Below, piece after piece: positions 1 through 64,000 of a stretch of DNA of 64,000 bases. Below the pieces are notes generated by a model. That model ran no database searches, had not been told where the DNA came from, and saw only the letters and a program-made list of their open reading frames with translations. The translations under genes and the position numbers were made by a program. Origin of the DNA: Thecamonas trahens ATCC 50062 (lineage: Eukaryota > Protista > Apusomonadida); contig NW_013657678.1 in assembly GCF_000142905.1 (NCBI RefSeq), positions 496,001-560,000 on the forward strand, in the 5' to 3' direction. Numbering within the stretch: position 1 is the first letter of the stretch; each line of letters begins with the position of its first letter.

Positions 1-164
1 GGGGGTGGGGGGAGGGTGGGTGGGGGGGGGCAGTAGCCAGAGGACGGCAATTGCATTCGATCATTGCTGACGGAACACTCGGCTGAGAAGGGCACGGGTG
101 GTGGTGGTGGTAGCAGAGGCAAGCAGTCGTGGCTGGAAGAGTTACAGCGGAGGGTGGTATAGGG

Positions 165-1379
165 ATGGAAGCCGGGGTGTGCCCGGTATGCGAGCGGAAC
201 GACATCATGGGCTTGTATTGTGGCCGCTGTGTGGGTGAGGCTCGTGCTGAGGCGTCTGCCCGGGTGGCGGCGTCCGAGGCGGTAGCGAAGCGCCTTCGGT
301 CTGCGGTCGAGCCGCTGGTGGCTGCTGCAAGTGGGCGGGCGCGATGGGAGGCACGGGTGGACAAGGCGCGGGATCGAGTGGCGCGGCTAAAGCTGGCGGT
401 GGCAGCCAAGCGACAGGCGAGCCGGAGGCAGGTCAAGGCCAACAAGGAGGCGAGCAAGGCGCTGGCCAAGCGGAGAAAGGCGCTAGCCAAACGGCGAGCG
501 CGGCTGGCGACGGCGATGGAAAAGTGGGACGGGCTCGTGGAGCGGTGGGACGACGAGCACGGCTCCGAGCTGCCCGAGGTGCAGGCCTCGCTGATTGAGT
601 CGCGCAGGGCGCTGGTGGTCGAGCTGCTCTCGGTCCTCCCGCTCAACCCGATAGACGAGCATGCACACGAGCTTGCGGGCCTGGCGATGGCTGACGACTC
701 GACGTCGCGGCCGGCTGTTCACGACCGGCTGCACGGGCGGGCGTCGTCGCAGGCGCCGCCTCATCTTCTGGTAGAGTCGCTCACCGACGAAGAGTTTGAC
801 GCCATCATGGCTACGTTGGTCCGGCTGCTTTCGCTGGTGGAGAGCTACCTTGGCGTTGCGCTGCCGTACCCGATTGTCCATCACGGCTCACGGTCGCTCA
901 TCGGATACACTCCGGTAGGGCCGTGGATCACGCTCTTTCGCAACGCGGCGACATTTGGCGACGACGACGAGACCGAGGCGACGCTCGCCGGCCTGCCTGT
1001 GGCGCTGCGATCGGCGGCGGGCCTCATCTACGACTGGGAGGAGGGCCTTGCGCTGCTCAACTATAACATTGCGGTGGTTGCTGCGGCATCGGCTGGCCTG
1101 CCGACCAAGGTCCGCGAGCTGGACTCGCCGCTTCGCAACCTGCTGCAGGCGCTGCGCTCGCCGTACGTTGGGGCGCAGAGCATGGCGTACACGATGTTTG
1201 GGTCCGAGGCGGAGGAAGTGTATGCGCTACCGTGGCTTGGCTACCACAGCATGACGACGAACCAGTTTGAGCGGCTGCAGCGGGCGCTGCAGGCGCATCT
1301 TGCGGCAGCGGCGCGGGCTGGAGGGCGGGGCAGAAGCGGCGACGGCAGCGGCGGCGACGACGAGTGGGAGCTGGTGTGA
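165..1379 (+). CDS. Atg14/UVRAG(Vps38)-family PI3K class III complex subunit
   Basis: ATG at 165. N-terminal CxxC...CxxC (CPVC...YCGRC), long coiled coil, then BARA-like segment (LVESYLGVALPYPI...EEGLALLNYNIAVV...NLLQAL). Confidence 0.75.
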   Translation: MEAGVCPVCERNDIMGLYCGRCVGEARAEASARVAASEAVAKRLRSAVEPLVAAASGRARWEARVDKARDRVARLKLAVAAKRQASRRQVKANKEASKALAKRRKALAKRRARLATAMEKWDGLVERWDDEHGSELPEVQASLIESRRALVVELLSVLPLNPIDEHAHELAGLAMADDSTSRPAVHDRLHGRASSQAPPHLLVESLTDEEFDAIMATLVRLLSLVESYLGVALPYPIVHHGSRSLIGYTPVGPWITLFRNAATFGDDDETEATLAGLPVALRSAAGLIYDWEEGLALLNYNIAVVAAASAGLPTKVRELDSPLRNLLQALRSPYVGAQSMAYTMFGSEAEEVYALPWLGYHSMTTNQFERLQRALQAHLAAAARAGGRGRSGDGSGGDDEWELV

Positions 1380-1405
1380 TGCGGGGGCGGGCTTTGGCTT
1401 TACGC

Positions 1406-2576
1406 TCAGTAGAGGGTGAGGACGAGGGCGTCGTCCTCGAGGTGGGCGTGGATCTTCTTGAGGTGGCGGTAGGTGTGGAGCCGAGCCGCTGCCTCTGAGA
1501 CGGCGGCAGCCGAGTCCTCGTCGCGCGAGGTGGGGACGACGCGTAGGGCGCCAAGCTGGGTATCCCAACCGATGGAGCGAGCGAGGACCTGGGTCGCGTC
1601 TTCGGTGCTGAGCCGGGCGTACGTCGCAGCCTCCCACTGGGCGTCTGAGGCGGCTGACTCGAGCGCCGACTTTGGAGTTTCGTGCTCGCGGGGTGCGATG
1701 CGCTCGACGACCGAGACAGCAATGCGGACGGCGGACGGGTCACCGAACATGTCGAGGAAGCGGGACTGCAGGTCTGCGAGTGCCGCAGCCGACTCGCTGG
1801 TCGACGACGAGGCGGCCCCGGTTGCGGTGCTCTCGTCGCGTTCGAGAACAGCGGCCGAGCTCGCCTCTGCGGCGTAGGCTTGGGCGGCATTCTCGGCACG
1901 GCGCACAATGGTCGAAGCGAGGAGGCGGAGGAGGTCGAGGAGAGTGTCGGAGGCAAGGACGACGCGGTCGGCGGCGTAGACGCCTGTGGCCGTGGGAAAC
2001 TGAGGAAAGATGCAGCGGCAGACGATGGCGTCTGCTTCGGAGAAGAAGAGCGAGGCAAAGGTGTCTTCGTGGCGCTTGGCCATGTCGGCCATGGCCTGCT
2101 CCATGGCGGCCTTGGACGCCATCATCGCCCGCTTGCCCTGCTCGACCGAGTCGTAGTCGGTAAACTCGACAGCGCCGTAGACGGCCGGCACCTCGGGCAT
2201 GTATACAACGTTGGCAAGGCGGCCGAACATGTCGCCGGTCACGTCATAGCCCATGGAAATGTTGAGCGAGCGCAGGATGTCCTCGGGAGCAAGGTCGGCG
2301 CGGTCAGTCCGGACCGTCAGGTGGGTGTAGCCGAACAGAGCCTCGACCGACGACAGGTGGACCGAGATGCGCGCTCGGCGCATGACGCTGATGTGCTCGC
2401 CGACCCAGCAGACGGTGAGGAACTTGACTACAACAAGGTCTCGCAGCTCAAAGTCCAACCTCAGCAGCGCATACACCACGCCATCGTTGGGCATGGACTC
2501 GACCAGGCCGACCAGGCCCGTTGTCCCAGTTGCTCGCAACCGCAGGCTTGAGTTTCCCTCGTACTCGAGGGCGATC
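1406..2576 (-). CDS. ADF-H (coactosin/drebrin-like) actin-binding domain protein with unknown C-terminal region; last exon, upstream exon(s) not found (possibly in gap)
   Basis: IALEYEG...VVYALLR...[23 protein letters not shown] is an ADF-H signature. Putative acceptor AG at 2578-2577 would restore the conserved Trp (TG|G). The upstream Ser-rich part of the ORF is trinucleotide repeat, likely intronic. Confidence 0.7.
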
Positions 2577-2790
2577 CTTCGAGGGGAAGTTGATGTTGAG
2601 GATGATGATGATAACGATGACAATGACGATGACAATGACGATGACGATGAGATCGATGTAGGCGTCGATGTAGGTGGGGTTGAGACAGATACAGAGACAG
2701 ACACGTACATACAAAGTCATACACATGCATGAGTATCTTCATCACCCCCCCCCTCTTTCCTCCCTTCTTGGTCTGTCTCCCCGCAGGGGG

Positions 2791-3001
<211 letters not shown>

Positions 3002-3101
3002 NNNNNNNNNNNNNNNNNNNNNNNNNNNNNNNNNNNNNNNNNNNNNNNNNNNNNNNNNNNNNNNNNNNNNNNNNNNNNNNNNNNNNNNNNNNNNNNNNNN
3101 N
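3002..3101. other. assembly gap (100 N)
   Basis: N run. Confidence 1.
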
Positions 3102-3350
3102 TCCCCCCCCCTCCCTCCCTCCCCCCCCCTCCTTCCCTCTGATCCCCATGCTCTACCTATCCATAGCATCAAAGGGCATCTTGATCCCTTCCCCCCTTCA
3201 CCTCTATCTCTGATCCCCCTTTCTTCCCCCCTCCCTCCCCCCCCCCCCTCTGCCAACTTTGCTGTCACTGTCGCTGCCTCCGCTATCGCCACCGGCACAA
3301 CGTCACTCGCGAGTACTTGACTTGCCATTGAGGGAGGGAGGGAGGAAGTC

Positions 3351-4392
3351 ATGCAGCACCTAGCTGTACGGCATGTTCTGTTTGCCCTGGCTGCTGTCTT
3401 GGCAACTTCATTGGCCTTGTGGGTGAGGTACGTCGGTCCCGCCGAGAGCGAGTGAGCCGGAAAGGCAGGGGGGGGGAAGGGGGAGGGCGGAAGGTGGTGG
3501 GGGGGAGGGGGAAGAGGGGGGGCGGGTAATGATGATCACTCTCATGCGGTCTCTCTCTGCATGCACTCACTCTGTTCTGAAATATCGCTCTTGATCGGAC
3601 ACGGTGCTGTGATCGGTTGCGGATACGGTGATCGTATCGGACACGGTGCGGGCGATGTGGCTAACATTCTCCCGCCTCCTCAGAACGTACTACACCATCA
3701 ACAAGGTGCCTGCTGCTGAGGCTTCCCTGCCCGATCGCGGCTTCACTTATGCCGGCGTGCAGGTTGGCACTGGACGCCCGGCCACTCCGATCGAGCTGCT
3801 GTACGAGCGCGCGCAGATGGTTGTGGCGGTGGCGAGCACCATGTTTGTCACGCTCTTTGTTGTCGCGCACGAGCGAATGGTCCTGCTGGGTCGACTGACT
3901 ACCCTCTGGCTCTTTCTCTCGCTCGTTTCGGTCCCGATGATGGTGCTGACGTATGCTCCGTTTCCACGGCCCGAGTGCCCCGCGCTCGCCGGCTCGCTCA
4001 TCGCCTGCTCGCCGTCGTTCTGGTCGATCAACGTCATGTACTTGGCCCTCTTTGCCGGTCTTTGGCGCCACACCGTCCGCGACTCGGCCATCGGCGACGT
4101 GCTCGCCGGCCTCTCGCCGCTGGCCATGTGGCTTGTCGAGCGCTCGGCCTGGCTCCTTGTCGCCGCCATGTGCTACGTCCAGATCCACGGGCGGACGCAC
4201 TACTCGGTCTCGCTCGCGCTGGCCATCATGGCCGGATGGCATGTCGCCGAGGAGCTCTTTACCCGCGCTGCTCTCGACTTCCCGGCCTTTGAGTACAAGT
4301 CGGTCTATCTGGCCACCATTGACTGGGCCTCGGCCGAGCTCCGCAAGTCCTCACTCGGTCGCGTTGTCTACCGCCCGCGCAAGCTTGAATAG
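3351..4392 (+). CDS. sphingomyelin/IPC-synthase-like membrane protein, catalytically degenerate; join(3351..3427,3684..4392), ~261 aa
   Basis: Donor AG|GTACGT at 3428, branch CTAAC near 3661, acceptor CAG at 3683; splicing gives an in-frame ...LWVRTYY.... Motifs LPDRGF (D1-like), LTYAPFPRPEC and RTHYSVSLALA (D4-like); several TM helices. Confidence 0.65.
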
Positions 4393-4431
4393 CACTGCTC
4401 ACTAGGATTAAAGAGAAAGAGTTCCCTTTGC

Positions 4432-7400
4432 TCATGCCGACGGCCCGCCCCGGTTGCGCGGCCGCCGCGACGGCGGCCGCCGATTGCGCTTGGGTGCGGC
4501 CGCCACCCTCGCCCGGTTCTTGTGCTCGAGCGCAGCCTCCTTGCGCTCAAACTCCTCGAGCTTGACGTCCGGCCCGTCGGGCACCTCGGCCTTGCCCTTG
4601 TCTTTGGACTTGCCCTTGACCTTGTCCTTGACCTTGTCCTTGGACTTGACCTTGTCCTTGGACTTGACCTTGTCCTTCTTCTTGTCCTTGTCCTTGACCT
4701 TCTTCTCCTTCTTCTTCTTGTCTTTGGCGGCCTTGGCGGCCTTGGCTGCCGCCGCGTCCTGTTGCGCCGCCTTGGCCGCCGCTCGGTTCGCCGCCCGCAC
4801 CCCCTCGATGTCGTCGAGCGCGTCCTGCAGCCGCATCTCGACAGCCTGGAACACATGCTCGGCGGCAATGTCGACCATTGAGGCGCACGTTTCACCGCCG
4901 AGGTTGACCAGCTCTGACGTGACGCCACGGAAGAGCTTGGAGAGCTCTTCGACCTGGACTAGGGCTGTGTGGTCGGCGAGCGAGGCCACCAGCTCATCGC
5001 GGGTGTCCGCCACCGACGGCAGCCGCGCCGCAAACAGCTCGCCGAGCCGTGCCTGCATGTCGCGGGCCCGGTCGGCGTAGTACTCGCGGACCTGCGAGGC
5101 AAACTCGTCGAGCATGTTCTTGAGATCAACTTCCATCGTCGCCACCATCGACTGTGCCGCAAAGGCAAGCTCGGTCTGCGCCGCAGGAGTGGCTTCGGCG
5201 TCGGCAATGGCTGCAGAGTGGGACTCAAGGTCGGCGCCTGAGCCGGTTGCCCGGATCCGCTGCACAATGCGCGAGAACTCCTCGGCGCGGACCATGTTGA
5301 GCGACGAGACGCCGGTGAGGCCGGTCGCCGACGCGCGGAACTGGTTCGGGTTTTGGTTGCGGAAGAGCGAGGCCTGGATCTCGTTGACAAGCGCATAGAC
5401 CTGCTCCGGGTCGCGGAGCGAGGCGTTGATGTCGATGAGCGGTAGCGGCATCGCCTTGATTGAGTAGTTGCGCGAGAGGCCGGTCTTAAAGTGCTGCAAG
5501 CCGACCTGCGATGTACCGTTCTCGTCCCACGACAGCGATCGCAGGGTGTCATTGAGCTGGAGTGCCTTGGAGAGCGCAGCCGCACCACGGTCGCCCATCT
5601 GGTTGCCCGAGATGTCGAGCTTGGTCAGCGAGGTGTTCGCCCCGAGCGCGTCGAGAAAGATGAGCGTGTCAGCCTTGAGCGCAGCCTTGGCGTTGCCTGC
5701 CAACGAGAGCTCGGTGAGCGGGCACTCGGACTCGATGAGCGAGCAGAGTGCGTCCATGGCCGCCGGCCGCGACTTGGTCGGCTTGCCGCGAAAGTTGCCG
5801 TCAAGCACAAGCGTCTCCAGGCACGTCGACTGTGTCAGCGCCATGACCAGCGCAAGCACGCCGTCATCACCCAGCTCGTTCTCGGCCACATTGAGCTTGG
5901 AAAGGTTGCGCACCGCAGGAAGCGCCTCCGCCAGCGCCCGCCCGCCGTCGGGACCAAAGCTGTTGGCTGCCGCGTTGAGCTCAAACTCGTGCAGAATTGG
6001 GTTGTTGCCAATGGCCCCAATGATCTCCCCAAGTGAAGCCACTGGGACCTTGCTCCCGGCAAGCGAGAGCGCCTTGAGCGACTCGGCACCCTGCAGGACG
6101 CGGACAAGCGCCTTGGCATCCTTGGCCCCAAACTTGACGTTGTCCAGCACGAGCGTCCGCAGCGACGACGACCCGCGCTGAAGCGCAGAGAGCACCTGCT
6201 CGATGACCACCCCAGTGTCCGCGAGCTTGAGCGTCCCGATCGAGTTGGGCTGCGCCAGGAAGGCTGCCATGCCAGCGGTGCACCCGGAAAGGTCATTCCC
6301 CGACAGGTCGAGCACGTCGAGCGACGACACAAGGTGGCTGTTCTTCTTCAGCGCGTTGACAATGACCATCGCCGTCTTCTTCTTCAGCCCGCACCCGGAG
6401 AGGTTGAGGGAGGCAAGGCCGTGCGGGAGGCTGACAATGAGGCTGGCCAGCGCGTCGCACGACGCCTGGTCCAGCGCGTTGCCAGACAGGTCGAGGTTGT
6501 TGACCGCAAGGTACGGGTTGGCTGCCATCGCCTCAAACACACCCGCAAACTCAGACTTGAGCCCGGTGCCCGACAAGTTGAGCTTTTCCAGGTGGCCGTT
6601 GGTCCGCATCACCACAGCCAGCACTTTCAGCACATCCTTGTCCACGCTAGGGCCCGACGCCGTGAAGCAGCGGAACCACGAGTTGTACTTGAGCGCGAGC
6701 AGGAGCGGCCGGTAGTCGCGGACCTCGTCAAACTCGACCACGTTAAAGTCCTTGACCGAGTTGACGGCAAACAAGTTCTCCACATCCCACATGATGTCCT
6801 CGCGGAGTGGCGCGCCGAGCCACGATGACATGACTGCCATCGCCAGCGCGTAGTTGCCGCAAGCCAGTGCATCCACAGGCAGCTTCTTGACCCGTGTCGG
6901 CGGTGTCACCACAAACTTGACGCCCTCGCCCGAGTCTGCCGGCTTGTCCGGAAAGATCACAGAGACCGCGCGCGCGAGACACGTGATCACGTTGGTCGCT
7001 GCGGGCGTCTTGATGTCCAGCGTCGCCACAGAGCTCGAGTTGACCGACGTGGCAATCGCAGCCGGAATGAGCGGTGGCTGCGCAAACGAGAGGCTCACCG
7101 TCGTCTCATCCGGAGAGACCACCGCCCGCAGCTCCAGAATCGAAAAGCTAGTCGAGAGCTTGCCGCCAGCTTTGAGCATGTACACATGCTTCTGACCGAT
7201 GACAAGCAGCCGCGGCTCGGGCCCCTTGGTCTTGATCAGAGCCACCCGCGACACAAAGTACGCATTGTCGGCGTGCTCATGGAGCATAGCACGCACCGCG
7301 TCTGGCGCCCATCCCACACCCCAAACACGTACACAAGCCGCCAGTTCCCTTCCATGGTCAGTCTTCATCCCTGCTCCCTTCCTCCCTAACACCAACCCCC

Positions 7401-7639
7401 CACTCCACAGCACCGCTTTCTCCCCCTCAGCGCATGTCGGCTACCAACCATTTCGTTGGAATCGCCAACGCGAGCACCGCCACGTACACAGTCACCCCCC
7501 CCCCCCCTTTACATCCCCTCCTCCCCGTCCTGTCCCCCCCCCAAACTCCTGTTCCCTCATTCCCCCACTCCGTGCGGTGGAAAGGTATGCAAGACGTACT
7601 TGATTCTTCATAGCTCACCTCGGCGAGCTCAATGGGCAT
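4432..7639 (-). CDS. CARMIL/LRRC16-like capping-protein regulator (PH-like + LRR + helical + CPI); complement(join(4432..7301,7600..7639)), ~969 aa
   Basis: N-terminal PH-like region (PRLLVIGQKHVYML), LKYNSWF motif, RNI-type LRRs, LSWDENG...LPLIDI, C-terminal CPI motif LEHKNRARVAAAPKRNRRPPSR. GTACGT donor at 7599 and AG acceptor at 7302 join in frame. Confidence 0.85.
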
Positions 7640-8500
7640 GGTGAGGGAGTGAAACGGTGCGTGACGGGGTGACTCGCCCTGCATTCGTCCGTTGCCAGTT
7701 GCCAACAAGCTCGACGAGTAGCCAGCAATTGATGGGAAGGAATAATTGAATCTGGTGTGTATTGCTTTTGCCGTATTGGCAAAGATGGACAAAGTTAGAG
7801 TAGAAAGACGCCGCTGACCTTGCTAGTGCTGGTTGGGGAGGGGGAGGGCACGGCAAGCGGTTACTAGATGCATGCGTATACTGCAGAGAAGATCGGCCGT
7901 CGTGTTTCTGCCAAATGCGCCTTCTGGGTCGTCGGTTGCTCGCCGAGTCAGTGCCGGTCGGCCGCCACTCGTCGACTCGCTGGCTGCATCTCCGGCAGGC
8001 GAGCAGCCAAGTTGAAACTGGGTATAGGATTGGGAATGCGATCGCTACCAGTGGACTGATGTTATCATCGTGCCTTGCGTACTACAGATCACGTCGAAAA
8101 TCCACTGAAATTGTCGCTGGTTGTCGCTGGTGGCTCTTGGGAGGGCTGGCGGTGGTGTAGGTGAGCGGTGAGCTGCCCTGCTCACGGAAGCATATGAGCA
8201 TCTTTTGGTCCGATGGAGCCAGACCTGCAGTGAAATGGCGGATGATTAGTATGTTAGTATGTGCAGGCTGCAGGAAACGGAAGGATATAGTCGTATGAAA
8301 GCTTGTGGCGGTATGTAGCTTCGATGACGGGTATCTGCGGTGGTAGCGGCATCGAACGGGTTGTGTCATTTTTCGGGGTTGGGAGACGAAGCTTGCGCTC
8401 GGCACGCTTGAGTTGCAAACTTGCAAGGACACGTCGCGCACGTGAGTGTGGAGGAAGCAAGTAGCGGGTGAGTCTGCAGAAAATCTCATTCTCTGCTGCA

Positions 8501-9511
8501 ATGGGTGCTGTGAAGGTGCCTGTGCCGTCGGCCTCTATGCTGGTCTCGGTTGGCTACGTGGGATGGAATGTTGCCTCATCGGTTGGCCTAATTCTTGTCA
8601 ACAAGTGGCTGTTCGACGTCGTCCGCCTCGAGTCCATCCTCCTCCTTACTGCGCTGCACCTGTTTTGCTCATGGCTTGCAGTGGTTGGCCTCATCAAGCT
8701 TGGCTATGAAACTTACAAGCCCATGCCCACCAAAGATCTGGCGCTCATGGTTGGCTCGTTCTTCTTTACCATTGCCTTTTTCAACCTCTCGCTCAAGTTC
8801 AACTCGGTCGGCACGTACCAGCTCTCCAAGCTCCTGGTTACGCCGGTCACTACCGTTCTTCAGTTTGTGCTCTTCCGCAAGAGTGTGAGTCTCGCAACAC
8901 AGGCAGCACTGTTAGTAATTTGCCTTTCTGTGGCGTTTGTGACGAGCTCGGGCGATCGGCCGACAGTGACGGGCGCCACCTGCTCGATCATCGCCATCCT
9001 GTCCTCGGCTATTACCTCGCTGTGGGCAAAGTCCAAGCCGGCCGAGCTCGGTCTCTCGACCTACCAGCTCAACTTTCACCTCTTTCTTTGGTCAAGCATA
9101 TGCTTTGCCTCGGCCTCGATTCTTTTTGAGAGCAACCAGATCGGCCAGCTCCGCGCACTCATCCGCGACGACCTCGATCCTAACGTTGCCGGCTCGCTCC
9201 GAGTCCCATTTATGATTCTGACCTGCGCCATGGCCGCCTCGCTCAATCTCTCATCGGCGCAGCTCATTTTCTACACTTCACCGCTCACCTACCACGTTGT
9301 GGGCCACTTTAAGCTCATCCTCATTCTCGCCTTTGGCGTCATCTATCTCAACTCCCCGGTCTCATCGCAGGTTGTGGTCGGCATGGTTGGCGCAGTGTCT
9401 GGTGTCATGTGGTACACTACAATTCGGTTCCGTGAGGCGCAGATGCACGTACCGGAGGTTCACTCGGACGACTCGGACGACTTGAAGTGGAGCGAGAGGG
9501 CTCGGGTGTGA
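8501..9511 (+). CDS. TPT/SLC35E-family nucleotide-sugar transporter
   Basis: WNVASSVGLILVNKWLF, NLSLKFNSVGTYQLSKLLVTP, SPLTYHVVGHFKLILIL; ~10 TM. Confidence 0.88.
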   Translation: MGAVKVPVPSASMLVSVGYVGWNVASSVGLILVNKWLFDVVRLESILLLTALHLFCSWLAVVGLIKLGYETYKPMPTKDLALMVGSFFFTIAFFNLSLKFNSVGTYQLSKLLVTPVTTVLQFVLFRKSVSLATQAALLVICLSVAFVTSSGDRPTVTGATCSIIAILSSAITSLWAKSKPAELGLSTYQLNFHLFLWSSICFASASILFESNQIGQLRALIRDDLDPNVAGSLRVPFMILTCAMAASLNLSSAQLIFYTSPLTYHVVGHFKLILILAFGVIYLNSPVSSQVVVGMVGAVSGVMWYTTIRFREAQMHVPEVHSDDSDDLKWSERARV

Positions 9512-9572
9512 GACTGGCGCATGTACATGGCTGGTAAGGATGTGCGTCCAAGCGAGGCATGTTGTGTGATAT

Positions 9573-11258
9573 TTAGCGGAGAGCCAGGTAGTGCTGCATG
9601 ATGCGGGCGGTGGAGACGTCGTGACCATCGGTTGAGGCCGCGGCAAAGTCGTCGACAATGGCCGACGCCAGCTTCTTACCGAGCTCAACACCAAACTGGT
9701 CGTAGGCGTTGAGGCCGAGGAGGGCGGCGACGGTAAAGACAGCATGCTCGTAGAAGGCGATAAGGGCGCCGAGGGTAGCCGGGGTCAGCTTGCGGTACAT
9801 AAAGGTGGTCGTCGGACGGTTGCCCGAGAAGGCGCGGGCCGGATCGTCGTGGCTCTTACCCACCATGAGTGCCTCAGCCTGGGCAACGGCGTTGGCGACA
9901 AGCATCTCGTGCTGGGTGCCGATGGCTGCATGCGACGAGGCCGCGACGAGAAAGTCTGCCGGCACGACCTGGCCCTGGTGCAGAAGCTGCATGAACGAGT
10001 GCTGAGCCGGCGTTCCGGGCTCGCCAAACACGACCGAGCCCGAGGTGACGAGGTGCGGCGGGAGCGGGACGCCGTCGCGGGTCACACCCTTGCCCAGCGA
10101 CTCCATGGTCAACTGCTGGAGGTAGGCGGCAAAACGGCCGAGGTTGTGGTCGTAGGGGAGGACGGCGTGCGAGGTGTAGCCGAAAAAGTTGGTGTACCAC
10201 AAGTCGAGGGTGCCCATGAGGAACGGGATATTCGACGCGAGCGGAGCGGTGAGAAAGTGCTCGTCGACGGCGTGCGCGCCGGCGAGGAAGCGACCAAACG
10301 CCTCGGGACCCACTGCGAGCATGACCGAGAGCCCGATTGGGCCCCAGACCGAGTAACGCCCGCCGACCCAGTCAGAGAAGGCAAACATGTTGGCCGGGTC
10401 AATGCCAAAGCCCGCCACGCCGTCGCTGTTGGTCGAGACGGCCACAAAGTGCGCGGCAACGGCGGCGTCGTCGAGCCCGCCCGCCGGATCCAGCAGCCAC
10501 GCCTTGGCCGCGTTGGCGTTGGCCAGCGTCTCCGCTGTCGTAAACGTCTTGGAGCAGACAATGAAGAGCGTCGTCTCGCGGTCGCACTTGGCGAGCGCCT
10601 CGGTGAGGTTCGACGGATCGACGTTTGCCACAAAGTGCATGTCGAGCTCGTCCTTTGCGTATGGCGCGAGCGCGCCAACCACCATGGCCGGGCCGAGGTC
10701 CGAGCCGCCGATGCCAATGTTGACGACCGAGGCAATGGCCTTGCCCGTTGCGCCCTTCCACGTCCCGCTGCGGACCGAGTCGGCAAAGGCCTTCATCTGG
10801 GCAAGGACGGTGCCGACGGCCTCGGCGCCATCCTCGGCAAAGTCAAATGACGACGATGCGCCGTCATCGTAGAGGCACTTGTACGCCTCGGGTGTGCGGA
10901 GCGCAACATGGCCCACAGCGCGATCCTCGGTCACGTTCACGTGCTCGCCCGCAAACATGGCAGCGCGGAGAGCGTTAAAGTCCATGGCAGCCGCCAGCTC
11001 GCCGAAAAGCTCCACCGTTCGCTCGGTCACTAGATGCTTGGAAAAGTCCGCGAGGAGGCCAATGCCCGCAACATCCTCCTCCGCATCACCCGTAGCATCA
11101 GCCGTTGCAGAGTCGGGAAAGGCCACACAGAGCTTATCCAGCCGACCATCGTCGTCGGCAAGAGCTGCAGCCACCGAAAAGGTTGGCGGCGAAACTTCAG
11201 CCTTGTGCTCAGCGAGCGCCTTCCAGGCCTCAGATGTCCATGCAGTGGTACTCGTCAT
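9573..11258 (-). CDS. GPI: glucose-6-phosphate isomerase
   Basis: NVTEDRAVGHVALR, NIGIGGSDLGP, SKTFTTAET, DWVGGRYS, QQLTMESLGK, DQFGVELGK. Start at MTSTTAW (11258). Confidence 0.97.
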   Translation of the reverse strand: MTSTTAWTSEAWKALAEHKAEVSPPTFSVAAALADDDGRLDKLCVAFPDSATADATGDAEEDVAGIGLLADFSKHLVTERTVELFGELAAAMDFNALRAAMFAGEHVNVTEDRAVGHVALRTPEAYKCLYDDGASSSFDFAEDGAEAVGTVLAQMKAFADSVRSGTWKGATGKAIASVVNIGIGGSDLGPAMVVGALAPYAKDELDMHFVANVDPSNLTEALAKCDRETTLFIVCSKTFTTAETLANANAAKAWLLDPAGGLDDAAVAAHFVAVSTNSDGVAGFGIDPANMFAFSDWVGGRYSVWGPIGLSVMLAVGPEAFGRFLAGAHAVDEHFLTAPLASNIPFLMGTLDLWYTNFFGYTSHAVLPYDHNLGRFAAYLQQLTMESLGKGVTRDGVPLPPHLVTSGSVVFGEPGTPAQHSFMQLLHQGQVVPADFLVAASSHAAIGTQHEMLVANAVAQAEALMVGKSHDDPARAFSGNRPTTTFMYRKLTPATLGALIAFYEHAVFTVAALLGLNAYDQFGVELGKKLASAIVDDFAAASTDGHDVSTARIMQHYLALR

Positions 11259-11636
11259 GTGTGTATGTGTGTGTGTGTGTGAGAGAGGTGGTCTTAGACT
11301 CGAACTGTTCGGCTCTGACACTGGCTCTGGCTTGGTCTCTCGCCCCTCTGGCCTTTTGGCTGGGTATGGGTCATTTCGGGTGTCACCACGTGGCGTTTGC
11401 CAAATGTCCTCATTTTGATCGAGACATTGTTTGATGTCGTCATCTGTGTAGCTAGCGTTCCGGTGTGATGGGGGCTTCTTTTGTTCACATGTCGTCATGG
11501 CGTGTGATGTCGGGTGATGATGGTGTGAACATGCCTCCACGCTTGCGTCTACACTTGCGCGTCTATGCTTGTGGTAGCCTGATCAGTCGCCGTGCTTTGG
11601 CCTTGTCACGCTGATCTGGTGCGCCAGGGTTGCCGA

Positions 11637-11731
11637 TGATACGGGTGATACGGGTGATATGGGTGATACGGGTGATATGGTTGATATGGGTGATACGGGT
11701 GATACGGGTGATATGGGTGATAAGGGTGATG
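11637..11731. repeat. 9-bp tandem minisatellite GGTGATA(C/T)G, ~10 copies
   Basis: Seen directly; translates as GDT/GDM or HPY repeats in spurious frames. Confidence 0.9.
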
Positions 11732-11835
11732 CTGGCAGGGCCGGGCGGCCCCGCCCTCGGCAGGCGGTGGCCACTCGGGCGTCTCCACCCCGCTGCCCCT
11801 TCCCCTCACCGCACCGCACTCTCCGTTCGGCGGAC

Positions 11836-12723
11836 ATGGCGCTGTACGGATCAAGCTCTGCACTCGCACAGGCATGGACAGGAGGATCTTCCACCGCAGG
11901 TGAGCTCGGGGAAGCACTGCGGGCAGAGAGGCTGGCGCGCGAGGCGGCGGGAGAGTCGGCTGCGCTCGACACAGGCGTGCTCACCGATGGCGCCAAGTCG
12001 AGCAGCAGCGGGGTGATGGACGGCGGAGCCGGTAGCAGTGGCAACAGCAATAGCAGCAACGGCATGGCCAATGGCAAGCCGGAGAGACAGATCGAGCTCG
12101 CAGGTCTGCAACCGGCTCCGCCTCCGGGCCCGCCAACCCGGGCGCGGTCGAGGTCTGGGGCGAGGACGGTGGCCAATCGCCAGACTGACGAGGTCACCGA
12201 CCAACCGGTCAAACTCGGCAGGGTTCTCGACACTTCGCCAAACACCAAGAAGCGGCGCCGGCGAAAGAGTGCAGGCAAGCGGATCGGGGCATCGCGGCTC
12301 GGAGAGTTGTGCCAAATCTGCTACGCACACCCTCGTGATGGCCTCCTCCAGCCGTGTGGCCACCGGGTTGTGTGCGGCGCATGCCTTTCAACGCTCAGCG
12401 AACACTTTACTCGCTGTCCAGTCTGCCGCGGGCCGATCAAGCAGACTTCGTTTGAGCATACGGCGCTCGACCTTGGCGCGCTCAATGCTCTTGCCAAACT
12501 CCCGCCGATCGGCGGCGACGGCGGCGAAGGCGCGAGCTCCGAGCGAGCAGAGGCAGGCGACGGCGACGGGTGCCGAGCCTGCGGGAGCGCTACGGCCAAC
12601 GCCATGTTTGTGCCTTGCGAGCATGTGCTCCTCTGCGCCACCTGCGCAGCAGCCATCGAGCCGGCGTTTTGCGTTGCGTGCTGGACGCGGGTCGACGGAC
12701 ACAAGGCCACGTTTGTCACATGA
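11836..12723 (+). CDS. double RING-HC (C3HC4, IAP/MIB-type) putative E3 ubiquitin ligase
   Basis: CQIC...LQPCGHRVVCGAC...CPVCR and CRAC...FVPCEHVLLCATC...CVAC. Start codon uncertain. Confidence 0.8.
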   Translation: MALYGSSSALAQAWTGGSSTAGELGEALRAERLAREAAGESAALDTGVLTDGAKSSSSGVMDGGAGSSGNSNSSNGMANGKPERQIELAGLQPAPPPGPPTRARSRSGARTVANRQTDEVTDQPVKLGRVLDTSPNTKKRRRRKSAGKRIGASRLGELCQICYAHPRDGLLQPCGHRVVCGACLSTLSEHFTRCPVCRGPIKQTSFEHTALDLGALNALAKLPPIGGDGGEGASSERAEAGDGDGCRACGSATANAMFVPCEHVLLCATCAAAIEPAFCVACWTRVDGHKATFVT

Positions 12724-12737
12724 GGTGCGAGTTGGGA

Positions 12738-15104
12738 TCAAGTTGTCCCATAGAGCGCCAGCTGAGCAGCAGCGGTCGGGTACGACGAGAATGAGACGTC
12801 AGTCTTGCCCTCGGCATGGTCGAGGGCGGCACCGACGGTAGAAAAGAGCGACGAGCCGCCGATGCGGGCAATGAGGTTGGTGGCCACCAGCTGGATCTTG
12901 CAATGGTCGTTGAGACCGACCAGGTAGAGCGCCACACCGCGGAGGCGGTAGTTGTCGACCAACGACTTGAGGCCTGCCAGTGCTGCAGCGTCAAAGTGGT
13001 GGACGGCGGCGACAACAAGGATGACGGCCCGGAGCTTGGGCAGAACAGTGTGCAGCTCGTCGCGCTGCGACGGATGGGCGTCGACCGAGCCGAGGTGCTC
13101 GATCTTGTCCAGGATTGCCACCAGCTGGCCGATGTTGGCAAAGTTGAGCTGTGACTCGTCCACTCGGAGCACAAGCGTGTCGGCCGGAGGAACAGCCGAC
13201 GGAAACTGGTTGATGTCGACAAAGGTCCGCTGGATAGAGCCCGGCGCGTGTGGCGAGTTCTCGGAGAGCAGGAGCTCGCCAAGAATAGCAAAGTGCGGGA
13301 ATGAAGAGGCCCGAATGACAAGCAAGAGCGAGAGCGCGATGGAGACTAGCAGGCCAGCCTCGACGCCCCACACCACCGTGATGACCAGCGCCATACCTAC
13401 AAGCGCGAGCTCGGACATGGCCCGCAGCGAGTAGAGAAAGACAACCTCGGGGCCCTCGAACAGCAGCAGCGCGGCACGGAGGATAAAGGCAGCAATGACG
13501 CCGATCGGCAGGTGGTAAAGCGTCGGGGTGAGCCAGAGCAGCGTTGCAAACGAGAGCAGCGCCACCGTGGCTCCGGTGGCCTGGGTCCGCGCCCCGGTGG
13601 ACGCCTGCAGCGACGATCGCGACGACTCGCCAAAGACTGGGAAAGCGCCAAAGATGGCGCCGGCGACATTGGCCAGCCCCAGCGCCACAAGCTCGCGGTT
13701 GCCGGAGAGCCGCGGCGTGTTGGCCGTCGCCCGCGCAGGATACGCTTTGGCCACCGAAATCGAATACACATAGCCGATGATGGCGATGGCGGTCCCGGAC
13801 TGGACTGCGGGCCCGAGAAGCTCCCACGTCGGCAGCCGAGCCGACGGCAGCCCCGAAGAGGTGTGGCCCACAACAGCCACGCCGTGCTTGTCGAGCTCAC
13901 CCCACCGCGAGACAAGGAGCATGACAACAAGAACCACAAGAAACTCGGGGAAGAGCAGGACCCAAGTCCGGGCCCGCGACACCGGCCACTGCCGCACCAC
14001 ACGCTGCTTGAGCCAGTACGTGGCGACAAGAAAGACCAGCGACGAGAGCGAGCACGCGATGGCGAGACCCGACGCCTCGCCAAAGTGGGTGAACACGTAT
14101 CCTATCTTGCGGATCGACGCGTAGTCAGACACGTGTGCCTGCTGCGGGAGCCCAAACAGTGCGTCGAGCTGGTCACACACCAGCACAATGGCAACGCCGA
14201 GGCGGTAGCCCACCAGAATGCTCGACGAGAGCACGTTTTCCAGAAACCCGAACCGAACAAGCCCAAGAAGCATGCACACAACGCCCACCACCAGCGTCAG
14301 TGCCGCTGCCGCAGCTTCGGGTGCCACCCCGGCCCCTGCTCGCTTGACATATGATCCCACGAGGAGCGCAACCAGCGCGTCCGGGCCCACCGAGAGTTGC
14401 GGCGAACTGCCAAACACCACATAGACAAGGAGCGGGACACCGGCAGCATACAGGCCATACACAGGATGCAGTCCCGCGAGCGTGGCGTACGAAAGTGAGT
14501 GTGGGAGGAGCATGGCGGCCACAGCGGCGCCGGCAAGCACGTCCCACAGCAGGAAGCTCGGCGAGTACACCGGGAGCCAGTGGACGATCGGCACATAGTA
14601 TGAAATCCACTTGAGCACCCCAGCTTCCCGCACCATCTGTGCCCGGCGGCTTCGTGTTCGCCCACCAAGCAGAGGCGCGTGGGCAGCATCATGCGTGTCG
14701 ACCTTTGCACCGGTCCACTCGAACGGCTTTGCGCCGGCTTCACAGGATCCGCCCTCGTGCAGCGACGGCGTCAACCTTGGCGACGATGCCGATGTTGTGG
14801 ATGAAGAAGATGCGGATGCCGATGGTGATGATGACGCCGACGCCGACGCCGACGCCGATGGTTGTGGCGAGCAATGTGGCGGCGAGAGGACGCCAGCATT
14901 GCGCGGCAAGGATGCAGAGATGGCCGATCCCGGAACAGACGTCGCCGCCAAGGGCGACTGGAGGTACCCATCACCATACCCATATTGGCCGCCATGTAAT
15001 GATACCGTCCGCTCCGGAGTCCTCCTCTGCAACGATCGGTGGTACGACGCAAGTCGGTCCTTGATGATGGCCGACGCCGTCCGAGACGGCGCAGTCGACG
15101 ACAT
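12738..15104 (-). CDS. SLC26/SulP anion transporter with STAS domain
   Basis: DVLAGAAVAAMLLPHSLSYATLAGLHPVYGLY, FGSSPQLSVGP, NRELVALGLAN, SSRS; STAS (LNFAN...HFDAAAL). Confidence 0.95.
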   Translation of the reverse strand: MSSTAPSRTASAIIKDRLASYHRSLQRRTPERTVSLHGGQYGYGDGYLQSPLAATSVPGSAISASLPRNAGVLSPPHCSPQPSASASASASSSPSASASSSSTTSASSPRLTPSLHEGGSCEAGAKPFEWTGAKVDTHDAAHAPLLGGRTRSRRAQMVREAGVLKWISYYVPIVHWLPVYSPSFLLWDVLAGAAVAAMLLPHSLSYATLAGLHPVYGLYAAGVPLLVYVVFGSSPQLSVGPDALVALLVGSYVKRAGAGVAPEAAAAALTLVVGVVCMLLGLVRFGFLENVLSSSILVGYRLGVAIVLVCDQLDALFGLPQQAHVSDYASIRKIGYVFTHFGEASGLAIACSLSSLVFLVATYWLKQRVVRQWPVSRARTWVLLFPEFLVVLVVMLLVSRWGELDKHGVAVVGHTSSGLPSARLPTWELLGPAVQSGTAIAIIGYVYSISVAKAYPARATANTPRLSGNRELVALGLANVAGAIFGAFPVFGESSRSSLQASTGARTQATGATVALLSFATLLWLTPTLYHLPIGVIAAFILRAALLLFEGPEVVFLYSLRAMSELALVGMALVITVVWGVEAGLLVSIALSLLLVIRASSFPHFAILGELLLSENSPHAPGSIQRTFVDINQFPSAVPPADTLVLRVDESQLNFANIGQLVAILDKIEHLGSVDAHPSQRDELHTVLPKLRAVILVVAAVHHFDAAALAGLKSLVDNYRLRGVALYLVGLNDHCKIQLVATNLIARIGGSSLFSTVGAALDHAEGKTDVSFSSYPTAAAQLALYGTT

Positions 15105-15373
15105 GGCAGCCGCAGCCAAGGACGTCTACTAGAGCCGGGAAGAGGTAGCACCGGTAGCACCGGCGGAGAAAAAGCAAGACGAGTGGAAGACGGAAGAGTG
15201 GTGCGAGGGTGAGGGTGAGGGCGAGGGCGAGTGCGGTGTGTGAGCTGGTTGCGCTTGGTCGGCTACCTGACCCGGTGTGGTGGCCACCGCCATGACCTGG
15301 CGATTCGATAAGGGAATGTGCGGCCTGAGTATTGGGTTTGGGGCAATGATGGGGAGATGGAGTGATGGTGTAG

Positions 15374-18300
15374 TCACGAGCTTTTACTGGGCAAGCTCGG
15401 CCTCACGGGCGGCGCGGTTCGACGCGGCGACAGCGGCGATGCGATCCCACCTCGCGGCGCGTGCGCGTTCGTCCTTCTTGCGCGACTTTCGGTTTTGGCA
15501 TAGTCCTGCAGAGCAGTGGCAAAGGCCATCTTGTCGAGCTCCATGATGGCTTGCAGGCGGTCGTAGGTGAGCGAGTTGATGTAGCGGTCCCAGTGCGAGC
15601 GCGAGTTGCGGTAGAGCGGGCCAATGAGCGCGGGAAGAGCAGAGCGGAGGTTTGCGTTGACGACGGCCTCAAAGGCCTCTGTGCCGAGCATGTTGAGTGC
15701 ACGCTCTGCAACCTGCAGCTGCGGCGACTCGATGCAGAGTGCAACGCGCTCAAGGGCGGCGGCCCGGGTGGGCTCCGGCAGGGCAAGAGCACCGGCGGGG
15801 CCGAGCGTGTCAAAGACTGCACCAACCTGACGGAGGAACAGCTCCTCCTTGGCAGCCGAGGTGCGGGCCAGAACTTGACCAGAAAGCTGAGCAGGGCGTT
15901 GGGCATACCCGCCAGCGGAAGGACGGCATCGTTGACTAGATCCAGCAGGGGATCGATAAACCGGATGAGCTGGGCCGACTTGAAGAGGGCAAAGACAACC
16001 GAGGAGATGTAGTGGACACCGTCAGGCGCGGGTGGATTGCCAAAGTGAGCGAGCATGCCGGCCTCGTGGACGAGCTTAATGAGCTCGCCCGGACCTGCGT
16101 GGAGCTCGTTCTCGTACACAAACGTGAGGATGACGTGGGCTATCGAGTCGCGGAGGAACCGCTGAAGGTAGGTACATGTCGAGTAGACAACAACGAGAAC
16201 GTCCTTGACCGCGTTGCGCTCGTCGGCGTCGTAAGAGTTGAGGAGGTCGAGAAGCTCTGCGACAAAGTCGCGCGTGATGTACTCCTTGGCAAGGGTGACC
16301 GAGAACGACGGGTGCTTGAGGAACGACTTGAAGATGTGGTAAACAACCTCAACGTGCGGCCACGACTTGAGGAGGGCCGGCTCCGGCTCGTCAGTAAAGT
16401 CAAAGTCTGCGGCATGGAGCTCGGTGACAAGGCCCGGTGGGCGCGGGCGCTCAAAGAGGAGGTTTGCGCGGAGGAGCGAGAGGAGGACGGGGTACTCCAT
16501 TTCGTCGATGGCGACGTCGGTGCCTGTGCCGTAGACCTCTGCCAAGGTGAGGAGCGCACGCTGCTTGTGGGCCTTGCCCTGTGGGTCGGCCTGCGGATCC
16601 TCAAAGTCGAAGAGGACGTAGCACTGGCGCATGAGCGAGATAACCTCGTCGCGCTTGGACTTGAGTGCGGTGGCAAGCTGGGAGCCCGAGGGTGAGATGG
16701 CAGCGAGCGAGAGTGCGCCTTCGGGCATACCGTCTGCGTCGTCTGCGGTACCGGACTTTGCCTTGAGGAAGAGGGTACCTGCACGGCGGGAAATCTTCTC
16801 CATCCAGTTGTGTGGCTTCTTGGGCTCGCCGCCGACAATGGAGGCCCACTGCTGGTCCTTGCGGAGACGCTCCTGGCCGAGGAGAACAAATTCCTCCTTG
16901 ATCATGGGGTACTTGGAGAGGACCGAGTCCATGACCTTCTTGGTGAGGACGGAGAGGTCGACTTCGGTGCGCGCGACGACCGAGGCGGTCCGCTTGCCCT
17001 CAATAAACATGGCGATTTCGCCGAAAAAGTCGCCAGCGCCGAGGGTAACGTTCTCGCGCTTTGCCGAGCCGTCGGCAGGGGCGTCGAACTCGATGTCGAC
17101 GACACCGCGGGCAATGAAAAACATGGACGAGCCGCGCTCGCCGCGGCGGACAATGTAGTCACCGCCCTCGTAGTGCTGGGTGATCATCGAGCCAAGGACT
17201 TCCTTAAGAAACTTGGGAATGTCGTACTGGTCAATGCCGCGCGCGACGTTGATGGAGAACCACTTGCGCTTGTGGGCCTTCATCTTGCGGCGGTGGGTGG
17301 TGTTCTTGTTCTGCTCGACGTCCCACTCTTCAAACTGGCGATGGAGAGCGCCCATGCGGAGCTTGCGGCGCTGCTCGTGAATGTCTGCTGTTGATACCGA
17401 GGCAGCGACGAGGGCGTCGCCCGAAGCGGTGGCAGAGCCGGCTTCAGCGTGTGATCGGACTGATCCAGCATTCGGGCCGGCGCGCGGACGGGATGCGCCT
17501 GACGGGGAGCTGGACGGCGAAGCCATGTTCTCGACGGCGTGGGCGACGGACTTCATCCACGCCGGCGTGGCATGGGCGGCAGAGCCCTGGCCGTCGAGAT
17601 CGGCCTGCAGCCTGTTCTGGGCGAGCATTAGGAACTCGTGATGGATGAGCGGATACTGGAAGAGGACGGCCTCGCACATGTCCTTAGTGAGGACACAGAC
17701 GTCGACGTCTGTGGCGGCACGGACTGAGGCTGTCCGCTTGCGCTCGAGAAACATGGCGATCTCGCCGAAAAAGTCGCCCGAGGCACAGGTCGGGTTTGGG
17801 CGCTGCTCACCCTCAGCGCGGTCGGGAAGAATGATCTCAACAGTGCCAGCGATGATGAAGAACATGGCCGAGCCGACGTCGCCACGGCGAACAATGAGGT
17901 CGCCCTCTTGGTAGTGGACAATGTCCATGGACGAGAGCATGGTCTCGACAAAGTCGGACGAGGTGGTCGTGGACAGCGACCGCACCATGCGCCGCGACTC
18001 GTCCGAAACGTCGCCGCCGGACGAGCCAGGCGCGGCGTTGCCTGCAGCGGCGGCGGTGACCTCACGGCGGATCTTGTGCAGCGATCGGCGCTTGAGGATG
18101 AGGGCCTGCTCGTGGGTGAGGAGGGCGCCGGTCTCGGGATCGCGCATGGCAAGCGAGGTGTCTGTGGCAGCATGCAGGAGCGAGCCACCGTGAGCGTCGG
18201 GCTCACCGGCGCTACCGGTGGCGAGCGGGGTGAGCTCGGTGCCCTTGCCCATGAGGCGGCCAATGGCGCGGGCGGCCTCACGCTCGGCCTCGGTCACCTC

Positions 18301-18883
18301 TTGCTCGTCGAGAAGCTCGAGCGAGTGGAGGCGGGTGAGGACATAGTTGCGGTAGATGTTGTAGTCTGCGTCAGTCTTGTCAACCTGGTAGCGCGGGTGC
18401 GGACAGCACGGGTTCATCCGCGAGTCGAGTGTCTTGAGCGCAGGCGTCTTGGAGCTGAGAAGCGTCACCATCTCGTGCACGTCGCCGAGCGCGTTGCGCG
18501 ACAGGTCCAGATCCGTCAGCCGGAGCAGGTTCGGAAAGGCGACAAGCGTGTCCAGTGCATTGTCGGCAAGTGCCAGGCCTGTCAGACGCGGAAAGTCTTG
18601 CAAATGCTCAAGCGAGCTGACGTCGAGGAGACCCTGTGGGGATGGCGGTGCGCGGGTGAGTTGCGGGACGAGGCGGGGGAGGGGGAAGAGGACGAGGGAA
18701 GAAGAAAGGAAGCGAACGTACACAGGAAGATAGATCGACAAACGAGGTTGTCTGCGAGTACTTTTCCACAATTGATGGAGGGATGGCAGTGACGCCAGCG
18801 ACTCGAAGCCGAGAGCCGTCAAACTCGTACCGAGGTGTCAAGCTCCCATCGACAGCTTGCATCTGTAGTGATGAGATTGCCAT
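15374..18883 (-). CDS. LRMDA-like LRR + two cNMP-binding domains + PP2A B56 domain fusion, ~1140 aa; intron 18634-18721, 1-nt frameshift at 15865-15867
   Basis: LRR/LRRcap (NPCCP...DYNIYRNYVLTRLHSLELLDEQEVTEAERE). Two cNMP folds (GDFFGEIAMF...KRTASV). B56 motifs (CYVLFDF, SWPHVEVVY, LLDLLNSYDADER, FWPRTSAAKEELFL, QVAERAL, SHWDRYI). One added C joins ORF 15403-18822 to the frame of ORF 15374-15691. Confidence 0.85.
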
Positions 18884-18937
18884 GTAATAGTTGAGTTCGG
18901 CGATCGACGATTAATGATAGGTGCAAGTGTGATGTCG

Positions 18938-18961
18938 ACGATGACGATGACAATGATGACA

Positions 18962-18999
<38 letters not shown>
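18938..18999. repeat. (GAT)n trinucleotide microsatellite
   Basis: Seen directly. Confidence 0.9.
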
Positions 19000-19615
19000 C
19001 AGAAGAGCATGTTGACGGTTGGGGTTGACGAGAAGAGTTGAAGTGGAGGGGGGGGGGAGGGGGGGTGCATGTAAGGGCAAAGCAGAGTGAGTCGCCGTCG
19101 TTGTGGTGAGTTGGCGTGGTGGTGGTGGCGGTGGTGGTGGTAGTGTGGTAGAGGTAGTAAGGGTGGCTGTGGATGGTGGTGGTGGTGGTGGGGAGGGGAG
19201 CGGAAGAGGGTGGCGGTTGGTATGAGGGAGAAGGACAGGGGAGGGGGGGGGGTGGGAAAGGCCGCAGTTGGCTCAGGAAAAGGGCGTAGATGGGAAAGTT
19301 AGAAAGGGACGTACTACGGCTCCGTCACTGCCTGGAACCACGCCACTGTTACCTCCAGCAGCCTTGGAACAGCACCCTCCCATGGTGCTCTACTCCAACT
19401 GGCTCACAGTGCGGTGACCCTTGGCCTTCCTCTCGTCGTCCGGTCCGGGCTGTCTCCCGCTGTTGTTGGCCGGGAAACGTTCGTTGAACGAACGAACACC
19501 CATCATTTGTCGCTCGTCTCTCTACCTCGTACATATCATGGATAACGTCATGGGCGGGCACGGATGACTACAGGAGTACACAGCAAATAGGTATCATTTG
19601 CTTGAGGGTGGGGAA

Positions 19616-20443
19616 TTAGGCAGACGATGGGTCGGAAGCAGGTGCTGGGCGGGCTGCATCGGGAGCGGCTGGATCGGAAGCAGCTGCGTCAGGAGAAGCT
19701 GGATCGGTAGCAGTTGGGTCGGAAGCAGCTGGGTCGGAAGCAGCTGCATCGGGGACACCATTCAAGCAGAGGACCTTATCGAGAGCGGCATAGGTGTGGG
19801 CAAGGACAACGATCTTGGACCAGGCAGCTGCAGCGAGAAGGGCGGCGTCGAGAGCAGCGACAAAGCGTGACTGAGCAGTCCGCAGCGAGGACGGGACCAT
19901 GATCCCGTACCATCGCAGCGGGTCCTTGACCTTGATAACCTCGTCCGAGTCCTCATCCCTGATCTTGGCCCCAGGAGGGAGACGAGCCGGGAGGTATGCC
20001 AGCTGTTGATCAATCTCGGCCAACCAGGTAGTCACGTCAAAGTGGGGATCGGCCATAGCGTCCAGGTGTGGAATCAAGTGACCATTACGGGCGATACGAC
20101 GGGAGAGGCCGCTGGGCGAGGGCGTGGAGGCGATGTCGGTGACGTTGGTCCTGCTGCTGTTGTTGTTAATGTTGTCGTCGATCGATGATGATGATGCGTC
20201 TTCAGTGACCACCACCCGAACAAGCGCCCGCATACCAGCTTCGTCCCATCCGTCTGCGCCAATGCCACCCGAGAGCGTCTTGCCGTCAAACCTTGCCTTT
20301 GCCAGCGAGACAAAGCCCGAGCGGACAGAGGCCTCCACCTCGCCCTGCGCTTCAAGGTACCGCTCCCAGCTCTCGAGAAGGCCGAGAGCCACATGGTCTG
20401 CCACACGCAACAGCCTGCGCTCGGTGTTGGTATCCATTGCCAT
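19616..20443 (-). CDS. CCDC115: CCDC115/Vma22 V-ATPase assembly factor with C-terminal PAASD repeats
   Basis: RSGFVSLAKARF and KDPLRWYGIMVPSSLRTAQSRF family motifs; 15-bp repeats encode PAASD/PDAAA at the C-terminus. Confidence 0.85.
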   Translation of the reverse strand: MAMDTNTERRLLRVADHVALGLLESWERYLEAQGEVEASVRSGFVSLAKARFDGKTLSGGIGADGWDEAGMRALVRVVVTEDASSSSIDDNINNNSSRTNVTDIASTPSPSGLSRRIARNGHLIPHLDAMADPHFDVTTWLAEIDQQLAYLPARLPPGAKIRDEDSDEVIKVKDPLRWYGIMVPSSLRTAQSRFVAALDAALLAAAAWSKIVVLAHTYAALDKVLCLNGVPDAAASDPAASDPTATDPASPDAAASDPAAPDAARPAPASDPSSA

Positions 20444-20703
20444 AGAGTCGATGGCGACAAGTGCGTGGGCTGGCGGTCTGGTTGGGTGTTGAGTGTTGAG
20501 TGTTGGGCGTTGGGTGAGTGTGGCGGGGGCGACAGCTGCGCACAATCGCTGCGCGCAGCAGCGGCTGGGGGGGGGGGGTTAGGAGATAAAGGGTTGGCAA
20601 GATTCATTGGTGCATGGTGCATCCGGTGGATGGCGCATCCGGTGCCAAGGGGAGGAATAGGTACAGCGTTCAAGACACAGACTGGCGAGGCATGACCGAG
20701 AGA

Positions 20704-21426
20704 TCACAGACGCTTGAGGCCGCGCTTCTTCTTGCCACCGGCCTTGGCCTTCTTCTTGGACACGCCCTTGGGCGCAGCGGCGGTCTTTGTAGCGATCTTG
20801 GACGGCGGGGCGGTGGAGGCCGGGGCGTTGGTGGCGTCGGTGAGGGTGGTCGAGGCGGTGGTGACAGAGCCAGCGGCTGCCTCGGCGGCCGCCACAGGCT
20901 GCGACTTGGATGCGGCAAGGGAGTCGCCACGGGCCGCGGCGGGGGTGGCGTGGATCGAGGTCATGAGGCGCGCTCGCGACGCATACTCATCAAAAGCCTC
21001 CAGCATCAGCTTGCCAGCGGTCTCATTGAGCGCCGACTCGGGATTGGGGAAGATCATGAGCGACTTGATGGTGAGAAGGACGTCGCGAAGGCCAAGGTCG
21101 GGCTTCCAGTCCTTCTTGAGGATGTTGAGGCAGATCTCACCGGTCTCGGGCCTCACGTTGGGGTGGAAGATGTTGGTGAGGAAGAAGCCGGCCGGAGGCG
21201 CAGCCGGGAACTCACAAGTCAGCTTGAGGAGAACCCGGAAGACGCCACCCTCAAACGGCGTCGCCTCGGGCCCGGTAATGTCCGCCGTCACCTGCGACAG
21301 CTCCTCGCCAATGACGAGCTCGATGCCGTCGGGCGGGGACCGCTTCATAGCCTTCAGCTCCTTCACCAGCCGCCGCATCACCGCCGGCGGCAGATTCTCA
21401 TTTGTGGATGCCTGCATCATCATCAT
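20704..21426 (-). CDS. UBE2S: ubiquitin-conjugating enzyme E2 S
   Basis: ENLPPAVMRRLVKEL, IFHPNV...GEICLNILKKDW, PNPESALNE, and the basic tail KKKRGLKRL typical of UBE2S. Confidence 0.93.
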   Translation of the reverse strand: MMMMQASTNENLPPAVMRRLVKELKAMKRSPPDGIELVIGEELSQVTADITGPEATPFEGGVFRVLLKLTCEFPAAPPAGFFLTNIFHPNVRPETGEICLNILKKDWKPDLGLRDVLLTIKSLMIFPNPESALNETAGKLMLEAFDEYASRARLMTSIHATPAAARGDSLAASKSQPVAAAEAAAGSVTTASTTLTDATNAPASTAPPSKIATKTAAAPKGVSKKKAKAGGKKKRGLKRL

Positions 21427-22136
21427 TGATCCCAATCCAAGCATACGTCACGTTGCCCAAATGTAAGTCCTTCATCGTCCTCCTATCGCTCCTGCATGCC
21501 CCCCGCCCCTCCGAAAGGCTCCAAAATTACAACCTGCCCGAGCCGACATGTTTTCCCTCCTCCCGACTGTCGACACAATCCGAGCCCAAGCAAGCTGCCT
21601 GTATCGGCTAGAAACAGGCCAACAAGCTCTACCAAGATATAACCTTGCCTAATATAGGCACTGTGACCCAGACTTGTGTAGCTGTTGGTTAGCGCCCGTA
21701 CCAGGACTGTGACCTTGAGGATAGTGACGACATCGACTGACGAATGTCTCAAATGTTTGGTCACTTGGCGCGCGCAACGGACGGCAAGAGGGCGGGTATG
21801 CCAAAGCAGAGGGCCTGAGGAAAGTAATGGGATGCCAAACGAGCAACCATGCAAATGAGAGCAAAGTGTATGCCTGCTCTACGTACCATTGTTGCAATGT
21901 GTGTGTGCGAGGTGGTAGACCGGCTTGCGGTTGTCCGGCTTGGTCTCGTGGGTGTCGAGTCGAGTGGACAGAAACGGAAGCGGCGGGTTCATTGTGGGCG
22001 AATCGAAGACGTGCCGCTGCGACTGCCACAAATCGCTTGGGAGGAGGATGGGGCGAGGGTCACTGATGACGTTCTGATTTCATTGCGACTCGACTATGAC
22101 GGCATGGATGTTTGTGTATGCTACACTGCTACACTG

Positions 22137-22722
22137 CTACACGTCTGGTGAGAGCGATGTGTCGAGGACGACGCCGTAATAGACCATGGCGAGGAGGCGT
22201 CGGCGCTGGGGATCAAGGAGCGAGGCAAAGACAAGATCGGGAAAGACGGCACGGGCCTGGCGGTTGATGTGGGCCTCGACAAGCTCGTCATCGTAGCCTA
22301 GTGTGAGCGCCATCATGGCTGATGAGGACGAGGCGTGAAAGTAGGAGAGGCATGGATCCGAGAAGCCCGCCGACGAGATGAGCATGCCGAGGTGGTGCTC
22401 GTGTGGCAGCCGCTGAGCAACACGGAGCAGGACGCCTTCCAGTTCGCGAATGTGGACGGTTGAGGCCTTGGTGGCCAGCGCTTTGCACTGTGCCCACACA
22501 TGGACCGGATCGCCGCAACTATCGGCGGCAGCGGCAGCGTCAGGGCGATGCCAGACGGCCGACACATCGATACCGTCATCGCCTGCGCCACCGACCTGCG
22601 CCACCGACTCCATTCCCCGCTGCCGCTCCATCCATGCCGCAGCCATCAGCTCGTATTCTGTCCCGACGTAGACGGTGGAAGGCGCCGAGTCGGCGTCGCC
22701 GCCGCCCGCATCGCCGTCGCCG
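22137..22722 (-). CDS. Mrr-like PD-(D/E)XK restriction-endonuclease-fold protein (Rrg7/DUF2034-like); 5' end lost in gap
   Basis: STVYVGTEYE, VGGAGDDGIDV, VWAQCK, IRELEG, GMLISSAGFS. Confidence 0.8.
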
Positions 22723-23436
22723 NNNNNNNNNNNNNNNNNNNNNNNNNNNNNNNNNNNNNNNNNNNNNNNNNNNNNNNNNNNNNNNNNNNNNNNNNNNNNN
22801 NNNNNNNNNNNNNNNNNNNNNNNNNNNNNNNNNNNNNNNNNNNNNNNNNNNNNNNNNNNNNNNNNNNNNNNNNNNNNNNNNNNNNNNNNNNNNNNNNNNN
22901 NNNNNNNNNNNNNNNNNNNNNNNNNNNNNNNNNNNNNNNNNNNNNNNNNNNNNNNNNNNNNNNNNNNNNNNNNNNNNNNNNNNNNNNNNNNNNNNNNNNN
23001 NNNNNNNNNNNNNNNNNNNNNNNNNNNNNNNNNNNNNNNNNNNNNNNNNNNNNNNNNNNNNNNNNNNNNNNNNNNNNNNNNNNNNNNNNNNNNNNNNNNN
23101 NNNNNNNNNNNNNNNNNNNNNNNNNNNNNNNNNNNNNNNNNNNNNNNNNNNNNNNNNNNNNNNNNNNNNNNNNNNNNNNNNNNNNNNNNNNNNNNNNNNN
23201 NNNNNNNNNNNNNNNNNNNNNNNNNNNNNNNNNNNNNNNNNNNNNNNNNNNNNNNNNNNNNNNNNNNNNNNNNNNNNNNNNNNNNNNNNNNNNNNNNNNN
23301 NNNNNNNNNNNNNNNNNNNNNNNNNNNNNNNNNNNNNNNNNNNNNNNNNNNNNNNNNNNNNNNNNNNNNNNNNNNNNNNNNNNNNNNNNNNNNNNNNNNN
23401 NNNNNNNNNNNNNNNNNNNNNNNNNNNNNNNNNNNN
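22723..23436. other. assembly gap (714 N)
   Basis: N run. Confidence 1.
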
Positions 23437-23691
23437 CGTCCCCCGTCCTCCTTCCCTACTCCCTCCCCCCCCCCCCCCCCCCCGCCCGCGCCGACATACA
23501 CCCTATATAACCTTCAAACAACATCCGATCAAACTGTATCCCTCTTCCTACGACCCGATCTACCTCTGCGCCCGACACCATCACGTCCACCAACCTCAAC
23601 CAACCGACCGCATTCACCTCTGCACCACCGCACTCCCGCTCGCCCTCCTCCCCTCCACACCCCACCACCACACCCTACCAACACAACTACC

Positions 23692-25578
23692 ATGTTCGGA
23701 GTGGCCCTGCTCGAAAGCAGCGGAGTGCCGTACCTGGTTCAACTCATCACGCGGTTCCTTCTCAAACATGGCCTCGACAAGCGCGGGTTGTTTGAGGTCG
23801 TGCCCAACTCGTCGTCGCTCGCCGCACTGGTGGCAGAGCTGACTCGCATTGGGGAAGCCTCTGCTGAGGATCAGAGGGCAAAACTGCAAACTCTTTTTTC
23901 TGCGTCTGAAAAACTGGATGGCCGTGCCTCAGGCTCCGAGGCCGACTTGGTATTGGACAGACAATGCTCGACATCGACGGCCTCGCTCGGCAGCCGTCAC
24001 TCCAGCGGCGATGTCGACGATCAGTGGCTCATCCCTGGCAAGCCGGCCTTTACGGTTGCCGGCCTGTTGCGGTACTACCTCGACCATCTGCCCGAACCGG
24101 TCATTCACTCGTCGCTCTACGCGCGGCTTGTCAAGCTTGGCTCCGAGTGCCAAGAGGCCAAGTCCGCGGTCTCCGAGGCGACCGGCGAGGCGCTCTCGTC
24201 GCGCGCTCGCGAGACCATGGTGCTCAACGAGCTCGGCATGATCCTCCGCATCGGCCTCCCGTGGTCGCACCTCAAGACGCTGCAAGTCATTGTCATGCTC
24301 CTGGCTAGGGTCGCTGACAATGCCTCGGTCAACTCGATGTCATCGACGTCACTGGCGGTCGCGCTCGGCCCGGCCCTTCTCCGCCCGCCGGCCTTGGCCA
24401 CCGTCACTCACACGCGCTTTGAGCCCGAGTACCTGTTGCAGATCCCGGCCGTTGTCCGCATCATCACCCTTCTCATCGACCACGCGCGCCAGCCGGGCCT
24501 CTTTGACGTCGCGGCGCCGAGCCAGGCATTGCCAGCGGCCGAACTCGACAGCGCTGATGCGTCGGGTGATGGCGACGCTGCCGACGCATCCGCGACGCTC
24601 GAGGCCGAAAAGGCTCGGGTCAAGGCTCGTGCGGCAGCAGCGGTAGCAGCTGCCCGGCCGGCGACCGAATCCACAAAGCCGCAGCCCAAGTTCAATCTCA
24701 GCGCGTCGCAGACGCGAGTGTTTGAGACTTGGCGCGCTCAGCGCGACGCCCAGTTTGCCGCCGAGTCGGATATGGCCCGACCGAGCTCGGTCAAGCAGTT
24801 TGCGCTCTCGCTCAGCGTCCTTGGCCGCCGCAATGTGGCGCTGGGTGTCGACCCGGTCCCACTCCCGCTCCGCGTTGCCTTTGACTACCTCGAGAACACC
24901 GGCGAGCTCCTCACCACCGCAGACCTCTTTGATCACGACCTTGTCTTTATCCGCGGCTCCATCGAGGCCGCTGTGGCCGAGCTGGACGCCTCGCGCAAGC
25001 CTCAGTGGACGCTTGCCGACACTGACCCTCACATCCCTGCTGGCGTCGTCCTGCACTTTTTCCGCCACTTGCCGGAGCCACTCTTACCCGACTCGTCGCA
25101 CAAGCTGCTCTCGGTCGCGCTCAACGCTCTTGTCCTCTCTGCTTCTCAGGCTACTGTCCCCGAGTCGCCGCGGTCCAACACGCTTGACGTCCACGCACTT
25201 GGTCAGATCCGCTCGGTCATTGCCAATCTACCGCCCATCAACGTGCAGGTTGTCCGCTACATGGTGGACAAACTCACGAGCTTCCTCGCAGCCGAAGAGA
25301 GCCACGGCGTGACCCTCGAACGGCTCGCCAAGGTCTTTGGCCCGCTCTGGTTCCAGGGTCCACCCACATCGTCATCTCGCGCCTCACGCACCGAAGCCTT
25401 TGCCCTTCACTCACACACCGTTGTCAAGGTCCTCCTCCTCCTCTCTGACTACATCCTCTCCCCCGTCGAACCACCGCCGCCTGCACCTGCTGACCAGGAC
25501 CACGCAGTGGCTCTCACCGACCTACATCGCTCCATCGCCAATCACCTCCAAGCCGTCCGCCAGCAAATGGCCCGCTAG
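23692..25578 (+). CDS. tandem RhoGAP-domain protein, both domains apparently lacking the arginine finger
   Basis: Domain 1: VPYLV...HGLDKRGLFEV...VAGLLRYYLDHLPEPVI...NSMSSTSLAVALGPALLRP. Domain 2: VPLPL...FDYLE...DPHIPAGVVLHFFRHLPEPLL...LPPIN...LAKVFGP. Confidence 0.85.
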   Translation: MFGVALLESSGVPYLVQLITRFLLKHGLDKRGLFEVVPNSSSLAALVAELTRIGEASAEDQRAKLQTLFSASEKLDGRASGSEADLVLDRQCSTSTASLGSRHSSGDVDDQWLIPGKPAFTVAGLLRYYLDHLPEPVIHSSLYARLVKLGSECQEAKSAVSEATGEALSSRARETMVLNELGMILRIGLPWSHLKTLQVIVMLLARVADNASVNSMSSTSLAVALGPALLRPPALATVTHTRFEPEYLLQIPAVVRIITLLIDHARQPGLFDVAAPSQALPAAELDSADASGDGDAADASATLEAEKARVKARAAAAVAAARPATESTKPQPKFNLSASQTRVFETWRAQRDAQFAAESDMARPSSVKQFALSLSVLGRRNVALGVDPVPLPLRVAFDYLENTGELLTTADLFDHDLVFIRGSIEAAVAELDASRKPQWTLADTDPHIPAGVVLHFFRHLPEPLLPDSSHKLLSVALNALVLSASQATVPESPRSNTLDVHALGQIRSVIANLPPINVQVVRYMVDKLTSFLAAEESHGVTLERLAKVFGPLWFQGPPTSSSRASRTEAFALHSHTVVKVLLLLSDYILSPVEPPPPAPADQDHAVALTDLHRSIANHLQAVRQQMAR

Positions 25579-25809
25579 TTGAAAGAGTTGCCAACTATTC
25601 GATCAACAAACACATCAACCTGTCCGCCATCCACACCAAGACCTGCCCGCCCCCCTGCCGTACATGTCAGGTCACCGCATCAATGGGCAAGTCACGCCGT
25701 TTCTTCCACCACCGGTTGGCCATAAAACTTGCAAATGCGACAGAATGCCACACCACTGAACGCACCCCCCCCTCCCCCCCCCCCCCTCTCTTTCCCCACC
25801 TCGCCCTCT

Positions 25810-28800
25810 ATGGCGGCAACTAAGCGGCTTTGTGCAGCCGAGGTGGAAGCGGTCGTACTTGTAGAAGAGGTTAATCACTTGTATATGCCCCCGTTTGTAG
25901 CCTGTGAACAGGAGAGTCATTCCAGCACGTGTGGTGGTGGTGGTGGTGGTGGTGGTGGTCAGGTTGGCCTCGATCATGGCAGAGACGACGACGACACGCT
26001 TGTGCCACCCTCCACCTCCTCCAAGCCCACCACACCCACGCTCACCACTAGCAATCCTCTCCTGTCTTCTCCCTTTACAACCTCGGAAAACTTGTTTGGT
26101 TTCACTCGTCACCCACATGCTTGCATCCTCGCACGGGCATGGTACAACAAGTGGCGCAACTCGGTCAGCTCGGCTCTCTTTGCTCCAAACTCACATCTGG
26201 CCGCTTCGTTGCCTCCAGAGTTGATGGCAAGAGCAAAGAGAGTCTTTCGCTCAGAGGCCGAGCTCGCTGCGGCAGAGGCCTCATCCTCTGCTGCTGCTGC
26301 TGCGGTTGCCGCACCTGCGCACTCGGCTGCAAAGCTCCGATCTTCGACGGCGTCGTCCTCTTCGTCTGCAGCGGCAGAGCTTGGTCTTGCTCCGGGCCCC
26401 GGGCCGATCTCCAACAAGATGCTTCTTGATCCCAAGGCCGAGTTCAAGGCCATCAAGGCCCTGCCGGCAGGCTCAGCCATCACCGACTTTGTGGTCGTCA
26501 TCTCGGCCGAGATCTGGGAGCTGCTCGCCAACACATACGGCGGTGGACCAAAGATTGTCCAGCTCATTTCGCCCGACCACAAGCTCAACGTATTTGCCGT
26601 CAATCCGGTGGTTACCGAGCCTTGGAGCTCTTCCGCTACTCCATGTGACACTCTCGCCGAGTCAACTGCCGCCGACGCCGAACCTGCCGAGGGACCGTCG
26701 ATTGCGCTCCGCGTGGCATCGATCCTCGGCACCACTGGATCAGCACTCGAGGCGTCGCTCGTGGCCTTTGTCCAGCCGCGAACCATGCTCCTCACCACCT
26801 TTTTGGGTTTTATTGTCTCGCACTTCTTCCCGGACATAGCCTTTGACTTTTCGGCGCTACAGCAGTTTGAGACAACTGCCGAGGCGCTCGACGCTCTGGC
26901 CGCTGGAGCGCCGCCAGGCTTTGTTGCCTACCGGTTCCCCGAGTCGTTTACTGGCGTCGACGATGTCTCCGACCTCTCACCGGCGTCTCTCGCAGACGTC
27001 GTCGACCAGCTCGCGCCTGATGGCGGCGCGAGCGGTAATGCCTTTGCCTCCCTCACCCTCGACGCGCTCTGCAGCGACGGCGACTATGTTGTTCTCCGAG
27101 CCTCGGCGCCGCAGCTCCCAGTCACCGTCATCACTACCATCATGACTGAGCTCCTCGCGCCTGTCCAGCGCACGCTAGCCGCCATCGAGAGTCTCAAGGA
27201 CGCCCCCACCCGGCATGCGGCTATGGACGAGCTGGCCCAGCTCTGGGCGTCGACGGTCGAGGCCGAAGCGCAGCACAGCAGCCGTGCCGAGGCAGTGACG
27301 CCGACGTCGTCGGGCCTCTCTACCCCGACCGCAGCTGGCCGTAAGACCTCACTTGTTGTGGACCTCAACCAGCTCGCCACGCAGCTTGCGCCCGTCTCCG
27401 ACTCGCCGCCGCCTGCGCCGCTCGAGATCACCGCGCCCAACTCGGTTGAGTGCATCCAAAAGTCGATTGTCTTTGGCCTTCTCCTCGCCTCGTCGAACAC
27501 CCACTGGACGCCTGCGCTCGAGCACAAGTTTACCCAGGCCTCGGCTTCGTACGCGCTCATCAAGTTCATTGACCTCTTCCGCACCACGCCCTCGTTCGCC
27601 GGCGCGTTCTCTGCCACACTACAGCCGCCAAATCTTCGCCACCTGCACTGGTTCCTCTCGTCGCCGGCTATCGACGTCCGCCAGATCGCACTCATCTTTG
27701 TCGAGGTGGTCTCGCGGCGCGTGGCCTCTTTCCGCTACCTCGGCCAGTACGTCCCGGTTGTCTACAAAGACCTTGTTCTTGCCTTTCTCGCCGACGCCTC
27801 GTCCGGCGCCGGTGCCATCCTCCACCAGGCCACCATCAGCCGCCTCGCCGCCGCCATGCCCGACGCCAAGTGGGGCCAGCTGTACTCGTCAATGGTGACC
27901 CCCGGCGTCAACCTGCTCGATCCTCTTGGCATTTTTGAGCGTTCGCCGCTCCATACCCAGACTGCTGTACCACCGGATCAGATGCTCCTCGCGGACGAGG
28001 CGCAGTCTGCGCTTGAACCGGCAAAGCCCGCGACGGCGTTTGCTACTCTCGACGCGCCGCACACGGTTCGCACGCTCCGCTTTATCCACGTCAACACCGA
28101 CTGGACGTCGGTCAAGAATGATGGCACGACGCCGGGCCTTGCGCCCAGCCCGCGTCTCGACGGACCTGAGGCGCGAAGCCGGACCCGCGCCATGACCACC
28201 TCGGGATCCAACTGGTTCTCTGCTGCCGAAAACGTCTCACGCGAGCAGCAGGCTGCAGTAGTGACCGACTACATTGCGCTGCTCGACAAGCCGGCTGTGC
28301 CATCCAGCAGTGCCAGCAGCGATGTGGCCCATTCGCCGTCGCGATCGTTGGCCTCTGTCTTTCTCCCACCGACTGATGAAGGAGATGGCCTCACCAAGCC
28401 CAAGCTCGAGGCTTCGGCCGTGGCCGACCTTGCCGACGCGGTTCTCGCCGAGTTTGACCTCGACCACTTTGGGCCCGACGGCGAGGTCCCCAGCTCGGAC
28501 CACCCTATCATGCCGTTTCTGGCCTCGGTCTACACTCGGCAGTGGCAGCTTGTCGGGCGTGTGCGGAAGCGAGCCGCTGTGGTCCAAGCCCAGCTCGACG
28601 AGGTGGCTATGGCGAAATCGAACCGAGCAAAACTCCTCGACAGCGTCGGCCCTGGCGAGAGCCTCCCACCTCGGGCTGCAACCAAGGTGAAGCAACTCGA
28701 ACGCAAGATCAAGATCCGACAGAACAAGCTGTTGAAGGCCGAGGGAGCGCTCGAAGAGACACGGACCGAGCTGGAGGCTGTGTCCTGGCAGACGCAGCTG

Positions 28801-31800
28801 CTGCAGCTCATTGGGCTCATGTACGCGCTTGTCCATGAGAACAAGCGCGACGACGACGACTCGTCGATCCAGGCCGAGCACGACAAGTGGCGCGCTGCGC
28901 TGTTCAAGCTGGCGTCATCGGTGGTTGAGGCCGCCACTTACGTCGGCATGGTCGGGCTCATGAAGGCCGGCAAGTCGTCGACCATCTCGGGCTTGGTCGG
29001 GGTTGACGTCTGCCCGTCACGGGCGTCGGCCATGACCGTCATCCCCACGGTCATTACTCATGTCCAAGGCAAGGCCGTCCCGACGCTCACCCTCCCACCC
29101 GGCACAGTCAAGGCACTCAACAAGTCGCTTGACATGATCCGCCACGCACTGAGCCACCGGGCCGAGGCAACGCGGGCAGTAGCGCTGGGCCACACCGGCC
29201 TGGAGCTGGTCCTTGACTCGGCACCGGAGCTTGTGTTTGACTCGGAGCCAGTGGCCGGCGTCGACAACGTGCTCTCGCGCTTGGTGCTGGCCAACGACAC
29301 TCTGCGGCTGGTTGAGATGCTCGACGTCGACGGGCCCAACCCGCTCGAGTCGATTGCCGACCTCGCTGACTTGCCGCTCATCGAGCTCGAGTTTGCGGTC
29401 ATGGCCCAGACCGGCATGTTTGGCCGGCTGTCGTTCATCGACTCGCCAGGCCCGAACGAGTTTGGTATGGACATGCTGTCGGACGTGCTGCGGCGGACGC
29501 TGCGGCAGGCCTCCATCATTGCTATTGTTCTCAACTACGCCTCGCTCCAGTCTTCGGCGCAGGCCAACATCAACTCGATCATCTCGGACATCACCGCCGA
29601 TTTGCAGCAGGAGATCTACGTGTTTGTCAACAAGTTTGACCAGCGCAACATCCGGTCTGGCGACATGGACGAGGACGAAGTCAAGGCTTTTGTCGCTCAA
29701 AACCTGTTTGGCACGCCCAAGTTGCAGCCTGGTCCGAGCTCGCCGGCGAGCGGATCCGGCGAGACCGGCTCTGGCACGCCAGGTGCTGCGGCTGCTGCTA
29801 CGGCTCCCTCCGGCGCCACACCTCCTGCGTCACCACCGGGGGCACAAAGCCACATTCCGCGGATCAAGCCGCAGAACGTGTTTGCGGTCTCGGCCAAGTA
29901 CGCGCAGTACGCCAACACGGCACGGCAGTACCTGTCGTCGTTTGCGCTTGCGGCAGCCGAGGCAGCCGAAGCAGCCGAGGCGAGTCGGGCGGCCAGTTCG
30001 GAGGCTGGCGAGCTGTTGCCGTCGGCTACCGGAAGCGCGACCGGTGACGAGAGCGGGAGCGACTCGGACTCGATCCAGATCTCGTCGGATGACGACGGGT
30101 CCGACCTAGCCGAGCTGGGGAGCGAGGTTGGGAGTGGTGTGGGCGATGACGGATCGTGTTGTGGCTCGTCGTCGTCGGAAGACCTCGGGTTGGTCGAGGT
30201 GCCATCGCCAGACGTGTACCCATGGGTCAAGGACTTTGCGCGGATTGCTTGGGGCGAGACGTGGACGGACGACGTGGTGTATCCGAAGATGGTGGAGGAA
30301 AACGATATTGGGTCGTTCCAGGAGGGCGTGGAGGCTGTGTGGCACAACTCGCGGCTCAACGAGCCGCTCGAGTCCATGCTCCGGCATTGCTACACCAACG
30401 CCGGCATCATCTCGTTGCGGCAAGCGCTGGTCGAGATGTCGCTGGTGTGCAAGGCGTTTGTTCAGGATGTACATGTGCAGCTCTCAACGGTGGCAGCGTC
30501 TGTGGAGAACCTTGAGTCTTTTCTCGTCACTTCGGCCACAACGCTCGAGGTCATCCGCGAAGCAGTCAACGAGATCAAGCACTTTGCGTACTCGCAGGCG
30601 TCTGCGCGGCTACCGTCACTCATTGCCGACGCCATCTCGGTGACGTCGCTCTCGCTGATGACCGATCCTGCGCAGATTCTGGATCTTGTGGATGCTGAGC
30701 TGGCGTCGCCGGACCGTGTACCCGGCACGCTCGAGGCCAAGGTGGTGCGGGCCAGGTTTGAAGCCATCTTTGATTCTCGCAAGCGTGCGCGGACGTCGGC
30801 CGGCTCTGTGCCCGACAATGTCAAGTTTGCGTCGCAGGAGCAGGCAAGCGAGTTTGTTGACTTTATGACGCACGTCTTCAAAGTGGCGTCTCTCAACATC
30901 CAGTCTGCATTGGTCTCCAAGCTTCTTTCGGGCGCGCGCGGCATCATTTCCGAGATCGAGGCCAAGGTCAAGGAGGTACTCGAGCCGCACCTGCTGGCGT
31001 ACCAGAACGACGTGCAAAAGGTGCTTGAGCTCTCGATTGTGTTCCCTGAGCTTGAGACGCCCGAGCTCGAGTCGTTCGCCCACGACATCCAGACGCACAC
31101 GCTGCGGACGCTGGACAAGTCGTCGACGCGCAAGTTTGCGGTCTTTGGCTGTTCAAATACATCCCGGTACCGTCTCTCCGCAAGTCGTCTGCGTACGAGG
31201 TGTCTGGGCGAGTGATCAAGGACGCGTTTGAGGCTGGCTTGCAGCGGGTAGCCGAGGCGACGATGGACTCGGCCGAGTCGATGTCGGAGATGTTCCAGGC
31301 CAAGGTCGATGAGTACGGATCGCGTGTGGAGCGCGAGCTGTACCGGTTGATGTATCGCATCAAGCAGACGGTCGACAATAAGCGGTCAGCACACGACCAC
31401 TCTGTCATTGTGCAACAGTCGTGCGAGGAGATGCTGTGGAAGTACAACCAGCTGGTGACTCGCCGAAAGACGCTGCTGCAGGCGCTGGAGGCCCGACTGC
31501 TGGCTACCGGGTCGTTTTCGGCCATTCAGGGCGAGGGTGGTGCCGGGCGGGCCGACGTTGGAGCCGCGGTACCGTCGTCGTCGGTCCTCTCGCCCAAGTC
31601 GTTTGAGCCGTCCGAGTCGGTCATTGCGCTGCAGCTGTTCGAGGAGATTGCCGTGGGCGTTCCGCATGGAGCAGGTGACGGCGATGGAGCAGGCGCCGAC
31701 GCGCTGGGCACAAGCAAGAGCAGCGGCGCGCAGCCAAGCCAGGCGCCGTTGATGGTGACGCCGGCGTCGGCGCTAGCGAGCGTCGAGCCAGTCCAAGTGC

Positions 31801-32630
31801 TCGAACCGCTGGGTGACTCGATTCTCGGTGTGCTGTACCATGGCTTGTACCGCGGCGCCAAGGTTGCCGTCCGCAAGGTGGCGGCGGAGAGCCCAGTCGA
31901 GCACGCGGCGGCAGTGAGCAGTGCCAGTGGCCTCTGCACCGTGGCAAACTCGTCGCTGGTTCCGGTGCTCGGCTACTCTGAGACGTGCCCAACCGCGGTG
32001 TATGTGGTGTACGAGTTTTCGCATGCCTCGCCGCTCTCGGTCCTCATCCGAAAGGAGGGCGGCCTACTCGACGAGATGGATGAGCGGGTCTCGATTCTGC
32101 ATGACGTGGTGTGCGCGGTTGCAGCGCTGCACAAGGCCGGGCGAGTGCACGCCAATCTCAACCTGGGCAACGTTCTTGTCCAGCGGTCGCGGCGGGGTCA
32201 GGTGACTGGCGCATACCTGACATCGAGCGCTGTACTGGTGCCGACCAAGCTCGACGCGTTTGAGCGGCAAGTCATGCGTGGCAAGCACATGTACTACCCA
32301 CCAGAAATCCTCGCGACATGGATGAGCGGCGAGAGTGTCGAGGCCACGGCATGGACTCAAGCAGCGGACGTTTACGCGCTCGGAGTCCTCGCTTATGAGC
32401 TCTTTACCGGTATTGCGCTGGCGGAGCATGCGCAGCACTTTACGCCCGAGGCGCTGGTGGCCGGAACCCGGCCGATGTTCCCGCAGGGCTTTGTCGATGA
32501 TCATCCAGGAGTGGGTGACCTTGTAGAGGCCTGCTGGGACGCCGACGCCGCAAAGCGGCCTGACTGCACCTCGGCACTGCAGCTGCTCAAGACCATGCAG
32601 TTTACGGTTGCGTTTGATCGGGTGTTTTAA
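25810..32630 (+). CDS. DUSP(-UBL)-helical-CrfC/YjdA-type dynamin-like GTPase-pseudokinase, paralog A, ~2273 aa; 1-nt frameshift at 31144-31146
   Basis: DUSP (WYNKW...PGPISN...WELLANTYGGGP). G1 GLMKAGKSS, G3 DSPGPNE, G4 NKFD. One added T gives KFAVFWLFKYIPVP, matching paralog B, and joins ORF 31200-32630 (kinase fold). Confidence 0.85.
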
Positions 32631-33124
32631 CTCCGGCCAACTAGCGTCCTGCCTGCGACTGGATTTGGGCAGTCGGCGTGCACTAGCACAGAAATGAACT
32701 GATGACATCTTCAAACAACGTTACAGTGTTGCTAGCCGAGCGGGATCGACGAGTCTTGAGAAATCGTCGCACCTGCTTCCCTGGCCTCCAGGACCAGCAG
32801 CATCGTGCCAATCGGCACGGTATTCTCCGTGCATACGAGCAATCATCGTCAGCTCGTATGTGCGTGATTTAGGACTATAATTGTGCGCGAGAGGTGTCCG
32901 TCGTCGCCATCGCGCATCGTCATCGAAGGGTGGGCGGGTGGGTTCCAGCTCCGTCGGAGCCGACTGTGTCGACGCCATCGGAGCTATTAGCAAAGCAAGG
33001 TGCCAGCCGCTTCGCTTTGCAAGGTGCCAGCCGACGGCGAGTGCCAACGACTCGCAGCAGTTGCAGTGGCGCTTGATGCAGGGTTTCTCAACAATGTGCA
33101 GGCGGGGCTCGCCGAAGAAGCGCA

Positions 33125-36100
33125 TCAGAAGAGGTTGGTGAGCTCGGCTAGATTTGTGTCGGAGAGGAAGGCGACAGAAGCCATGAGAACACCGCCGATG
33201 ACCTTGAGTGGCTCAAAGAAGAGAATGTCGGCAACAAGGGTGTAGAAGAAGGTGCGGAGCCATGAGTGAACAACCGGACGCGAGAACTTGAGGCCGTAGA
33301 CGATGACCAGGAGCGAGCAGCCGGCCGAGACGACGACCAGGATGACAAAGACCAGCCAACCGAACCAACCCGCGAGCTTGCCATGGCGCATGGCTTCCTC
33401 CTCCGCGGCAAGCTTGTAGTGGCGAAGGGCGACGACGCTGAGGAACTCTTCAAACTCAATGGCGCCGCTGGCGTCGGTGTCGATGACCTTGAATATGTTT
33501 TCGAGCTCTTTGGGTTCAACGATCCAGCCGCGGTGAGACATGATTACGGCGACTTCGCTGCGGTCGAGCGAGCCGTTGCCATCGAGGTCCATGCGGGCAA
33601 AATCCGAGGCGGCGAGGTTAAGGACGTTGCGCGGGAGGGCCGCAATCATCTCGTCGACGGTTGGCTTGTACGCCTTGCGGCAGAGGCAGCCACAGCGACG
33701 GGGGCCCTTGCGCTGAGCGAGCTTGGTAGCGCCGTCGTCTGACTCGGACGAGAACGACGAGCCAGCGAGGCGCTTGCGGGCAACGCCAGAGGCGACCGGG
33801 ATCCCGCGATCGCTGCCAATCGAGGATGAAAAGTCGTAGCGATTCTTGCGGACGGCCTCGGTGGTCATGAGCAAGGCGTCTGCTAGCGCGTCGTGGACGT
33901 CACGGGCTGAAAGCGAAGACGATGACGATGAGGCTGACGTGCTGGTCGAGGCCGACGACGACGAGAAACTGCCTTCCTCCTGCTCCGAGACGCTCGACGA
34001 CGACGAGGCGCGAGATTCCGAGAGCGAGAGACTCTCTGTGAAGCGGTCGGGCATGAGCGAGACGTTGTCGAACGAGTGGTGATCGCCGCCACGGCCGATG
34101 GCGTCTGCCGGCGAGGCACTCGGATTCATCCACAGCCAATGGCGCTCGCGCGGGAGGAGGCCATAGACGGTACCGGCCGAGGACTTGCGCATGAGGATGG
34201 CGGCGAGGGTGAGCGGGCCAAAGAGAACCGGCCCGATGATGACCGAGACGACGAGCTCTGTGATTCGGCCGCGGGTGCCCGAGACCGAGTCGTCGTCCTG
34301 GTCGCGGTAGAAAGCGGCAGCGACGGCCATGCCTGCAGTGAGGGTGGTGAGGAGAACGGCAGCACGGAAGACACGAGTGAAGGGATCGTCCTCGAGCTTG
34401 AGGGCCAGTGACAGCCAGAGGTGCTTGTGGACCATCGACTCTTTGAGCGTGTGCCAAAGCAGGTGCTTCTTGCCTCTGATCTTGGCGCGTTTGGCACGGA
34501 GGAAGGCCGAGAGCTTGCCGGTTCGGTCGACAAGGAGCAGCTCGCGGTCACGGATGTCGTACATGTAGAGGAACGGGAGCGCGATGAGGAAGGCGGCCCA
34601 GAGTATGACGACGACGATGAGGGCCTCGGGCTGGTCCTCGACGCTGCCGAGGCGGGCAAAGTCCGAGGCATCGAGAGTGTTGACGGCAAACGTGGTGAGA
34701 TGGTTGCAGACGCACTCTGCGTGGGAGCCGCGGACGACGGTGCCGACCTGGCACCCGGTGGTGTTCCATCCGCCCAAGGCGTCGCTCCAAAAGACGCAGG
34801 CATCTGCGCCGAGCTCTGCGCCGCTGAGCGGGATGACGATGCGGATGGGATCCGGGGCGCGGTCGACAGCAAGTTTGCCCTGAACAGCTGGGAGCGCGGC
34901 GCCGAGCGAGAGTGCAGACGCCGGGGTGGTGGCATAATCGAGCGAAATGACAGCGGCCGAGAGGGCGTCAAAGGCAACGGTGCCGTTGGGGTCGCCGACA
35001 CGGCGGCCGCCGTTAAAGGCGTACGGGTTGGAGGAAAAGGCGAGGCACTTTTCGCGGACCGAGGTGCTTGCGTCGATGCCTGTCGAGGTGAGGGCGGCGA
35101 TGGGGTGGCGACAGCGGAGCAGGCCTCGACCACGGTGACAGCGGCCTGTGGATCGCGGGTCGGCTTGCTGGCGGCGATATTAGCGACAGCAAACTGCTGA
35201 ACCTCGAGGCGAAACATCGAGTTGGAAGCGACAAGCGGGGCCATGCCGTCGACGGCGTCGGCCATGAGGGCGTCAGTCACGTCGGAGAGGAGAGCAAAAG
35301 CGGTCGCTGTGGCGGATCCGTCCGAGGAGGAGCCAGCGGCGCCGTCGGCGCGGATGATGGCAGCAAGGGCGGTCGAGACCGACGAGGCCTGGGCCTCGGA
35401 TACGCGCTTACCAACGAGGCCGGCGACGAGCTGCTGGACCATGGCAGTGGCGCGGATGGTGAGTGCTGGTGACACCTCGGCAGGCGTGCCGAGGACAAGC
35501 GAGAGAAGGGAAGCGGTCTGCGCGAGTTCGCCGACGGTGCTGTTGGTGACTCGCGAGACCGAGGAAAGGACGTTGAACAGACGGAGGCGCGAGGTCTGCG
35601 CAACCGGATCAACGGTGGCGCCCGGGGTGGGCGGCGGTCCGTTGAGGACTGCCGAGATGGAGGAGATGAGCTGGCGCGCCTGGTGGGTGTTGCCGAGGGC
35701 GATGGCGTCGGCGAGGATGCCGTCGATGAGCGAGGCAGCGGCGGCGCCTGGTGAGCCTGAGGCGACAGGGAAGGGGCGGACGCGGAGAGTGAGGCGGACG
35801 GGCGGGGCAGCACCGAAGCGGTCGTCGGAGACAATGCCGATGACCGAGACCCGAAAGTCATCTGCGGCGAGGCCAGCCTGCAGGTAGACCGAGTGCGAGG
35901 TTCCGATGGACGAGGGCACCAGGTCGACGCGGTCGCCAGAGGGAAGCTCTTGTTGGATGGCGTAGAGGACGGTGTCGTCGTCTGCGTCTGTCCAGCCTGC
36001 AAAGGTAAATGTGACGAGGGTGGCGGCGGTAGCATCGGACGAGACGTTAGTGGTGAAAGTGCCGCCTGCGGGGACAGCGTTGAGGAGTACACGCTGCGAG

Positions 36101-39084
36101 GCGATGAAAAAGTAGGGAGAGATGGCGCGGGTGCCGACAACCGTAGCCGAGCCGCGAAAGGTGGCGTGCGGGTAGGCGGCACGCCAGGCAGCATCGACAG
36201 AGCGCGAAGTGATGCGCGTTCCAGGGCTAGCACGGGCAAAGGTGCCCGACTCGCGGATGACACGGACGTAGAGACGAAAGTCGTAGTCGATCTCGGTCCG
36301 CATGCGATTTGCGCGGATGCCAAAGTTGCGCATGGTGGCTGTCGTGGTGGCGAGGGTGTCGTTGTCGGGATGGAGGTCGATGCGGCTCGCTGACTCATCC
36401 CAGAGGAACTCGAGGGTGTCGTCGGCGAGCTCGGGCAGGACCTCGGAGAGAAAGATGATGACTTCGTTGACGTTGGGCACGAGGTCGTCGTCACGCCAGA
36501 CGGCGCGGGTGCTGACAAACGGCAGGTTTGCGCGGGTGACGACGGCGGTAGTGGTTGCGGAGCGGGCACCTTGAGCAACGCGGAGAGTAATAGTCATGTC
36601 GGAGCCGAGGGGAGCGGTGAGCAAGGCAACCGGGATGGAGAGCAAAGGACTTGACCAATCAACCGAAGACGGTGCGGAGACGCACGCGCTTCCGCCTGCA
36701 GAGCACGACCACGTGTAGGTGAGGCCGCCAGCGACGGCGTCTGGATCGTAGGAAGCGGAGCCGTCAAGGTCAAGGTTAGCATTGGAGAGGATGGTCCGTG
36801 CTGCACCGCCCTTAATGTGGGCAACGAGCTGCGAGAAGCGGACCGAGACCGAGACGGTGTCAACTGACGACTTGGCAACAGCGAGGGCAGTGGTGGAGAC
36901 GTTGACCTTGAAGACGTGAGTCGATCCCGGCGGGAGCGATCCCGGTGGAAGGAGAAGGACATTGCGGGCTGGGTCAGCGACACCAGTCGCGAACGGATCG
37001 ACTGGCCCGGAGAGAGTGGACCAGGAGATGGCGACTGGGGTTGTGGCATCCGAAGGGCATGCGGCAAAGGCGACCGAGACGTCGACGGCGAGCGGAGTGC
37101 GCGAGGTTATGGCCAGGGATTTGGCGGAGAGGGCGATGAGCGGCGTGCCTGGATCCTTGACAACGGTTGTCTGTGCAGAGGACGAAACGCCGAGCCAGTC
37201 GGTTACGTTGACCTCAAAGACGTACGGCGTGGCAGTCGGCCAACCACCGACATCAATTGAGATACGCGAGGCAGGAAAGGCGGCATCGAGGGCGGCCGAG
37301 ACGACGAGGTCGACGGGCGAGACGAGGCGAAACGTAGTCTGGGTGCGGATGCCCGACGAGGTGGTGGCATCGATAGCGATGGTGCCACACGAGTCGACGG
37401 TTGGTGGCGCGATGAGGTTAGCAACGGGCTGGGCCGAGTTGGGGGCGGCCTGAAGTACGACACCGGTGGCGGCGCGGGTGGCGGCGTCGAGAACAGGAGC
37501 GGCGAAGAGGAGCATGTTGCCCGGAACGGCGGTCGGTGACGCGCCGAGGACGACGGTGAGTTTGGAGGGCGTGGCCCAGGTGCAAGCAGCCGAGGATCCG
37601 AGGATTGCGGCGTTGGAGAAGAGCGAGGAGCAGACAATGTCGGGTGAAGCGAGCGAGGCGCCAGCCAAGTTGGTGGGGCGATCCCAGGTGACGCTGACAG
37701 TGGTTCCGGTGCGCGAGAAAATGGCAGTAGGGGTGGGGTCCGGCGGCGGCGGCGGCGACGGCGGTGGCGACGGCGGCGGCGGAGGTGGCGACGGAGGCGG
37801 AGGAGGCGATGGCGGCGGCGGAGGAGGCGACGGTGGTGGAGGCGGCGGTGGCGGCGGGGGTGGCGACGGCGGCGATGGCGGCGGTGGCGGTGCGGGCGGC
37901 GACGGACAGGCCGAAATGGCGACGACCGGGGTGGTAAAGCTGTCGGCAAACGAGGTGTAGACCTTTGGCGGAGAGACGGTTGTGTCGACGTCGACGTTAG
38001 CGTAGGCTGTACCAGAGTTGGCCTCGACCAGTTCGTCGGTGCAGGAAAAGTCGACCGTGGAGCAGCGGGAGAGCCAGAGGAAGCCCGACGCGCCCTCGTT
38101 GATATACGAGACATAGAAGACGAGGTCAGCGGCATTGAGAGCGATGTTGACGTTGGAGACGGCGTTGTTTGTGGGCGAGATGTCGTAGCCGGTGCAAGAA
38201 GAAATGTTCATGTCACATACGACGACGCGGGCCTTGGACTCGGCTGAGCGAGTGTCAGTGGTGGCGACGTAGACGAGGCGACCGACCTCATCGATGGCGA
38301 TAGACGGCTCAATGCCTGACTCGTCGACGGCGCCGCCCGAGGCGTTGTGGATGGAGCACGCGCTCAGGTCGTCATTGCACTTGAAGACAAAGGCCCTGTT
38401 AGTGACGGCAAAGTTGTTCTGCACAGCGATGTAGACGGTCGAGGTGACAGAGTCATAGGCGATGGACGGCGCCAGGCCCGAGTTGATGCCCTGTGAGGCG
38501 AGCGTTGAAACGTCTACGGTGAGGTCGCACGATTGACCACCGTTGATACAGCGGTGGACATGCAGGTGGTTGCTGTTGTACTGGGCCGGGGAGGCAACAA
38601 AGACGCGGTTGTTAGCAGGATCAGCAACAACCGCCGGCCGTTTTGCCGCCTGAGCAAAGGGCTCGATCTGGACCGCGTAGCACGAAGTAAAGTTGAACGA
38701 GCACGAGAAGAGGTACATCGAGTTTGAGAAGATAACGTGTTCCATGGCGATGTAGTACCTGCCTGCAACAGGATCGATTTCGATGTGGGGATGTGTACAG
38801 GCGTCTGTCTGGGCGTCTTGAAGATGAGAGACACAGTCTGTACCGTCCTTGTTACACCTGTACACATACAGCACACTAGAGGCATCAACATGGCATGCAG
38901 CGGTAAAGAGGTAATCATCACCAGCTGCCACTCGCGACATGGGCGTTGCCCCGCATGCACCAGTCTGATCAGCTGCAACAGAGACCGAAGAAGAAGAACA
39001 CTGCCCGAGCGAAAGAGGCACGAGGCTGGCCAGCACAAGGACAATTGGTACCACGGCCATGTAGAGGAGGGGGCGTGCCCACAT
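33125..39084 (-). CDS. polycystin-1-like receptor: signal peptide, Cys-rich propeller-like repeats, Ser-Pro linker, REJ, GAIN/GPS, 5 TM with cytoplasmic EF-hand pair; ~1986 aa; 1-nt frameshift at 35102-35105
   Basis: REJ (LVAHIKGG...LDGSASYDPD...YTWSC; NAVPAGGTF...FAGWTD). GPS CVFW...WNTTGC...CVCNHLTTF. PC1 motifs HLWLS, FTRVFR, YGLKF, WL...EPLK. EF loops DLDGNGSLDRSE and DTDASGAIEFEE. Confidence 0.85.
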
Positions 39085-39136
39085 GGTCTGGTAGCGAGAT
39101 GGGTGTAGTGGCGTGTGTGTGGTGGGGGTGGGGGGG

Positions 39137-39236
39137 NNNNNNNNNNNNNNNNNNNNNNNNNNNNNNNNNNNNNNNNNNNNNNNNNNNNNNNNNNNNNNNN
39201 NNNNNNNNNNNNNNNNNNNNNNNNNNNNNNNNNNNN
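39137..39236. other. assembly gap (100 N)
   Basis: N run. Confidence 1.
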
Positions 39237-39701
39237 TTTTGTTTTTTTTTATTTACTCTTACTCTTCTGCTCGTACGTCCGCCTCTAATACTTCAATTTC
39301 TTTTTTTTAATAATTCACAACTTACTCTCTTTTCCCCCCGTGCCCTCCACACAAGGACCTTATTCTGTCTTTTTCCCCTTACAAAATTAATTCTGATATC
39401 CTCACTTTAGACCCAGACCCTCTTACCGCAACCTCCAACCTATTTTAAAATTGGGGGGGGGGGGGGGGGGGGGGAGGGGGAGGTGGCGCGAGACCTTTGC
39501 TAATATAGCGGACTGACAAAGCTTCTTGTTTGTCATTGGGGATGTCACGGTGGTGCGCGATGGAGGCTGTGTGGCTTGGTTGGCCGGCTCATCTCAAGCT
39601 TCAGCCATGTGAGACGCCGATCGGTCGGCGCGGGGTGAGCTGTGTGTGTTGTTCACTTTTTCGACGGGCGACAACGCGTCCGAGCGACTACAATGGGGAT
39701 A

Positions 39702-42700
39702 CTACTCGATGTGGAGCTCGCGAACATCGTCGGCAACGAGCTGGGACCACTTGAGTGAGGCGTCGATGTCGAGCTCGTTGAGGCGCGAGTCGACGTAGTA
39801 GGACGAGTTTGCCGAGGCGAGGGTCTGCTTGGAGAGGCCTGGGAAGAGTGAGGTGAGGCGGTCGTACAGGGCGTCAAAGGAGGAGAGATCCGAGATGAGG
39901 ACGCGCTTGCCGCGCTTGACGCCCGGGACAAAGACTGAGACCATGCGCTCAGTGGAGGAGGGGTTGGGGGCGGCGGCGGCGGCGGCGGGGCGACGAATGG
40001 ATGAGAGGCCGGCGGACTCGCGGACGGCGCGCTCGCGCTCGAGAAAGGCGCGGACGTTGTGCAGAAGGACCGAGCCAAGAGCGTCGGAAGAGTCAAAGTC
40101 GGAGATGCGGAGCGAGGCGACGTCACCGATGCCCGAGAGTGGGACGGAGCGAGGAAGGGCATGGCGGAGAGCCTTGAGCAGGGCGGGTCCATGGACGAGG
40201 CCTCGAGTGGGACTGAGGAGGTGGCGAGGTCCGGAGCGAGCATGTGGGCGTCGCGCGGAACGAGGAGCTTGACGCGCTTGCGCGGCCCGGGCTTGTTGGG
40301 TGGGGCGGGCTCTCCATGGTCGGCGGCAAGCGACTTGGCATACGTCCGCTTCTTGCCGATGCTCGAGGCGACGGGTGAGGGCGGGTCAGGAAGGGCGGGG
40401 TGTGCGGCGGTGAGGTCGACGGGGGTGGTTGTCTCCATCCGCTGGATGTCCGAGGTGGTGCGGTCGAGCTTGGAGTAGGTGACCGGGATGTCGGAGAGAG
40501 CGGGCGAGGACTTGCGGTGGAGCTTGGGCGGCGATGGCGAGTTGATGGGCGAGGCCGAGGCCTTGCGGGCCGAGTTCAGCTTGCGCGCAGCCTCGATCGA
40601 GTTGCGGACGCGCGACGAGGGCGTGGTGCGGGCGAGCGGGCGGGTGGAGGCGGCGGCGGTGGCGGCGACAGGGCTCCGGTGAAGCATCGAGCCAGGGAAG
40701 CGGGCGACGGAGCTCGGCGATGCAAAGCGCGGCGAGAGGAGGGTTGCGCGTGTCCGCGGCGGAGTAAAGGCCGGAACGGGTGCGGCCGACGAGGGGGTAG
40801 CACCAAAGACTGGCGACGGCGAGGGAGCGGCAAAGGTCGAGTCGGAGCGGCCGAGGGGCGGCGGGGAGGAGGCCGAGGCGTTGGCGGCCTGCCGGACGGC
40901 GAGGCGGGCCTTGGCACGGGCGGCCTTGGGCGGCGAGCGCAGAGCGGTCGGATCGACGAGCTGCAACGGCGTCGCGCCCTCGGCTTCGAGCTGGTTGCAG
41001 AGGGCACGGAGGATGGGCCGGAGGCCGACGGGAACGACAAGCGGAGGTCCGCCCGGGGCGGCCTTGCCAAAGGTGGCGTTCCAGAGCGAAACAAACTGGT
41101 TTCGGATGGTGGTCGATCCGGACATGAGGCAACCCTGGAAGAGCGGGGCGAGAAAGGCGAGGAGGTCCGAGTCGTAGGGCGCGACGCGCGGTGGAGCGAG
41201 GGCGTCAAGGACGGTGGCGATCCAGTTGACGAGGACGGCACCGAGCGAGGTGCCGGGCGAGCCGCGGACCGAGGTGACCTTGGCGCGGAGGAGCGACTTT
41301 GGCGCGGCGAGCATGTCGACCATCGGGGCCGCAAACTTGTCGACAAAGATGAGGGTGACGTGGCGCGAGGCGACAAGCGCAGCGCGCGAGAACTCACGGA
41401 GGGAGTCGACGTGGGCGACAAGGCGCGGGAGGGCGCCGTCGGCGGCGGCAGTCGCCAGCTCGATGAGATCGCGAAGGACGACGTGAGCAAGCTCGAGGAG
41501 CTCGAGCCACGCCGACGAGAGCGGGAAGCCCGAGCCCGGGCGCGTGTCTTCGTCGGACGAGCGGGTGCGGGCGAGCGTCGGGGCCAGGCCCGGCGCAGAC
41601 GGGCGGGCGAGCGGAGCGCCGGGAGCGGCCAGGCCGCGCGAGCGAGACTTTGTCGGGAGGACAAAGGCAAAGTGCTGAAGGGCGGCGGCGAGGGCCGGGA
41701 GAAGGAGATCGAGGGCCGGAAGCGGGATGTGGACAGGTGGCGGTGGTGAGTCCGGAGGAGACGCGTGCGCGGCGGCGACGTACGAGCGGAGCGCGTCCAT
41801 GGCGGCGGTTGTAAAGGCGTGGATGGAGCGGTTGGGCGTTGCCGGGAAGCGGAGCGCCACCAGGCGAGCCGAGGTCTCCATGAGCGCGGACCAGGGCTTG
41901 ATGAGCTGGGGCGCGAGCTGAGGCGGGTCAGCGACGAGGTAGAAGCGAAGTGGGGCGGCGAGGACGGAGCCGATGAGCTCGGCGGCGTCAGTGGTGAGGT
42001 GGGCGAGGGCCGAGGTTGTGGTAGCCGACGTGACGTCGCCGTTGAGGTGGGCGGTGAGGCGCCCGGCGAGAGTGGCCCACAGATCAAGAGCAAGATCAGC
42101 CGAGAGGTCGGCGAGAGTGGCCAGCAGATGGGCGGCCGACTCGAGGGCGAGAACGCCCTGCAAGGCAATGTCGACAAGGCTCGCGTAGAGAGGGAGGAAC
42201 GGTTGCGGCTGGGCGTGGCGCAGGCGGCAGGCGGCGTCAGCGAGGCGAAGGATGGGGAGGTCATCGTGCGGGGTGAGCTTGAAGAAGACCGACGAGAGGA
42301 CTTCGGGGCCGAGCTCGGACGCGAGGGCGACGAGCAGTGCGGCACGGGAGGGGGTCGGCCAGTCCGGATTGGACGTGGCGAGCAGATCGACAGAGGCCGA
42401 GACCAGAGCGTTGACAGCGCGAACGTGCGAGCGCGGCGGGCGGACGGCGGCGGCGCCGTGGAGGCGAACCCTGCGGGCGAGGTGTGTCCAGGCAGCGGCG
42501 AGGGTGTCGAGGGTGGCGGCGCGCACAGCGAGGCCAAAGAGCTGGCTCAAGAGCGGAAAGACGGCAGGGATAGCATGCTCCGGCAAGTCGATGGCCGGAA
42601 AAGATTGGTGCGAGTCGAGCGAGGTGACCGGGAGAGCCGGCGGCGGAGCAGTGAGCGTGGTCCAGGACGATGGCGGGGTTGCCGGGGCCGGCACGTCGGC

Positions 42701-44208
42701 CGGTGGGAGTGGGGCGAGGATGGCGCAAAAGATGTGTGCGAGGAGGTCCAGCTCGTCCGGTGACGGTGACGAGGCGATGAGGGCGGCGATGACGGGATGG
42801 AAGAGCTTGAGGGTGGCGGCGGCGGCCACTGGGGCGTAGAGGGCCAGCAGCGCGGCCAGGGCCGACGAGGCCGCGGCGCGGACAGGCGCAGACACCGGAT
42901 GGGTGTAGACGTCGAGCATGGGCTTGAGGAAGAGCGCAGCGTGGGCCGGCTTGGTGATGCGGAACTTGGACTCGGGATCGGAGGCGTGCGAGAAGAGGAC
43001 GGCCGCGAGCTGGCACCAAGGCACAAACGACGAGGCGCGGACGGCCGGGTCGGACGCGCGGAAAGTGGCCTCGGGGAGCTTGAGCAGTGCGTTGAGAAGT
43101 GACGGCTGACGGACAAGCGCGTCGCCGAGGACACGGACAAGGAGGATCCAAGCGTCGAGCGCGAGGTAGGCAACGTCTGAATCGCCGAGCCGGGCCTTGG
43201 GCCTGAGGAGGGCGCCCGGGTGGACGGCCTCGTCGTTGGCAATGGCGGTGAGGACGGTGTCGAGGAGCTTGGAGCGCGACGACGAGGAGGAGGACGAGAG
43301 CGAGGAGGCAGAGTAGAGCGGCCAGGCGGCACGAAGAGTGGCCGAGGCCTTGGCGACCAGCGGGCGAAGGTTGTCTGCGCGGAGGTCCCAGACCACCAGG
43401 CCGGTGCATAGACACGGCCACCAGGCCGGAAGGTTGAGCAAGACAGGCGAGAGATGGCATTGTTCGTCAGCGGCATGCGGCGGATCAAGGAGGCGCGAGA
43501 CAAGCTGGAGCATCATGTCGAGGACTGCATCTGTGACCGAGACCGAGTTTGCTACAAGGAACGTGTCCGAGTCGAGGAGAGCAGCAGCGTGGGCAAAGAT
43601 GCGCGGAGCGAGACGGAGGGTGATAGCGGTGGGGAAGCAGGCGACAGACCAGACCCAAGCCGAGAGCTGTATGAGCTTCTTGGACGAAGCTGCCAGGAGC
43701 AAGTCAACAAGACAGTCTGCGAGGAGAGCAAGTGCACTGGACTCTGCCTTGGCCATCAAGGAAGTGGTCGAGGTGAAGAGGCCGGCGACGCGGAGGAGCG
43801 GAGGGAGTCTGTGGTGGGCAAAGAGTAGAATCTACTGGTGAGCGGGCGCAAGGATAGCGGTGGCAACGGCATGACCTGAGGGGGTACGAAAGGTGGAGAA
43901 AGTGGGATGGGGGGGTAGAGGATGTTGCGTGGAGCAGTACAAGGTGGGTGGGAAGGATGTGGGATAACGTCTTCACCGTAGGGGGTGAGAAGAGGAGGAA
44001 AAGGTCGTCAAGGACACAGCAGCAGCAGCGACACGTACACCTCCGACTCGGCAAGGTCAAGGTGGCTACAGAGGGCGTCAAGCCAGCCATTCACATCAGA
44101 GAACAGGTGCTCCAAAGACGTTGATGGCTGTTGTGCATGTTGGAACACTTTTGTGTATCCTGCTGCTCGTCCAGAAGCAGACGTCGCCGCCACAATACTC
44201 GACAGCAT
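39702..44208 (-). CDS. RIF1: Rif1-like telomere/replication-timing protein, ~1425 aa; intron 43809-44038, frameshift near 40199-40202
   Basis: HEAT-like N-domain (AWILLVRVLG...LNALLKLPEATF; LAPLFQGCL...IRNQFVSLWNATFGK), disordered S/T-P middle, CTD-like LAPDLATSSVPLE...GIGDVASL after a one-base repair. GTACGT donor at 44038. Confidence 0.75.
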
Positions 44209-44551
44209 AGCCAGCGACGGCCAGAGAAAGGCGTTGCCGTCTGCAGCTGGCAGCCACCGGCCACGCCATTCACAGAAAGTGGCCTCCGGGAGGGGGGGGG
44301 GGAAGGGGGGATTCTGCACAAATTTTGTTTAATTTTGGGGTGGGGGGGGGGGAACGGCTGAATGGCGCGCGCGGTTTTGGGAGTCAACAGCACAGTGTCA
44401 AGGAGAGGTGGAAGGGGGATGAAGGGAGGGCAGAGCAGGGAGGTTGGGTGTGGGGTGGGGGAAGGGAAAGACACTTGACTTCTCGAGAAAGAGAGAGAGA
44501 GAGAGAGCAAGAGACCGAGGGGAGATAGAGAGCGCGAGTGAGAGATTGATC

Positions 44552-45286
44552 ATGAGCATGATGCGGCGGCTGAGCGGACTCGAGTCGTCGACAAAGGGGC
44601 CGAGGATGTCGCTCTCAGTGTCTGGCTGGCGACAGGGCGATGTGGAGGATTGGAACGTGGAAGATGTGAAGGATGCGTTGGAAGGGCTGCAGGTTCGTGT
44701 GGAGGCCAAGGAGGCCGCGCTGCGGACGGCGGAGATTGTGCTGCGGGCGACCAAGAAGGAGGTCGAGGCTGTTGACGCCCAGGCTGTGGTGGAGGCGCGC
44801 AAGGCGGCGGCAGTTGATGCAGCCGAGCTTCGGGCATGTGGCGAGCTGCTCGAGTCGATCAAGGCGGACCAGGCACGCCTGGATACAGCGCGCGAGGTGG
44901 CGGCGCAGGATGCAGCGGCGCAGGCCGAGGCCGACGCGACGATGGCGCAGATGTCGGCACAGCGCGATCGTCTGCGGGCGCGGGTGGCCGAGCTCGAGCT
45001 CAAGGCGCGGATTGCCGAGGAGCAAGCAGCACAGCTTGCGGCGTCGATCGAGGCCGAGTACGCCGAGCAGGTCAAGGCGCGCGAGCTCGACGGGCCGGCG
45101 GCGTCGTGTGTGGCGCTTGAGAGCGAGGCCACCACGCTCTGCTCGGAGATCGAGGCTGTGCGGCGGCACGTAGGGACGCTCATTGATCGCAACGGCGGGA
45201 CGGACGAGATGTACCCGATTCCGCTTCCTGCACCGTCGCAGTATGACGCCGACATGCGCGCACTTGGCGATGCGCTTTGGGGATGA
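44552..45286 (+). CDS. hypothetical coiled-coil protein
   Basis: Coding-like ORF with an A/E-rich heptad pattern; no family recognised. Confidence 0.6.
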   Translation: MSMMRRLSGLESSTKGPRMSLSVSGWRQGDVEDWNVEDVKDALEGLQVRVEAKEAALRTAEIVLRATKKEVEAVDAQAVVEARKAAAVDAAELRACGELLESIKADQARLDTAREVAAQDAAAQAEADATMAQMSAQRDRLRARVAELELKARIAEEQAAQLAASIEAEYAEQVKARELDGPAASCVALESEATTLCSEIEAVRRHVGTLIDRNGGTDEMYPIPLPAPSQYDADMRALGDALWG

Positions 45287-45466
45287 GTAATTGAAAATGT
45301 AACATAGCTGATGAGGAGGGGCGGGAGGGAGGGAGGGAGGGAAGGGTATGGGTGAGCGTTTGGGCTTGGGTGATGGCAGGGGGGGGGAGAGAGAGGGAGG
45401 GACAGAGGGGGTGGGGCAGGCCGGTTGTTCGGCCACTCGTCGCACGTCACCCCTCACGCACCAGCA

Positions 45467-46404
45467 ATGTCGTCCGGACCGGTCACACCACGGACGCACC
45501 ACACCCGGGGGGGTACACTAGCACAGCCAGCGGGGGTGGTACAGCGAGTGTTCCAAGTCTGGCAGGAGCAGCTCGACGTGCTGGCGGTGGAGCCAGAGCA
45601 GGGGCAGGAGCAGGAGGAGGAGGAGGAGCAGGAGCTGGAGCAGGAGCGGGTCAGCTTGGCGGAGGAGGCGGAGTGAGCAAGATGGCCGAGGCTGGAGAGG
45701 GTGGAAAGAAGCGCAAGAAGGGCAGGCGGAGGAAAAAGGGGAAATCGGCGTCATCGGTGGCTCATCTTGGCTTGGCCAAGCCGGTCAAGGTCGTCTCCAT
45801 CTCGGTCTATGATGACGATGATGTTGTTCGTGCCGCAGCTGTCAAGGCTCTCGAGGACATGCAGTTCCTCACGCTGGGCAAGGCTATGCCGAGCTCACCG
45901 CCCAAGGCCTTTGCTGCGTATACGCTGCCGGCCCAGATCCTGGAAGCTGCCGCGGCGGACGGCACGCGAGTCCAGACTGCGGCGTCGCTCGCTCGGGCGC
46001 ACGCAGAGTCGGACGCCTTTGACGTCAGTTCGAGCGAGGCCCGGGACGGCGTCGTCCTTGCCCTCTCCTCGCTCGAGGTCAAGGACATTCTCGAGATCTT
46101 CTCCTTTATCGCCGCCAAGCAGTGGACCATCGTCCGCAAGCTCGCCCGGCACGGCCACCATCCGGCGCTGTTCAAGGGCATTGTCTGCTCTCGCTTTGCC
46201 GATGAGCTCTGGCTCACATCAGTCAAGGTTCTTGTTCTCCACGTCATGGACGCTGCGTCCACCTCCTTTGCCGGCCTCCTCATCTACTCGACCACAGACA
46301 GCTTCCTTCTCAAGGTCGCCGACCGCATCGCCGCCATGGCCTCAGCCTCGACAGTCTCCGAGGGTGATGACTGGACTGCTGGGCTTCCACTCTCGCTGTG
46401 GTAG
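45467..46404 (+). CDS. hypothetical protein (start 45682, or 45467 with a 1-nt frameshift near 45670)
   Basis: Globular-looking C-terminal half with coding-like codon use. The acidic upstream ORF joins in frame if one G is added near 45670. Confidence 0.55.
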
Positions 46405-46717
46405 CTCCGTGCGGCAGAGATGTATTGAGAGAGAGAGTGTGTGTGTGTGTGTGTGCTGTGACACTCTCGTAAAATGTGGGCACCCCCCATGCATGCACGA
46501 AGATCCCGGATTCTCTTTCTGGTGGCGTCTGACATGTACCAAGCTCGATGCCACTATGGGACCGACGCTCGGCCCCTCTCTCACGCCTCTTTCTCCGGCA
46601 CAGTGCGTGTGTCGATCAGTGCGAGTAGTTTGACGATGCAGTTGTGCGAGTTTGCCTGAATCCATCCCATCTCTTCCTTTGGCTCAGCGCTTGACGTGCC
46701 GACGGGCTTTGATCACG

Positions 46718-49070
46718 ATGGCGATCGATCACGACGACAGCCACCCACGCCACCTCCCAACCACACCGCCCACCTCTCTCGCTCACCCCTACCACGCCAA
46801 CAGCCACATGCCAGACGGCGGAACAGGTAGCGAGAGGAGCCGGACAAGCCAGCAGCGGGCGCTGTCGATGCTCAAGGCGCAGCGGAAGAAGCTGCAGGCG
46901 CAGCACAAGGCCGAGTCGGCAGCGGCGTTGGCGCGCAAAGGCGGTCGACGGCGGCCCGGTGGACGTGACAAGGAAAATGCAAAAAATTGACAAGCACCCC
47001 CCATCATCGTCCTCTGCTCGACTCCCGCGCAACTCGCACCCACCTCGCGCACGGCATACGCCGCAGCCTCGCACTGTGCAGCCTCGCGCTGTGCGGCCAC
47101 CTGTCCTCCGCCCGCCCACGCCGCCATCGGACGGGCGGCGCCACTCTCGCAGGCCGACCCAGGCGTACACCCCTCCGTCCAAGCCTGAGCCGTTTTCGCC
47201 GCTCTCGGCGGCGTCGGCTTCGCCGGCCTCCGCCGCCTCGCCGGCACAGGCTGGTGGGAGCCAGCCACTCTCCAAGCATCGCCTCACCTCGCTCATTTCA
47301 TTTCTCGACGCTGTGGAGGCCGGCGATGCGGCGTCGGCGTCGCCTGGCGCGCTCTCGGGCTCGTTCTCACCGGTGGAGGCGTCACGGCGCGGGCCGACCT
47401 CGCCATCGCTCTCTCCAGCACCAGGGTCCTCGGCGAGCACGCCACCAGGACCCGGCACGTCGGCAGCGGCGGCTGAAGAGTCGAGCAAGACGATTGCGCT
47501 GCTGCAGTCGACGTTGCGCGAGACCCGGGCCAACGCTGCGCTGCAGGTTCGTGCAGCACAAGCGGCTGGTGAAAAGGCCGCCGACGCAGTCCGGGGTGAG
47601 ATGGAGGCCGCGCTTGTCCGTCACCAGGAGCTCATTGACGGGCTGCTTGCCGACAAGGCGGCACTCGCGGACAAGTGCGAAGTGCTTGCCGCCCAGAACT
47701 CGGACCTCGAGGCCGCACACCGGCTCCGCGAAGAGCGGCTGCAAAAAGCGTCGCAGCAGGCTATTGCCGCCGCCCGAGAGAAGCTCGTTGCCGCCGAGAA
47801 GATCCGTCGGGAAAAGTGGATGGCAGCCAACCGCAACGCCATCAAGGAAGAGACCATTGCTGCGCTCGAGCCCGAGATCCAGCGGCTGCTGGCAAAACAC
47901 AAGTCGGATCTTGCGGCAGCGGCGGCGGCTGCTGCTGCCGACAAGCGGGCAGCTCTTGACGCCGCCGCCGCCGACGCCGCCTCGGCCGCCGCCCGCCTCC
48001 GTGACGAGTGGCAAGCCAAGCTTGACGCTGCGCTCGCCGACGCCGCCGATGCCAGGCGCGGCGTCGCCGCCTCGGCCTCTGCCCGCGCTGAAGAGGAGCT
48101 GGCTGCTGAGCGCGAGGCTTGGAAGGCTAAGTTCGACGCCGAGCGGGCCGCCGCCGCTGCCGAGCTCGACCGCATCCGGGCGGCCCAGCAGAAGCGACTC
48201 GACGCGGCAGCGCGCGATGCTGACGCGCGGCTTGCCGCTGCCCTCGACGACGCCGAGGCCCGTCGTGCCGAGGAGGCTCGTCGTGCCGCTGTCGCGCTCG
48301 CCACTGCCAAGGAAGAAGCGGCGCTTCAGATGGAGACGTTCAAGACGCAGTACATGCGTTCAGTCCGTGCCAAGGCCGAGGCGGCCGAGGCCCGGCTTCG
48401 CGAGCAGCTCAACGAGCAGCGCGACGCCCAGATCAAGCGAGTCATCGCCAAGCTCGACGACGAGGCCGCTGCGCTCGAAGATGAGCTCCGCGCCGACGCT
48501 GCGGCTTCGGTCAAGGCCGAGACTGCTGCGCTAGAGACTGAGCTGGCGGACGCTCGGGCCGACGTGGCTGCCGCCAATCGCGAGACGGCGCTTGTCCGCG
48601 CTAGGATTGCTGAGTTGGAGACCGCGCTCGCTGAGACCGCGACTGAGCTTGCCGCCGCGCGCGAGACGGCCGACAAGGCCACCGCCACCGCGGATGATCT
48701 CCGCCGCGAGCGCGACACCGCTCGCGCCCGCGTCGCTGAGCTCGAGTCTGAGCTCGCCGACGCCGCAGCCGCTGGGGAGCAAAAGGCCAAGGTGGCGGCG
48801 GCGGACAAGCTCGCTGCTGCCCACAACGCAGTCCGTGTGGCGCAGGACGAGGCCAAGGCAGCGGCGGCGGCGGCTGATGACCGCGTCGCCACGCTCGAAG
48901 CCGCTCATGCTGACGAGCTCGCCGCTGTGGAGGAGCGCGTCCAGCGCGCAGTGGCCAAGCGCGACGAAAAAGTGGCGCAGTACAAGAGTGCGTTGCGTAA
49001 GGCCAAGGATGACATTGTTACTTACAAGCGCATGCTCGCTGAGCAGCGCAAACTGCTCGTGACGGCATGA
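46718..49070 (+). CDS. CEP131: centrosomal protein CEP131/AZI1-like; frameshift in A6 run 46981-46986
   Basis: RHQELIDGLLADKAALADKCE, AEKIRREKW...IKEETIAALEPEIQRLLAKHK, RDAQIKRVIAKL and LISFLDAVE match recalled CEP131 motifs. Confidence 0.85.
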
Positions 49071-49079
49071 TGATGCGGC

Positions 49080-51871
49080 TCAGGCGAGCGCCTGGACCAA
49101 TACGTACAAGACCTCACGCATCGACGCAAAGTATTCGGCGGCGTCGCGGTCGTTGTAGTCGTCGCGGACAGCCTGGAACCAGGCCGAGCCGTGGTAAAAG
49201 TGCAGGAGAATGCCCGGGAGGATGATAGTGATGGGGAGCGTGAGGGCTCGGGCGGCGGCGACGGTGACATTAAAGTCAATCTCGACCGCCATGTTCTCAA
49301 CCGCGGTCAGAGTGCGGCGCCGGGCCTCGCGGAGGTGCGGCGTGGCCAGCCGGGCCAGCCGGCGATGGAGGTAGTACGCTGGGAGGTTGACCGGAATCTG
49401 CACGAGCGCCGCCGACGCCACCAGCGGGATGTACAGAATTGTTGCTGGGAGGTAGTGGGTGACGAGCCAGGGCACCGAGATGGTGAAGAGGAGGACAAAG
49501 AAGAGCGACGAGGCAAGCATCCGTAGCGGCTGCAGCCGCAGCAGCCGGCACGATCCAACCTGGAAGACTTGGTACACGATGGCGCCGTGGGTGAGGAACG
49601 AAGTCTGTGAGAGGAACACAAACGCCACCTCGTACTGGTAGAAGCCTGAGCAGGCCTGGAAGGCCGCAGTGTTGGATTCGCGGTTGTAGGCAGCGTAGAG
49701 GATAATGAGCGCGGTCACCTGCGCCACGACCTGCGCAAACTCGATGAGATATGAGATGCCGACTCGCGCGCCCAGTGGAATTTGCACTGCGTCGATCTGC
49801 GCCTTACGACGGGCGCGCGAGCGCGAGCGCGAGCGTGAGCGTGAGCGTGGGTGTGGGCGTGAGTGTGAGTGTGAGCGTGGGCGGGCAGGTGATCGCCTTG
49901 ATGCCTCCTCCTCTTGCTGCTCGTACTCGGACGAGTACGAGTCGTACGATGAAGTTGTCGACATGACGACGTCGGCATAGGCCGGTGGATCATCTGACGG
50001 AAGCGAAGGCACGCGTGTGGCGGCCTCGACAGCCCTCTCAAGCGCGGTGAGCTTGAGATAGGTGAGAAGGAACGGGACAGAGGCGGAGAAGATCAGTTGG
50101 AGGCCGACAACAAAGTACGGCTTGGAAAGGAGCCGGTGGGTGTAGACATGGCACGGTGGTGGCGGTGGCGACGGAGGCGACGGCGGAGTTGGCGCAGCGG
50201 GCAGAGTCGGGCACCAGAAGGCCACCGGCGTCTCGACATCGGCATCGGGGCACTGGGCAGTGACAGCATCGGCGACAATCACTGCACCGTCACCGGAGCA
50301 ACCGCCAAGCGCGAGTGCACGGACGTAGAACGTGGCGGCGCCGTTGGCGCCGACGGCTGCCACCGGATTGGCCTGAGAAGCGTGAAGGCCGGAGGCATCG
50401 CCGGCGAGCGTACCTGTGGCCGGATCGACGGTGATGGCGACGTGCTTGTCGGCGCCCGAGGTGCCGATGTCAAGCACAGCGGCGTTGCCGAGCAGGCCCG
50501 AGTCGTCGTACAGCTGGATCTGGAGCGGGACGCTGCCGCCCGAGCCGGAGACTAGCACGAGTGTGGACCACATGATGTCTGCAACCGAGTCGGCTTCGAG
50601 ATGCGGCGCCTCGTCAAAGCTATGCAGCGCGGTTGAAGTCGAGGTCACGGGAGCACGGACGCGGATGAACAGGTCTTCTTTGTTGGCAGATCCCGCATCC
50701 GAGCCCGCCCCAATCTTGTTGGCGGCGAGTGTACGGACGACTATGGCCCGTGGGTTGGCGCAGCCGGTGAGTGTGGCGCCGAGTGCGGCAAAGGGCTGGC
50801 GCGTGAGAGGCCAGCCCACCGATGCTGGCCACGCTCTCGTCTCGCTGTAGAGGCGATTGACGAGGTACGCGGCAAAGGGCTGGCTCGAGGCCAGAGCTGC
50901 AAAGGCATTGCGCGGGAAGCGGAGCCAGTCTGCTGCAAAGTACGGCTCTTCGACCGAGGCAAAGTGGGTGGCATCGCCCGAGCCGGAGCCCTTCCAATGA
51001 CCGTCCTGCGCCACGGGAATGGCTGCCGGGACGGCAATGTCGCGCATGGCAACGTACTCGGCAGCAATGGCTGTTGCCTCGCTTGCAGTAACAATGAACT
51101 CCCACCCGATGCAACTCCGGTGAGTATTGCTGGGTGGTGTGCGGCAAGGTGGGCGCGGACGCGCTCGAGGAACTCGATGGAGGCCGCGAGCGCAAAGCCG
51201 TAGGCTTCGTGGAACAGCGGGCGGTTGGCCGAGTCCTTGTTGAGACCGCGACAGTAGTCGCCGTGAGCCTCAAGAGGGTGGTTGCGGAGAACCCACTCGC
51301 CTTCGATGCGGGCGGCGGGAGGGAGATTGCGGAGGTGCTGCGAGGCGTTGCCGGTCCGCAGTGCACTGCCGAGCGCCTCGATCTGCGCTTGCGTGTAGGC
51401 GCCAAGGGTATCAGCGCGGAGGCACAGAGTACACTCTGACGAAGTGTTGCGCGCGTGGAGCTCGACCCACGTCGCATGGGCATACAGATCCTGGATGGCG
51501 TGCAGGCCGGCGCCGACGGCGAGGAGGGCTCGGATCGGATTGGCCGGCAGCTCACTGTCAACCACGTCCAGCGTTCCGTTTTCCACAGTGGCAAGGTAGC
51601 CAAGCACATCTTGAGCATTTTGCAGTCCGTGAGCATGCAGCTTTTGAATGCCGGCAGCCCAAGTGGGCGCTTCTGCTCGTGGCGGGGCAGCAAAGACGCC
51701 AGCATACTCGACGAAAAAAGAGCCGAGGACCAAAAGTTGCGTCGTCGCTGACGATCCTTCGGCGCCGAACACACAGCCGGCGGCGTTGGTGGTAGCGTCG
51801 GCATGGTGACCGATAGAAAACGCTTCAGAGACAGAAAAGTGGGCAAGTGTAAGGAAAGCAAGCAAGAGCAT
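49080..51871 (-). CDS. Het-C/VWA7-N-type extracellular domain + beta-rich domain + Pro linker + multi-pass TM region, ~930 aa; 1-nt frameshift at 51105-51107
   Basis: Signal peptide MLLLAFLTLAHFSVSEA; FSIGHH; GLHAIQDLYAHATWVE; HG...GLNKD. One added G joins it to the frame of ORF 49080-51047, which carries ~6 hydrophobic helices. Confidence 0.72.
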
Positions 51872-52197
51872 GCTGCTACGAAGTGGTGTCGGCATTGGTG
51901 GCGAGACTCGTGATGCCGAGCAAGACAAGTGGCCGTGGTTGTGAGTTGAGGCCGTGCGTGGCGTGTATTGCAGTTCCACGTGTGGGGGTATTTTTTCTGT
52001 TTTTTGGGCACCCAGTGGTTTTGTGGACAATGGTATTGCCATAGCAATGGCAAGGGGCGACATCATGGGTACAGTGGGAGGGGATGGCGACGAGTGCAGA
52101 GTGGAGGTTGCCGTTGTGGCGCGGTCGAGCTGATGCCATTTGGTATTGTCATGTTTTTCAGCAGGTCACGTGGTGAGGGCGGCGGATGTGGCTACGG

Positions 52198-53840
52198 CTA
52201 GTGCAGGAGAGCGAGCTCGTCGTCATCGTCGTTGTCGGAAGAGGTGTTGGGAGCTGTGACAGCGTTGAAGGACACTTCGTCGTCGTCGGGAAGATGTAAC
52301 GAGTCGACGGTGAGCGAGGCGGCAGGAGGGGCAGAGGGCGGCGAGGTGGCAGGCAGCGGATCCGAGTCCGAGTCCGAGTCCGCGTCCGAGTCTGAGACCG
52401 GATCGGTGGCGATGACCGAGGCGACGGCGGGGGAGGAGCGTGCGTGATGGAGCCAGAGGGAGGCGAGGATAAGCGATTGCGGGCGGACGGCCGGGTCGAG
52501 GCCATCGACCGCTGGCTGGCGCGGGGCGAGTGCTGCGTGCCAGAGATCCTGCAAAAGCCAAAGCCACTCGGTGCGGACGACGGGCGAGGCGACGGAGAAC
52601 GAGTGCTTTGTAGCCTTGGGCTTCTTCTTCTTGGCGGCGGTGTGGGCGGCAAGGGGTGTGCAGATAATGTCAAAGGCCGTGTCGTCCGAGGGCGAGGCGC
52701 GGATGGCGTCAATGGCGGTGTAGGGGATGACGTAGCGGAAGAGCGGAGCGAGCGAGAAGGGGATGGGCGGGCCGTTGAGGACGTAGGGAAGGCCCGGCAG
52801 GTTCTGGATGGCATACTCGCCGGGGCCGGAGGGGCCTGAAGCAGTGAGGCCTGCAGTGAGGGTGCCGAGCTTTTTGAAACTGCTCTTGAGCTTGTTGAGG
52901 CCGTGGCGCATTTTGCGGAGCGATGACGACGACTCGGGTGGGGCGAGCCAGACCAGGGCATCGCGGAGGGCGAGAATGATGCGCGGCGAGCCGTTGGACT
53001 TGATCCAAAGGCCGTGGCGGAGGAGCTCCGGCGGGGCGGCGCGCCACTCGTCAAGAAAGGCCGAGTCGATGTCAGTGACGCTGCCGAGGAACTTCAGGAC
53101 GCCCGCGGTCTTGAGCGGAGCGTAGAGCGCGGCCTGGGTGGTGTTTGCGGCATGGACAAGGAGGCCACCGGCGAGGTTACCAAGGCCGTCGTCGGAGGCG
53201 GCGACAGCGAGGTCGCGCTCGAGACGGAGCGGCGCGCCAAGAAGGCGGGCTGCCCTCTCATTGCCGCCGTCCAGCTCGGCGAGGGCGGCGGCAAAGGGCG
53301 GGTGCCAGGCCACGAGCGCGTCGGCGACGAGGGCCGGCGAAAAGACGCCCGAGGAGGCCTCGGAGAGCGGCGAGTCAGCATCATCGCCATCAGCGGAGAC
53401 CCTGCCAAGAGCCCACTCGGCGAGCGCAAGCGCGTAAGCATGGCATGCCGGATGGAGAAGGTAGGCGGCGTTAGTGGCGAGCTCGGCAAGCGGGGCGGCG
53501 TGCGGGATAGCAAAGGCTGGCGCGGCATGTTGCGGCGGTGAGGTGGGTGCGGCACTCGTCTGTGGCGACGTGTCGGAACTGACGGCATCTGACGCAGGCG
53601 ACAAAGTCGCCGACAACGAAGGATCATCTTGCGGCGGCGACGAGGGAGCACCAGTGGCTCCACTCGCTGCAGCACCTGCAGCAGGCGATGATGAGGATGA
53701 GGCCGATGAAGGTTGCGGCGGCGGCGGTGCGGCAACAATACGTCGAGCCAGAGCAGCCAGGGCAGGCAGTCGGGAACGAAGACAGGCGAGCGGAGCTTGC
53801 ACATGTTCTTCCAGATCTTGTGGGAGGTGCACCACGAGCT
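52198..53840 (-). CDS. hypothetical protein with C-terminal PH-like domain; last exon, 5' part probably in gap
   Basis: ELLRHGLWIK...RIILALRDALVW...YVIPY...AFDII...HSFSVASPVVRTEWLWLLQ is a PH-like pattern; putative CAG acceptor near 53840. Confidence 0.55.
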
Positions 53841-53949
53841 GCGATGGGTAGCCATTATGAGCGATGGTGAGCACTCGCGGACCCCCAAACAAATATGTAC
53901 ATGACAAAACCGACCCCCCCCCCCTCCCCCCTCCTCCCCCCTCTCCCCC

Positions 53950-54049
53950 NNNNNNNNNNNNNNNNNNNNNNNNNNNNNNNNNNNNNNNNNNNNNNNNNNN
54001 NNNNNNNNNNNNNNNNNNNNNNNNNNNNNNNNNNNNNNNNNNNNNNNNN
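53950..54049. other. assembly gap (100 N)
   Basis: N run. Confidence 1.
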
Positions 54050-54130
54050 CCCCCCCCCCCCCGGGGGTTTTTTTTTTTTTTTGGGGGGGGGGGAAAAAAA
54101 AAAAAAAAAAGCCCCCCCCCCACCACAACT

Positions 54131-56655
54131 ATGTCCCTTCACAAGTCTACGAAACATGACGCAGAACACCAGGCAAGACTGAGCAAGCTGTTGCAGGTGT
54201 CAGCCAACTCGCGTTGCGCAGAATGTGGCTCTCGTGAGGTTATGTGGGCATCGGTCAACTTGGGCGTTTTTCTCTGTCCGCGATGCTCGGGCATTCATCG
54301 ATCTCTTGGTGTTCATATCTCTCAAGTGAGGAGCATTGAACTGGATTCATGGACAGAGGCCCAAGTTGAGACCATGGAGAAGATCGGAAACAAAGTTGCT
54401 GCTGCTGTCTACGAGGCAAACATCCCCGCTTGGGTCGAGTATCCCTCCGAGCATGATGATCGCTCTACTCTTGAGGCTTGGATCGAGGCAAAGTATGTCA
54501 AGAAGGAGTACTTTTCAGAGATCGAGTTTGTCAACATCATGGAGGCTGCCTCTACCACACAGACTTCTGCTGCTACCGCTGCCCCGTTGCTTGAGCACGG
54601 GAACGGCTCGGCGCCGTCCACACCGTCCATCGTGACCACCACCGCCGGAGACGGCAGCTCGCCCGGCTCGCGCGAGAGCTCACCGGAGCTTGGGGAGTTG
54701 TCGCCGACCTCGGCCTCGATCTTCCAGCAGCGGATCGGCGTCCGTCGCGCAAGCTCGGCGTCGCTACGCAAGGTCCAGGCCATGGCCAAGAACGCAGCTG
54801 CGGCGGCGAGTGCCAGCGAAAACGGCGGCGGCGAGAACGGCGAGAGCGGCGAGAACGGCGAGTGTGACGGCGAGGGGGATACCGGGGGCGAGGACGAGCG
54901 CTGCGGCTGGCTTTTCAAGCGCGGCGGGCGATGGAAGAACTGGAAGCGGCGGTGGTGCGTGCTCCGCGACGACAAGCGGATCTACTACTACGAGTCGCCC
55001 GAGGCGACCGAGCCCAAGGGCTCCATGGACTGCACCTCAGGCATCTTTACCGAGGCTGCCGAGTCCAAGTTCAACAAGCCGTACGCCTTTACCATCCACG
55101 CCCAGGACCGAACCTGGGTCCTCCACGCCGAGTCCAAGGAGGACCGTACAAAGTGGATCACCTACCTGTTCAAGGTGGCGCTCGGCATTGACCTCGACGC
55201 GTCGCTCGGCACGTCGCGCGCAGAGGGCGAGGCCGCCGCCACGTCGACAACCGACGTCCTCGACGAGCTCTCCGACTCGGACTCGGACGACGAGCCCGAG
55301 TTCCCTTGGCTCGACGAGCCATCACCCGGCGGGTTCATGGCCAAGGGTGGGAACGCCGCCAAGGCCGTCGCGCCCTTTGCCGACCGCCCCGACGCGCCCT
55401 CCCACGTCTTTTATGTCCGTCTCACCGAGTCGCTCGGTGAGACGCCCATCCGCGCCGTCCTCGCCTGCCACGACACCGGCATTGTCGTCTACCGCGCCGT
55501 CCTCGCCAAGCAGGGCGAGGCGCGCATCCTCTACCAGGAGCCATGGTCGTCTGTCTGGCTCGTTCACGTCCGCGATATCCCGGGCTTTGTTCGCGCCTCC
55601 TTTGCCCTTATTCTCGACGCCGTCTCGGTCCTCATCGCCACACCGACCCCGGCGTGCAAGGCTCAGCTTGCGGGCGTCTTTGCCTCCTTCCTCCGCCGCG
55701 CAGACTCGGACGCCGCCCTTGAGTCTGCTGCCACCCGCGCTGCCGCCGCAGACGCCATCCGCGCTGAACTCGACGCCGGCGTTGCCTTTCCCACCTCGCT
55801 TTGCGGCGCTGCCTCGGCCGACTCGCTACCCACCCTCCAGATCCAGACCCTCGCCTTTAACGCCCTCGCTGCATCGCTTGGCCTCCCGCCGCTCGACCTG
55901 CGTGAGGACGCCGCGTCGTCGGAGCCCATCCCGGCTCGCGCCCTCCCTGCTCTCTGCGACGAGCTCGCCTTTTCGAAGAACGAGCTCGCCGAGATGAACC
56001 ACCAGCTCACCCACGCTCGCCAACTCCTCGATGAGAAGCGCGCCGCCCGCGCCGCTGCTGCTGCCGCTGCTGCCGCCGACGCCGCCTGGATTCGTGTCCT
56101 CGACGCCACCCGCGACGCCTACTACTACTACCATGCCGATACGCACAAAGTCGCGTGGCTCAAGCCCGAGGCCGCAAGTGAGGGAGAGGGCTTGAACGTT
56201 GCCGAGGCCAACAGCAATCCTGAAGTCGCGTCCTCCTCCTCCCCGCCCCTGGCACTACCGACCCGCCGCCGCGGCCCACCACCGCGCCCCGACCCAAGCT
56301 TGCCCTCGACGAGCTTGACACCTCACCGATCGCTCTGGCCTCGCCGGCCACCAGCGCACCAGCTACACCTGGCGCGCCGGGCATTCCAGGCACGCCAGGC
56401 ACACCAAGCACACCAGGCACACCGGGCACACCAGGCACGCCAGGCACGCCGGGTACACCGGGGTCGGCTGGCAAGAAAGACAAGAAGGCGAGCAAGACCA
56501 AGGACAAGACCAAGGACAAGGCCAAGGACAAGACCAAGGACAAGACCAAGTCCAAAGACAAGTCCAAAGACAAATCAAAGTCCAAGACCAAGTCGAAAGA
56601 CAAGAGCAAGGCGCAAGCGCCAGCAGAATCCCAGGCCGAGACACAGGAGGAGTAG
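54131..56655 (+). CDS. ArfGAP + PH + coiled coil + WW protein with PGT and KDKT repeats, ~841 aa; 1-nt frameshift at 56241-56244
   Basis: ArfGAP CAECGS...WASVNLGVFLCPRCSGIHRSLGVHISQVRS; PH GWLFKRGGRWKNWKRRW...KWI; WW AWIRVLD...YYYYHADTHKVAWLKP. Repaired tail (PGT)n then (KDKT)n ends at TAG 56655. Confidence 0.85.
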
Positions 56656-56682
56656 AGTGGCAGAGTAACACGCGTAGTTCAT

Positions 56683-59600
56683 TCATCGGATAACCATGGT
56701 CCGGACAACAGTGTCCAGATCAACGGCAGTCGGCCGGTCGGCCGGCGACGGGGCAAGGCAGGTGGCAATCATGCTTGCCACCTCGGGGTGGCCGATCTTG
56801 CCGAGATCGACCGCCCACGCGGGGCCCCACACCAGGCGCTGTGCAGAGGCATACGCCGAGTGGAAGCCGAGGCCGGAAAAGAGCTGGTACAGGATCATGC
56901 CCATGGCGTAGACATCGCTCTCGTTGGTGTACCGCAGCTCCTCCTCCTCAAGCCCGTCGTTGACCCACTTGTCCAGGAGCTCCGGTGCGAGGTAGAGGGC
57001 GCGGAGAACCTCGCGCTCCGACCGCAGCGGGAGCTGCTTGGCCTTGCGCTCGATTGCCGCAAGCGGCGGCGTCGCCGCCTGGTACGCATCCGAGAACCGG
57101 GTCACCGACACTCCACCATCGATGAGGAGCTGCACGCTTGCCGGATCGCTGCTCGGAACAAGGACCGAGTGTGCATCGAGGAACTCGCAGCGGACGTTGT
57201 GCTGGTGGGCATGATCGAGCGCCTGGACGAGCCGGCGCGCCATGGCGAGCTTGGTCGTCAGCGGCAGGTCGGCAATGGCCGGCGCAGGCTGCAGGTCCGC
57301 TCGGTCGAGGAGCTTGCCGAGGCTTGCGCCTTCAATCTTGCGGCTCACGAGCGCAATGCCGCCCTTGACGAGCGTCACGCCCATAAGCGGGACAATGGCG
57401 GCGTGCGAGAGCGCCCACACGGCCTCGAGCTTGACCAGCAGGAGACGCAGCGCTCGCTCGGTGCAGAGCGCAATCTTGCGCGAGGCCACCGGGACGCCAC
57501 GGTACTCGCCCGACACAATCGGGCCCCACGCCGAGCGCGCGAGGTCCGGGCCCGACATGTCAACCAGCTCTGGCTTGAGGTAGAATTGCAGGTCTTGCAC
57601 CGAGGCCACCACTCGCGGGGGAGCGGACGCATCGGCGACGCCGAAAACACTCCGTTGCGGATAACAACCGACGACTCGGACGCACATGTTGCACTCGAGA
57701 ACCGTGTCGACGCCGGCGAGCCGTCGTCGGCGCCGCTGACCGCAAGAAGCGAGGTGAGGGGGAGGAGCGGCGCGTCGATGACCACGTCCGAGTACTCGAA
57801 CGACCGCGGAAAGAGGACTGAAGTCCGCGGGAGGCTGCTGAGCGAGCGGCCTCCGGGAGGCGCGCTTTCGTCATCAAGCCGCGACGCCATGGCTGCCAGC
57901 ACAGACCCGGCCCGCCGCCGGAACTCTTGCGTCCGCCACAGCAGCTCCTCGCACTCGACCTGCATGAGAACCGACTGGTCATGCCGCGACCGCTTGTTCT
58001 CGATCGAGAGCCGGATGCGGGCAATGAGCTTGTTGAGCTCGCGCTCAACCTTGCCGGTGTAGTTGTTCACCGCCGTCGAGACCATCTGCGACGAGAGCGA
58101 CGACGAGGCCTGGAGCGTCGACTCGAAGACCTGCGCGAGGCCTTCGGAAAAGGCCGACTTGATGAGCGCAGGGTCCACTGCGTATGTGCATGTCTTGGAC
58201 CGCTCGACCCGCGGAATCGGAATAAATTTGAAGAGCCAGAACAGCGCCCACTTGGTTGTTGTCTGCTGCTCGACCAGCCGCAGCGTGTCGCTCTTGATGA
58301 GCGAGCCAAACACGTTGAGATCAGGCGCTTCGATGTGCGGAAACTCGATTGAGGTTCCTAGAATCTCGTCGAGGTCACGCTGGTACTGAGCCAGATGCGG
58401 CTGAAGCCGGTCCTGCACCATTCGGCCCATGTTCTCGTTCACACCCTGGACGGCCTCGACTATGTGGCCAATGAGGAAGGTTTGCAGCGACGCTGCCGCC
58501 TTTTCAAACAGCGCCGTGAGCTTGGCAATGATGCCATCGGCTTGGGCCTGACCCTCAAACGGCACCGGTTCGTTGGCGAGGAGCACAGCCTCGAGAGAGG
58601 CCATCGACGGAAACGCCGACTCGGCAGCGGCCACAGACGCCGACGGCGAGACCGGCGGCGAGTTTGGTGGCGACGGCGAGGTCAGCCCGGCCTTGGCGTT
58701 CGTTAGCTCTGGCCCATACGTGTCCAGCAGCTCGCGAAGGCCTCCAGGCGAGGTCATTTCCTTGACCCGGGTCCGGGCGTCGTCGAGCACTTGCTGGATG
58801 ATGGCCGGGAGGTGCTCCAGCGCACGGGTCGCGGCGTGGTCCTTGATGTCGCGGATGGCCGAGAGAATGTCTTCGTGAGCCGAGGCTGAGACCTCGAGGA
58901 ACTTCTCAAGCGAGACGACCGACGAGGCGACGGCGGCGAGGTGCATGGTGACGTCGCGCTCGAGCTTGGAAGCGATTGCAGACGCACGCATGAGCGAAGT
59001 CCGCAGCGAGATGACGCCGGCGTTGGTGTAGCAGTGGCGCAGCATCGAGTCAAGCGGCTCGTTGAGGTGCGAGTTGCGCCACACAGCGTCGATACCTTGC
59101 ATGAACGTCCGCACATCGTTGTTGGCGAGCATGCGCGGATAGACCTCGTCGTCGGCCCATGTCTCACCCCACGCAATGCGTGCAAAGTCCTCGACCCACG
59201 GGTAGACGTCTGGGTCAGGCACCGAGATGTGGTTGTCGAGATTGAACTCACGCTCGAGCCACGAGACGTTGTCCGACGCGCCGGCCTGCTCGCCGTCGGC
59301 GGCGTCCGAGCCGTGGCTTCCACCACCGCTCGGCGGTCCGCCCACCGACTCGGAGTCTGAGCTCGAGTCGAGGTCTGAGATGTCGATCGAGTCCGAGTCG
59401 GAGCCGTCGCCATCTCCATCGCCGCCGCTGCCGCCTTGACCATCACCGGAGCGGCTGGCACGATCCGACGATGCACCGTTGGCCGCCGCCGAAGCTGACG
59501 ACGAGCATGTTGACCCCGAAAGCGGCGGCGGTGATGCCGACTCGGGCTGGGCCTGTGTGAGAATGTGATGGCGGGCAGTGTTGGCGTACTGCGCAAACTT

Positions 59601-62360
59601 GGCAGAGACCGGGAAAATGTTCTCGGGCCGGAGCGAGATCCCTGAGCGGACGTCGGCGAGGTTGGCCATGATAAAGTCGCGGACTTGGGCCTCGTCCATG
59701 TCACCGGATGCAGTGTTCCGTTGGTCAAACTTGTTGACAAAGACGTAGGCCTCCTGGTCGACGTCGGCGGTGGCCTCGGCAATGGTGGCGTTGATGGCAA
59801 CTTGCTCCTCCGAGTTGAGGGCGGCGTAGTTGAGGACAACGGCGACGATGGAGGCCTGCTTGAGAATGCGCTTGACGACGTCGGAGAGAATGTCCATGCC
59901 CTCCTCGTTGGGCCCGGGCGAGTCGATGAACGAGAGGCGGCCAAACATGCCGGTCTCGGCCATGACTGCAAACTCGAGCTCGACTTGCGGGAGATCCCGG
60001 AGCTCGGTGATGTGAAGCAGCGGGTTGGCACCATCGATGTGAACGTACTCGCAGAGTCGAATTACGTCGTTGAGGGCAACAAGAGTGGTGTGGATAGCGT
60101 CGAGGCCGACAACAGGCGTGGGCGTAAAGTGAAGCTGCCCATTGACAACCATGTGGACAATGTCGTCGACAACCCTGTTGCCGAAAAACGAGGTCGTCTC
60201 GTCCTCGTAGGTTGCGGAAAAGTGGGCGGCGAGGGTGACGACGGTTGTGTTGAGGACGAGACAGGTCGACTCGGGAATGACGAGCGTGGGGAGCTTCTTG
60301 CCCTCAACATGTGTGATGAGCGTCGGAATGACGGTCATGGCCGTCGATCGCGAAGGGCAGACATCGAGGCCGACGAGACCTGAGATGGTTGACGACTTGC
60401 CAGCCTTCATGAGGCCGACCATGCCGACGTAGGTAGTGGCCGAGACGACGTCGCGGACAAGTCCCTCGAGCTCACCGGCCCACTGCGTATACTCGCCGAG
60501 GACCTCGAGCGAGGCCTCGCCGACCGAGTCGACGACAGCCGACGAGGCCGAGACAAGGGTGTCGACGAGGGCAATGAGGGCAATGACCTCGCGCTGCCAC
60601 TCGACCGACTCGAGCTCGGCACGCATTTCAGCAGCCTCGGCGGCGGCAGCCTCGCGCTTGGCTGATGCAGCCTTGAGCTTGCGAGCAAGCTGCCTTCGCG
60701 GCGCCGAGTCTGCCGCGATCTGAGCCTCGAGCCTGGATGCCGCGTCCGAATGGCGAGTCAGCCGCGCGTTGACCTCCGCCAGTCGTGCGAGCAGCTTGCC
60801 GCGCCGCGACTCGACGCCGGCAAGCTCCGGGAACGACGGATGGTCTTGGCCCTGATGCGGGAGTGCGTGCGGACGAAGGACCGGCGGCGCACCACTCTCG
60901 AGCTGCGCGAGGAGCGCCGAGAGGATGCGCTCAGCGGTCGGGGCCGTGGGCGCGGCGAGGAGCGCGGCGAGTGCGGGCGAGCCAGCCACGTGGGCAAGCG
61001 TCGCTGGGTCAAAGCCGTGGCCCTGGGTGACAAACAGTTCCTTGCGTCGCGAGGAGCGGACATCGGCCTGCTGGCCACCAACGTCACCAGCACGGAGCGC
61101 ACGGAGTGCGCGGAGACGGCCGGAAAAGTAGGTGATGAGGACGTCGCGGACAGCACGCGGGAGGACAGCCGGGAATGAGGCGAGCGACGGGCAGCGAAGG
61201 ACGACGAGCTCGATGAAAAGCAGGGTCAGATCGCGGATAATCGGATTCGACGAGCCGAGGTGGTCGTCGAACCGGCGGAGGTGCGGCGGCATGACGGCGG
61301 CGTCAAATTCGACCGCAAAGTCATTGAGAGTGAGTAGGCCGAGTAGGTGACCGAGGGCGCGAAGAACGGTCGGCTCGTCGAGGGCGTCTTCAAGCGACGG
61401 CCGCCAGACCTTGTTTGCAGCGGCGAGAAGGAGGCCAAATATGATCGGCTTTCGCGAGCACTGCAGCGCCTGTGAGTCTTGCGAGCGGGTCCATAGGCCG
61501 GCGAGGGCATCGATGGCGTCGAGAGCGTTAGGCGCGGCGCGGAGGTCGTCGATGGCGGCAATAGTGGCGTCAACCATGGCGAGCTTGGACGACATGAGCT
61601 CGAGAACAAGGTCCGTTGTCACGTCCCCACTCGCAGCAACAATGAGGATCTGGTCGTCTTGCGCCGCAGCGAGCAAGAGGCCATCGCCAGCAAGGCACAG
61701 CTCTGCGGCGTGGTGCGAGTGGTAGTCAAAGACCCAGGCTGCGAGCGGAACCTCACCCTGTGCCACAAACAGGTCCTCGGCCAGGAGGCAAAAGTGGCTG
61801 AGCGTGGTCGCAGCGTCGACAACAAGAGTCACGAGGCGGGCAGATGCGGGCGAGTCGACGACACAGACGTGAAAGGCGACAAGATGGCCGGATGCTTCGA
61901 GCGGAAGCACGTCATCGGCAAACAGATGCTTGCGAAGATACTTTGGCCCGCCACCGTAGCGCTCAACAAGTCTCTCCCAAACAGCCTCCGGCACAAACAC
62001 GCCATTGAGGTCCGAGATGGCGTTGGCGCGAGGCGATGACGACGACGACGAGGCTGGGAGCGAGGAGGGAGAGATCAACGATGAAGATGACGACGGCGAT
62101 GATGTGGGACGAGAGGGCGAAGAGAGGGCCGACGAGGGAAGCAGGTGATGCTTGGAAGAGGTGGCGACCAACAGTGGTGCCAGCAGAGGGGTGTTGTTGA
62201 TTGGCGGCGGAGTGGGGCCGCCCGACACCACATGCTTGTGCCACGCGAGGAACCAGTTGAACGAGAGGAGGCAGAGTGAGCTGTGCTCGACCTCGACGTT
62301 GCCTGCCGACTCGACAGATGACGCCACTGCCAGGCAGGCCGCCACTTCCTCGTTGTCCAT
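56683..62360 (-). CDS. DUSP(-UBL)-helical-CrfC/YjdA-type dynamin-like GTPase-pseudokinase, paralog B, ~1892 aa; 1-nt frameshift probably at 57644-57647
   Basis: DUSP (WFLAWHKHV...PPPINN...VPEAVWERLVERYGGGP); YVGMVGLMKAGKSSTISGLVG identical to paralog A; kinase fold in ORF 56683-57687. Confidence 0.85.
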
Positions 62361-62508
62361 GAGGAAGAGATGTGGTGAGTGAGAGTGTGTGGGTGTGTCG
62401 GGTGGTGTGAGTCGCGTGACTGGCAGAAGAGAGGATGGGCGCCACGGGCAGTGGGAATGTGATGTATGGTTTATATTTCATTATTTTTGCCTCATAGTCC
62501 AACAATTG

Positions 62509-62589
62509 GAGCAGGTGGCCGAGTGGTTAAGGCGCTGTGTTCAGGTCGCAGTATCTTCGGATGCGCAGGTTCGAGTCCTGTCCTGCTCA
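62509..62589 (+). tRNA. tRNA-Leu(CAG)
   Basis: Acceptor GAGCAGG/CCTGCTC, D arm TGGCCGAGTGGTTAAGGC, anticodon loop TTCAGGT, long variable arm, GGTTCGAGTCC, downstream oligo-T. Confidence 0.96.
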
Positions 62590-62688
62590 GTTTGTTTTTT
62601 GCCCTTTTTTTTGCCTCCGTGGCGCTGCTTGTGCACTTGAATGTACACATAAAATACAGCTGCGACCTCATTACTCAACCTATACAAC

Positions 62689-62769
62689 GAGCAGGTGGCC
62701 GAGTGGTTAAGGCGCTGTGTTCAGGTCGCAGTATCTTCGGATGCGCAGGTTCGAGTCCTGTCCTGCTCA
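62689..62769 (+). tRNA. tRNA-Leu(CAG), identical second copy
   Basis: Same 81 nt, 180 bp downstream, followed by a T-run Pol III terminator. Confidence 0.96.
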
Positions 62770-63105
62770 GATTTCTTTTTTTTGCCTTGTGTTCGACCCT
62801 CTCGAGCACCAGCGCGATGTCATGGCAATGATGACAAGGAGGATGTGTATGATGGTGATATCGGTGCTCGTCCTGGCAGTGGGCGGGACGTGGCGCGTTT
62901 GGTGAGCGGATGCAAGTACTCGCTGTCATGGCGCTGGCAGCAGGTGCTGGTCGGGATATTCGTGGGTTGGCGCCAAGACGGCGAGAAGGGCGGCAGCAGT
63001 AACAACCGCAATGCCGACGCCACCCAACGCCAGCCGCCACTACCACAGCCGCCACGTGTAGTCACCGCCTGGTGGGGTTGGGGTGCGTGTGGGTGTATTC
63101 CTGAC

Positions 63106-64000
63106 ATGGCGTTCTCGAGAGCTGCGCGATTCCGTTCTCGGAAGCCCTCGCCGGCGCTCGAGTTGGCAGATGTGGCTGGCGAGACCGATGGCGATGGCAG
63201 AACCGGTGATGGTGATGCGAGCTGGACGAGCGAGTACTCGGAGAGTGACATCGGCACAGCGTATGCAGCGACAACGTTTGGAGAGCGGGCTCCTGGTGTG
63301 CGGTTCGGGACAGGCGCTGCTCGGCGGGATGTTGGGCCCGACTTGTCATCATCGTCCGACTACGAGAGCTACTCGTCATCCCTGTCGGGATCGTACTCGT
63401 ACTCTTACTCGCGATCGAGCAGTGTTGTCAGCGAGGAGGGCAGAGCATGGAAGAATCTTCTGCCGAGAGCAAGGATCAAGGGTGCAAGATTCGGGACGGC
63501 ACCCAGGTTTGGGCAAGCGCCCAAGTGCTTCTCGACGAGCTCGGGATCCAGCAGCGAGAGCTATGGGTACTATGACTCGTCGATTACGAGCTCGACGTTC
63601 AGCTCCAGCGAGGCTGTTGTCCGGTGCAAGGGCGGAGTCATCGGGAGGGCGCCGCGGATGCCGGGCTTTGGCGCGGGCGCCCAGCATGGTTCGAGCTCGG
63701 GCTCGGGTCTCGAGCTGGATATCGTGTATCCAGACCCACACGTGCCCGGGCCACAGTGGCGGGTGCCAACGACGCCACCGACGCGGCTGCCGCATCAGCG
63801 CGAGCGCGAGCCGCCGTTGCGAAATGTCAACGCGGCTCTGGACGCGATCGAGCCGCGCCGCGGGAGCAAGGCTTCGTTTGCCAAGGCCAAGCGCGAGCTC
63901 TCACCGCCCAAGCCGGCAACATCAAGGCGGGCAAGCGCACTCGAGCCTCAGCTCGATGCGGTTCGGATCCGCGAGCCGGCATTCTCGTTTGGACGAGCCG
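63106..64000 (+). CDS. partial CDS with SHIPPO/STPG-like short repeats (possible axonemal protein); runs off the window
   Basis: Open frame from ATG 63106 with recurring MAFSRAARF, ARFGTAPRF, GGVIGRAPR, ASFAKAKR, PAFSFGRA motifs. Confidence 0.5.
   Translation, partial: MAFSRAARFRSRKPSPALELADVAGETDGDGRTGDGDASWTSEYSESDIGTAYAATTFGERAPGVRFGTGAARRDVGPDLSSSSDYESYSSSLSGSYSYSYSRSSSVVSEEGRAWKNLLPRARIKGARFGTAPRFGQAPKCFSTSSGSSSESYGYYDSSITSSTFSSSEAVVRCKGGVIGRAPRMPGFGAGAQHGSSSGSGLELDIVYPDPHVPGPQWRVPTTPPTRLPHQREREPPLRNVNAALDAIEPRRGSKASFAKAKRELSPPKPATSRRASALEPQLDAVRIREPAFSFGRA

What the first reader, a model, noticed from the sequence alone, without database searches (positions are those of the whole stretch)
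15374..18883. PP2A B56 subunit fused to two cyclic-nucleotide-binding domains and an LRMDA-type LRR
Seen: LRR-LRRcap, two cNMP domains with complete phosphate-binding cassettes (FGEIAMFLERKRTASV, FGEIAMFIEGKRTASV) and a full B56 domain after repair. Established: B56 targets PP2A to substrates; in animals cAMP control is indirect, through PKA phosphorylation; RTA cassettes occur in PKG and CNG/HCN channels. Inference: a phosphatase holoenzyme gated directly by cAMP/cGMP, a phosphatase counterpart of PKA/PKG. The B56 domain is divergent and may have altered substrate specificity.
Basis: partly seen in the sequence, partly recalled or inferred. Interest (0 to 1): 0.85.

Follow-up and report, generated by a model that had tools for sequence, protein, structure and literature searches.

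The report
Cyclic-nucleotide-sensing B56-type phosphatase subunit
A gene of the marine flagellate Thecamonas trahens joins two intact-looking cAMP/cGMP-binding domains and a leucine-rich-repeat module to a divergent copy of the B56 targeting subunit of protein phosphatase 2A. This suggests, but does not show, a phosphatase controlled directly by a cyclic nucleotide.

Summary
On the minus strand, one unbroken reading frame of 925 codons (18633-15859) carries an LRR plus cap, two cNMP-binding domains and the first two thirds of a B56 domain. The rest of B56 follows after two single-base frame breaks.

NCBI already lists the protein from Thecamonas trahens ATCC 50062 as 'serine/threonine protein phosphatase 2A', from a gene model that dodges both breaks. 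A Tara Oceans contig encodes a 71% identical ortholog with the same domain order in one unbroken 1196-codon frame. All segments are under purifying selection (dN/dS 0.1-0.45). The fusion is therefore genuine and the breaks are most likely assembly errors.

An exhaustive search of 1.84 billion representative proteins found no other protein with both domain types, and no paper describes one.

Both phosphate-binding cassettes keep the ligand-contact residues, and both domains fold confidently. The B56 part spans the whole family profile, but the four residues shown by mutagenesis to hold LxxIxE substrates are all replaced, identically or similarly in both orthologs. The canonical B56 paralog of the same genome keeps them.

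The best description is a new variant of a known kind, with an inferred mechanism.

The parts
19315..19383 (-). Putative exon 1 of 23 codons. It begins Met-Gly and has Cys at positions 4 and 5 and Ser at 6, an N-myristoylation/palmitoylation-type motif.
   Evidence: Present in NCBI model P0001. The sequence has a Kozak-like ATG and GTACGT directly after codon 23. No RNA support could be obtained.
18863..19314 (-). Putative intron 1 (452 nt, GTACGT at its start, CAG at its end).
   Evidence: The Tara ortholog also has a pyrimidine tract plus CAG directly before its first ATG.
18722..18862 (-). Exon 2 (47 codons): N-terminal region and first LRR strand.
   Evidence: Aligns to P0001 and P0002.
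18634..18721 (-). Intron 2 (88 nt, GTACGT at its start, CAG at its end). Removing it joins the two reading frames.
   Evidence: NCBI model P0001 uses the same junction.
15384..18633 (-). Exon 3, running to the probable stop codon (15386-15384), with two single-base frame breaks.
18259..18633 (-). Leucine-rich repeats plus C-terminal cap.
   Evidence: Pfam LRR_8 and LRR_9 score below cut-off; in the ortholog LRR_4 scores 6.7e-6. A PDB profile search gives E 4.7e-14 to Roco LRRs. Hits that extend through the cap are LRRC72 (1e-6) and dynein light chain 1 (1.2e-5).
18061..18117 (-). Conserved basic helix containing a Lys-Arg-Arg-Ser-Leu basophilic-kinase-type site, about 40 residues upstream of CNB-A.
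   Evidence: Only one of these 19 positions differs between the two orthologs. Its function is inferred only.
17596..17976 (-). Cyclic-nucleotide-binding domain A (Pfam core 17656-17919; phosphate-binding cassette 17722-17769).
   Evidence: AF2 pLDDT is about 90. Foldseek matches PKG and PKA-R with probability 1.0. dN/dS is 0.13.
17299..17514 (-). Disordered part of the linker between the two CNB domains.
   Evidence: AF2 pLDDT is below 50 for residues 160-231 of the folded stretch.
16837..17220 (-). Cyclic-nucleotide-binding domain B (Pfam core 16909-17178; phosphate-binding cassette 16978-17025).
   Evidence: dN/dS is 0.11.
16660..16836 (-). Strongly conserved connector from the CNB-B C-helix into B56.
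   Evidence: Its first roughly 45 residues differ at only two positions between the orthologs. dN/dS is 0.20.
15470..16659 (-). B56 domain (Pfam profile 11-398), split by frame break 1.
   Evidence: The ortholog covers profile 14-410 at E 2e-78. PDB hits: B56 delta at 2.3e-61 and B56 gamma1 at 9e-60.
16018..16203 (-). Remodelled LxxIxE groove. The positions equivalent to human B56 gamma1 H187, R188, R197, K240 and H243 read V, V, Q, A and G.
   Evidence: Residue roles come from PMC4930772.
15856..15866 (-). Frame break 1: one base missing next to a CCC run.
   Evidence: The ortholog reads straight through with Trp-Pro-Lys-Thr-Ser. The codon-position GC pattern switches frame here.
15497..15512 (-). 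Probable frame break 2: one base missing in an A run.
   Evidence: The codon-position GC pattern switches frame. There is a short Arg-Ala-x-Arg-Trp match to the ortholog tail (E 1.7), and the unshifted frame has no match.

Best explanation
This is one expressed-type gene of Thecamonas trahens, of about 1150 codons. Its order is: a possible N-terminal acylation signal, LRR plus cap, a basic helix, CNB-A, a roughly 100-residue linker, CNB-B, a conserved connector, and a B56 domain.

Shown:
- The architecture is real.
- It is conserved and under purifying selection in a second species.
- The ligand-contact residues of both CNB domains are intact.
- The B56 fold family is covered over its full length.
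- The LxxIxE groove is replaced by a different surface that is conserved between the two orthologs.

Inferred:
- The B56 part still docks on the PR65 scaffold and a PP2A-type catalytic subunit.
- cAMP or cGMP binding moves the CNB-B C-helix and connector, and so changes access to the active site or to the remodelled groove. This would achieve directly what PKA phosphorylation of the B56 delta arms achieves indirectly in animals.
- The LRR, and the lipid anchor if it exists, supply targeting.
- The two frame breaks are assembly errors.
For: - Domains.
- One 925-codon frame spans LRR to B56.
- The ortholog P0002 has an unbroken 1196-codon frame on an independent Tara contig.
- dN/dS is 0.11-0.44 in every segment, and 0.24 after break 1.
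- CNB folds have pLDDT about 90 and match PKG and PKA-R. The cassettes keep Gly-Glu and Arg-Thr-Ala.
- B56 aligns end to end with human B56 delta and gamma. The acidic loop and the Trp-Pro-His motif are partly kept.
- The genome has a canonical PR65 scaffold that keeps the B56-contact ridge residues listed in PMC1945078.
- It has a PP2A-like catalytic subunit that aligns over its full length with human PP2A-C.
- It has 31 cyclase matches and 65 CNB matches.
- The B56 delta precedent for cAMP control is in PMC10769853.
Against: - No RNA or read evidence was available, and no complex prediction.
- The fusion keeps only 63 of the 129 columns that are at least 80% conserved in canonical B56; the canonical paralog keeps 117.
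- Of four sites whose tumour mutations abolish core binding, two are changed (PMC4986044).
- No strictly canonical PP2A-C gene was found in the assembly.
- A second, very divergent B56-like domain is fused to a kinase in the same genome. B56-like repeats may therefore be reused here as plain scaffolds.
- The two CNB domains are not a contiguous PKA-R-type tandem.
- The assembly as it stands is frame-broken.
Confidence: 0.45

Rival explanations
1. The B56-like domain no longer binds the PP2A core. The protein is then a cyclic-nucleotide-regulated scaffold or adaptor that uses the helical-repeat domain and the LRR only for protein-protein contacts.
For: - There is heavy divergence on a stem branch of 2.5 substitutions per site.
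- Half of the canonical conserved columns are lost.
- Two of four core-binding mutation sites are changed.
- A B56-like plus kinase fusion in the same genome shows the fold can be co-opted.
- No canonical PP2A-C was found.
Against: - The full B56 profile is covered at E 2e-78.
- Loss is concentrated in the substrate groove: 21 of 57 conserved columns are kept there, against 42 of 72 elsewhere.
- The acidic loop that faces the catalytic subunit is recognisable.
- The scaffold subunit is canonical.
Confidence: 0.3
2. The Thecamonas copy is a recently inactivated pseudogene, and the two frame breaks are real.
For: There are two frame breaks within the last 500 bases of the assembly sequence.
Against: - Coding-type codon-position GC pattern and purifying selection continue after the breaks.
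- Both breaks are one missing base in short homopolymers.
- Earlier notes of this scan report same-direction single-base breaks in other otherwise intact genes of this assembly.
- The ortholog is intact.
Confidence: 0.1
3. The frame breaks are biological recoding, by +1 frameshifting or insertional editing, rather than errors or decay.
For: An earlier first-stage note lists six same-direction single-base breaks in three other genes of this genome. Both breaks here have the same direction.
Against: The two sites share no sequence motif. The ortholog needs no recoding at either site. Nothing else points to recoding.
Confidence: 0.05
4. The module behaves like a kinase regulatory subunit. The conserved basic Lys-Arg-Arg-Ser-Leu site upstream of CNB-A docks a PKA- or PKG-type catalytic subunit, so the protein couples a kinase and a phosphatase under one cyclic-nucleotide switch.
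For: A nearly invariant basic helix lies about 40 residues before CNB-A. That is roughly where PKA-R and PKG carry their inhibitor sites (my own knowledge). The nearest folds are PKG and PKA-R.
Against: The Ser has Lys, not Arg, at position -3. The spacing is longer than in R subunits. The CNB domains are separated by a long disordered linker. No binding was tested.
Confidence: 0.1

Closest known systems
Human PP2A B56 delta (PPP2R5D) holoenzyme, PDB 8U1X
   Same: It has the same B56 core family (E 2.3e-61, aligned end to end). Its phosphatase output is placed under cAMP control. In B56 delta, extensions flanking the core occlude the active site and the substrate groove until they are released (PMC10769853).
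   Different: In B56 delta the cAMP signal arrives through PKA phosphorylation of disordered arms. Here two cyclic-nucleotide-binding domains are built into the subunit itself. The LxxIxE groove is kept in B56 delta and remodelled here.
Canonical B56 of Thecamonas trahens (contig 8; locus L002)
   Same: It is the probable parent by duplication: the fusion pair is its sister in the tree (SH-aLRT 84).
   Different: The canonical copy scores 573 bits and keeps 117 of 129 conserved columns and all groove residues. It has no CNB or LRR module.
Regulatory modules of PKG I and PKA R subunits (PDB 4Z07, 3SHR, 1RGS)
   Same: Both have two CNB domains, and these are the nearest sequence and fold neighbours. 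Both have Arg-Thr-Ala or Arg-Ala-Ala type cassettes and a basic site upstream of the first CNB domain.
   Different: The output domain here is a phosphatase-targeting subunit, not a kinase. The two CNB domains are separated by about 100 residues, 70 of them disordered, instead of being contiguous. An LRR stands in place of the dimerisation/docking domain.
Plant PP2C-CNB-kinase proteins (Arabidopsis At2g20050 type); recalled from memory, not found in the library
   Same: A phosphatase function and a cyclic-nucleotide-binding domain sit in one polypeptide.
   Different: Those proteins carry a PP2C catalytic domain and a kinase domain. This one carries a non-catalytic PP2A targeting subunit.
Multi-CNB F-box/LRR proteins of protists (P0054, P0057, P0066, P0070)
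   Same: They are the closest CNB sequences in the exhaustive search. They also join CNB sensors to a non-kinase effector and to LRRs.
   Different: They have three to seven CNB domains and an F-box effector, and no B56.

Membership tests
PP2A B56 (B'/PR61) regulatory subunit, Pfam PF01603 | Match to the family profile above the curated cut-off and over its full length. | tested here: met
   The window pieces score 155.7 and 78.1 bits (cut-off 25) and cover profile 11-398. The ortholog scores 264.6 bits over 14-410 of 413.
PP2A B56 (B'/PR61) regulatory subunit, Pfam PF01603 | LxxIxE-binding groove (gamma1 H187, R197, K240, H243; also R188, T184, E226, S230). | tested here: not met
   These positions read V, Q, A/S, G and V, D, K/Q, G in both orthologs. 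They are invariant or nearly so in 42 canonical representatives and in the Thecamonas canonical paralog. Residue roles come from PMC4930772.
PP2A B56 (B'/PR61) regulatory subunit, Pfam PF01603 | Binds the PR65 scaffold and the PP2A catalytic subunit. | not testable with these tools
The proxy sites are mixed: C49 and L267 are kept, E174 and Q266 are changed.
PP2A B56 (B'/PR61) regulatory subunit, Pfam PF01603 | The partner subunits exist in the organism. | tested here: inconclusive
   A canonical PR65 is present on contig 29. There are only three PP2A-subfamily catalytic genes: PP4-like, PP6-like, and P0194, which scores 400 bits to human PP2A-C. The canonical PP2A-C motif was not found.
Cyclic-nucleotide-binding domain, Pfam PF00027 | Profile match and beta-barrel fold. 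| tested here: met
   There are two domains, 118.4 bits in total (cut-off 27.5). pLDDT is about 90. Foldseek probability is 1.0 to PKG and PKA-R.
Cyclic-nucleotide-binding domain, Pfam PF00027 | Phosphate-binding cassette with Gly-Glu and Arg-(Thr/Ala)-Ala. | tested here: met
   Both cassettes keep these residues and are identical in the two orthologs. They align with the PKG cassette.
Cyclic-nucleotide-binding domain, Pfam PF00027 | Actual binding of cAMP or cGMP, and selectivity. | not testable with these tools
   This needs binding assays. The Arg that marks cGMP-selective PKG CNB-B is absent at the aligned position; I read this and am recalling the PKG pattern from memory.
PKA-R / PKG regulatory module | Contiguous CNB-A/CNB-B tandem preceded by an inhibitor site. 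| tested here: not met
   The CNB domains are separated by about 100 residues with a 72-residue disordered stretch, and pTM is 0.44. The basic site is only suggestive.
LRR with C-terminal cap (SDS22-like class: dynein LC1, LRRC72, LRMDA) | LRR units followed by a cap segment. | tested here: inconclusive
   All Pfam LRR families score below cut-off. The PDB profile search gives 4.7e-14 for the LRR units; only LRRC72 (1e-6) and LC1 (1.2e-5) extend through the cap. The fold prediction failed with pLDDT 37. LRMDA itself was not compared.

The most novel reading that the evidence does not exclude
This is a PP2A-type holoenzyme whose targeting subunit is itself the cAMP/cGMP receptor. Ligand binding to the built-in CNB domains would unlock a remodelled substrate groove or the active site at a membrane, possibly the flagellar membrane. 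That would make it a direct phosphatase counterpart of PKA and PKG. It arose in apusomonads by duplication of B56.
Probability: 0.3. Interest if true: 0.8.

Novelty: new variant of a known kind. Interest (0 to 1): 0.6.

Why it matters
In animals, cAMP reaches PP2A-B56 only indirectly, through PKA phosphorylation of B56 delta. A B56 subunit that carries its own cyclic-nucleotide sensors would be the first second-messenger receptor built into a PP2A targeting subunit. It would work as a natural 'Rosetta stone' fusion, arguing that the link between cyclic nucleotides and B56 is old.

It would also give a compact system for studying how a ligand-driven domain movement can gate a phosphatase. The conserved replacement of the LxxIxE groove offers a natural example of how B56 substrate recognition can be rewired.

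There are limits. The fusion is known from only two closely related marine protists, and nothing has been tested at the bench.

Tried and rejected
- **Reads:** There is therefore no read or RNA evidence, and read laying was not used.
- **Complex prediction:** Complex prediction, set up with the PR65 N-terminal half plus the B56 domain and alignments A5 and A4, was unavailable.
- **LRR fold:** the prediction from a two-sequence alignment gave pLDDT 37 and was discarded.
- **Protein atlas:** busy three times.
- **Metagenome scans:** two scans with different peptide patterns found no further relatives. P0050 is only a fragment of the Tara species, and its contig is not on record.
- **Literature:** searches for the fusion, for Thecamonas cyclic-nucleotide signalling and for CNB-PP2C proteins found nothing relevant. 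Residue-level lists of the B56 contacts with A and C were not found in the open papers I read.
- **Chimeric contig:** rejected, because an independent contig has the same order.
- **Intron in the Tara ortholog:** it has no canonical in-frame intron at the position of intron 2. A Pro/Ser-rich in-frame insert sits there instead.
- **Joined model:** the spliced, frame-bridged protein was never sent to a search tool. The exons and pieces were searched separately by reference. In my own scripts the pieces were joined only with X at the breaks.
- **Rejected script:** I derived the coordinates from alignment positions instead.
Full report
**What is in the sequence**

The window is GC-rich (about 62%) and carries short GT-AG introns. 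The best database match to the region is a protein that NCBI names 'serine/threonine protein phosphatase 2A [Thecamonas trahens ATCC 50062]' (P0001, 100% identity). The organism is therefore the apusomonad flagellate that earlier notes of this scan also named.

On the minus strand, one uninterrupted frame of 925 codons (18633-15859) holds three elements:
- leucine-rich repeats with a cap;
- two Pfam cNMP_binding domains (E 1.4e-34);
- B56 profile positions 11-272 (E 2.4e-45).

The next frame holds B56 positions 272-398. The fusion of sensor and B56 therefore does not depend on any repair.

**Gene model**

- Exon 2 (18862-18722) is joined to exon 3 (from 18633) by an 88-nt intron with GTACGT at its start and CAG at its end.
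- NCBI's model adds a 23-codon exon 1 (19383-19315) behind a Kozak-like ATG, followed by the same GTACGT donor. It starts Met-Gly-Gly-Cys-Cys-Ser, a myristoylation/palmitoylation-type signal.
- The Tara ortholog also has a pyrimidine tract and CAG immediately before its first ATG. This fits an upstream exon, but I have no RNA evidence for it.

There are two frame breaks.
- Break 1 is at about 15856-15866. The assembly lacks one base next to a CCC run. The ortholog reads straight through this point.
- Break 2 is at about 15497-15512, in A runs. It is supported by the switch of the codon-position GC signature, by a short tail match to the ortholog, and by the absence of any match in the unshifted frame. 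It is probable, not certain.

With both breaks bridged, the stop is at 15386-15384 and the protein has about 1150 residues. NCBI's model avoids break 1 with an artificial intron that deletes 15 conserved residues. After break 2 it runs into unrelated sequence.

**Is the gene real and alive?**

A 4033-base Tara Oceans contig (L001) encodes P0002. This protein is 71% identical, has the same domain order, and lies in one unbroken 1196-codon frame. Codon-level comparison gives these dN/dS values:

| Segment | dN/dS |
|---|---|
| CNB-A | 0.13 |
| CNB-B | 0.11 |
| B56 before break 1 | 0.16 |
| B56 after break 1 | 0.24 |
| Connector (CNB-B to B56) | 0.20 |
| Inter-CNB linker | 0.17 |
| LRR | 0.32 |
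| LRR-to-CNB-A linker | 0.44 |

A chimeric contig is excluded. A pseudogene is unlikely. Both breaks are single missing bases in short homopolymers, and earlier notes report the same kind of break in other intact-looking genes of this assembly. I rate assembly error as by far the likeliest cause. I keep real decay and recoding as minor rivals, because reads could not be obtained.

**How widespread is it?**

An exhaustive HMMER search of 1.84 billion representative proteins returned 18,250 hits. I screened the best 150 locally, together with the word-indexed hits. Only P0001 and P0002 combine B56 with CNB domains. A protein with both would have ranked at the top, because domain scores add. Two scans of JGI metagenomes found nothing more. 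No paper in the library mentions such a fusion.

**The sensor**

- Both phosphate-binding cassettes keep the Gly-Glu pair and the Arg-Thr-Ala triplet, and are identical in the two species.
- The closest solved sequences are Plasmodium and human PKG, the bacterial channel SthK, and HCN channels.
- AlphaFold models both domains at pLDDT about 90. Their fold neighbours are PKG and PKA-R.
- The two domains are separated by about 100 residues, 72 of them predicted disordered. This is not a contiguous PKA-R-type tandem.
- Ligand preference cannot be read from the sequence.
- The genome is rich in this signalling system, with at least 65 CNB matches and 31 cyclase matches.
- The nearest CNB relatives elsewhere are multi-CNB proteins, several of which are fused to F-box and LRR modules.

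**The B56 part**

The ortholog's domain aligns end to end with human B56 delta and gamma (E about 1e-60). I used B56 gamma1 numbering and the residue roles given in PMC4930772.
- H187 and R197, whose mutation abolishes LxxIxE binding, read V and Q.
- K240 and H243, whose mutation weakens it, read A/S and G.
- R188, T184, E226 and S230 also differ.

The replacements are the same or similar in both orthologs. Forty-two canonical representatives and the canonical Thecamonas B56 on contig 8 keep the original residues.

Of 129 columns that are at least 80% conserved in canonical B56, the fusion keeps 63 and the canonical paralog keeps 117. In the groove region the figures are 21 of 57 against 53 of 57. 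The substrate groove has therefore been rebuilt rather than simply decayed.

In a quick tree, the fusion pair sits on a very long stem as sister to the Thecamonas canonical B56 (SH-aLRT 84). This suggests a lineage-specific duplication. The long branch makes the placement uncertain.

**Does it still build a phosphatase?**

This is the weakest link. The genome has a canonical PR65 scaffold on contig 29, 55-65% identical to those of other eukaryotes. I read the B56-contact ridge residues listed in PMC1945078 as present in its translation.

I found only three PP2A-subfamily catalytic genes: PP4-like, PP6-like, and P0194 on contig 40. P0194 aligns over its full length with human PP2A-C at 400 bits, but its nearest named relatives are PP4- and PPG1-type. 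Motifs specific to canonical PP2A-C were not found.

Of four B56 gamma positions whose tumour mutations abolish core binding (PMC4986044, whose numbering is offset by ten), two are kept and two are changed. The complex predictor was unavailable. Core binding is therefore an inference. I put it at roughly 60%.

**Most likely mechanism**

I think this is a B56-type targeting subunit that docks on PR65 and a PP2A-type catalytic subunit. The segment from the CNB-B C-helix into B56 is nearly invariant between the two species. I suggest this connector transmits cyclic-nucleotide binding to the B56 core and changes access to the active site or to the rebuilt groove. The closest precedent is B56 delta, where flanking arms cover both sites until PKA phosphorylation loosens them (PMC10769853). 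The LRR and the possible lipid anchor would supply localisation. The cap-bearing LRR hits are axonemal proteins, which is only a hint of a flagellar setting.

A nearly invariant basic helix with a Lys-Arg-Arg-Ser-Leu site lies before CNB-A. This raises the more speculative idea of kinase docking.

**Verdict**

The protein record already exists in public databases under a generic name and a faulty model. However, the architecture, its restriction to two apusomonad-type organisms and the remodelled groove are undescribed in the papers searched. I class it as a new variant of a known kind, with interest 0.6.

Noticed in passing
G000 contig 46, locus L005:43-2814 (-): A 923-codon frame joins a very divergent B56-like segment (Pfam E 2.5e-24, profile 267-375 best) to a protein kinase domain (E 3.7e-36). 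This is a second, independent reuse of the B56 fold in this genome. Its branch in the B56 tree is about 4 substitutions per site.
   Followed up: partly
G000 contigs 12, 40 and 46 (loci L006/L009, L010, L007): The assembly shows only three PP2A-subfamily catalytic genes: PP4-like, P0194 (PPG1/PP4-like by its named relatives but 400 bits to human PP2A-C), and PP6-like. Motifs specific to canonical PP2A-C gave no hit. The PR65 scaffold and a canonical B56 are nevertheless present.
   Followed up: partly
window 15384-19383 versus NCBI model P0001: The public gene model skips 15 conserved B56 residues with an artificial intron at frame break 1. After frame break 2 it ends in about 60 unrelated residues taken from 14740-14874, which lies within the span of the neighbouring transporter ORF on the same strand.
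   Followed up: yes
window 12738-15119 (-): The downstream neighbour is a long ORF that looks like a SulP/SLC26-type anion transporter with a C-terminal STAS-like region. I judged this by eye from the translation and ran no search.
   Followed up: no
whole genome G000: Cyclic-nucleotide signalling is strongly expanded: at least 65 CNB-domain matches and 31 class III cyclase matches in 28.7 Mb, many of them in open frames longer than 1000 codons.
   Followed up: no
proteins P0054, P0057, P0066, P0070: The closest CNB sequences outside the orthologs are proteins with three or four CNB domains. P0054, P0057 and P0070 also carry F-box and LRR modules; P0066 carries LRRs only. They are candidate cyclic-nucleotide-regulated ubiquitin-ligase substrate receptors.
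   Followed up: no
L001:300-435: At the position of the window's 88-nt intron 2, the Tara ortholog carries a 135-nt pyrimidine-rich stretch. It stays in frame and has no canonical in-frame GT-AG pair, so the gene caller reads it as a Pro/Ser-rich insert.
   Followed up: partly
window 18920-19010 (-): A long ATC/GTC trinucleotide repeat lies inside putative intron 1.
   Followed up: no

Follow-up and report, generated by a model that had tools for sequence, protein, structure and literature searches.

A CrfC-type dynamin-like GTPase module combined with a DUSP domain and a predicted pseudokinase in one Thecamonas trahens gene

In the marine protist Thecamonas trahens, the locus at 25810-32630 (plus strand) of the window, by which we mean the whole 64,000-nucleotide stretch of DNA that was analysed, is one gene of approximately 2273 codons once a single missing T has been added (Table 1). 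In the reference the gene is divided between two open reading frames: ORF A (25729-31215, frame 1), whose first plausible ATG lies at 25810, and ORF B (31200-32630, frame 3), which closes with a stop codon at 32628-32630. The gene is intron-less, as no intron is required for the full reading frame. An alternative start ATG is found further upstream, at 25735. Read from the N-terminus, the product consists of a DUSP domain, a strand-and-helix segment and a helical region, a disordered linker, the dynamin-like module, a linker and a dead kinase fold; a Pfam scan of the gene pieces recovered three domains, namely DUSP, Dynamin_N and a protein kinase.

Table 1. Features of the DUSP-CrfC-pseudokinase gene, in window coordinates.
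Feature	Position	Strand	Basis
Whole gene	25810-32630	+	ORF list, read-through homologues, extra T in three runs
DUSP domain, aa 105-250	26122-26559	+	Pfam PF06337, E 1.3e-7
Strand-and-helix segment behind DUSP, aa ~300-435	26707-27114	+	low-confidence AF2 secondary structure
Conserved helical region, aa ~438-700	27121-27909	+	alignment; pLDDT 70-89 in parts
Pair of long helices ahead of the G domain (N-terminal neck/stalk)	28702-28929	+	AF2 H2-47, H55-77, pLDDT 85-95
CrfC-type G domain	28933-30000	+	NCBIfam NF007368, BLASTP, invariant columns, AF2, Foldseek
G1, GLMKAGKSS	28954-28980	+	family alignment
G2, AMTVIPT	29029-29049	+	family alignment
G3, DSPGPNE	29440-29460	+	family alignment
G4, NKFD	29629-29640	+	family alignment
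G5, VSAK	29887-29898	+	family alignment
Second disordered insert, acidic and Ser-rich	30001-30198	+	pLDDT < 50, piece residues 439-492
Helical stalk	30199-31520	+	AF2 helices H509-800; CrfC profile positions 354-453; Foldseek; homologue continuity
Aromatic/hydrophobic motif, RKFAVF-WLFKYIPVPSL	31129-31178	+	conserved in P0001-P0004
T-run under-called by one base in the reference	31144-31146	+	contigs of three runs, homologues
Low-complexity linker, stalk to kinase-like domain	31521-31793	+	alignment
Pseudokinase, TK/TKL type	31794-32582	+	Pfam PF07714, E 5.8e-21; paralogue and CSK alignments

The frame change at 31144-31146 is an assembly error, a homopolymer under-call, and the gene itself is intact. 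Three DNA-type runs cover the site, namely X1 (same organism), X2 (an estuary metagenome) and X9 (a marine metagenome); the contigs of each have an extra T behind 31143, and the homopolymer should therefore read TTTT, which yields the one continuous ORF. In addition, the environmental orthologue P0004, 74% identical before the junction, is continuous across these positions, and the paralogues and relatives P0001-P0003 are likewise uninterrupted in the alignment. These data bear out the single ORF of about 2270 aa that a first-pass annotation of this DNA had proposed after a one-base repair. If the frame shift were instead genuine in the sequenced strain, the locus would be a pseudogene, or a DUSP-GTPase gene with a separate small kinase-like gene behind it. 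The deposited assembly does carry the shift, and protein searches returned no product of the locus of at least 448 aa, probably because of the frame error itself. However, the extra T occurs both in the same organism and in two independent metagenomes, the site is a homopolymer in a draft assembly containing N gaps, both frames remain open, with conservation, as far as the junction, and the neighbouring paralogue has what is likely to be a second homopolymer frame error, all of which makes a genuine shift highly improbable. One gene is also favoured by metatranscriptome contigs that match 29887-30103, 31176-31369 and 32040-32190 with full identity; none of these bridges the junction, and they may reflect DNA carry-over.

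The N-terminal DUSP domain named in the first-pass annotation was recovered above the Pfam cut-off (32.4 bits against 29.3, and 37.8 bits in the own-genome scan), and displays the motifs WYNKW, GPGPISNKMLL and YGGGP, the domain being split by some 80 aa of inserted low-complexity sequence. DUSP was detected too in P0002, P0003, P0005 and P0007, the paralogues scoring 35.8 and 35.4 bits. In possessing a DUSP the protein resembles USP4, USP11 and USP15 with their DUSP(-UBL) arrangement, whereas it has no USP catalytic domain and its DUSP is interrupted; the UCH/USP catalytic family was absent from Pfam scans of the gene and its paralogues. The modelled strands and helices behind the DUSP may correspond to a UBL, which had also been announced for this gene. 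The UBL found no confirmation, since Pfam scans gave no match to a UBL family and the N-terminal AlphaFold model was poor (pLDDT 46); the Atlas leads for the paralogue P0002, UBL and ARM families of USP9X type, reached 0.82, under the 0.9 level. Within the helical region that follows, conserved blocks begin at 27466 and 27685; Foldseek returned weak armadillo-like rows only (E ~0.05), and this region is possibly ARM/HEAT-like.

The central GTPase proved intact, as had been claimed, with all of the quoted motifs (G1-G5) present and located on columns that are invariant, or nearly so, in an alignment of 107 family sequences. The G domain also holds a disordered Ser/Pro/Ala insert (~29716-29868). 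Dynamin_N (PF00350) matched with an E-value of 1.9e-7; the match scored 31.7 bits here (cut-off 27) and 34.4 bits in the own-genome scan. As judged from this match, the intact G1-G4 motifs and the large G domain with its predicted helical stalk, the protein belongs to the dynamin superfamily. In line with the CrfC/YjdA likeness reported earlier, NCBIfam NF007368 (CrfC) matched with an E-value of 5.3e-44, and BLASTP aligned the protein with E. coli RdcA/CrfC at 31% identity across 307 aa (E 2e-31), and in the WVxDFA block as well; with 150.6 bits against an equivalog cut-off of 1146, the GTPase module is, by sequence, a clear CrfC homologue, yet no equivalog. The motifs shared with the E. coli protein are MKAGKS(S/T), MT..PT.I.H, LNDL/NDT.RL, (I/L)E.EF, D(S/T)PGPNE, NKFD and WV.DFA. 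In phmmer searches the G core reached E. coli CrfC at 6.9e-34 and bacterial homologues at ~1e-39, whereas its best E-value against the ORFs of the genome's other Dynamin_N loci was only 0.0079, that is, no detectable match. Sequence comparison thus agrees with the earlier assignment of the module to the CrfC type, as opposed to classical dynamins or mitofusins, its closest relatives being bacterial CrfC/RdcA(YjdA)-type proteins.

Members of the CrfC group are proteins of ~800 aa recorded as 'dynamin family protein', whereas here the module lies inside a eukaryotic protein of ~2273 aa, which adds the DUSP and helical region before it, the pseudokinase behind it and two long disordered inserts. 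The helical C-terminal half is colinear with the CrfC profile, and, like the CrfC group, the T. trahens protein has no predicted transmembrane segment. E. coli CrfC/RdcA, the one member that has been studied, is reported to be soluble, to have no membrane-binding motif, to bind the beta clamp and to act as a GTP-dependent regulator of a diguanylate cyclase (PMC6510439, PMC6374313). The N-terminal beta-clamp-binding motif of E. coli CrfC is 41-QLALP (PMC6374313); neither QLxL[FPLIM] nor QLxLx[LF] occurs anywhere in the T. trahens protein, and RdcB (YjcZ) was not found in the T. trahens genome with the E. coli RdcB query, a single-protein query and as such a weak test. Because identity is ~31% and the score falls far under the equivalog cut-off, the biology of RdcA need not transfer to this protein.

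The helical stalk, likewise anticipated, is supported by AF2 helices, by its colinearity with the CrfC profile and by full-length Foldseek matches to SynDLP, Cj-DLP1/2 and BDLP, with TM-scores that are low (0.2-0.3 over the full length). It opens with the family block WVKDFARIAWGETW (30217-30264) and crosses the frame error into ORF B; in P0002, too, the stalk could be aligned to the CrfC profile (positions 346-709). AF2 modelled the GTPase with its stalk at a pLDDT of 81.8 and a pTM of 0.71, the stalk beyond the frame error coming out poorly, and the best Foldseek matches of this model were SynDLP (2e-8), Cj-DLP1/2, mitofusin-1, BDLP, IniA and LeoA. What the model has in common with SynDLP (7zw6), Cj-DLP1/2 (5oxf/5owv), BDLP (2j68/2j69), IniA (6j72), LeoA (4aur) and MFN1 (5gom) is the general fold, in which long neck and trunk helices flank a G domain (Foldseek E 2e-8 to 1e-3); phmmer against the PDB detected no significant sequence similarity to BDLP-type or mitofusin structures, and the PDB offers no CrfC structure for comparison. 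BDLP-type proteins and mitofusins have demonstrated membrane paddles or transmembrane anchors, whereas for the T. trahens protein the likeness is one of predicted fold. No transmembrane segment was predicted, the highest hydrophobicity of a 19-residue window being 1.55. Between the outgoing and returning stalk helices, where the bacterial consensus reads W....WG.E, lies the conserved aromatic motif, which may serve as a membrane- or partner-binding tip if its presumed tip position is correct.

These structural data bear on whether the protein could be a membrane-remodelling dynamin-like protein, in which G domain and stalk would assemble on a membrane via the aromatic tip and tether, fuse or repair it, with DUSP and pseudokinase as regulatory or targeting add-ons. 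The best structural matches listed above are membrane-active, the position of the hydrophobic motif is that of the paddle in BDLP-type proteins, the GTPase motifs are all intact, and the paralogues are paired, as PMC6104087 describes for many bacterial dynamin-like genes. Set against this, the nearest sequence family, CrfC/RdcA, is reported to be soluble and to be without a membrane-binding motif, no transmembrane segment is predicted, the TM-scores are low and compare folds other than that of CrfC, and the placement of the motif at the tip is itself presumed. Since the closest solved folds are membrane-active and WLFKYIPVP occupies the position of the BDLP paddle, a membrane role stays a live alternative, although a rather unlikely one.

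The kinase-like domain scores above the Pfam gathering thresholds for both PF07714 (PK_Tyr_Ser-Thr) and PF00069 (75.4 and 56.8 bits). In alignments with CSK, a kinase of solved structure, and with P0001, the paralogue whose kinase is intact, the beta3 Lys is replaced by Arg (VAVRK, 31860-31880), HRD by HAN (HANLNLGN, with Asp changed to Asn; 32145-32180) and DFG by GAY (32202-32228), and an APE-like YYPPE is retained (32292-32312). Because the catalytic Lys, the HRD Asp and DFG are all absent, the domain is predicted to be a pseudokinase, in agreement with the first-pass annotation. The orthologue P0004, ~45% identical over ORF B, keeps the same Lys-to-Arg and Asp-to-Asn changes, which argues that the pseudokinase is maintained rather than decaying.

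The T. trahens genome encodes four paralogues in two pairs, including the gene described here. Its partner P0002 lies in the same window (56686-62360, minus strand), combines a DUSP, the dynamin-like module and a pseudokinase, and is 100% identical to a record named 'TKL protein kinase [Thecamonas trahens ATCC 50062]'. The other pair, P0001 and P0005/AMSG_10125, resides on a second contig (C57); P0001 has an intact kinase (VAIK, HRD, DFG) and no detected DUSP, and P0005, like the environmental P0007, has a DUSP and dynamin-like module and no kinase. Together with the environmental relatives P0003, P0004, P0007 and P0008, of which P0004 is the orthologue, these proteins form one family with the same module order. 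The family is narrow, comprising T. trahens and a few marine environmental sequences. An exhaustive search returned 753 hits, 121 of them at E <= 1e-30; among the best 150 of the 753, the few eukaryotic relatives were followed by proteins almost all of ~800 aa, and the dozen relatives looked up among the ~750 were bacterial or metagenomic, the named ones coming from Psychrobacter, Vibrio, Pseudoalteromonas, Cytobacillus and Negativicutes. Bacterial relatives were found fused to the signalling or stress modules FHA, TerD and TerB. In an unrooted tree of 151 G domains, the five includable eukaryotic rows formed one clade among bacterial-type sequences (SH-aLRT 98), the sister row of which is a long branch.

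On the basis of this distribution, we infer that transfer ran from bacteria to the apusomonad lineage. An ancestor in that lineage would have acquired a bacterial CrfC-type dynamin-like gene, which would then have gained a eukaryotic DUSP module and a TKL kinase by fusion and undergone duplication, with the kinase becoming a pseudokinase in two copies, including the present one, while remaining conserved. As the nearest relatives of the dynamin-like module are bacterial, one might ask whether bacterial contamination or an assembly chimera is the source of the GTPase. However, the module shares one ORF with eukaryotic DUSP and TKL kinase domains, its G+C content of ~62% is like that of the remainder of the window, and the genome contains this arrangement four times over, with further occurrences in independent metagenome contigs, so that the chance of this is vanishingly small.

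The family data also touch on an immune or stress function, in which the protein would be the eukaryotic descendant of a defence-associated bacterial dynamin-like protein, guarding the cell against viruses or membrane damage with the pseudokinase as sensor or executioner. The fusions of bacterial family members to TerD, TerB and FHA point this way, as do the weak matches of distant bacterial relatives to Eleos LeoA/LeoBC (P0031 2.5e-7, P0150 7.5e-5) and the expansion of a lineage-specific family to four paralogues. Against it, the GTPase and stalk piece matched 0 PADLOC families, Eleos (LeoA/LeoBC) and the other dynamin systems catalogued for anti-phage defence included, the matches of the kinase to defence kinases are generic to the kinase fold, and neither the gene neighbourhood nor expression data give a pointer to immunity; we regard this possibility as improbable. 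The functional guess made at first pass, a membrane remodeller or immune effector, is not supported, given that CrfC/RdcA is reported to be soluble, that no transmembrane segment is predicted and that no PADLOC model matched.

We favour, as moderately probable and by analogy, the reading that a horizontally acquired dynamin-like GTPase has been reused as a GTP-gated, self-assembling scaffold or regulator and not as a dedicated membrane-fission machine. The preference for a regulator over a membrane machine follows from the reports that RdcA is soluble and GTP-dependent and that CrfC lacks a membrane-binding motif, from the absence of a transmembrane window, and from the fusion of relatives to FHA, TerD and TerB. 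The oligomeric state would be switched by GTP binding and hydrolysis, together with dimerisation of the G domain and assembly of the stalk as in other members of the superfamily, and would in turn govern binding by the DUSP/helical N-terminus and the pseudokinase C-terminus; the paralogue P0001, with its active kinase, would be a likely binding partner, and the aromatic tip motif may contribute a peripheral contact with membrane or partner. The logic would be similar to that of E. coli RdcA, whose GTP state decides the activation of a signalling enzyme. In design principle only, it also recalls ROCO proteins such as LRRK2, which join a self-dimerising GTPase to a TKL-type kinase or pseudokinase in a large polypeptide; the T. 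trahens protein is without a Roc-COR module and has a GTPase of another class, making this an analogy and not membership.

A bolder version, which we consider unlikely, is that apusomonads made a new GTPase-gated kinase machine out of the acquired bacterial dynamin-like protein. The four paralogues would co-assemble by way of their G domains and stalks, in the way of paired bacterial dynamin-like proteins, and the level or hydrolysis of GTP would switch the one active TKL kinase, P0001, via its pseudokinase sisters (the present gene and P0002) in a KSR/RAF-like manner, with the DUSP modules tying the assembly to ubiquitin-system partners, possibly at a membrane via the tip. If true, ROCO/LRRK2 signalling would have a counterpart built on a dynamin.

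The description of the architecture as undescribed stands for the literature, in which our search found no paper on this DUSP-CrfC-pseudokinase arrangement, but not for the databases, where the paralogues are entered as 'TKL protein kinase' and 'DUSP domain-containing protein' (NCBI, UniProt) with precomputed Pfam domains. The literature we found on CrfC/RdcA-type proteins describes bacterial ones, with no report from a eukaryote, and a broad survey of dynamin-related proteins in eukaryotes, published in 2023, excluded the bacterial-type group from its phylogeny (PMC10280142). In the present case a eukaryotic gene houses the whole of a bacterial-type module, joined to a domain of the ubiquitin system and to a kinase; the module is present in four copies and has been kept intact, which would make it a clean case of horizontal acquisition with subsequent domain fusion. 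T. trahens itself is hard to manipulate. The gene is also a naturally occurring combination of GTPase and kinase built on a dynamin scaffold, and the paralogue set, with its active-kinase, pseudokinase and kinase-less members, could help to study how a signalling domain can be regulated by a dynamin-like GTPase. In practical terms, the reference assembly breaks the locus, and the position of the error is now given together with independent read support.

The gene studied here consists of two long plus-strand open frames, ORF A and ORF B, which differ in reading frame. The first-pass annotation had proposed that a one-base repair would join them, and both homologues and sequencing runs bore this out. 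P0004, an orthologue from a Tara Oceans metagenome contig that is 74% identical to the gene before the junction, reads without a break through ...RKWAVFWLLKYIPVPSLRK..., the same text that in the window is divided between two frames between ttt and ggc in gcg gtc ttt ggc; the window has three T in this run, where four would preserve the frame. When Logan contigs from four runs were aligned to window 29800-32630, a T inserted behind 31143 was found in every run covering the site: X1 (labelled as the same organism, from a sample other than that of the 2010 runs), the estuary metagenome X2 and the marine metagenome X9, the last two being independent strains since they carry a few substitutions relative to the reference. 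Contigs from the fourth run, the seawater metatranscriptome X14, match three stretches of the gene without a difference and do not bridge the junction; they suggest that the gene is transcribed. No joints were seen in the contigs aligned across 29800-32630, so there is no intron at the junction. A 44-nt GT..AG stretch (31141-31184) would also restore the frame if spliced out, but was rejected because its removal would delete the conserved residues WLFKYIPVP; the reads have a plain 1-nt insertion. Given the extra T in the runs and the continuous homologue, the break in frame is an error of the assembly, and the gene is a single ORF of ~2273 codons. No near-identical product of this locus turned up in the protein searches; the frame error has probably kept it out of public protein sets.

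Features of the gene, its paralogue in the window and the surrounding sequence (window coordinates unless marked aa)
Feature	Position	Strand	Remarks
Scaffold gaps (N runs)	3002-3101, 22723-23436, 39137-39236, 53950-54049		
ORF A	25729-31215	+	first long open frame
First plausible ATG	25810	+	within ORF A
DUSP	aa 105-250	+	Pfam E 1.3e-7, above cut-off
Dynamin_N	aa 1046-1252	+	Pfam E 1.9e-7, above cut-off
Disordered inserts	29716-29868, 30001-30198	+	Ser/Ala/Pro/Asp-rich; one breaks the G domain, the other the G-to-stalk junction
Aromatic segment	31129-31178	+	RKFAVF-WLFKYIPVP
ORF B	31200-32630	+	second long open frame
Protein kinase domain	within ORF B	+	Pfam PK_Tyr_Ser-Thr E 5.8e-21
Paralogue P0002	56686-62360	-	100% identical to the NCBI entry

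The window has a G+C content of ~62% and four N gaps. It belongs to Thecamonas trahens ATCC 50062, as the full identity of P0002 to an NCBI protein of this organism indicates; a trypanosomatid origin, which the G+C content and the long ORFs had suggested, was refuted by that match. A low-G+C patch at 22-24 kb was dismissed as merely one of these gaps (714 N); both this bin and an 'ORF' at 22675-25578 are partly artefacts of it, and gap-spanning ORFs in the window should not be trusted.

All the GTPase motifs quoted in the first-pass annotation were located, at columns that are invariant, or nearly so, in an alignment of 107 sequences. Their proposed likeness to E. coli CrfC (also YjdA, now annotated rdcA) was upheld by the NCBIfam CrfC model (E 5.3e-44) and by the E. 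coli K-12 rdcA product itself, which is 31% identical over 307 residues (E 2e-31), with a second alignment block spanning WV.DFA...W. As the model score of 150.6 bits lies far under the 1146-bit equivalog cut-off, the protein is a CrfC homologue and not an equivalog. The T. trahens genome contains at least 12 other Dynamin_N loci. Compared with the ORFs of 13 such loci, the G core of the gene gave a best E of 0.0079, against 6.9e-34 for E. coli CrfC, and a grouping with classical dynamins or mitofusins was thus not found at the sequence level.

The kinase-like domain was compared by alignment with the paralogues and with CSK, a kinase of solved structure. The beta3 Lys is replaced by Arg (VAVRK), HRD by HAN and DFG by GAY, in line with the pseudokinase proposed from the first reading, while an APE-like YYPPE and the C-lobe are retained. 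Both the Lys-to-Arg and the Asp-to-Asn replacement recur in P0004, which is only ~45% identical over ORF B, and from these sequences the pseudokinase appears to be old and maintained. The nearest solved kinases are of TK/TKL types (CSK, KSR1/2, CTR1 and CERK1).

At the N-terminus, the DUSP assignment is credible from its score, which is above cut-off in the gene and in paralogues, and from the typical motifs W..W, GP.P.PI.N..LL and YGGGP. A PDB sequence search with the DUSP regions of the gene and of P0002 found no structure, and the Pfam scan found no UBL family; for P0002, ESM Atlas gave sub-threshold leads to UBL/ARM families of the USP9X type. The UBL named in the first-pass annotation was thus not confirmed. 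Sequence conservation indicates a real conserved helical region at aa 438-700. An AlphaFold model of the N-terminus, built on an alignment of only six rows, reached a pLDDT of 46, and Foldseek with this low-confidence model returned just weak armadillo-like rows (E ~0.05). Six more DUSP loci of this genome lie outside the dynamin-like family (C15:384760, C55:218193, C1:205475, C52:248105, C23:315518 and C8:241659); they presumably encode USP-type deubiquitinases and would offer reference points for comparing DUSP-UBL regions.

The T. trahens genome encodes four CrfC-like genes, arranged as two pairs whose members lie 25-30 kb apart on opposite strands. On contig C2, the gene and P0002 are ~25 kb apart (window 28870 and 59553); on contig C57, P0001 and P0005 (AMSG_10125) are ~30 kb apart (~69197 and 98812-100314). 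This pairing is reminiscent of bacterial paired dynamin-like genes. All four have the dynamin-like module: the gene and P0002 combine it with a DUSP and a pseudokinase, P0001 has an intact kinase (VAIK, HRD, DFG) and no detected DUSP, and P0005 has a DUSP and no kinase. Further relatives, P0003, P0004, P0007 and P0008, are environmental. The annotated model of P0002 ('TKL protein kinase [Thecamonas trahens]' in NCBI) omits a 35-nt GT..AG 'intron' (window 57595-57629, minus strand). Its orthologue P0003 is continuous across this stretch, and the two frames of the window match P0003 on either side of a five-C run; the 'intron' is probably not genuine, being a second homopolymer frame error masked by a modelled mini-intron.

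The exhaustive HMMER search, which covered 1.84 billion representatives, gave only 753 hits. Among the best 150, the first few are the eukaryotic relatives and nearly all others are ~800 aa long, with named rows from Psychrobacter, Vibrio, Pseudoalteromonas, Cytobacillus and a Negativicutes MAG. Some bacterial or metagenomic CrfC-like members have an N-terminal TerD (P0029, P0082, P0090) or TerB (P0053, P0106, P0143) or a C-terminal FHA domain (P0031, P0099, P0105), and P0006 has two G domains in tandem; these fusions and the tandem GTPase suggest that the bacterial family belongs to stress or signalling pathways. In an IQ-TREE phylogeny of 151 G domains, from which P0003 and P0005 are absent because large inserts split their domains and P0004 because it is without a G domain, the five eukaryotic rows included form one clade (SH-aLRT 98). 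The nearest neighbour of this clade is a long branch, which gives no indication of the donor.

In the literature searched, no account was found of a fusion between a dynamin-like GTPase and a DUSP or a kinase, or of a eukaryotic CrfC-type protein; a 2023 survey of dynamin-related proteins in eukaryotes did not include bacterial-type dynamin-like proteins in its phylogenetic analysis (PMC10280142). The suggestion that the architecture was undescribed thus holds for published accounts but not for databases: since NCBI and UniProt already list the paralogues and their Pfam domains, it is catalogued, yet, as far as we found, not studied.

A PDB sequence search with the G and stalk piece found no dynamin-like structure, nor did sequence comparison yield one of CrfC. 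The AlphaFold model of aa 964-1778, built on the family alignment (pLDDT 81.8, pTM 0.71), is good and has two N-terminal helices, the G domain and a stalk of long helices, interrupted by the two disordered low-complexity inserts. P0002, P0003 and P0004 have inserts at the same two places with differing sequences, and X14 contigs have loose ends at ~29952-29983, typical of low-complexity repeats. The best PDB matches by Foldseek were SynDLP, Cj-DLP1/2, mitofusin-1, BDLP, IniA and LeoA. These solved neighbours are membrane-active, and the conserved aromatic segment lies after the outgoing and before the returning helices of the stalk, the place where BDLP-type proteins bear a paddle; a peripheral membrane role is therefore a serious, though less probable, rival to the reading favoured below.

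E. coli CrfC/RdcA, the only studied relative, is described as an oligomer that is soluble and lacks a membrane-binding motif, whose GTP state determines activation of the diguanylate cyclase DgcE and which additionally binds the beta clamp (PMC6510439, PMC6374313). In agreement with a soluble protein, the T. trahens gene product has no transmembrane-grade segment; unlike CrfC/RdcA, it lacks a clamp-binding motif. A search of the T. trahens genome with the E. coli query did not find RdcB. The earlier idea of an immune effector gained little support, as the dynamin-like piece matched no PADLOC defence model. Beyond the observed anatomy and kinship, we infer from CrfC/RdcA biology, the missing transmembrane-grade segment and the PADLOC result that the protein may act as a GTP-gated, self-assembling scaffold or regulator, which is the reading we favour. 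Its nucleotide state would then control which partners bind to the DUSP/helical N-terminus and to the pseudokinase, one possible partner being the active-kinase paralogue.

What the first reader, a model, noticed from the sequence alone, without database searches (positions are those of the whole stretch)
56683..62360. Second, diverged paralog of the DUSP-dynamin-pseudokinase 24 kb away in convergent orientation
Seen: same domain order. GTPase blocks are near-identical to paralog A (ELEFAVMA.TGMFGRLSFIDSPGPNE; PDVYPWV.DFARIAWGETW; SMLRHCYTNAG.ISLR), while the DUSP, linker and kinase parts are strongly diverged. Inference: an old duplication with a constrained GTPase and fast-evolving regulatory modules. 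Bacterial DLPs often work as hetero-pairs (DynA halves, DLP1/DLP2), so A and B may hetero-oligomerise. Two copies also argue that the fusion is not an assembly chimera.
Basis: partly seen in the sequence, partly recalled or inferred. Interest (0 to 1): 0.8.

Follow-up and report, generated by a model that had tools for sequence, protein, structure and literature searches.

The report
Second DUSP-dynamin-pseudokinase gene in Thecamonas
The marine protist Thecamonas trahens really does carry a second large gene that joins a DUSP domain, a bacterial-type (CrfC-like) dynamin GTPase and a dead kinase. It is one of four old sister genes kept under selection; the idea that it pairs physically with copy A remains untested.

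Summary
Observation confirmed. Window 56683-62360 (-) encodes about 1,890 aa with the order DUSP, helical region, coiled coil, CrfC-type dynamin-like GTPase plus stalk, kinase-like domain. This matches copy A (25810-32630, +), whose 3' end lies 24 kb away in convergent orientation.

The genome is Thecamonas trahens ATCC 50062. B is the NCBI model 'TKL protein kinase'.

- **Family size:** there are four paralogs, not two. C and D lie on contig C57. C has an intact kinase and no DUSP; D has a DUSP and no kinase.
- **Age:** A and B each have their own ortholog in one Tara Oceans metagenome, so the duplication is old.
- **Selection on B:** B is not decaying. NG86 dN/dS is 0.12 for the GTPase, 0.11 for the DUSP and at most about 0.5 for the kinase-like part.
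- **Pseudokinase:** A, B and their orthologs lack the HRD aspartate and a proper DFG motif.
- **Frame breaks:** each of A and B has a frame break that looks like a 1-nt shortfall. B's is placed at a C5 run by ortholog comparison; A's sits at a T3 run. The NCBI 35-nt 'intron' in B is probably a patch.
- **Fusion:** it is real. C (GTPase to kinase) and the B ortholog (all three domains) are single ORFs.
- **Hetero-pairing of A and B:** unsupported. CrfC is the stated exception among paired bacterial DLPs, and the genes are not adjacent.

The scan had already found this family on other DNA of this genome.

The parts
56683..62360 (-). Paralog B, whole gene (NCBI model P0003, 'TKL protein kinase', 1880 aa)
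61929..62273 (-). DUSP domain (USP-type, PF06337), aa 30-144, interrupted by a Ser/Pro-rich insert
   Evidence: 36.1 bits, cut-off 29.3; 72% identical to the Tara ortholog, dN/dS 0.11
61635..61838 (-). Possible ubiquitin-like beta-grasp after the DUSP (aa 175-242); low confidence
   Evidence: AF2 secondary structure strand-helix-strand-strand-strand, pLDDT 55-67; no Pfam hit
60891..61616 (-). Helical region, weakly armadillo/HEAT-like (aa 249-490)
   Evidence: AF2 pLDDT about 60-87 over most of the region; Foldseek best hits are armadillo repeats at E about 0.02, not significant
60444..60833 (-). Long helices / coiled coil preceding the GTPase (aa 510-639)
   Evidence: conserved in all paralogs
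59550..60452 (-). CrfC-type dynamin-like G domain (aa 637-937): G1 G654-K655-S656, G2 T676, G3 D813-G816, G4 N876-D879
   Evidence: NF007368, E 3.5e-50; these columns invariant or at least 90% conserved in 83 sequences; pLDDT above 90
59274..59522 (-). Disordered Ser/Asp/Gly-rich insert (aa 947-1029) holding a conserved S-I-x-I-S plus acidic-run motif (aa 991-995, nt 59376-59390)
   Evidence: pLDDT below 50; motif shared by A, B, both Tara orthologs and, at another site, D
57882..59273 (-). Helical stalk (aa 1030-1493) homologous along its length to the C-terminal half of bacterial CrfC-like proteins
58212..58238 (-). Conserved aromatic/hydrophobic segment WLFKFIPIP (aa 1375-1383) in a low-confidence stretch between stalk helices; candidate membrane- or partner-contact element (inference)
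   Evidence: pLDDT below 50 at model residues 731-752
57617..57621 (-). C5 run where the reading frame most likely changes by 1 nt
   Evidence: the Tara ortholog reads through with the same 26-aa spacing
57593..57627 (-). 35-nt 'intron' implied by the NCBI model (it joins ...SASPM to HLQFY...), probably an annotation patch over the frame break
56716..57543 (-). Kinase-like domain, predicted pseudokinase (VASR in place of VAIK, CEFLDAHS in place of HRDLKxxN, DGG in place of DFG)
25810..32630 (+). Paralog A (same architecture), frame break at T3 run 31144-31146

Best explanation
Paralog B is a functional, selectively maintained gene of Thecamonas trahens. It is one of four ancient paralogs built around a bacterial CrfC/RdcA-type dynamin-like GTPase with its helical stalk.

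Shown here:
- All G motifs are intact.
- The predicted fold is BDLP/SynDLP/IniA-like.
- The G domain, stalk and DUSP are under clear purifying selection.
- The kinase-like domain has lost the catalytic residues in both the A and B lineages, yet is retained across species.

Inferred: the core is a GTP-driven, self-assembling mechanochemical or switch module. The N-terminal DUSP, possible UBL and helical repeats recruit partners. The C-terminal pseudokinase acts as an allosteric or scaffolding regulator, not as an enzyme. The conserved WLFKFIPIP segment in the stalk is a candidate contact surface for membrane or a partner.

The four paralogs form a natural series and most likely have divided functions: A and B have DUSP plus pseudokinase, C has an active-looking kinase and no DUSP, and D has a DUSP and no kinase. 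The single frame break in B is most likely a 1-nt homopolymer error in the assembly.
For: - **Domains:**
- **CrfC model:** E 3.5e-50 for B and 1.4e-53 for C.
- **Exhaustive HMMER:** after the family's own members, the hits are about 800-aa proteins aligned over profile positions 10-750. These match NCBIfam CrfC end to end.
- **Structure:** AF2 model pLDDT 81.5, pTM 0.75. Foldseek hits SynDLP at 2.4e-11, BDLP at 1.2e-10 and IniA at 2.6e-08.
- **G motifs:** G1-G4 columns are invariant or nearly invariant in 83 sequences.
- **Copy number:** four paralogs.
- **Orthologs and selection:** tree; rates. GC3 of the piece downstream of the break is 0.83.
- **Kinase motifs:**
- **Frame break:** the same 26-aa spacing in the read-through ortholog.
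Against: - No expression, biochemical or localisation data are available here.
- dS is saturated (about 1-2), so dN/dS for the slower-conserved parts (kinase-like 0.5, helical 0.65) is only an upper bound.
- The frame break could be a real, very recent mutation in this strain.
- The closest characterised relative, E. coli RdcA/CrfC, is described as a soluble regulator, so membrane work is not implied by homology (PMC6510439).
- The N-terminal model is of low confidence (pLDDT 61).
Confidence: 0.6

Rival explanations
1. A and B form an obligate heterotypic dynamin pair, like Cj-DLP1/DLP2 or the two halves of DynA.
For: Both types are co-retained in T. trahens and in one Tara sample. The G-domain blocks are near-identical between paralogs, so heterotypic G-dimers are sterically plausible.
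Against: [quoted passage not shown] RdcA/CrfC homo-oligomerises and instead partners with the non-DLP RdcB/YjcZ (PMC6510439). There are four paralogs, so an exclusive A:B pair is arbitrary. About 10 unrelated genes lie between A and B: a REJ/GPS polycystin-like gene, a Rif1_N gene, an ArfGAP-PH gene and others. No co-expression or interface data exist.
Confidence: 0.15
2. B works as a soluble GTP-gated signalling switch like E. coli RdcA. Nucleotide state would control oligomerisation and docking onto a target, with no membrane remodelling, and the pseudokinase and DUSP would be the output or adaptor modules.
For: The closest characterised sequence relative is RdcA/CrfC. It is described as a soluble protein whose GTPase cycle gates activation of DgcE (PMC6510439). 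Fusion to signalling-type domains (kinase, DUSP) fits a regulatory role.
Against: No RdcB/YjcZ partner is found in the genome, while the E. coli control is positive. The conserved aromatic WLFKFIPIP segment lies in a low-confidence stretch between stalk helices and could be a membrane contact. The sampled bacterial relatives sit next to patatin lipases, which hints at membrane-directed activity.
Confidence: 0.25
3. B is a decaying duplicate (pseudogene) whose frameshift is real.
For: A 1-nt frame break separates the GTPase-stalk part from the kinase-like part. The NCBI model needs an implausibly short 35-nt intron to bridge it.
Against: There are no stops in 1581 plus 310 codons on either side of the break. 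The downstream piece has GC3 0.83 and 43% identity to the ortholog, without frame damage. The break maps to a homopolymer, and A shows the same kind of break, yet the sequence just downstream of A's break is 84% identical to its ortholog with dN/dS 0.2. At least two other same-strand pairs of long ORFs in this window overlap in different frames; for one of them a Pfam GPS domain begins at profile position 14 at residue 2 of the downstream ORF. This pattern suits assembly indels or short introns.
Confidence: 0.05
4. The family is an innate-immunity or stress module of the protist. It would be analogous to Mx/GBP large GTPases or to bacterial defence-island dynamins, with rapidly changing sensor modules.
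For: The family has expanded to four copies with shuffled accessory domains. The helical and kinase-like parts evolve faster than the core. Two sampled bacterial relatives lie beside patatin, WYL, integrase and RadC genes. Others carry TerB or TerD domains.
Against: There is no PADLOC hit for the B or C cores, or for P0008. No dN/dS value exceeds 1 anywhere. The orthologs are one-to-one and stable, not rapidly turning over.
Confidence: 0.1

Closest known systems
E. coli CrfC / RdcA (YjdA), NCBIfam NF007368, and the about 800-aa bacterial CrfC-like DLPs
   Same: The G domain and the whole helical C-terminal half are homologous (E 3.5e-50; profile positions 10-750 align to about 800-aa proteins that match NF007368 end to end). 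G1-G4 are conserved, including the G2 threonine that PMC6510439 shows to be essential in RdcA.
   Different: This is a eukaryotic nuclear gene of about 1,890 aa. It carries about 640 aa of N-terminal DUSP, helical and coiled-coil modules, a disordered acidic insert and a C-terminal pseudokinase. It scores 171 bits against the 1146-bit equivalog cut-off. The genome has no YjcZ/RdcB partner. The family forms its own clade on a long branch.
Structurally solved bacterial DLPs: Nostoc BDLP (2J69), SynDLP (7ZW6), IniA (6J72), Cj-DLP1/2 (5OWV)
   Same: The predicted fold is the same: a G domain followed by long helical bundles (Foldseek E 2.4e-11 to 1e-06).
   Different: Sequence identity is only about 10%, and TM-scores are low (about 0.28) because the domain arrangement differs. 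There is no sequence-level PDB hit. Those proteins have no accessory DUSP or kinase domains.
DUSP-UBL modules of ubiquitin-specific proteases (USP4/USP11/USP15 type; from general knowledge)
   Same: A Pfam DUSP above the cut-off sits at the N-terminus and is followed by a possible beta-grasp.
   Different: Pfam finds no USP/UCH catalytic domain anywhere in the protein. The DUSP is split by a low-complexity insert. The UBL is only a low-confidence prediction.
ROCO proteins such as LRRK2 (a GTPase and a kinase on one chain; from general knowledge)
   Same: A large multidomain protein joins a GTPase to a TKL-like kinase or pseudokinase, with repeat domains at the N-terminus.
   Different: The GTPase here is dynamin-like, not Roc-COR; Pfam reports no Roc or COR at E <= 0.01. 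The domain order and evolutionary origin are unrelated, so this is an analogy only.

Membership tests
Dynamin superfamily (bacterial-type DLP) | G domain with G1 GxxxxGKS, G2 T, G3 DxxG, G4 NKxD | tested here: met
   G654-K655-S656, T676, D813-G816, N876-D879; these columns are invariant or at least 90% conserved in 83 sequences. Dynamin_N scores 28.7 bits against a cut-off of 27.
Dynamin superfamily (bacterial-type DLP) | Helical neck/trunk (stalk) following the G domain | tested here: met
   AF2 model pLDDT 81.5 with long helices. Foldseek hits SynDLP, BDLP, IniA, OPA1 and Cj-DLP at E 1e-11 to 1e-06.
Dynamin superfamily (bacterial-type DLP) | Assembly-stimulated GTP hydrolysis and membrane binding | not testable with these tools
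   Needs purified protein and liposomes. The only candidate contact element is the conserved WLFKFIPIP segment.
CrfC/RdcA equivalog (NF007368) | Whole-protein score above the curated cut-off (1146 bits) | tested here: not met
   171 bits for B and 182 bits for C. It is a homolog, not an equivalog.
CrfC/RdcA equivalog (NF007368) | Partner protein RdcB/YjcZ (PF13990) encoded alongside | tested here: not met
   No PF13990 match in the whole genome, with a positive E. coli control. The bacterial relative P0008 does have a YjcZ gene immediately downstream.
DUSP domain proteins (PF06337) | Pfam DUSP above the gathering score | tested here: met
   36.1 bits against 29.3 for B and 32.4 for A. Not found in C.
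Ubiquitin-specific proteases | USP/UCH catalytic domain | tested here: not met
   No UCH family among the Pfam hits at E <= 0.01.
Active eukaryotic protein kinases | Beta-3 Lys (VAIK), HRD catalytic Asp, DFG Asp | tested here: not met
   B has VASR, CEFLDAHS and DGG. The B-ortholog has VAVK, ASVLTPRH and DGG. A has VAVR and HANLNLGN, with no DFG. C has all three canonical motifs. The kinase fold itself is detected (PK_Tyr_Ser-Thr 39.1 bits against 23.1). The result is a predicted pseudokinase.
Heterotypic DLP pairs (Cj-DLP1/2, DynA, DynA/DynB) | Two DLP genes adjacent in one operon or fused in one chain | tested here: not met
   A and B are 24 kb apart and convergent, with about 10 unrelated genes between them.
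Heterotypic DLP pairs (Cj-DLP1/2, DynA, DynA/DynB) | Physical heterotypic complex | not testable with these tools
   No multimer prediction or interaction data are available.
Known anti-phage defence dynamins (PADLOC LeoA/LeoBC) | Match to a PADLOC model | tested here: not met
   No hit for the B or C cores.

The most novel reading that the evidence does not exclude
The four paralogs act together as one heterotypic machine confined to apusomonad-like protists. The active kinase of C would control the pseudokinase-bearing A and B dynamin-like GTPases (and the kinase-less D) through kinase-pseudokinase pairing. The DUSP and the SIM-like acidic motif would tie GTP-driven assembly to ubiquitin or SUMO signalling. 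This would be a previously unknown eukaryotic use of a bacterial CrfC-type dynamin, possibly in membrane repair or defence.
Probability: 0.1. Interest if true: 0.8.

Novelty: new variant of a known kind. Interest (0 to 1): 0.45.

Why it matters
Dynamin-superfamily surveys of eukaryotes have concentrated on the classical classes. One recent exhaustive survey explicitly left out the BDLP/mitofusin side (PMC10280142). This locus shows a bacterial CrfC-type dynamin-like GTPase established in a eukaryote close to the animal-fungal lineage, expanded to four copies and fused to eukaryotic signalling domains. The copies differ by presence or absence of the DUSP and by an active, dead or missing kinase. 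They therefore offer a ready-made natural deletion series for asking how accessory domains regulate a dynamin-like core. For this particular finding the added value is narrower. It shows that copy B is real, old and maintained, that the fusion is genuine, and that the hetero-pair idea rests on an analogy that does not apply to this subfamily.

Tried and rejected
- **Segmental duplication.** I tested whether the C2 pair (A, B) and the C57 pair (C, D) arose by block duplication, because both pairs are convergent and about 25 kb apart. tblastx of the window against C57:52-118 kb matched only the four DLP genes. In the tree A, B and C form a near-trichotomy, with D deeper. Rejected.
- **A real 35-nt intron in B (the NCBI model).** Disfavoured, because the Tara ortholog reads through with identical spacing and is homologous on both sides of the break.
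- **An intron at A's break.** Impossible: the last codon of one frame and the first codon of the next share a base.
- **A DUSP exon upstream of C.** tblastn found none within 4.7 kb.
- **YjcZ/RdcB partner.** None in the genome.
- **PADLOC defence models.** No hit.
- **PDB by sequence.** Nothing relevant.
- **N-terminal structure.** Low-confidence model with no significant fold match.
- **ESM Atlas.** The machine was busy.
- **YN00 dN/dS.** Failed numerically in nearly all comparisons, so NG86 was used, with the saturation caveat.
- **Word-index search with the GTPase-stalk alone.** It found only one further family fragment and two weak hits.
- **Paper searches.** Searches for Thecamonas plus dynamin and for CrfC plus eukaryote found no description of this architecture.
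- **Sequencing platform of the assembly.** Could not be established.


Full report
**What is there.** The window is G000:C2:496001-560000 of a 28.7-Mb, 131-contig assembly. Names attached to identical proteins identify it as Thecamonas trahens ATCC 50062, an apusomonad.

On the minus strand, ORF 57375-62360 (1661 aa) is followed by ORF 56683-57687 (334 aa) in another frame. Pfam places a DUSP domain (the USP-type PF06337, not a phosphatase) at aa 30-144 and Dynamin_N at aa 646-876 of the first ORF. It places a protein-kinase fold in the second. Copy A (25729-31215 plus 31200-32630, +) has the same families in the same order.

The 3' ends are 24 kb apart and convergent.

**The frame breaks.** B's two frames differ by one base.

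- The Tara Oceans homolog P0002 is a single 2031-aa ORF.
- It is homologous to B's first frame up to ...RPLP and to B's second frame from there on.
- It has exactly 26 residues between that point and the conserved ARSAWG in both proteins.
- This places the break at the C5 run 57617-57621.

NCBI's model P0003 (1880 aa, 'TKL protein kinase') instead removes 35 nt (57593-57627) as an intron. I regard that as a patch.

A's break lies at the T3 run 31144-31146, inside the conserved FAVF|WLFKY motif. There the two frames share a base, so no intron can explain it. A's ortholog P0153 reads straight through. The 110 codons just downstream of A's break are 84% identical to that ortholog, with dN/dS 0.2.

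Both breaks therefore look like single-base homopolymer shortfalls in the assembly. I could not check reads or establish the sequencing platform. I kept the pieces apart in every analysis and did not join them.

**Family size and architecture.** A six-frame search of the whole genome with B's G domain finds four loci: A and B on C2, and C and D on contig C57.

| Paralog | Location | DUSP | Kinase | Source |
|---|---|---|---|---|
| A | window 25810-32630 (+) | yes | pseudokinase | |
| B | window 56683-62360 (-) | yes | pseudokinase | |
| C | L011:1723-7950, one 2075-aa ORF | none, and none within 4.7 kb upstream | strong Pkinase match (E 5e-43) with all catalytic motifs | |
| D | AMSG_10125 (P0004) | yes | none | |

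The C57 pair is also convergent and about 25 kb apart. However, tblastx shows that nothing else is shared between the two regions, so there is no evidence of a block duplication. Between A and B lie unrelated genes: a REJ/GPS polycystin-like gene, a Rif1_N gene, an ArfGAP-PH gene and others.

**What the GTPase is.**

- NCBIfam's CrfC model (E. coli YjdA/RdcA) matches B at E 3.5e-50 and C at 1.4e-53. These scores are far below the equivalog cut-off.
- An exhaustive HMMER search of 1.84 billion representatives was run with a C/B/D profile. It returns the family's own members first: B, D, the Tara proteins and a few Logan/ENA fragments.
- One Logan protein, P0007, also scores high. It has extra N-terminal GTPase-family matches and matches CrfC itself at 838 bits, so it is a bacterial-type CrfC and not a family member.
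- Scores then drop to about 800-aa proteins aligned over nearly the whole profile. These match the CrfC model end to end.
- In an IQ-TREE analysis the eukaryote-type sequences form one clade (SH-aLRT 100) on a long branch away from those proteins.
- An AF2 model of B aa 637-1493, built on 83 sequences, has pLDDT 81.5 and pTM 0.75. It shows a G domain, an 83-residue disordered acidic insert and long helical bundles.
- Foldseek's best PDB matches are SynDLP, BDLP, IniA, OPA1, Cj-DLP1/2 and the mitofusins.
- The G1-G4 columns are invariant or nearly invariant across the alignment.

The core is therefore a bona fide, apparently catalytically competent, bacterial-type dynamin-like GTPase of the CrfC branch.

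**Age and selection.** B groups with Tara protein P0002 (72% identity over the core), and A groups with Tara protein P0153 (78%). Both groupings have SH-aLRT 100. The two Tara scaffolds come from the same sample assembly and have similar GC content. So the A/B split predates the divergence of T. trahens from that organism, and both types are retained in it.

| Domain | B vs its ortholog | B vs A |
|---|---|---|
| DUSP | 72% | 31% |
| UBL-like | 40% | 27% |
| Helical | 44% | 32% |
| Coiled coil | 43% | 33% |
| GTPase | 77% | 59% |
| Post-G stalk | 76% | 52% |
| Distal stalk | 66% | 35% |
| Kinase-like | 44% | 27% |

NG86 dN/dS for B against its ortholog is 0.12 (GTPase), 0.11 (DUSP), 0.15-0.30 (stalk) and 0.5 (kinase-like). 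dS is about 1-2, so it is saturated and these ratios are upper bounds. A and its ortholog behave alike.

B is not evolving neutrally. The DUSP differs strongly between paralogs but is conserved within the B lineage, which fits early functional divergence better than continuing rapid change.

**Pseudokinase.** I aligned the domains against C, which has GxGxFxxV, VAIK, HRDLKAGN, DFG and PPE.

| Protein | VAIK position | Catalytic loop | DFG position |
|---|---|---|---|
| C | VAIK | HRDLKAGN | DFG |
| A | VAVR | HANLNLGN | none |
| A ortholog | VMVR | HGNLGSGN | none |
| B | VASR | CEFLDAHS | DGG |
| B ortholog | VAVK | ASVLTPRH | DGG |

Loss of the catalytic aspartate is shared by orthologs, so these are conserved pseudokinases and not recent wrecks.

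**How it probably works.**

- Shown: an intact G domain, a BDLP-like stalk, selection on the core, and a dead but conserved kinase fold.
- Inferred: GTP-dependent self-assembly of the dynamin-like core. Accessory modules would provide targeting (DUSP, a possible beta-grasp and weakly armadillo-like helices, both low confidence) and regulation (the pseudokinase).
- Candidate contact: a conserved aromatic segment WLFKFIPIP sits in a low-confidence stretch between stalk helices. It could contact membrane or a partner. This is a guess.
- Caveat on membrane work: the closest characterised relative, RdcA/CrfC, is reported as a soluble regulator whose GTPase cycle gates activation of a diguanylate cyclase together with RdcB/YjcZ (PMC6510439). 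Thecamonas has no YjcZ. Two bacterial relatives I inspected are followed by a patatin lipase; one of them also has a YjcZ-family gene in between.

**The hetero-pair idea.** [quoted passage not shown] That point, the existence of four paralogs and the lack of adjacency together make an exclusive A:B pair a weak inference. Some heterotypic contact among the four is not excluded, through G domains or through kinase-pseudokinase pairing with C. No tool here predicts complexes.

**Novelty.** The proteins are already deposited as uncharacterised predictions. The scan had already reported this family from paralog D elsewhere in this genome, with the same overall reading (s1-744714). I found no paper describing the architecture. 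It is a new variant of a known kind: a dynamin-superfamily protein with an undescribed domain combination. This finding adds confirmation, age, selection and a corrected gene model.

Noticed in passing
window 59376-59390 (-); A aa ~1448; D (P0004) aa ~824; P0002 aa ~1152; P0153 aa ~809: Inside the disordered acidic insert, a short motif S-I-x-I-S is flanked by Ser/Asp runs. It is conserved in A, B and both Tara orthologs, occurs at a different site in D, and is absent from C. It resembles a phospho-regulated SUMO-interaction motif or a CK2 site cluster (my reading, untested).
   Followed up: partly
window 62509-62589 and 62689-62769 (+); L011:1238-1312, 1331-1404 (+) and 7888-7962 (-): Two identical-type tRNA-Leu(CAG) genes lie about 150-400 bp upstream of B's start codon. 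Paralog C likewise has two tRNA-Ile(AAT) genes about 320-490 bp upstream, plus a third overlapping the tail of its ORF, so the last residues of the 2075-aa ORF are read-through of a tRNA gene.
   Followed up: partly
L020:6366-7966 and L019:7199-9232: Bacterial CrfC-like genes P0008 and P0033 are each followed by a roughly 310-330-aa gene and then a patatin phospholipase. The intervening gene is YjcZ-family next to P0008 and has no family hit next to P0033. WYL-regulator, phage-integrase and RadC genes lie nearby. This looks like a conserved three-gene module in island-like contexts, and it gave no PADLOC hit for P0008 or the two 310-330-aa neighbours.
   Followed up: partly
proteins P0043, P0110, P0033: Some bacterial CrfC-like dynamins carry N-terminal TerB or TerD (tellurite-resistance/stress) domains.
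   Followed up: no
window 33125-39084 (-): A polycystin-like gene (REJ domain, GPS motif, EF-hands) is split over two overlapping frames. The Pfam GPS match starts at profile position 14 at residue 2 of the downstream ORF. This is another frame break or short intron, in line with indel errors in this assembly.
   Followed up: no
L013:2-385 (-): On the Tara scaffold, the gene next to the B ortholog hits Pfam Imm51, a family of bacterial polymorphic-toxin immunity proteins. No counterpart is found in this window by tblastn.
   Followed up: partly
cluster of P0005/P0153: One member of the A-ortholog cluster (P0154, 151 aa) comes from a source labelled 'merc' with run id ERR1711916. If that catalogue is transcript-derived, it would be evidence of expression in nature. 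I could not verify what the source is.
   Followed up: no
window ~22.7-23.5 kb and ~53.95-54.05 kb: Runs of N (scaffold gaps) interrupt two neighbouring genes, a RhoGAP-like ORF and the ArfGAP-PH ORF. The assembly is therefore a gapped draft here.
   Followed up: no
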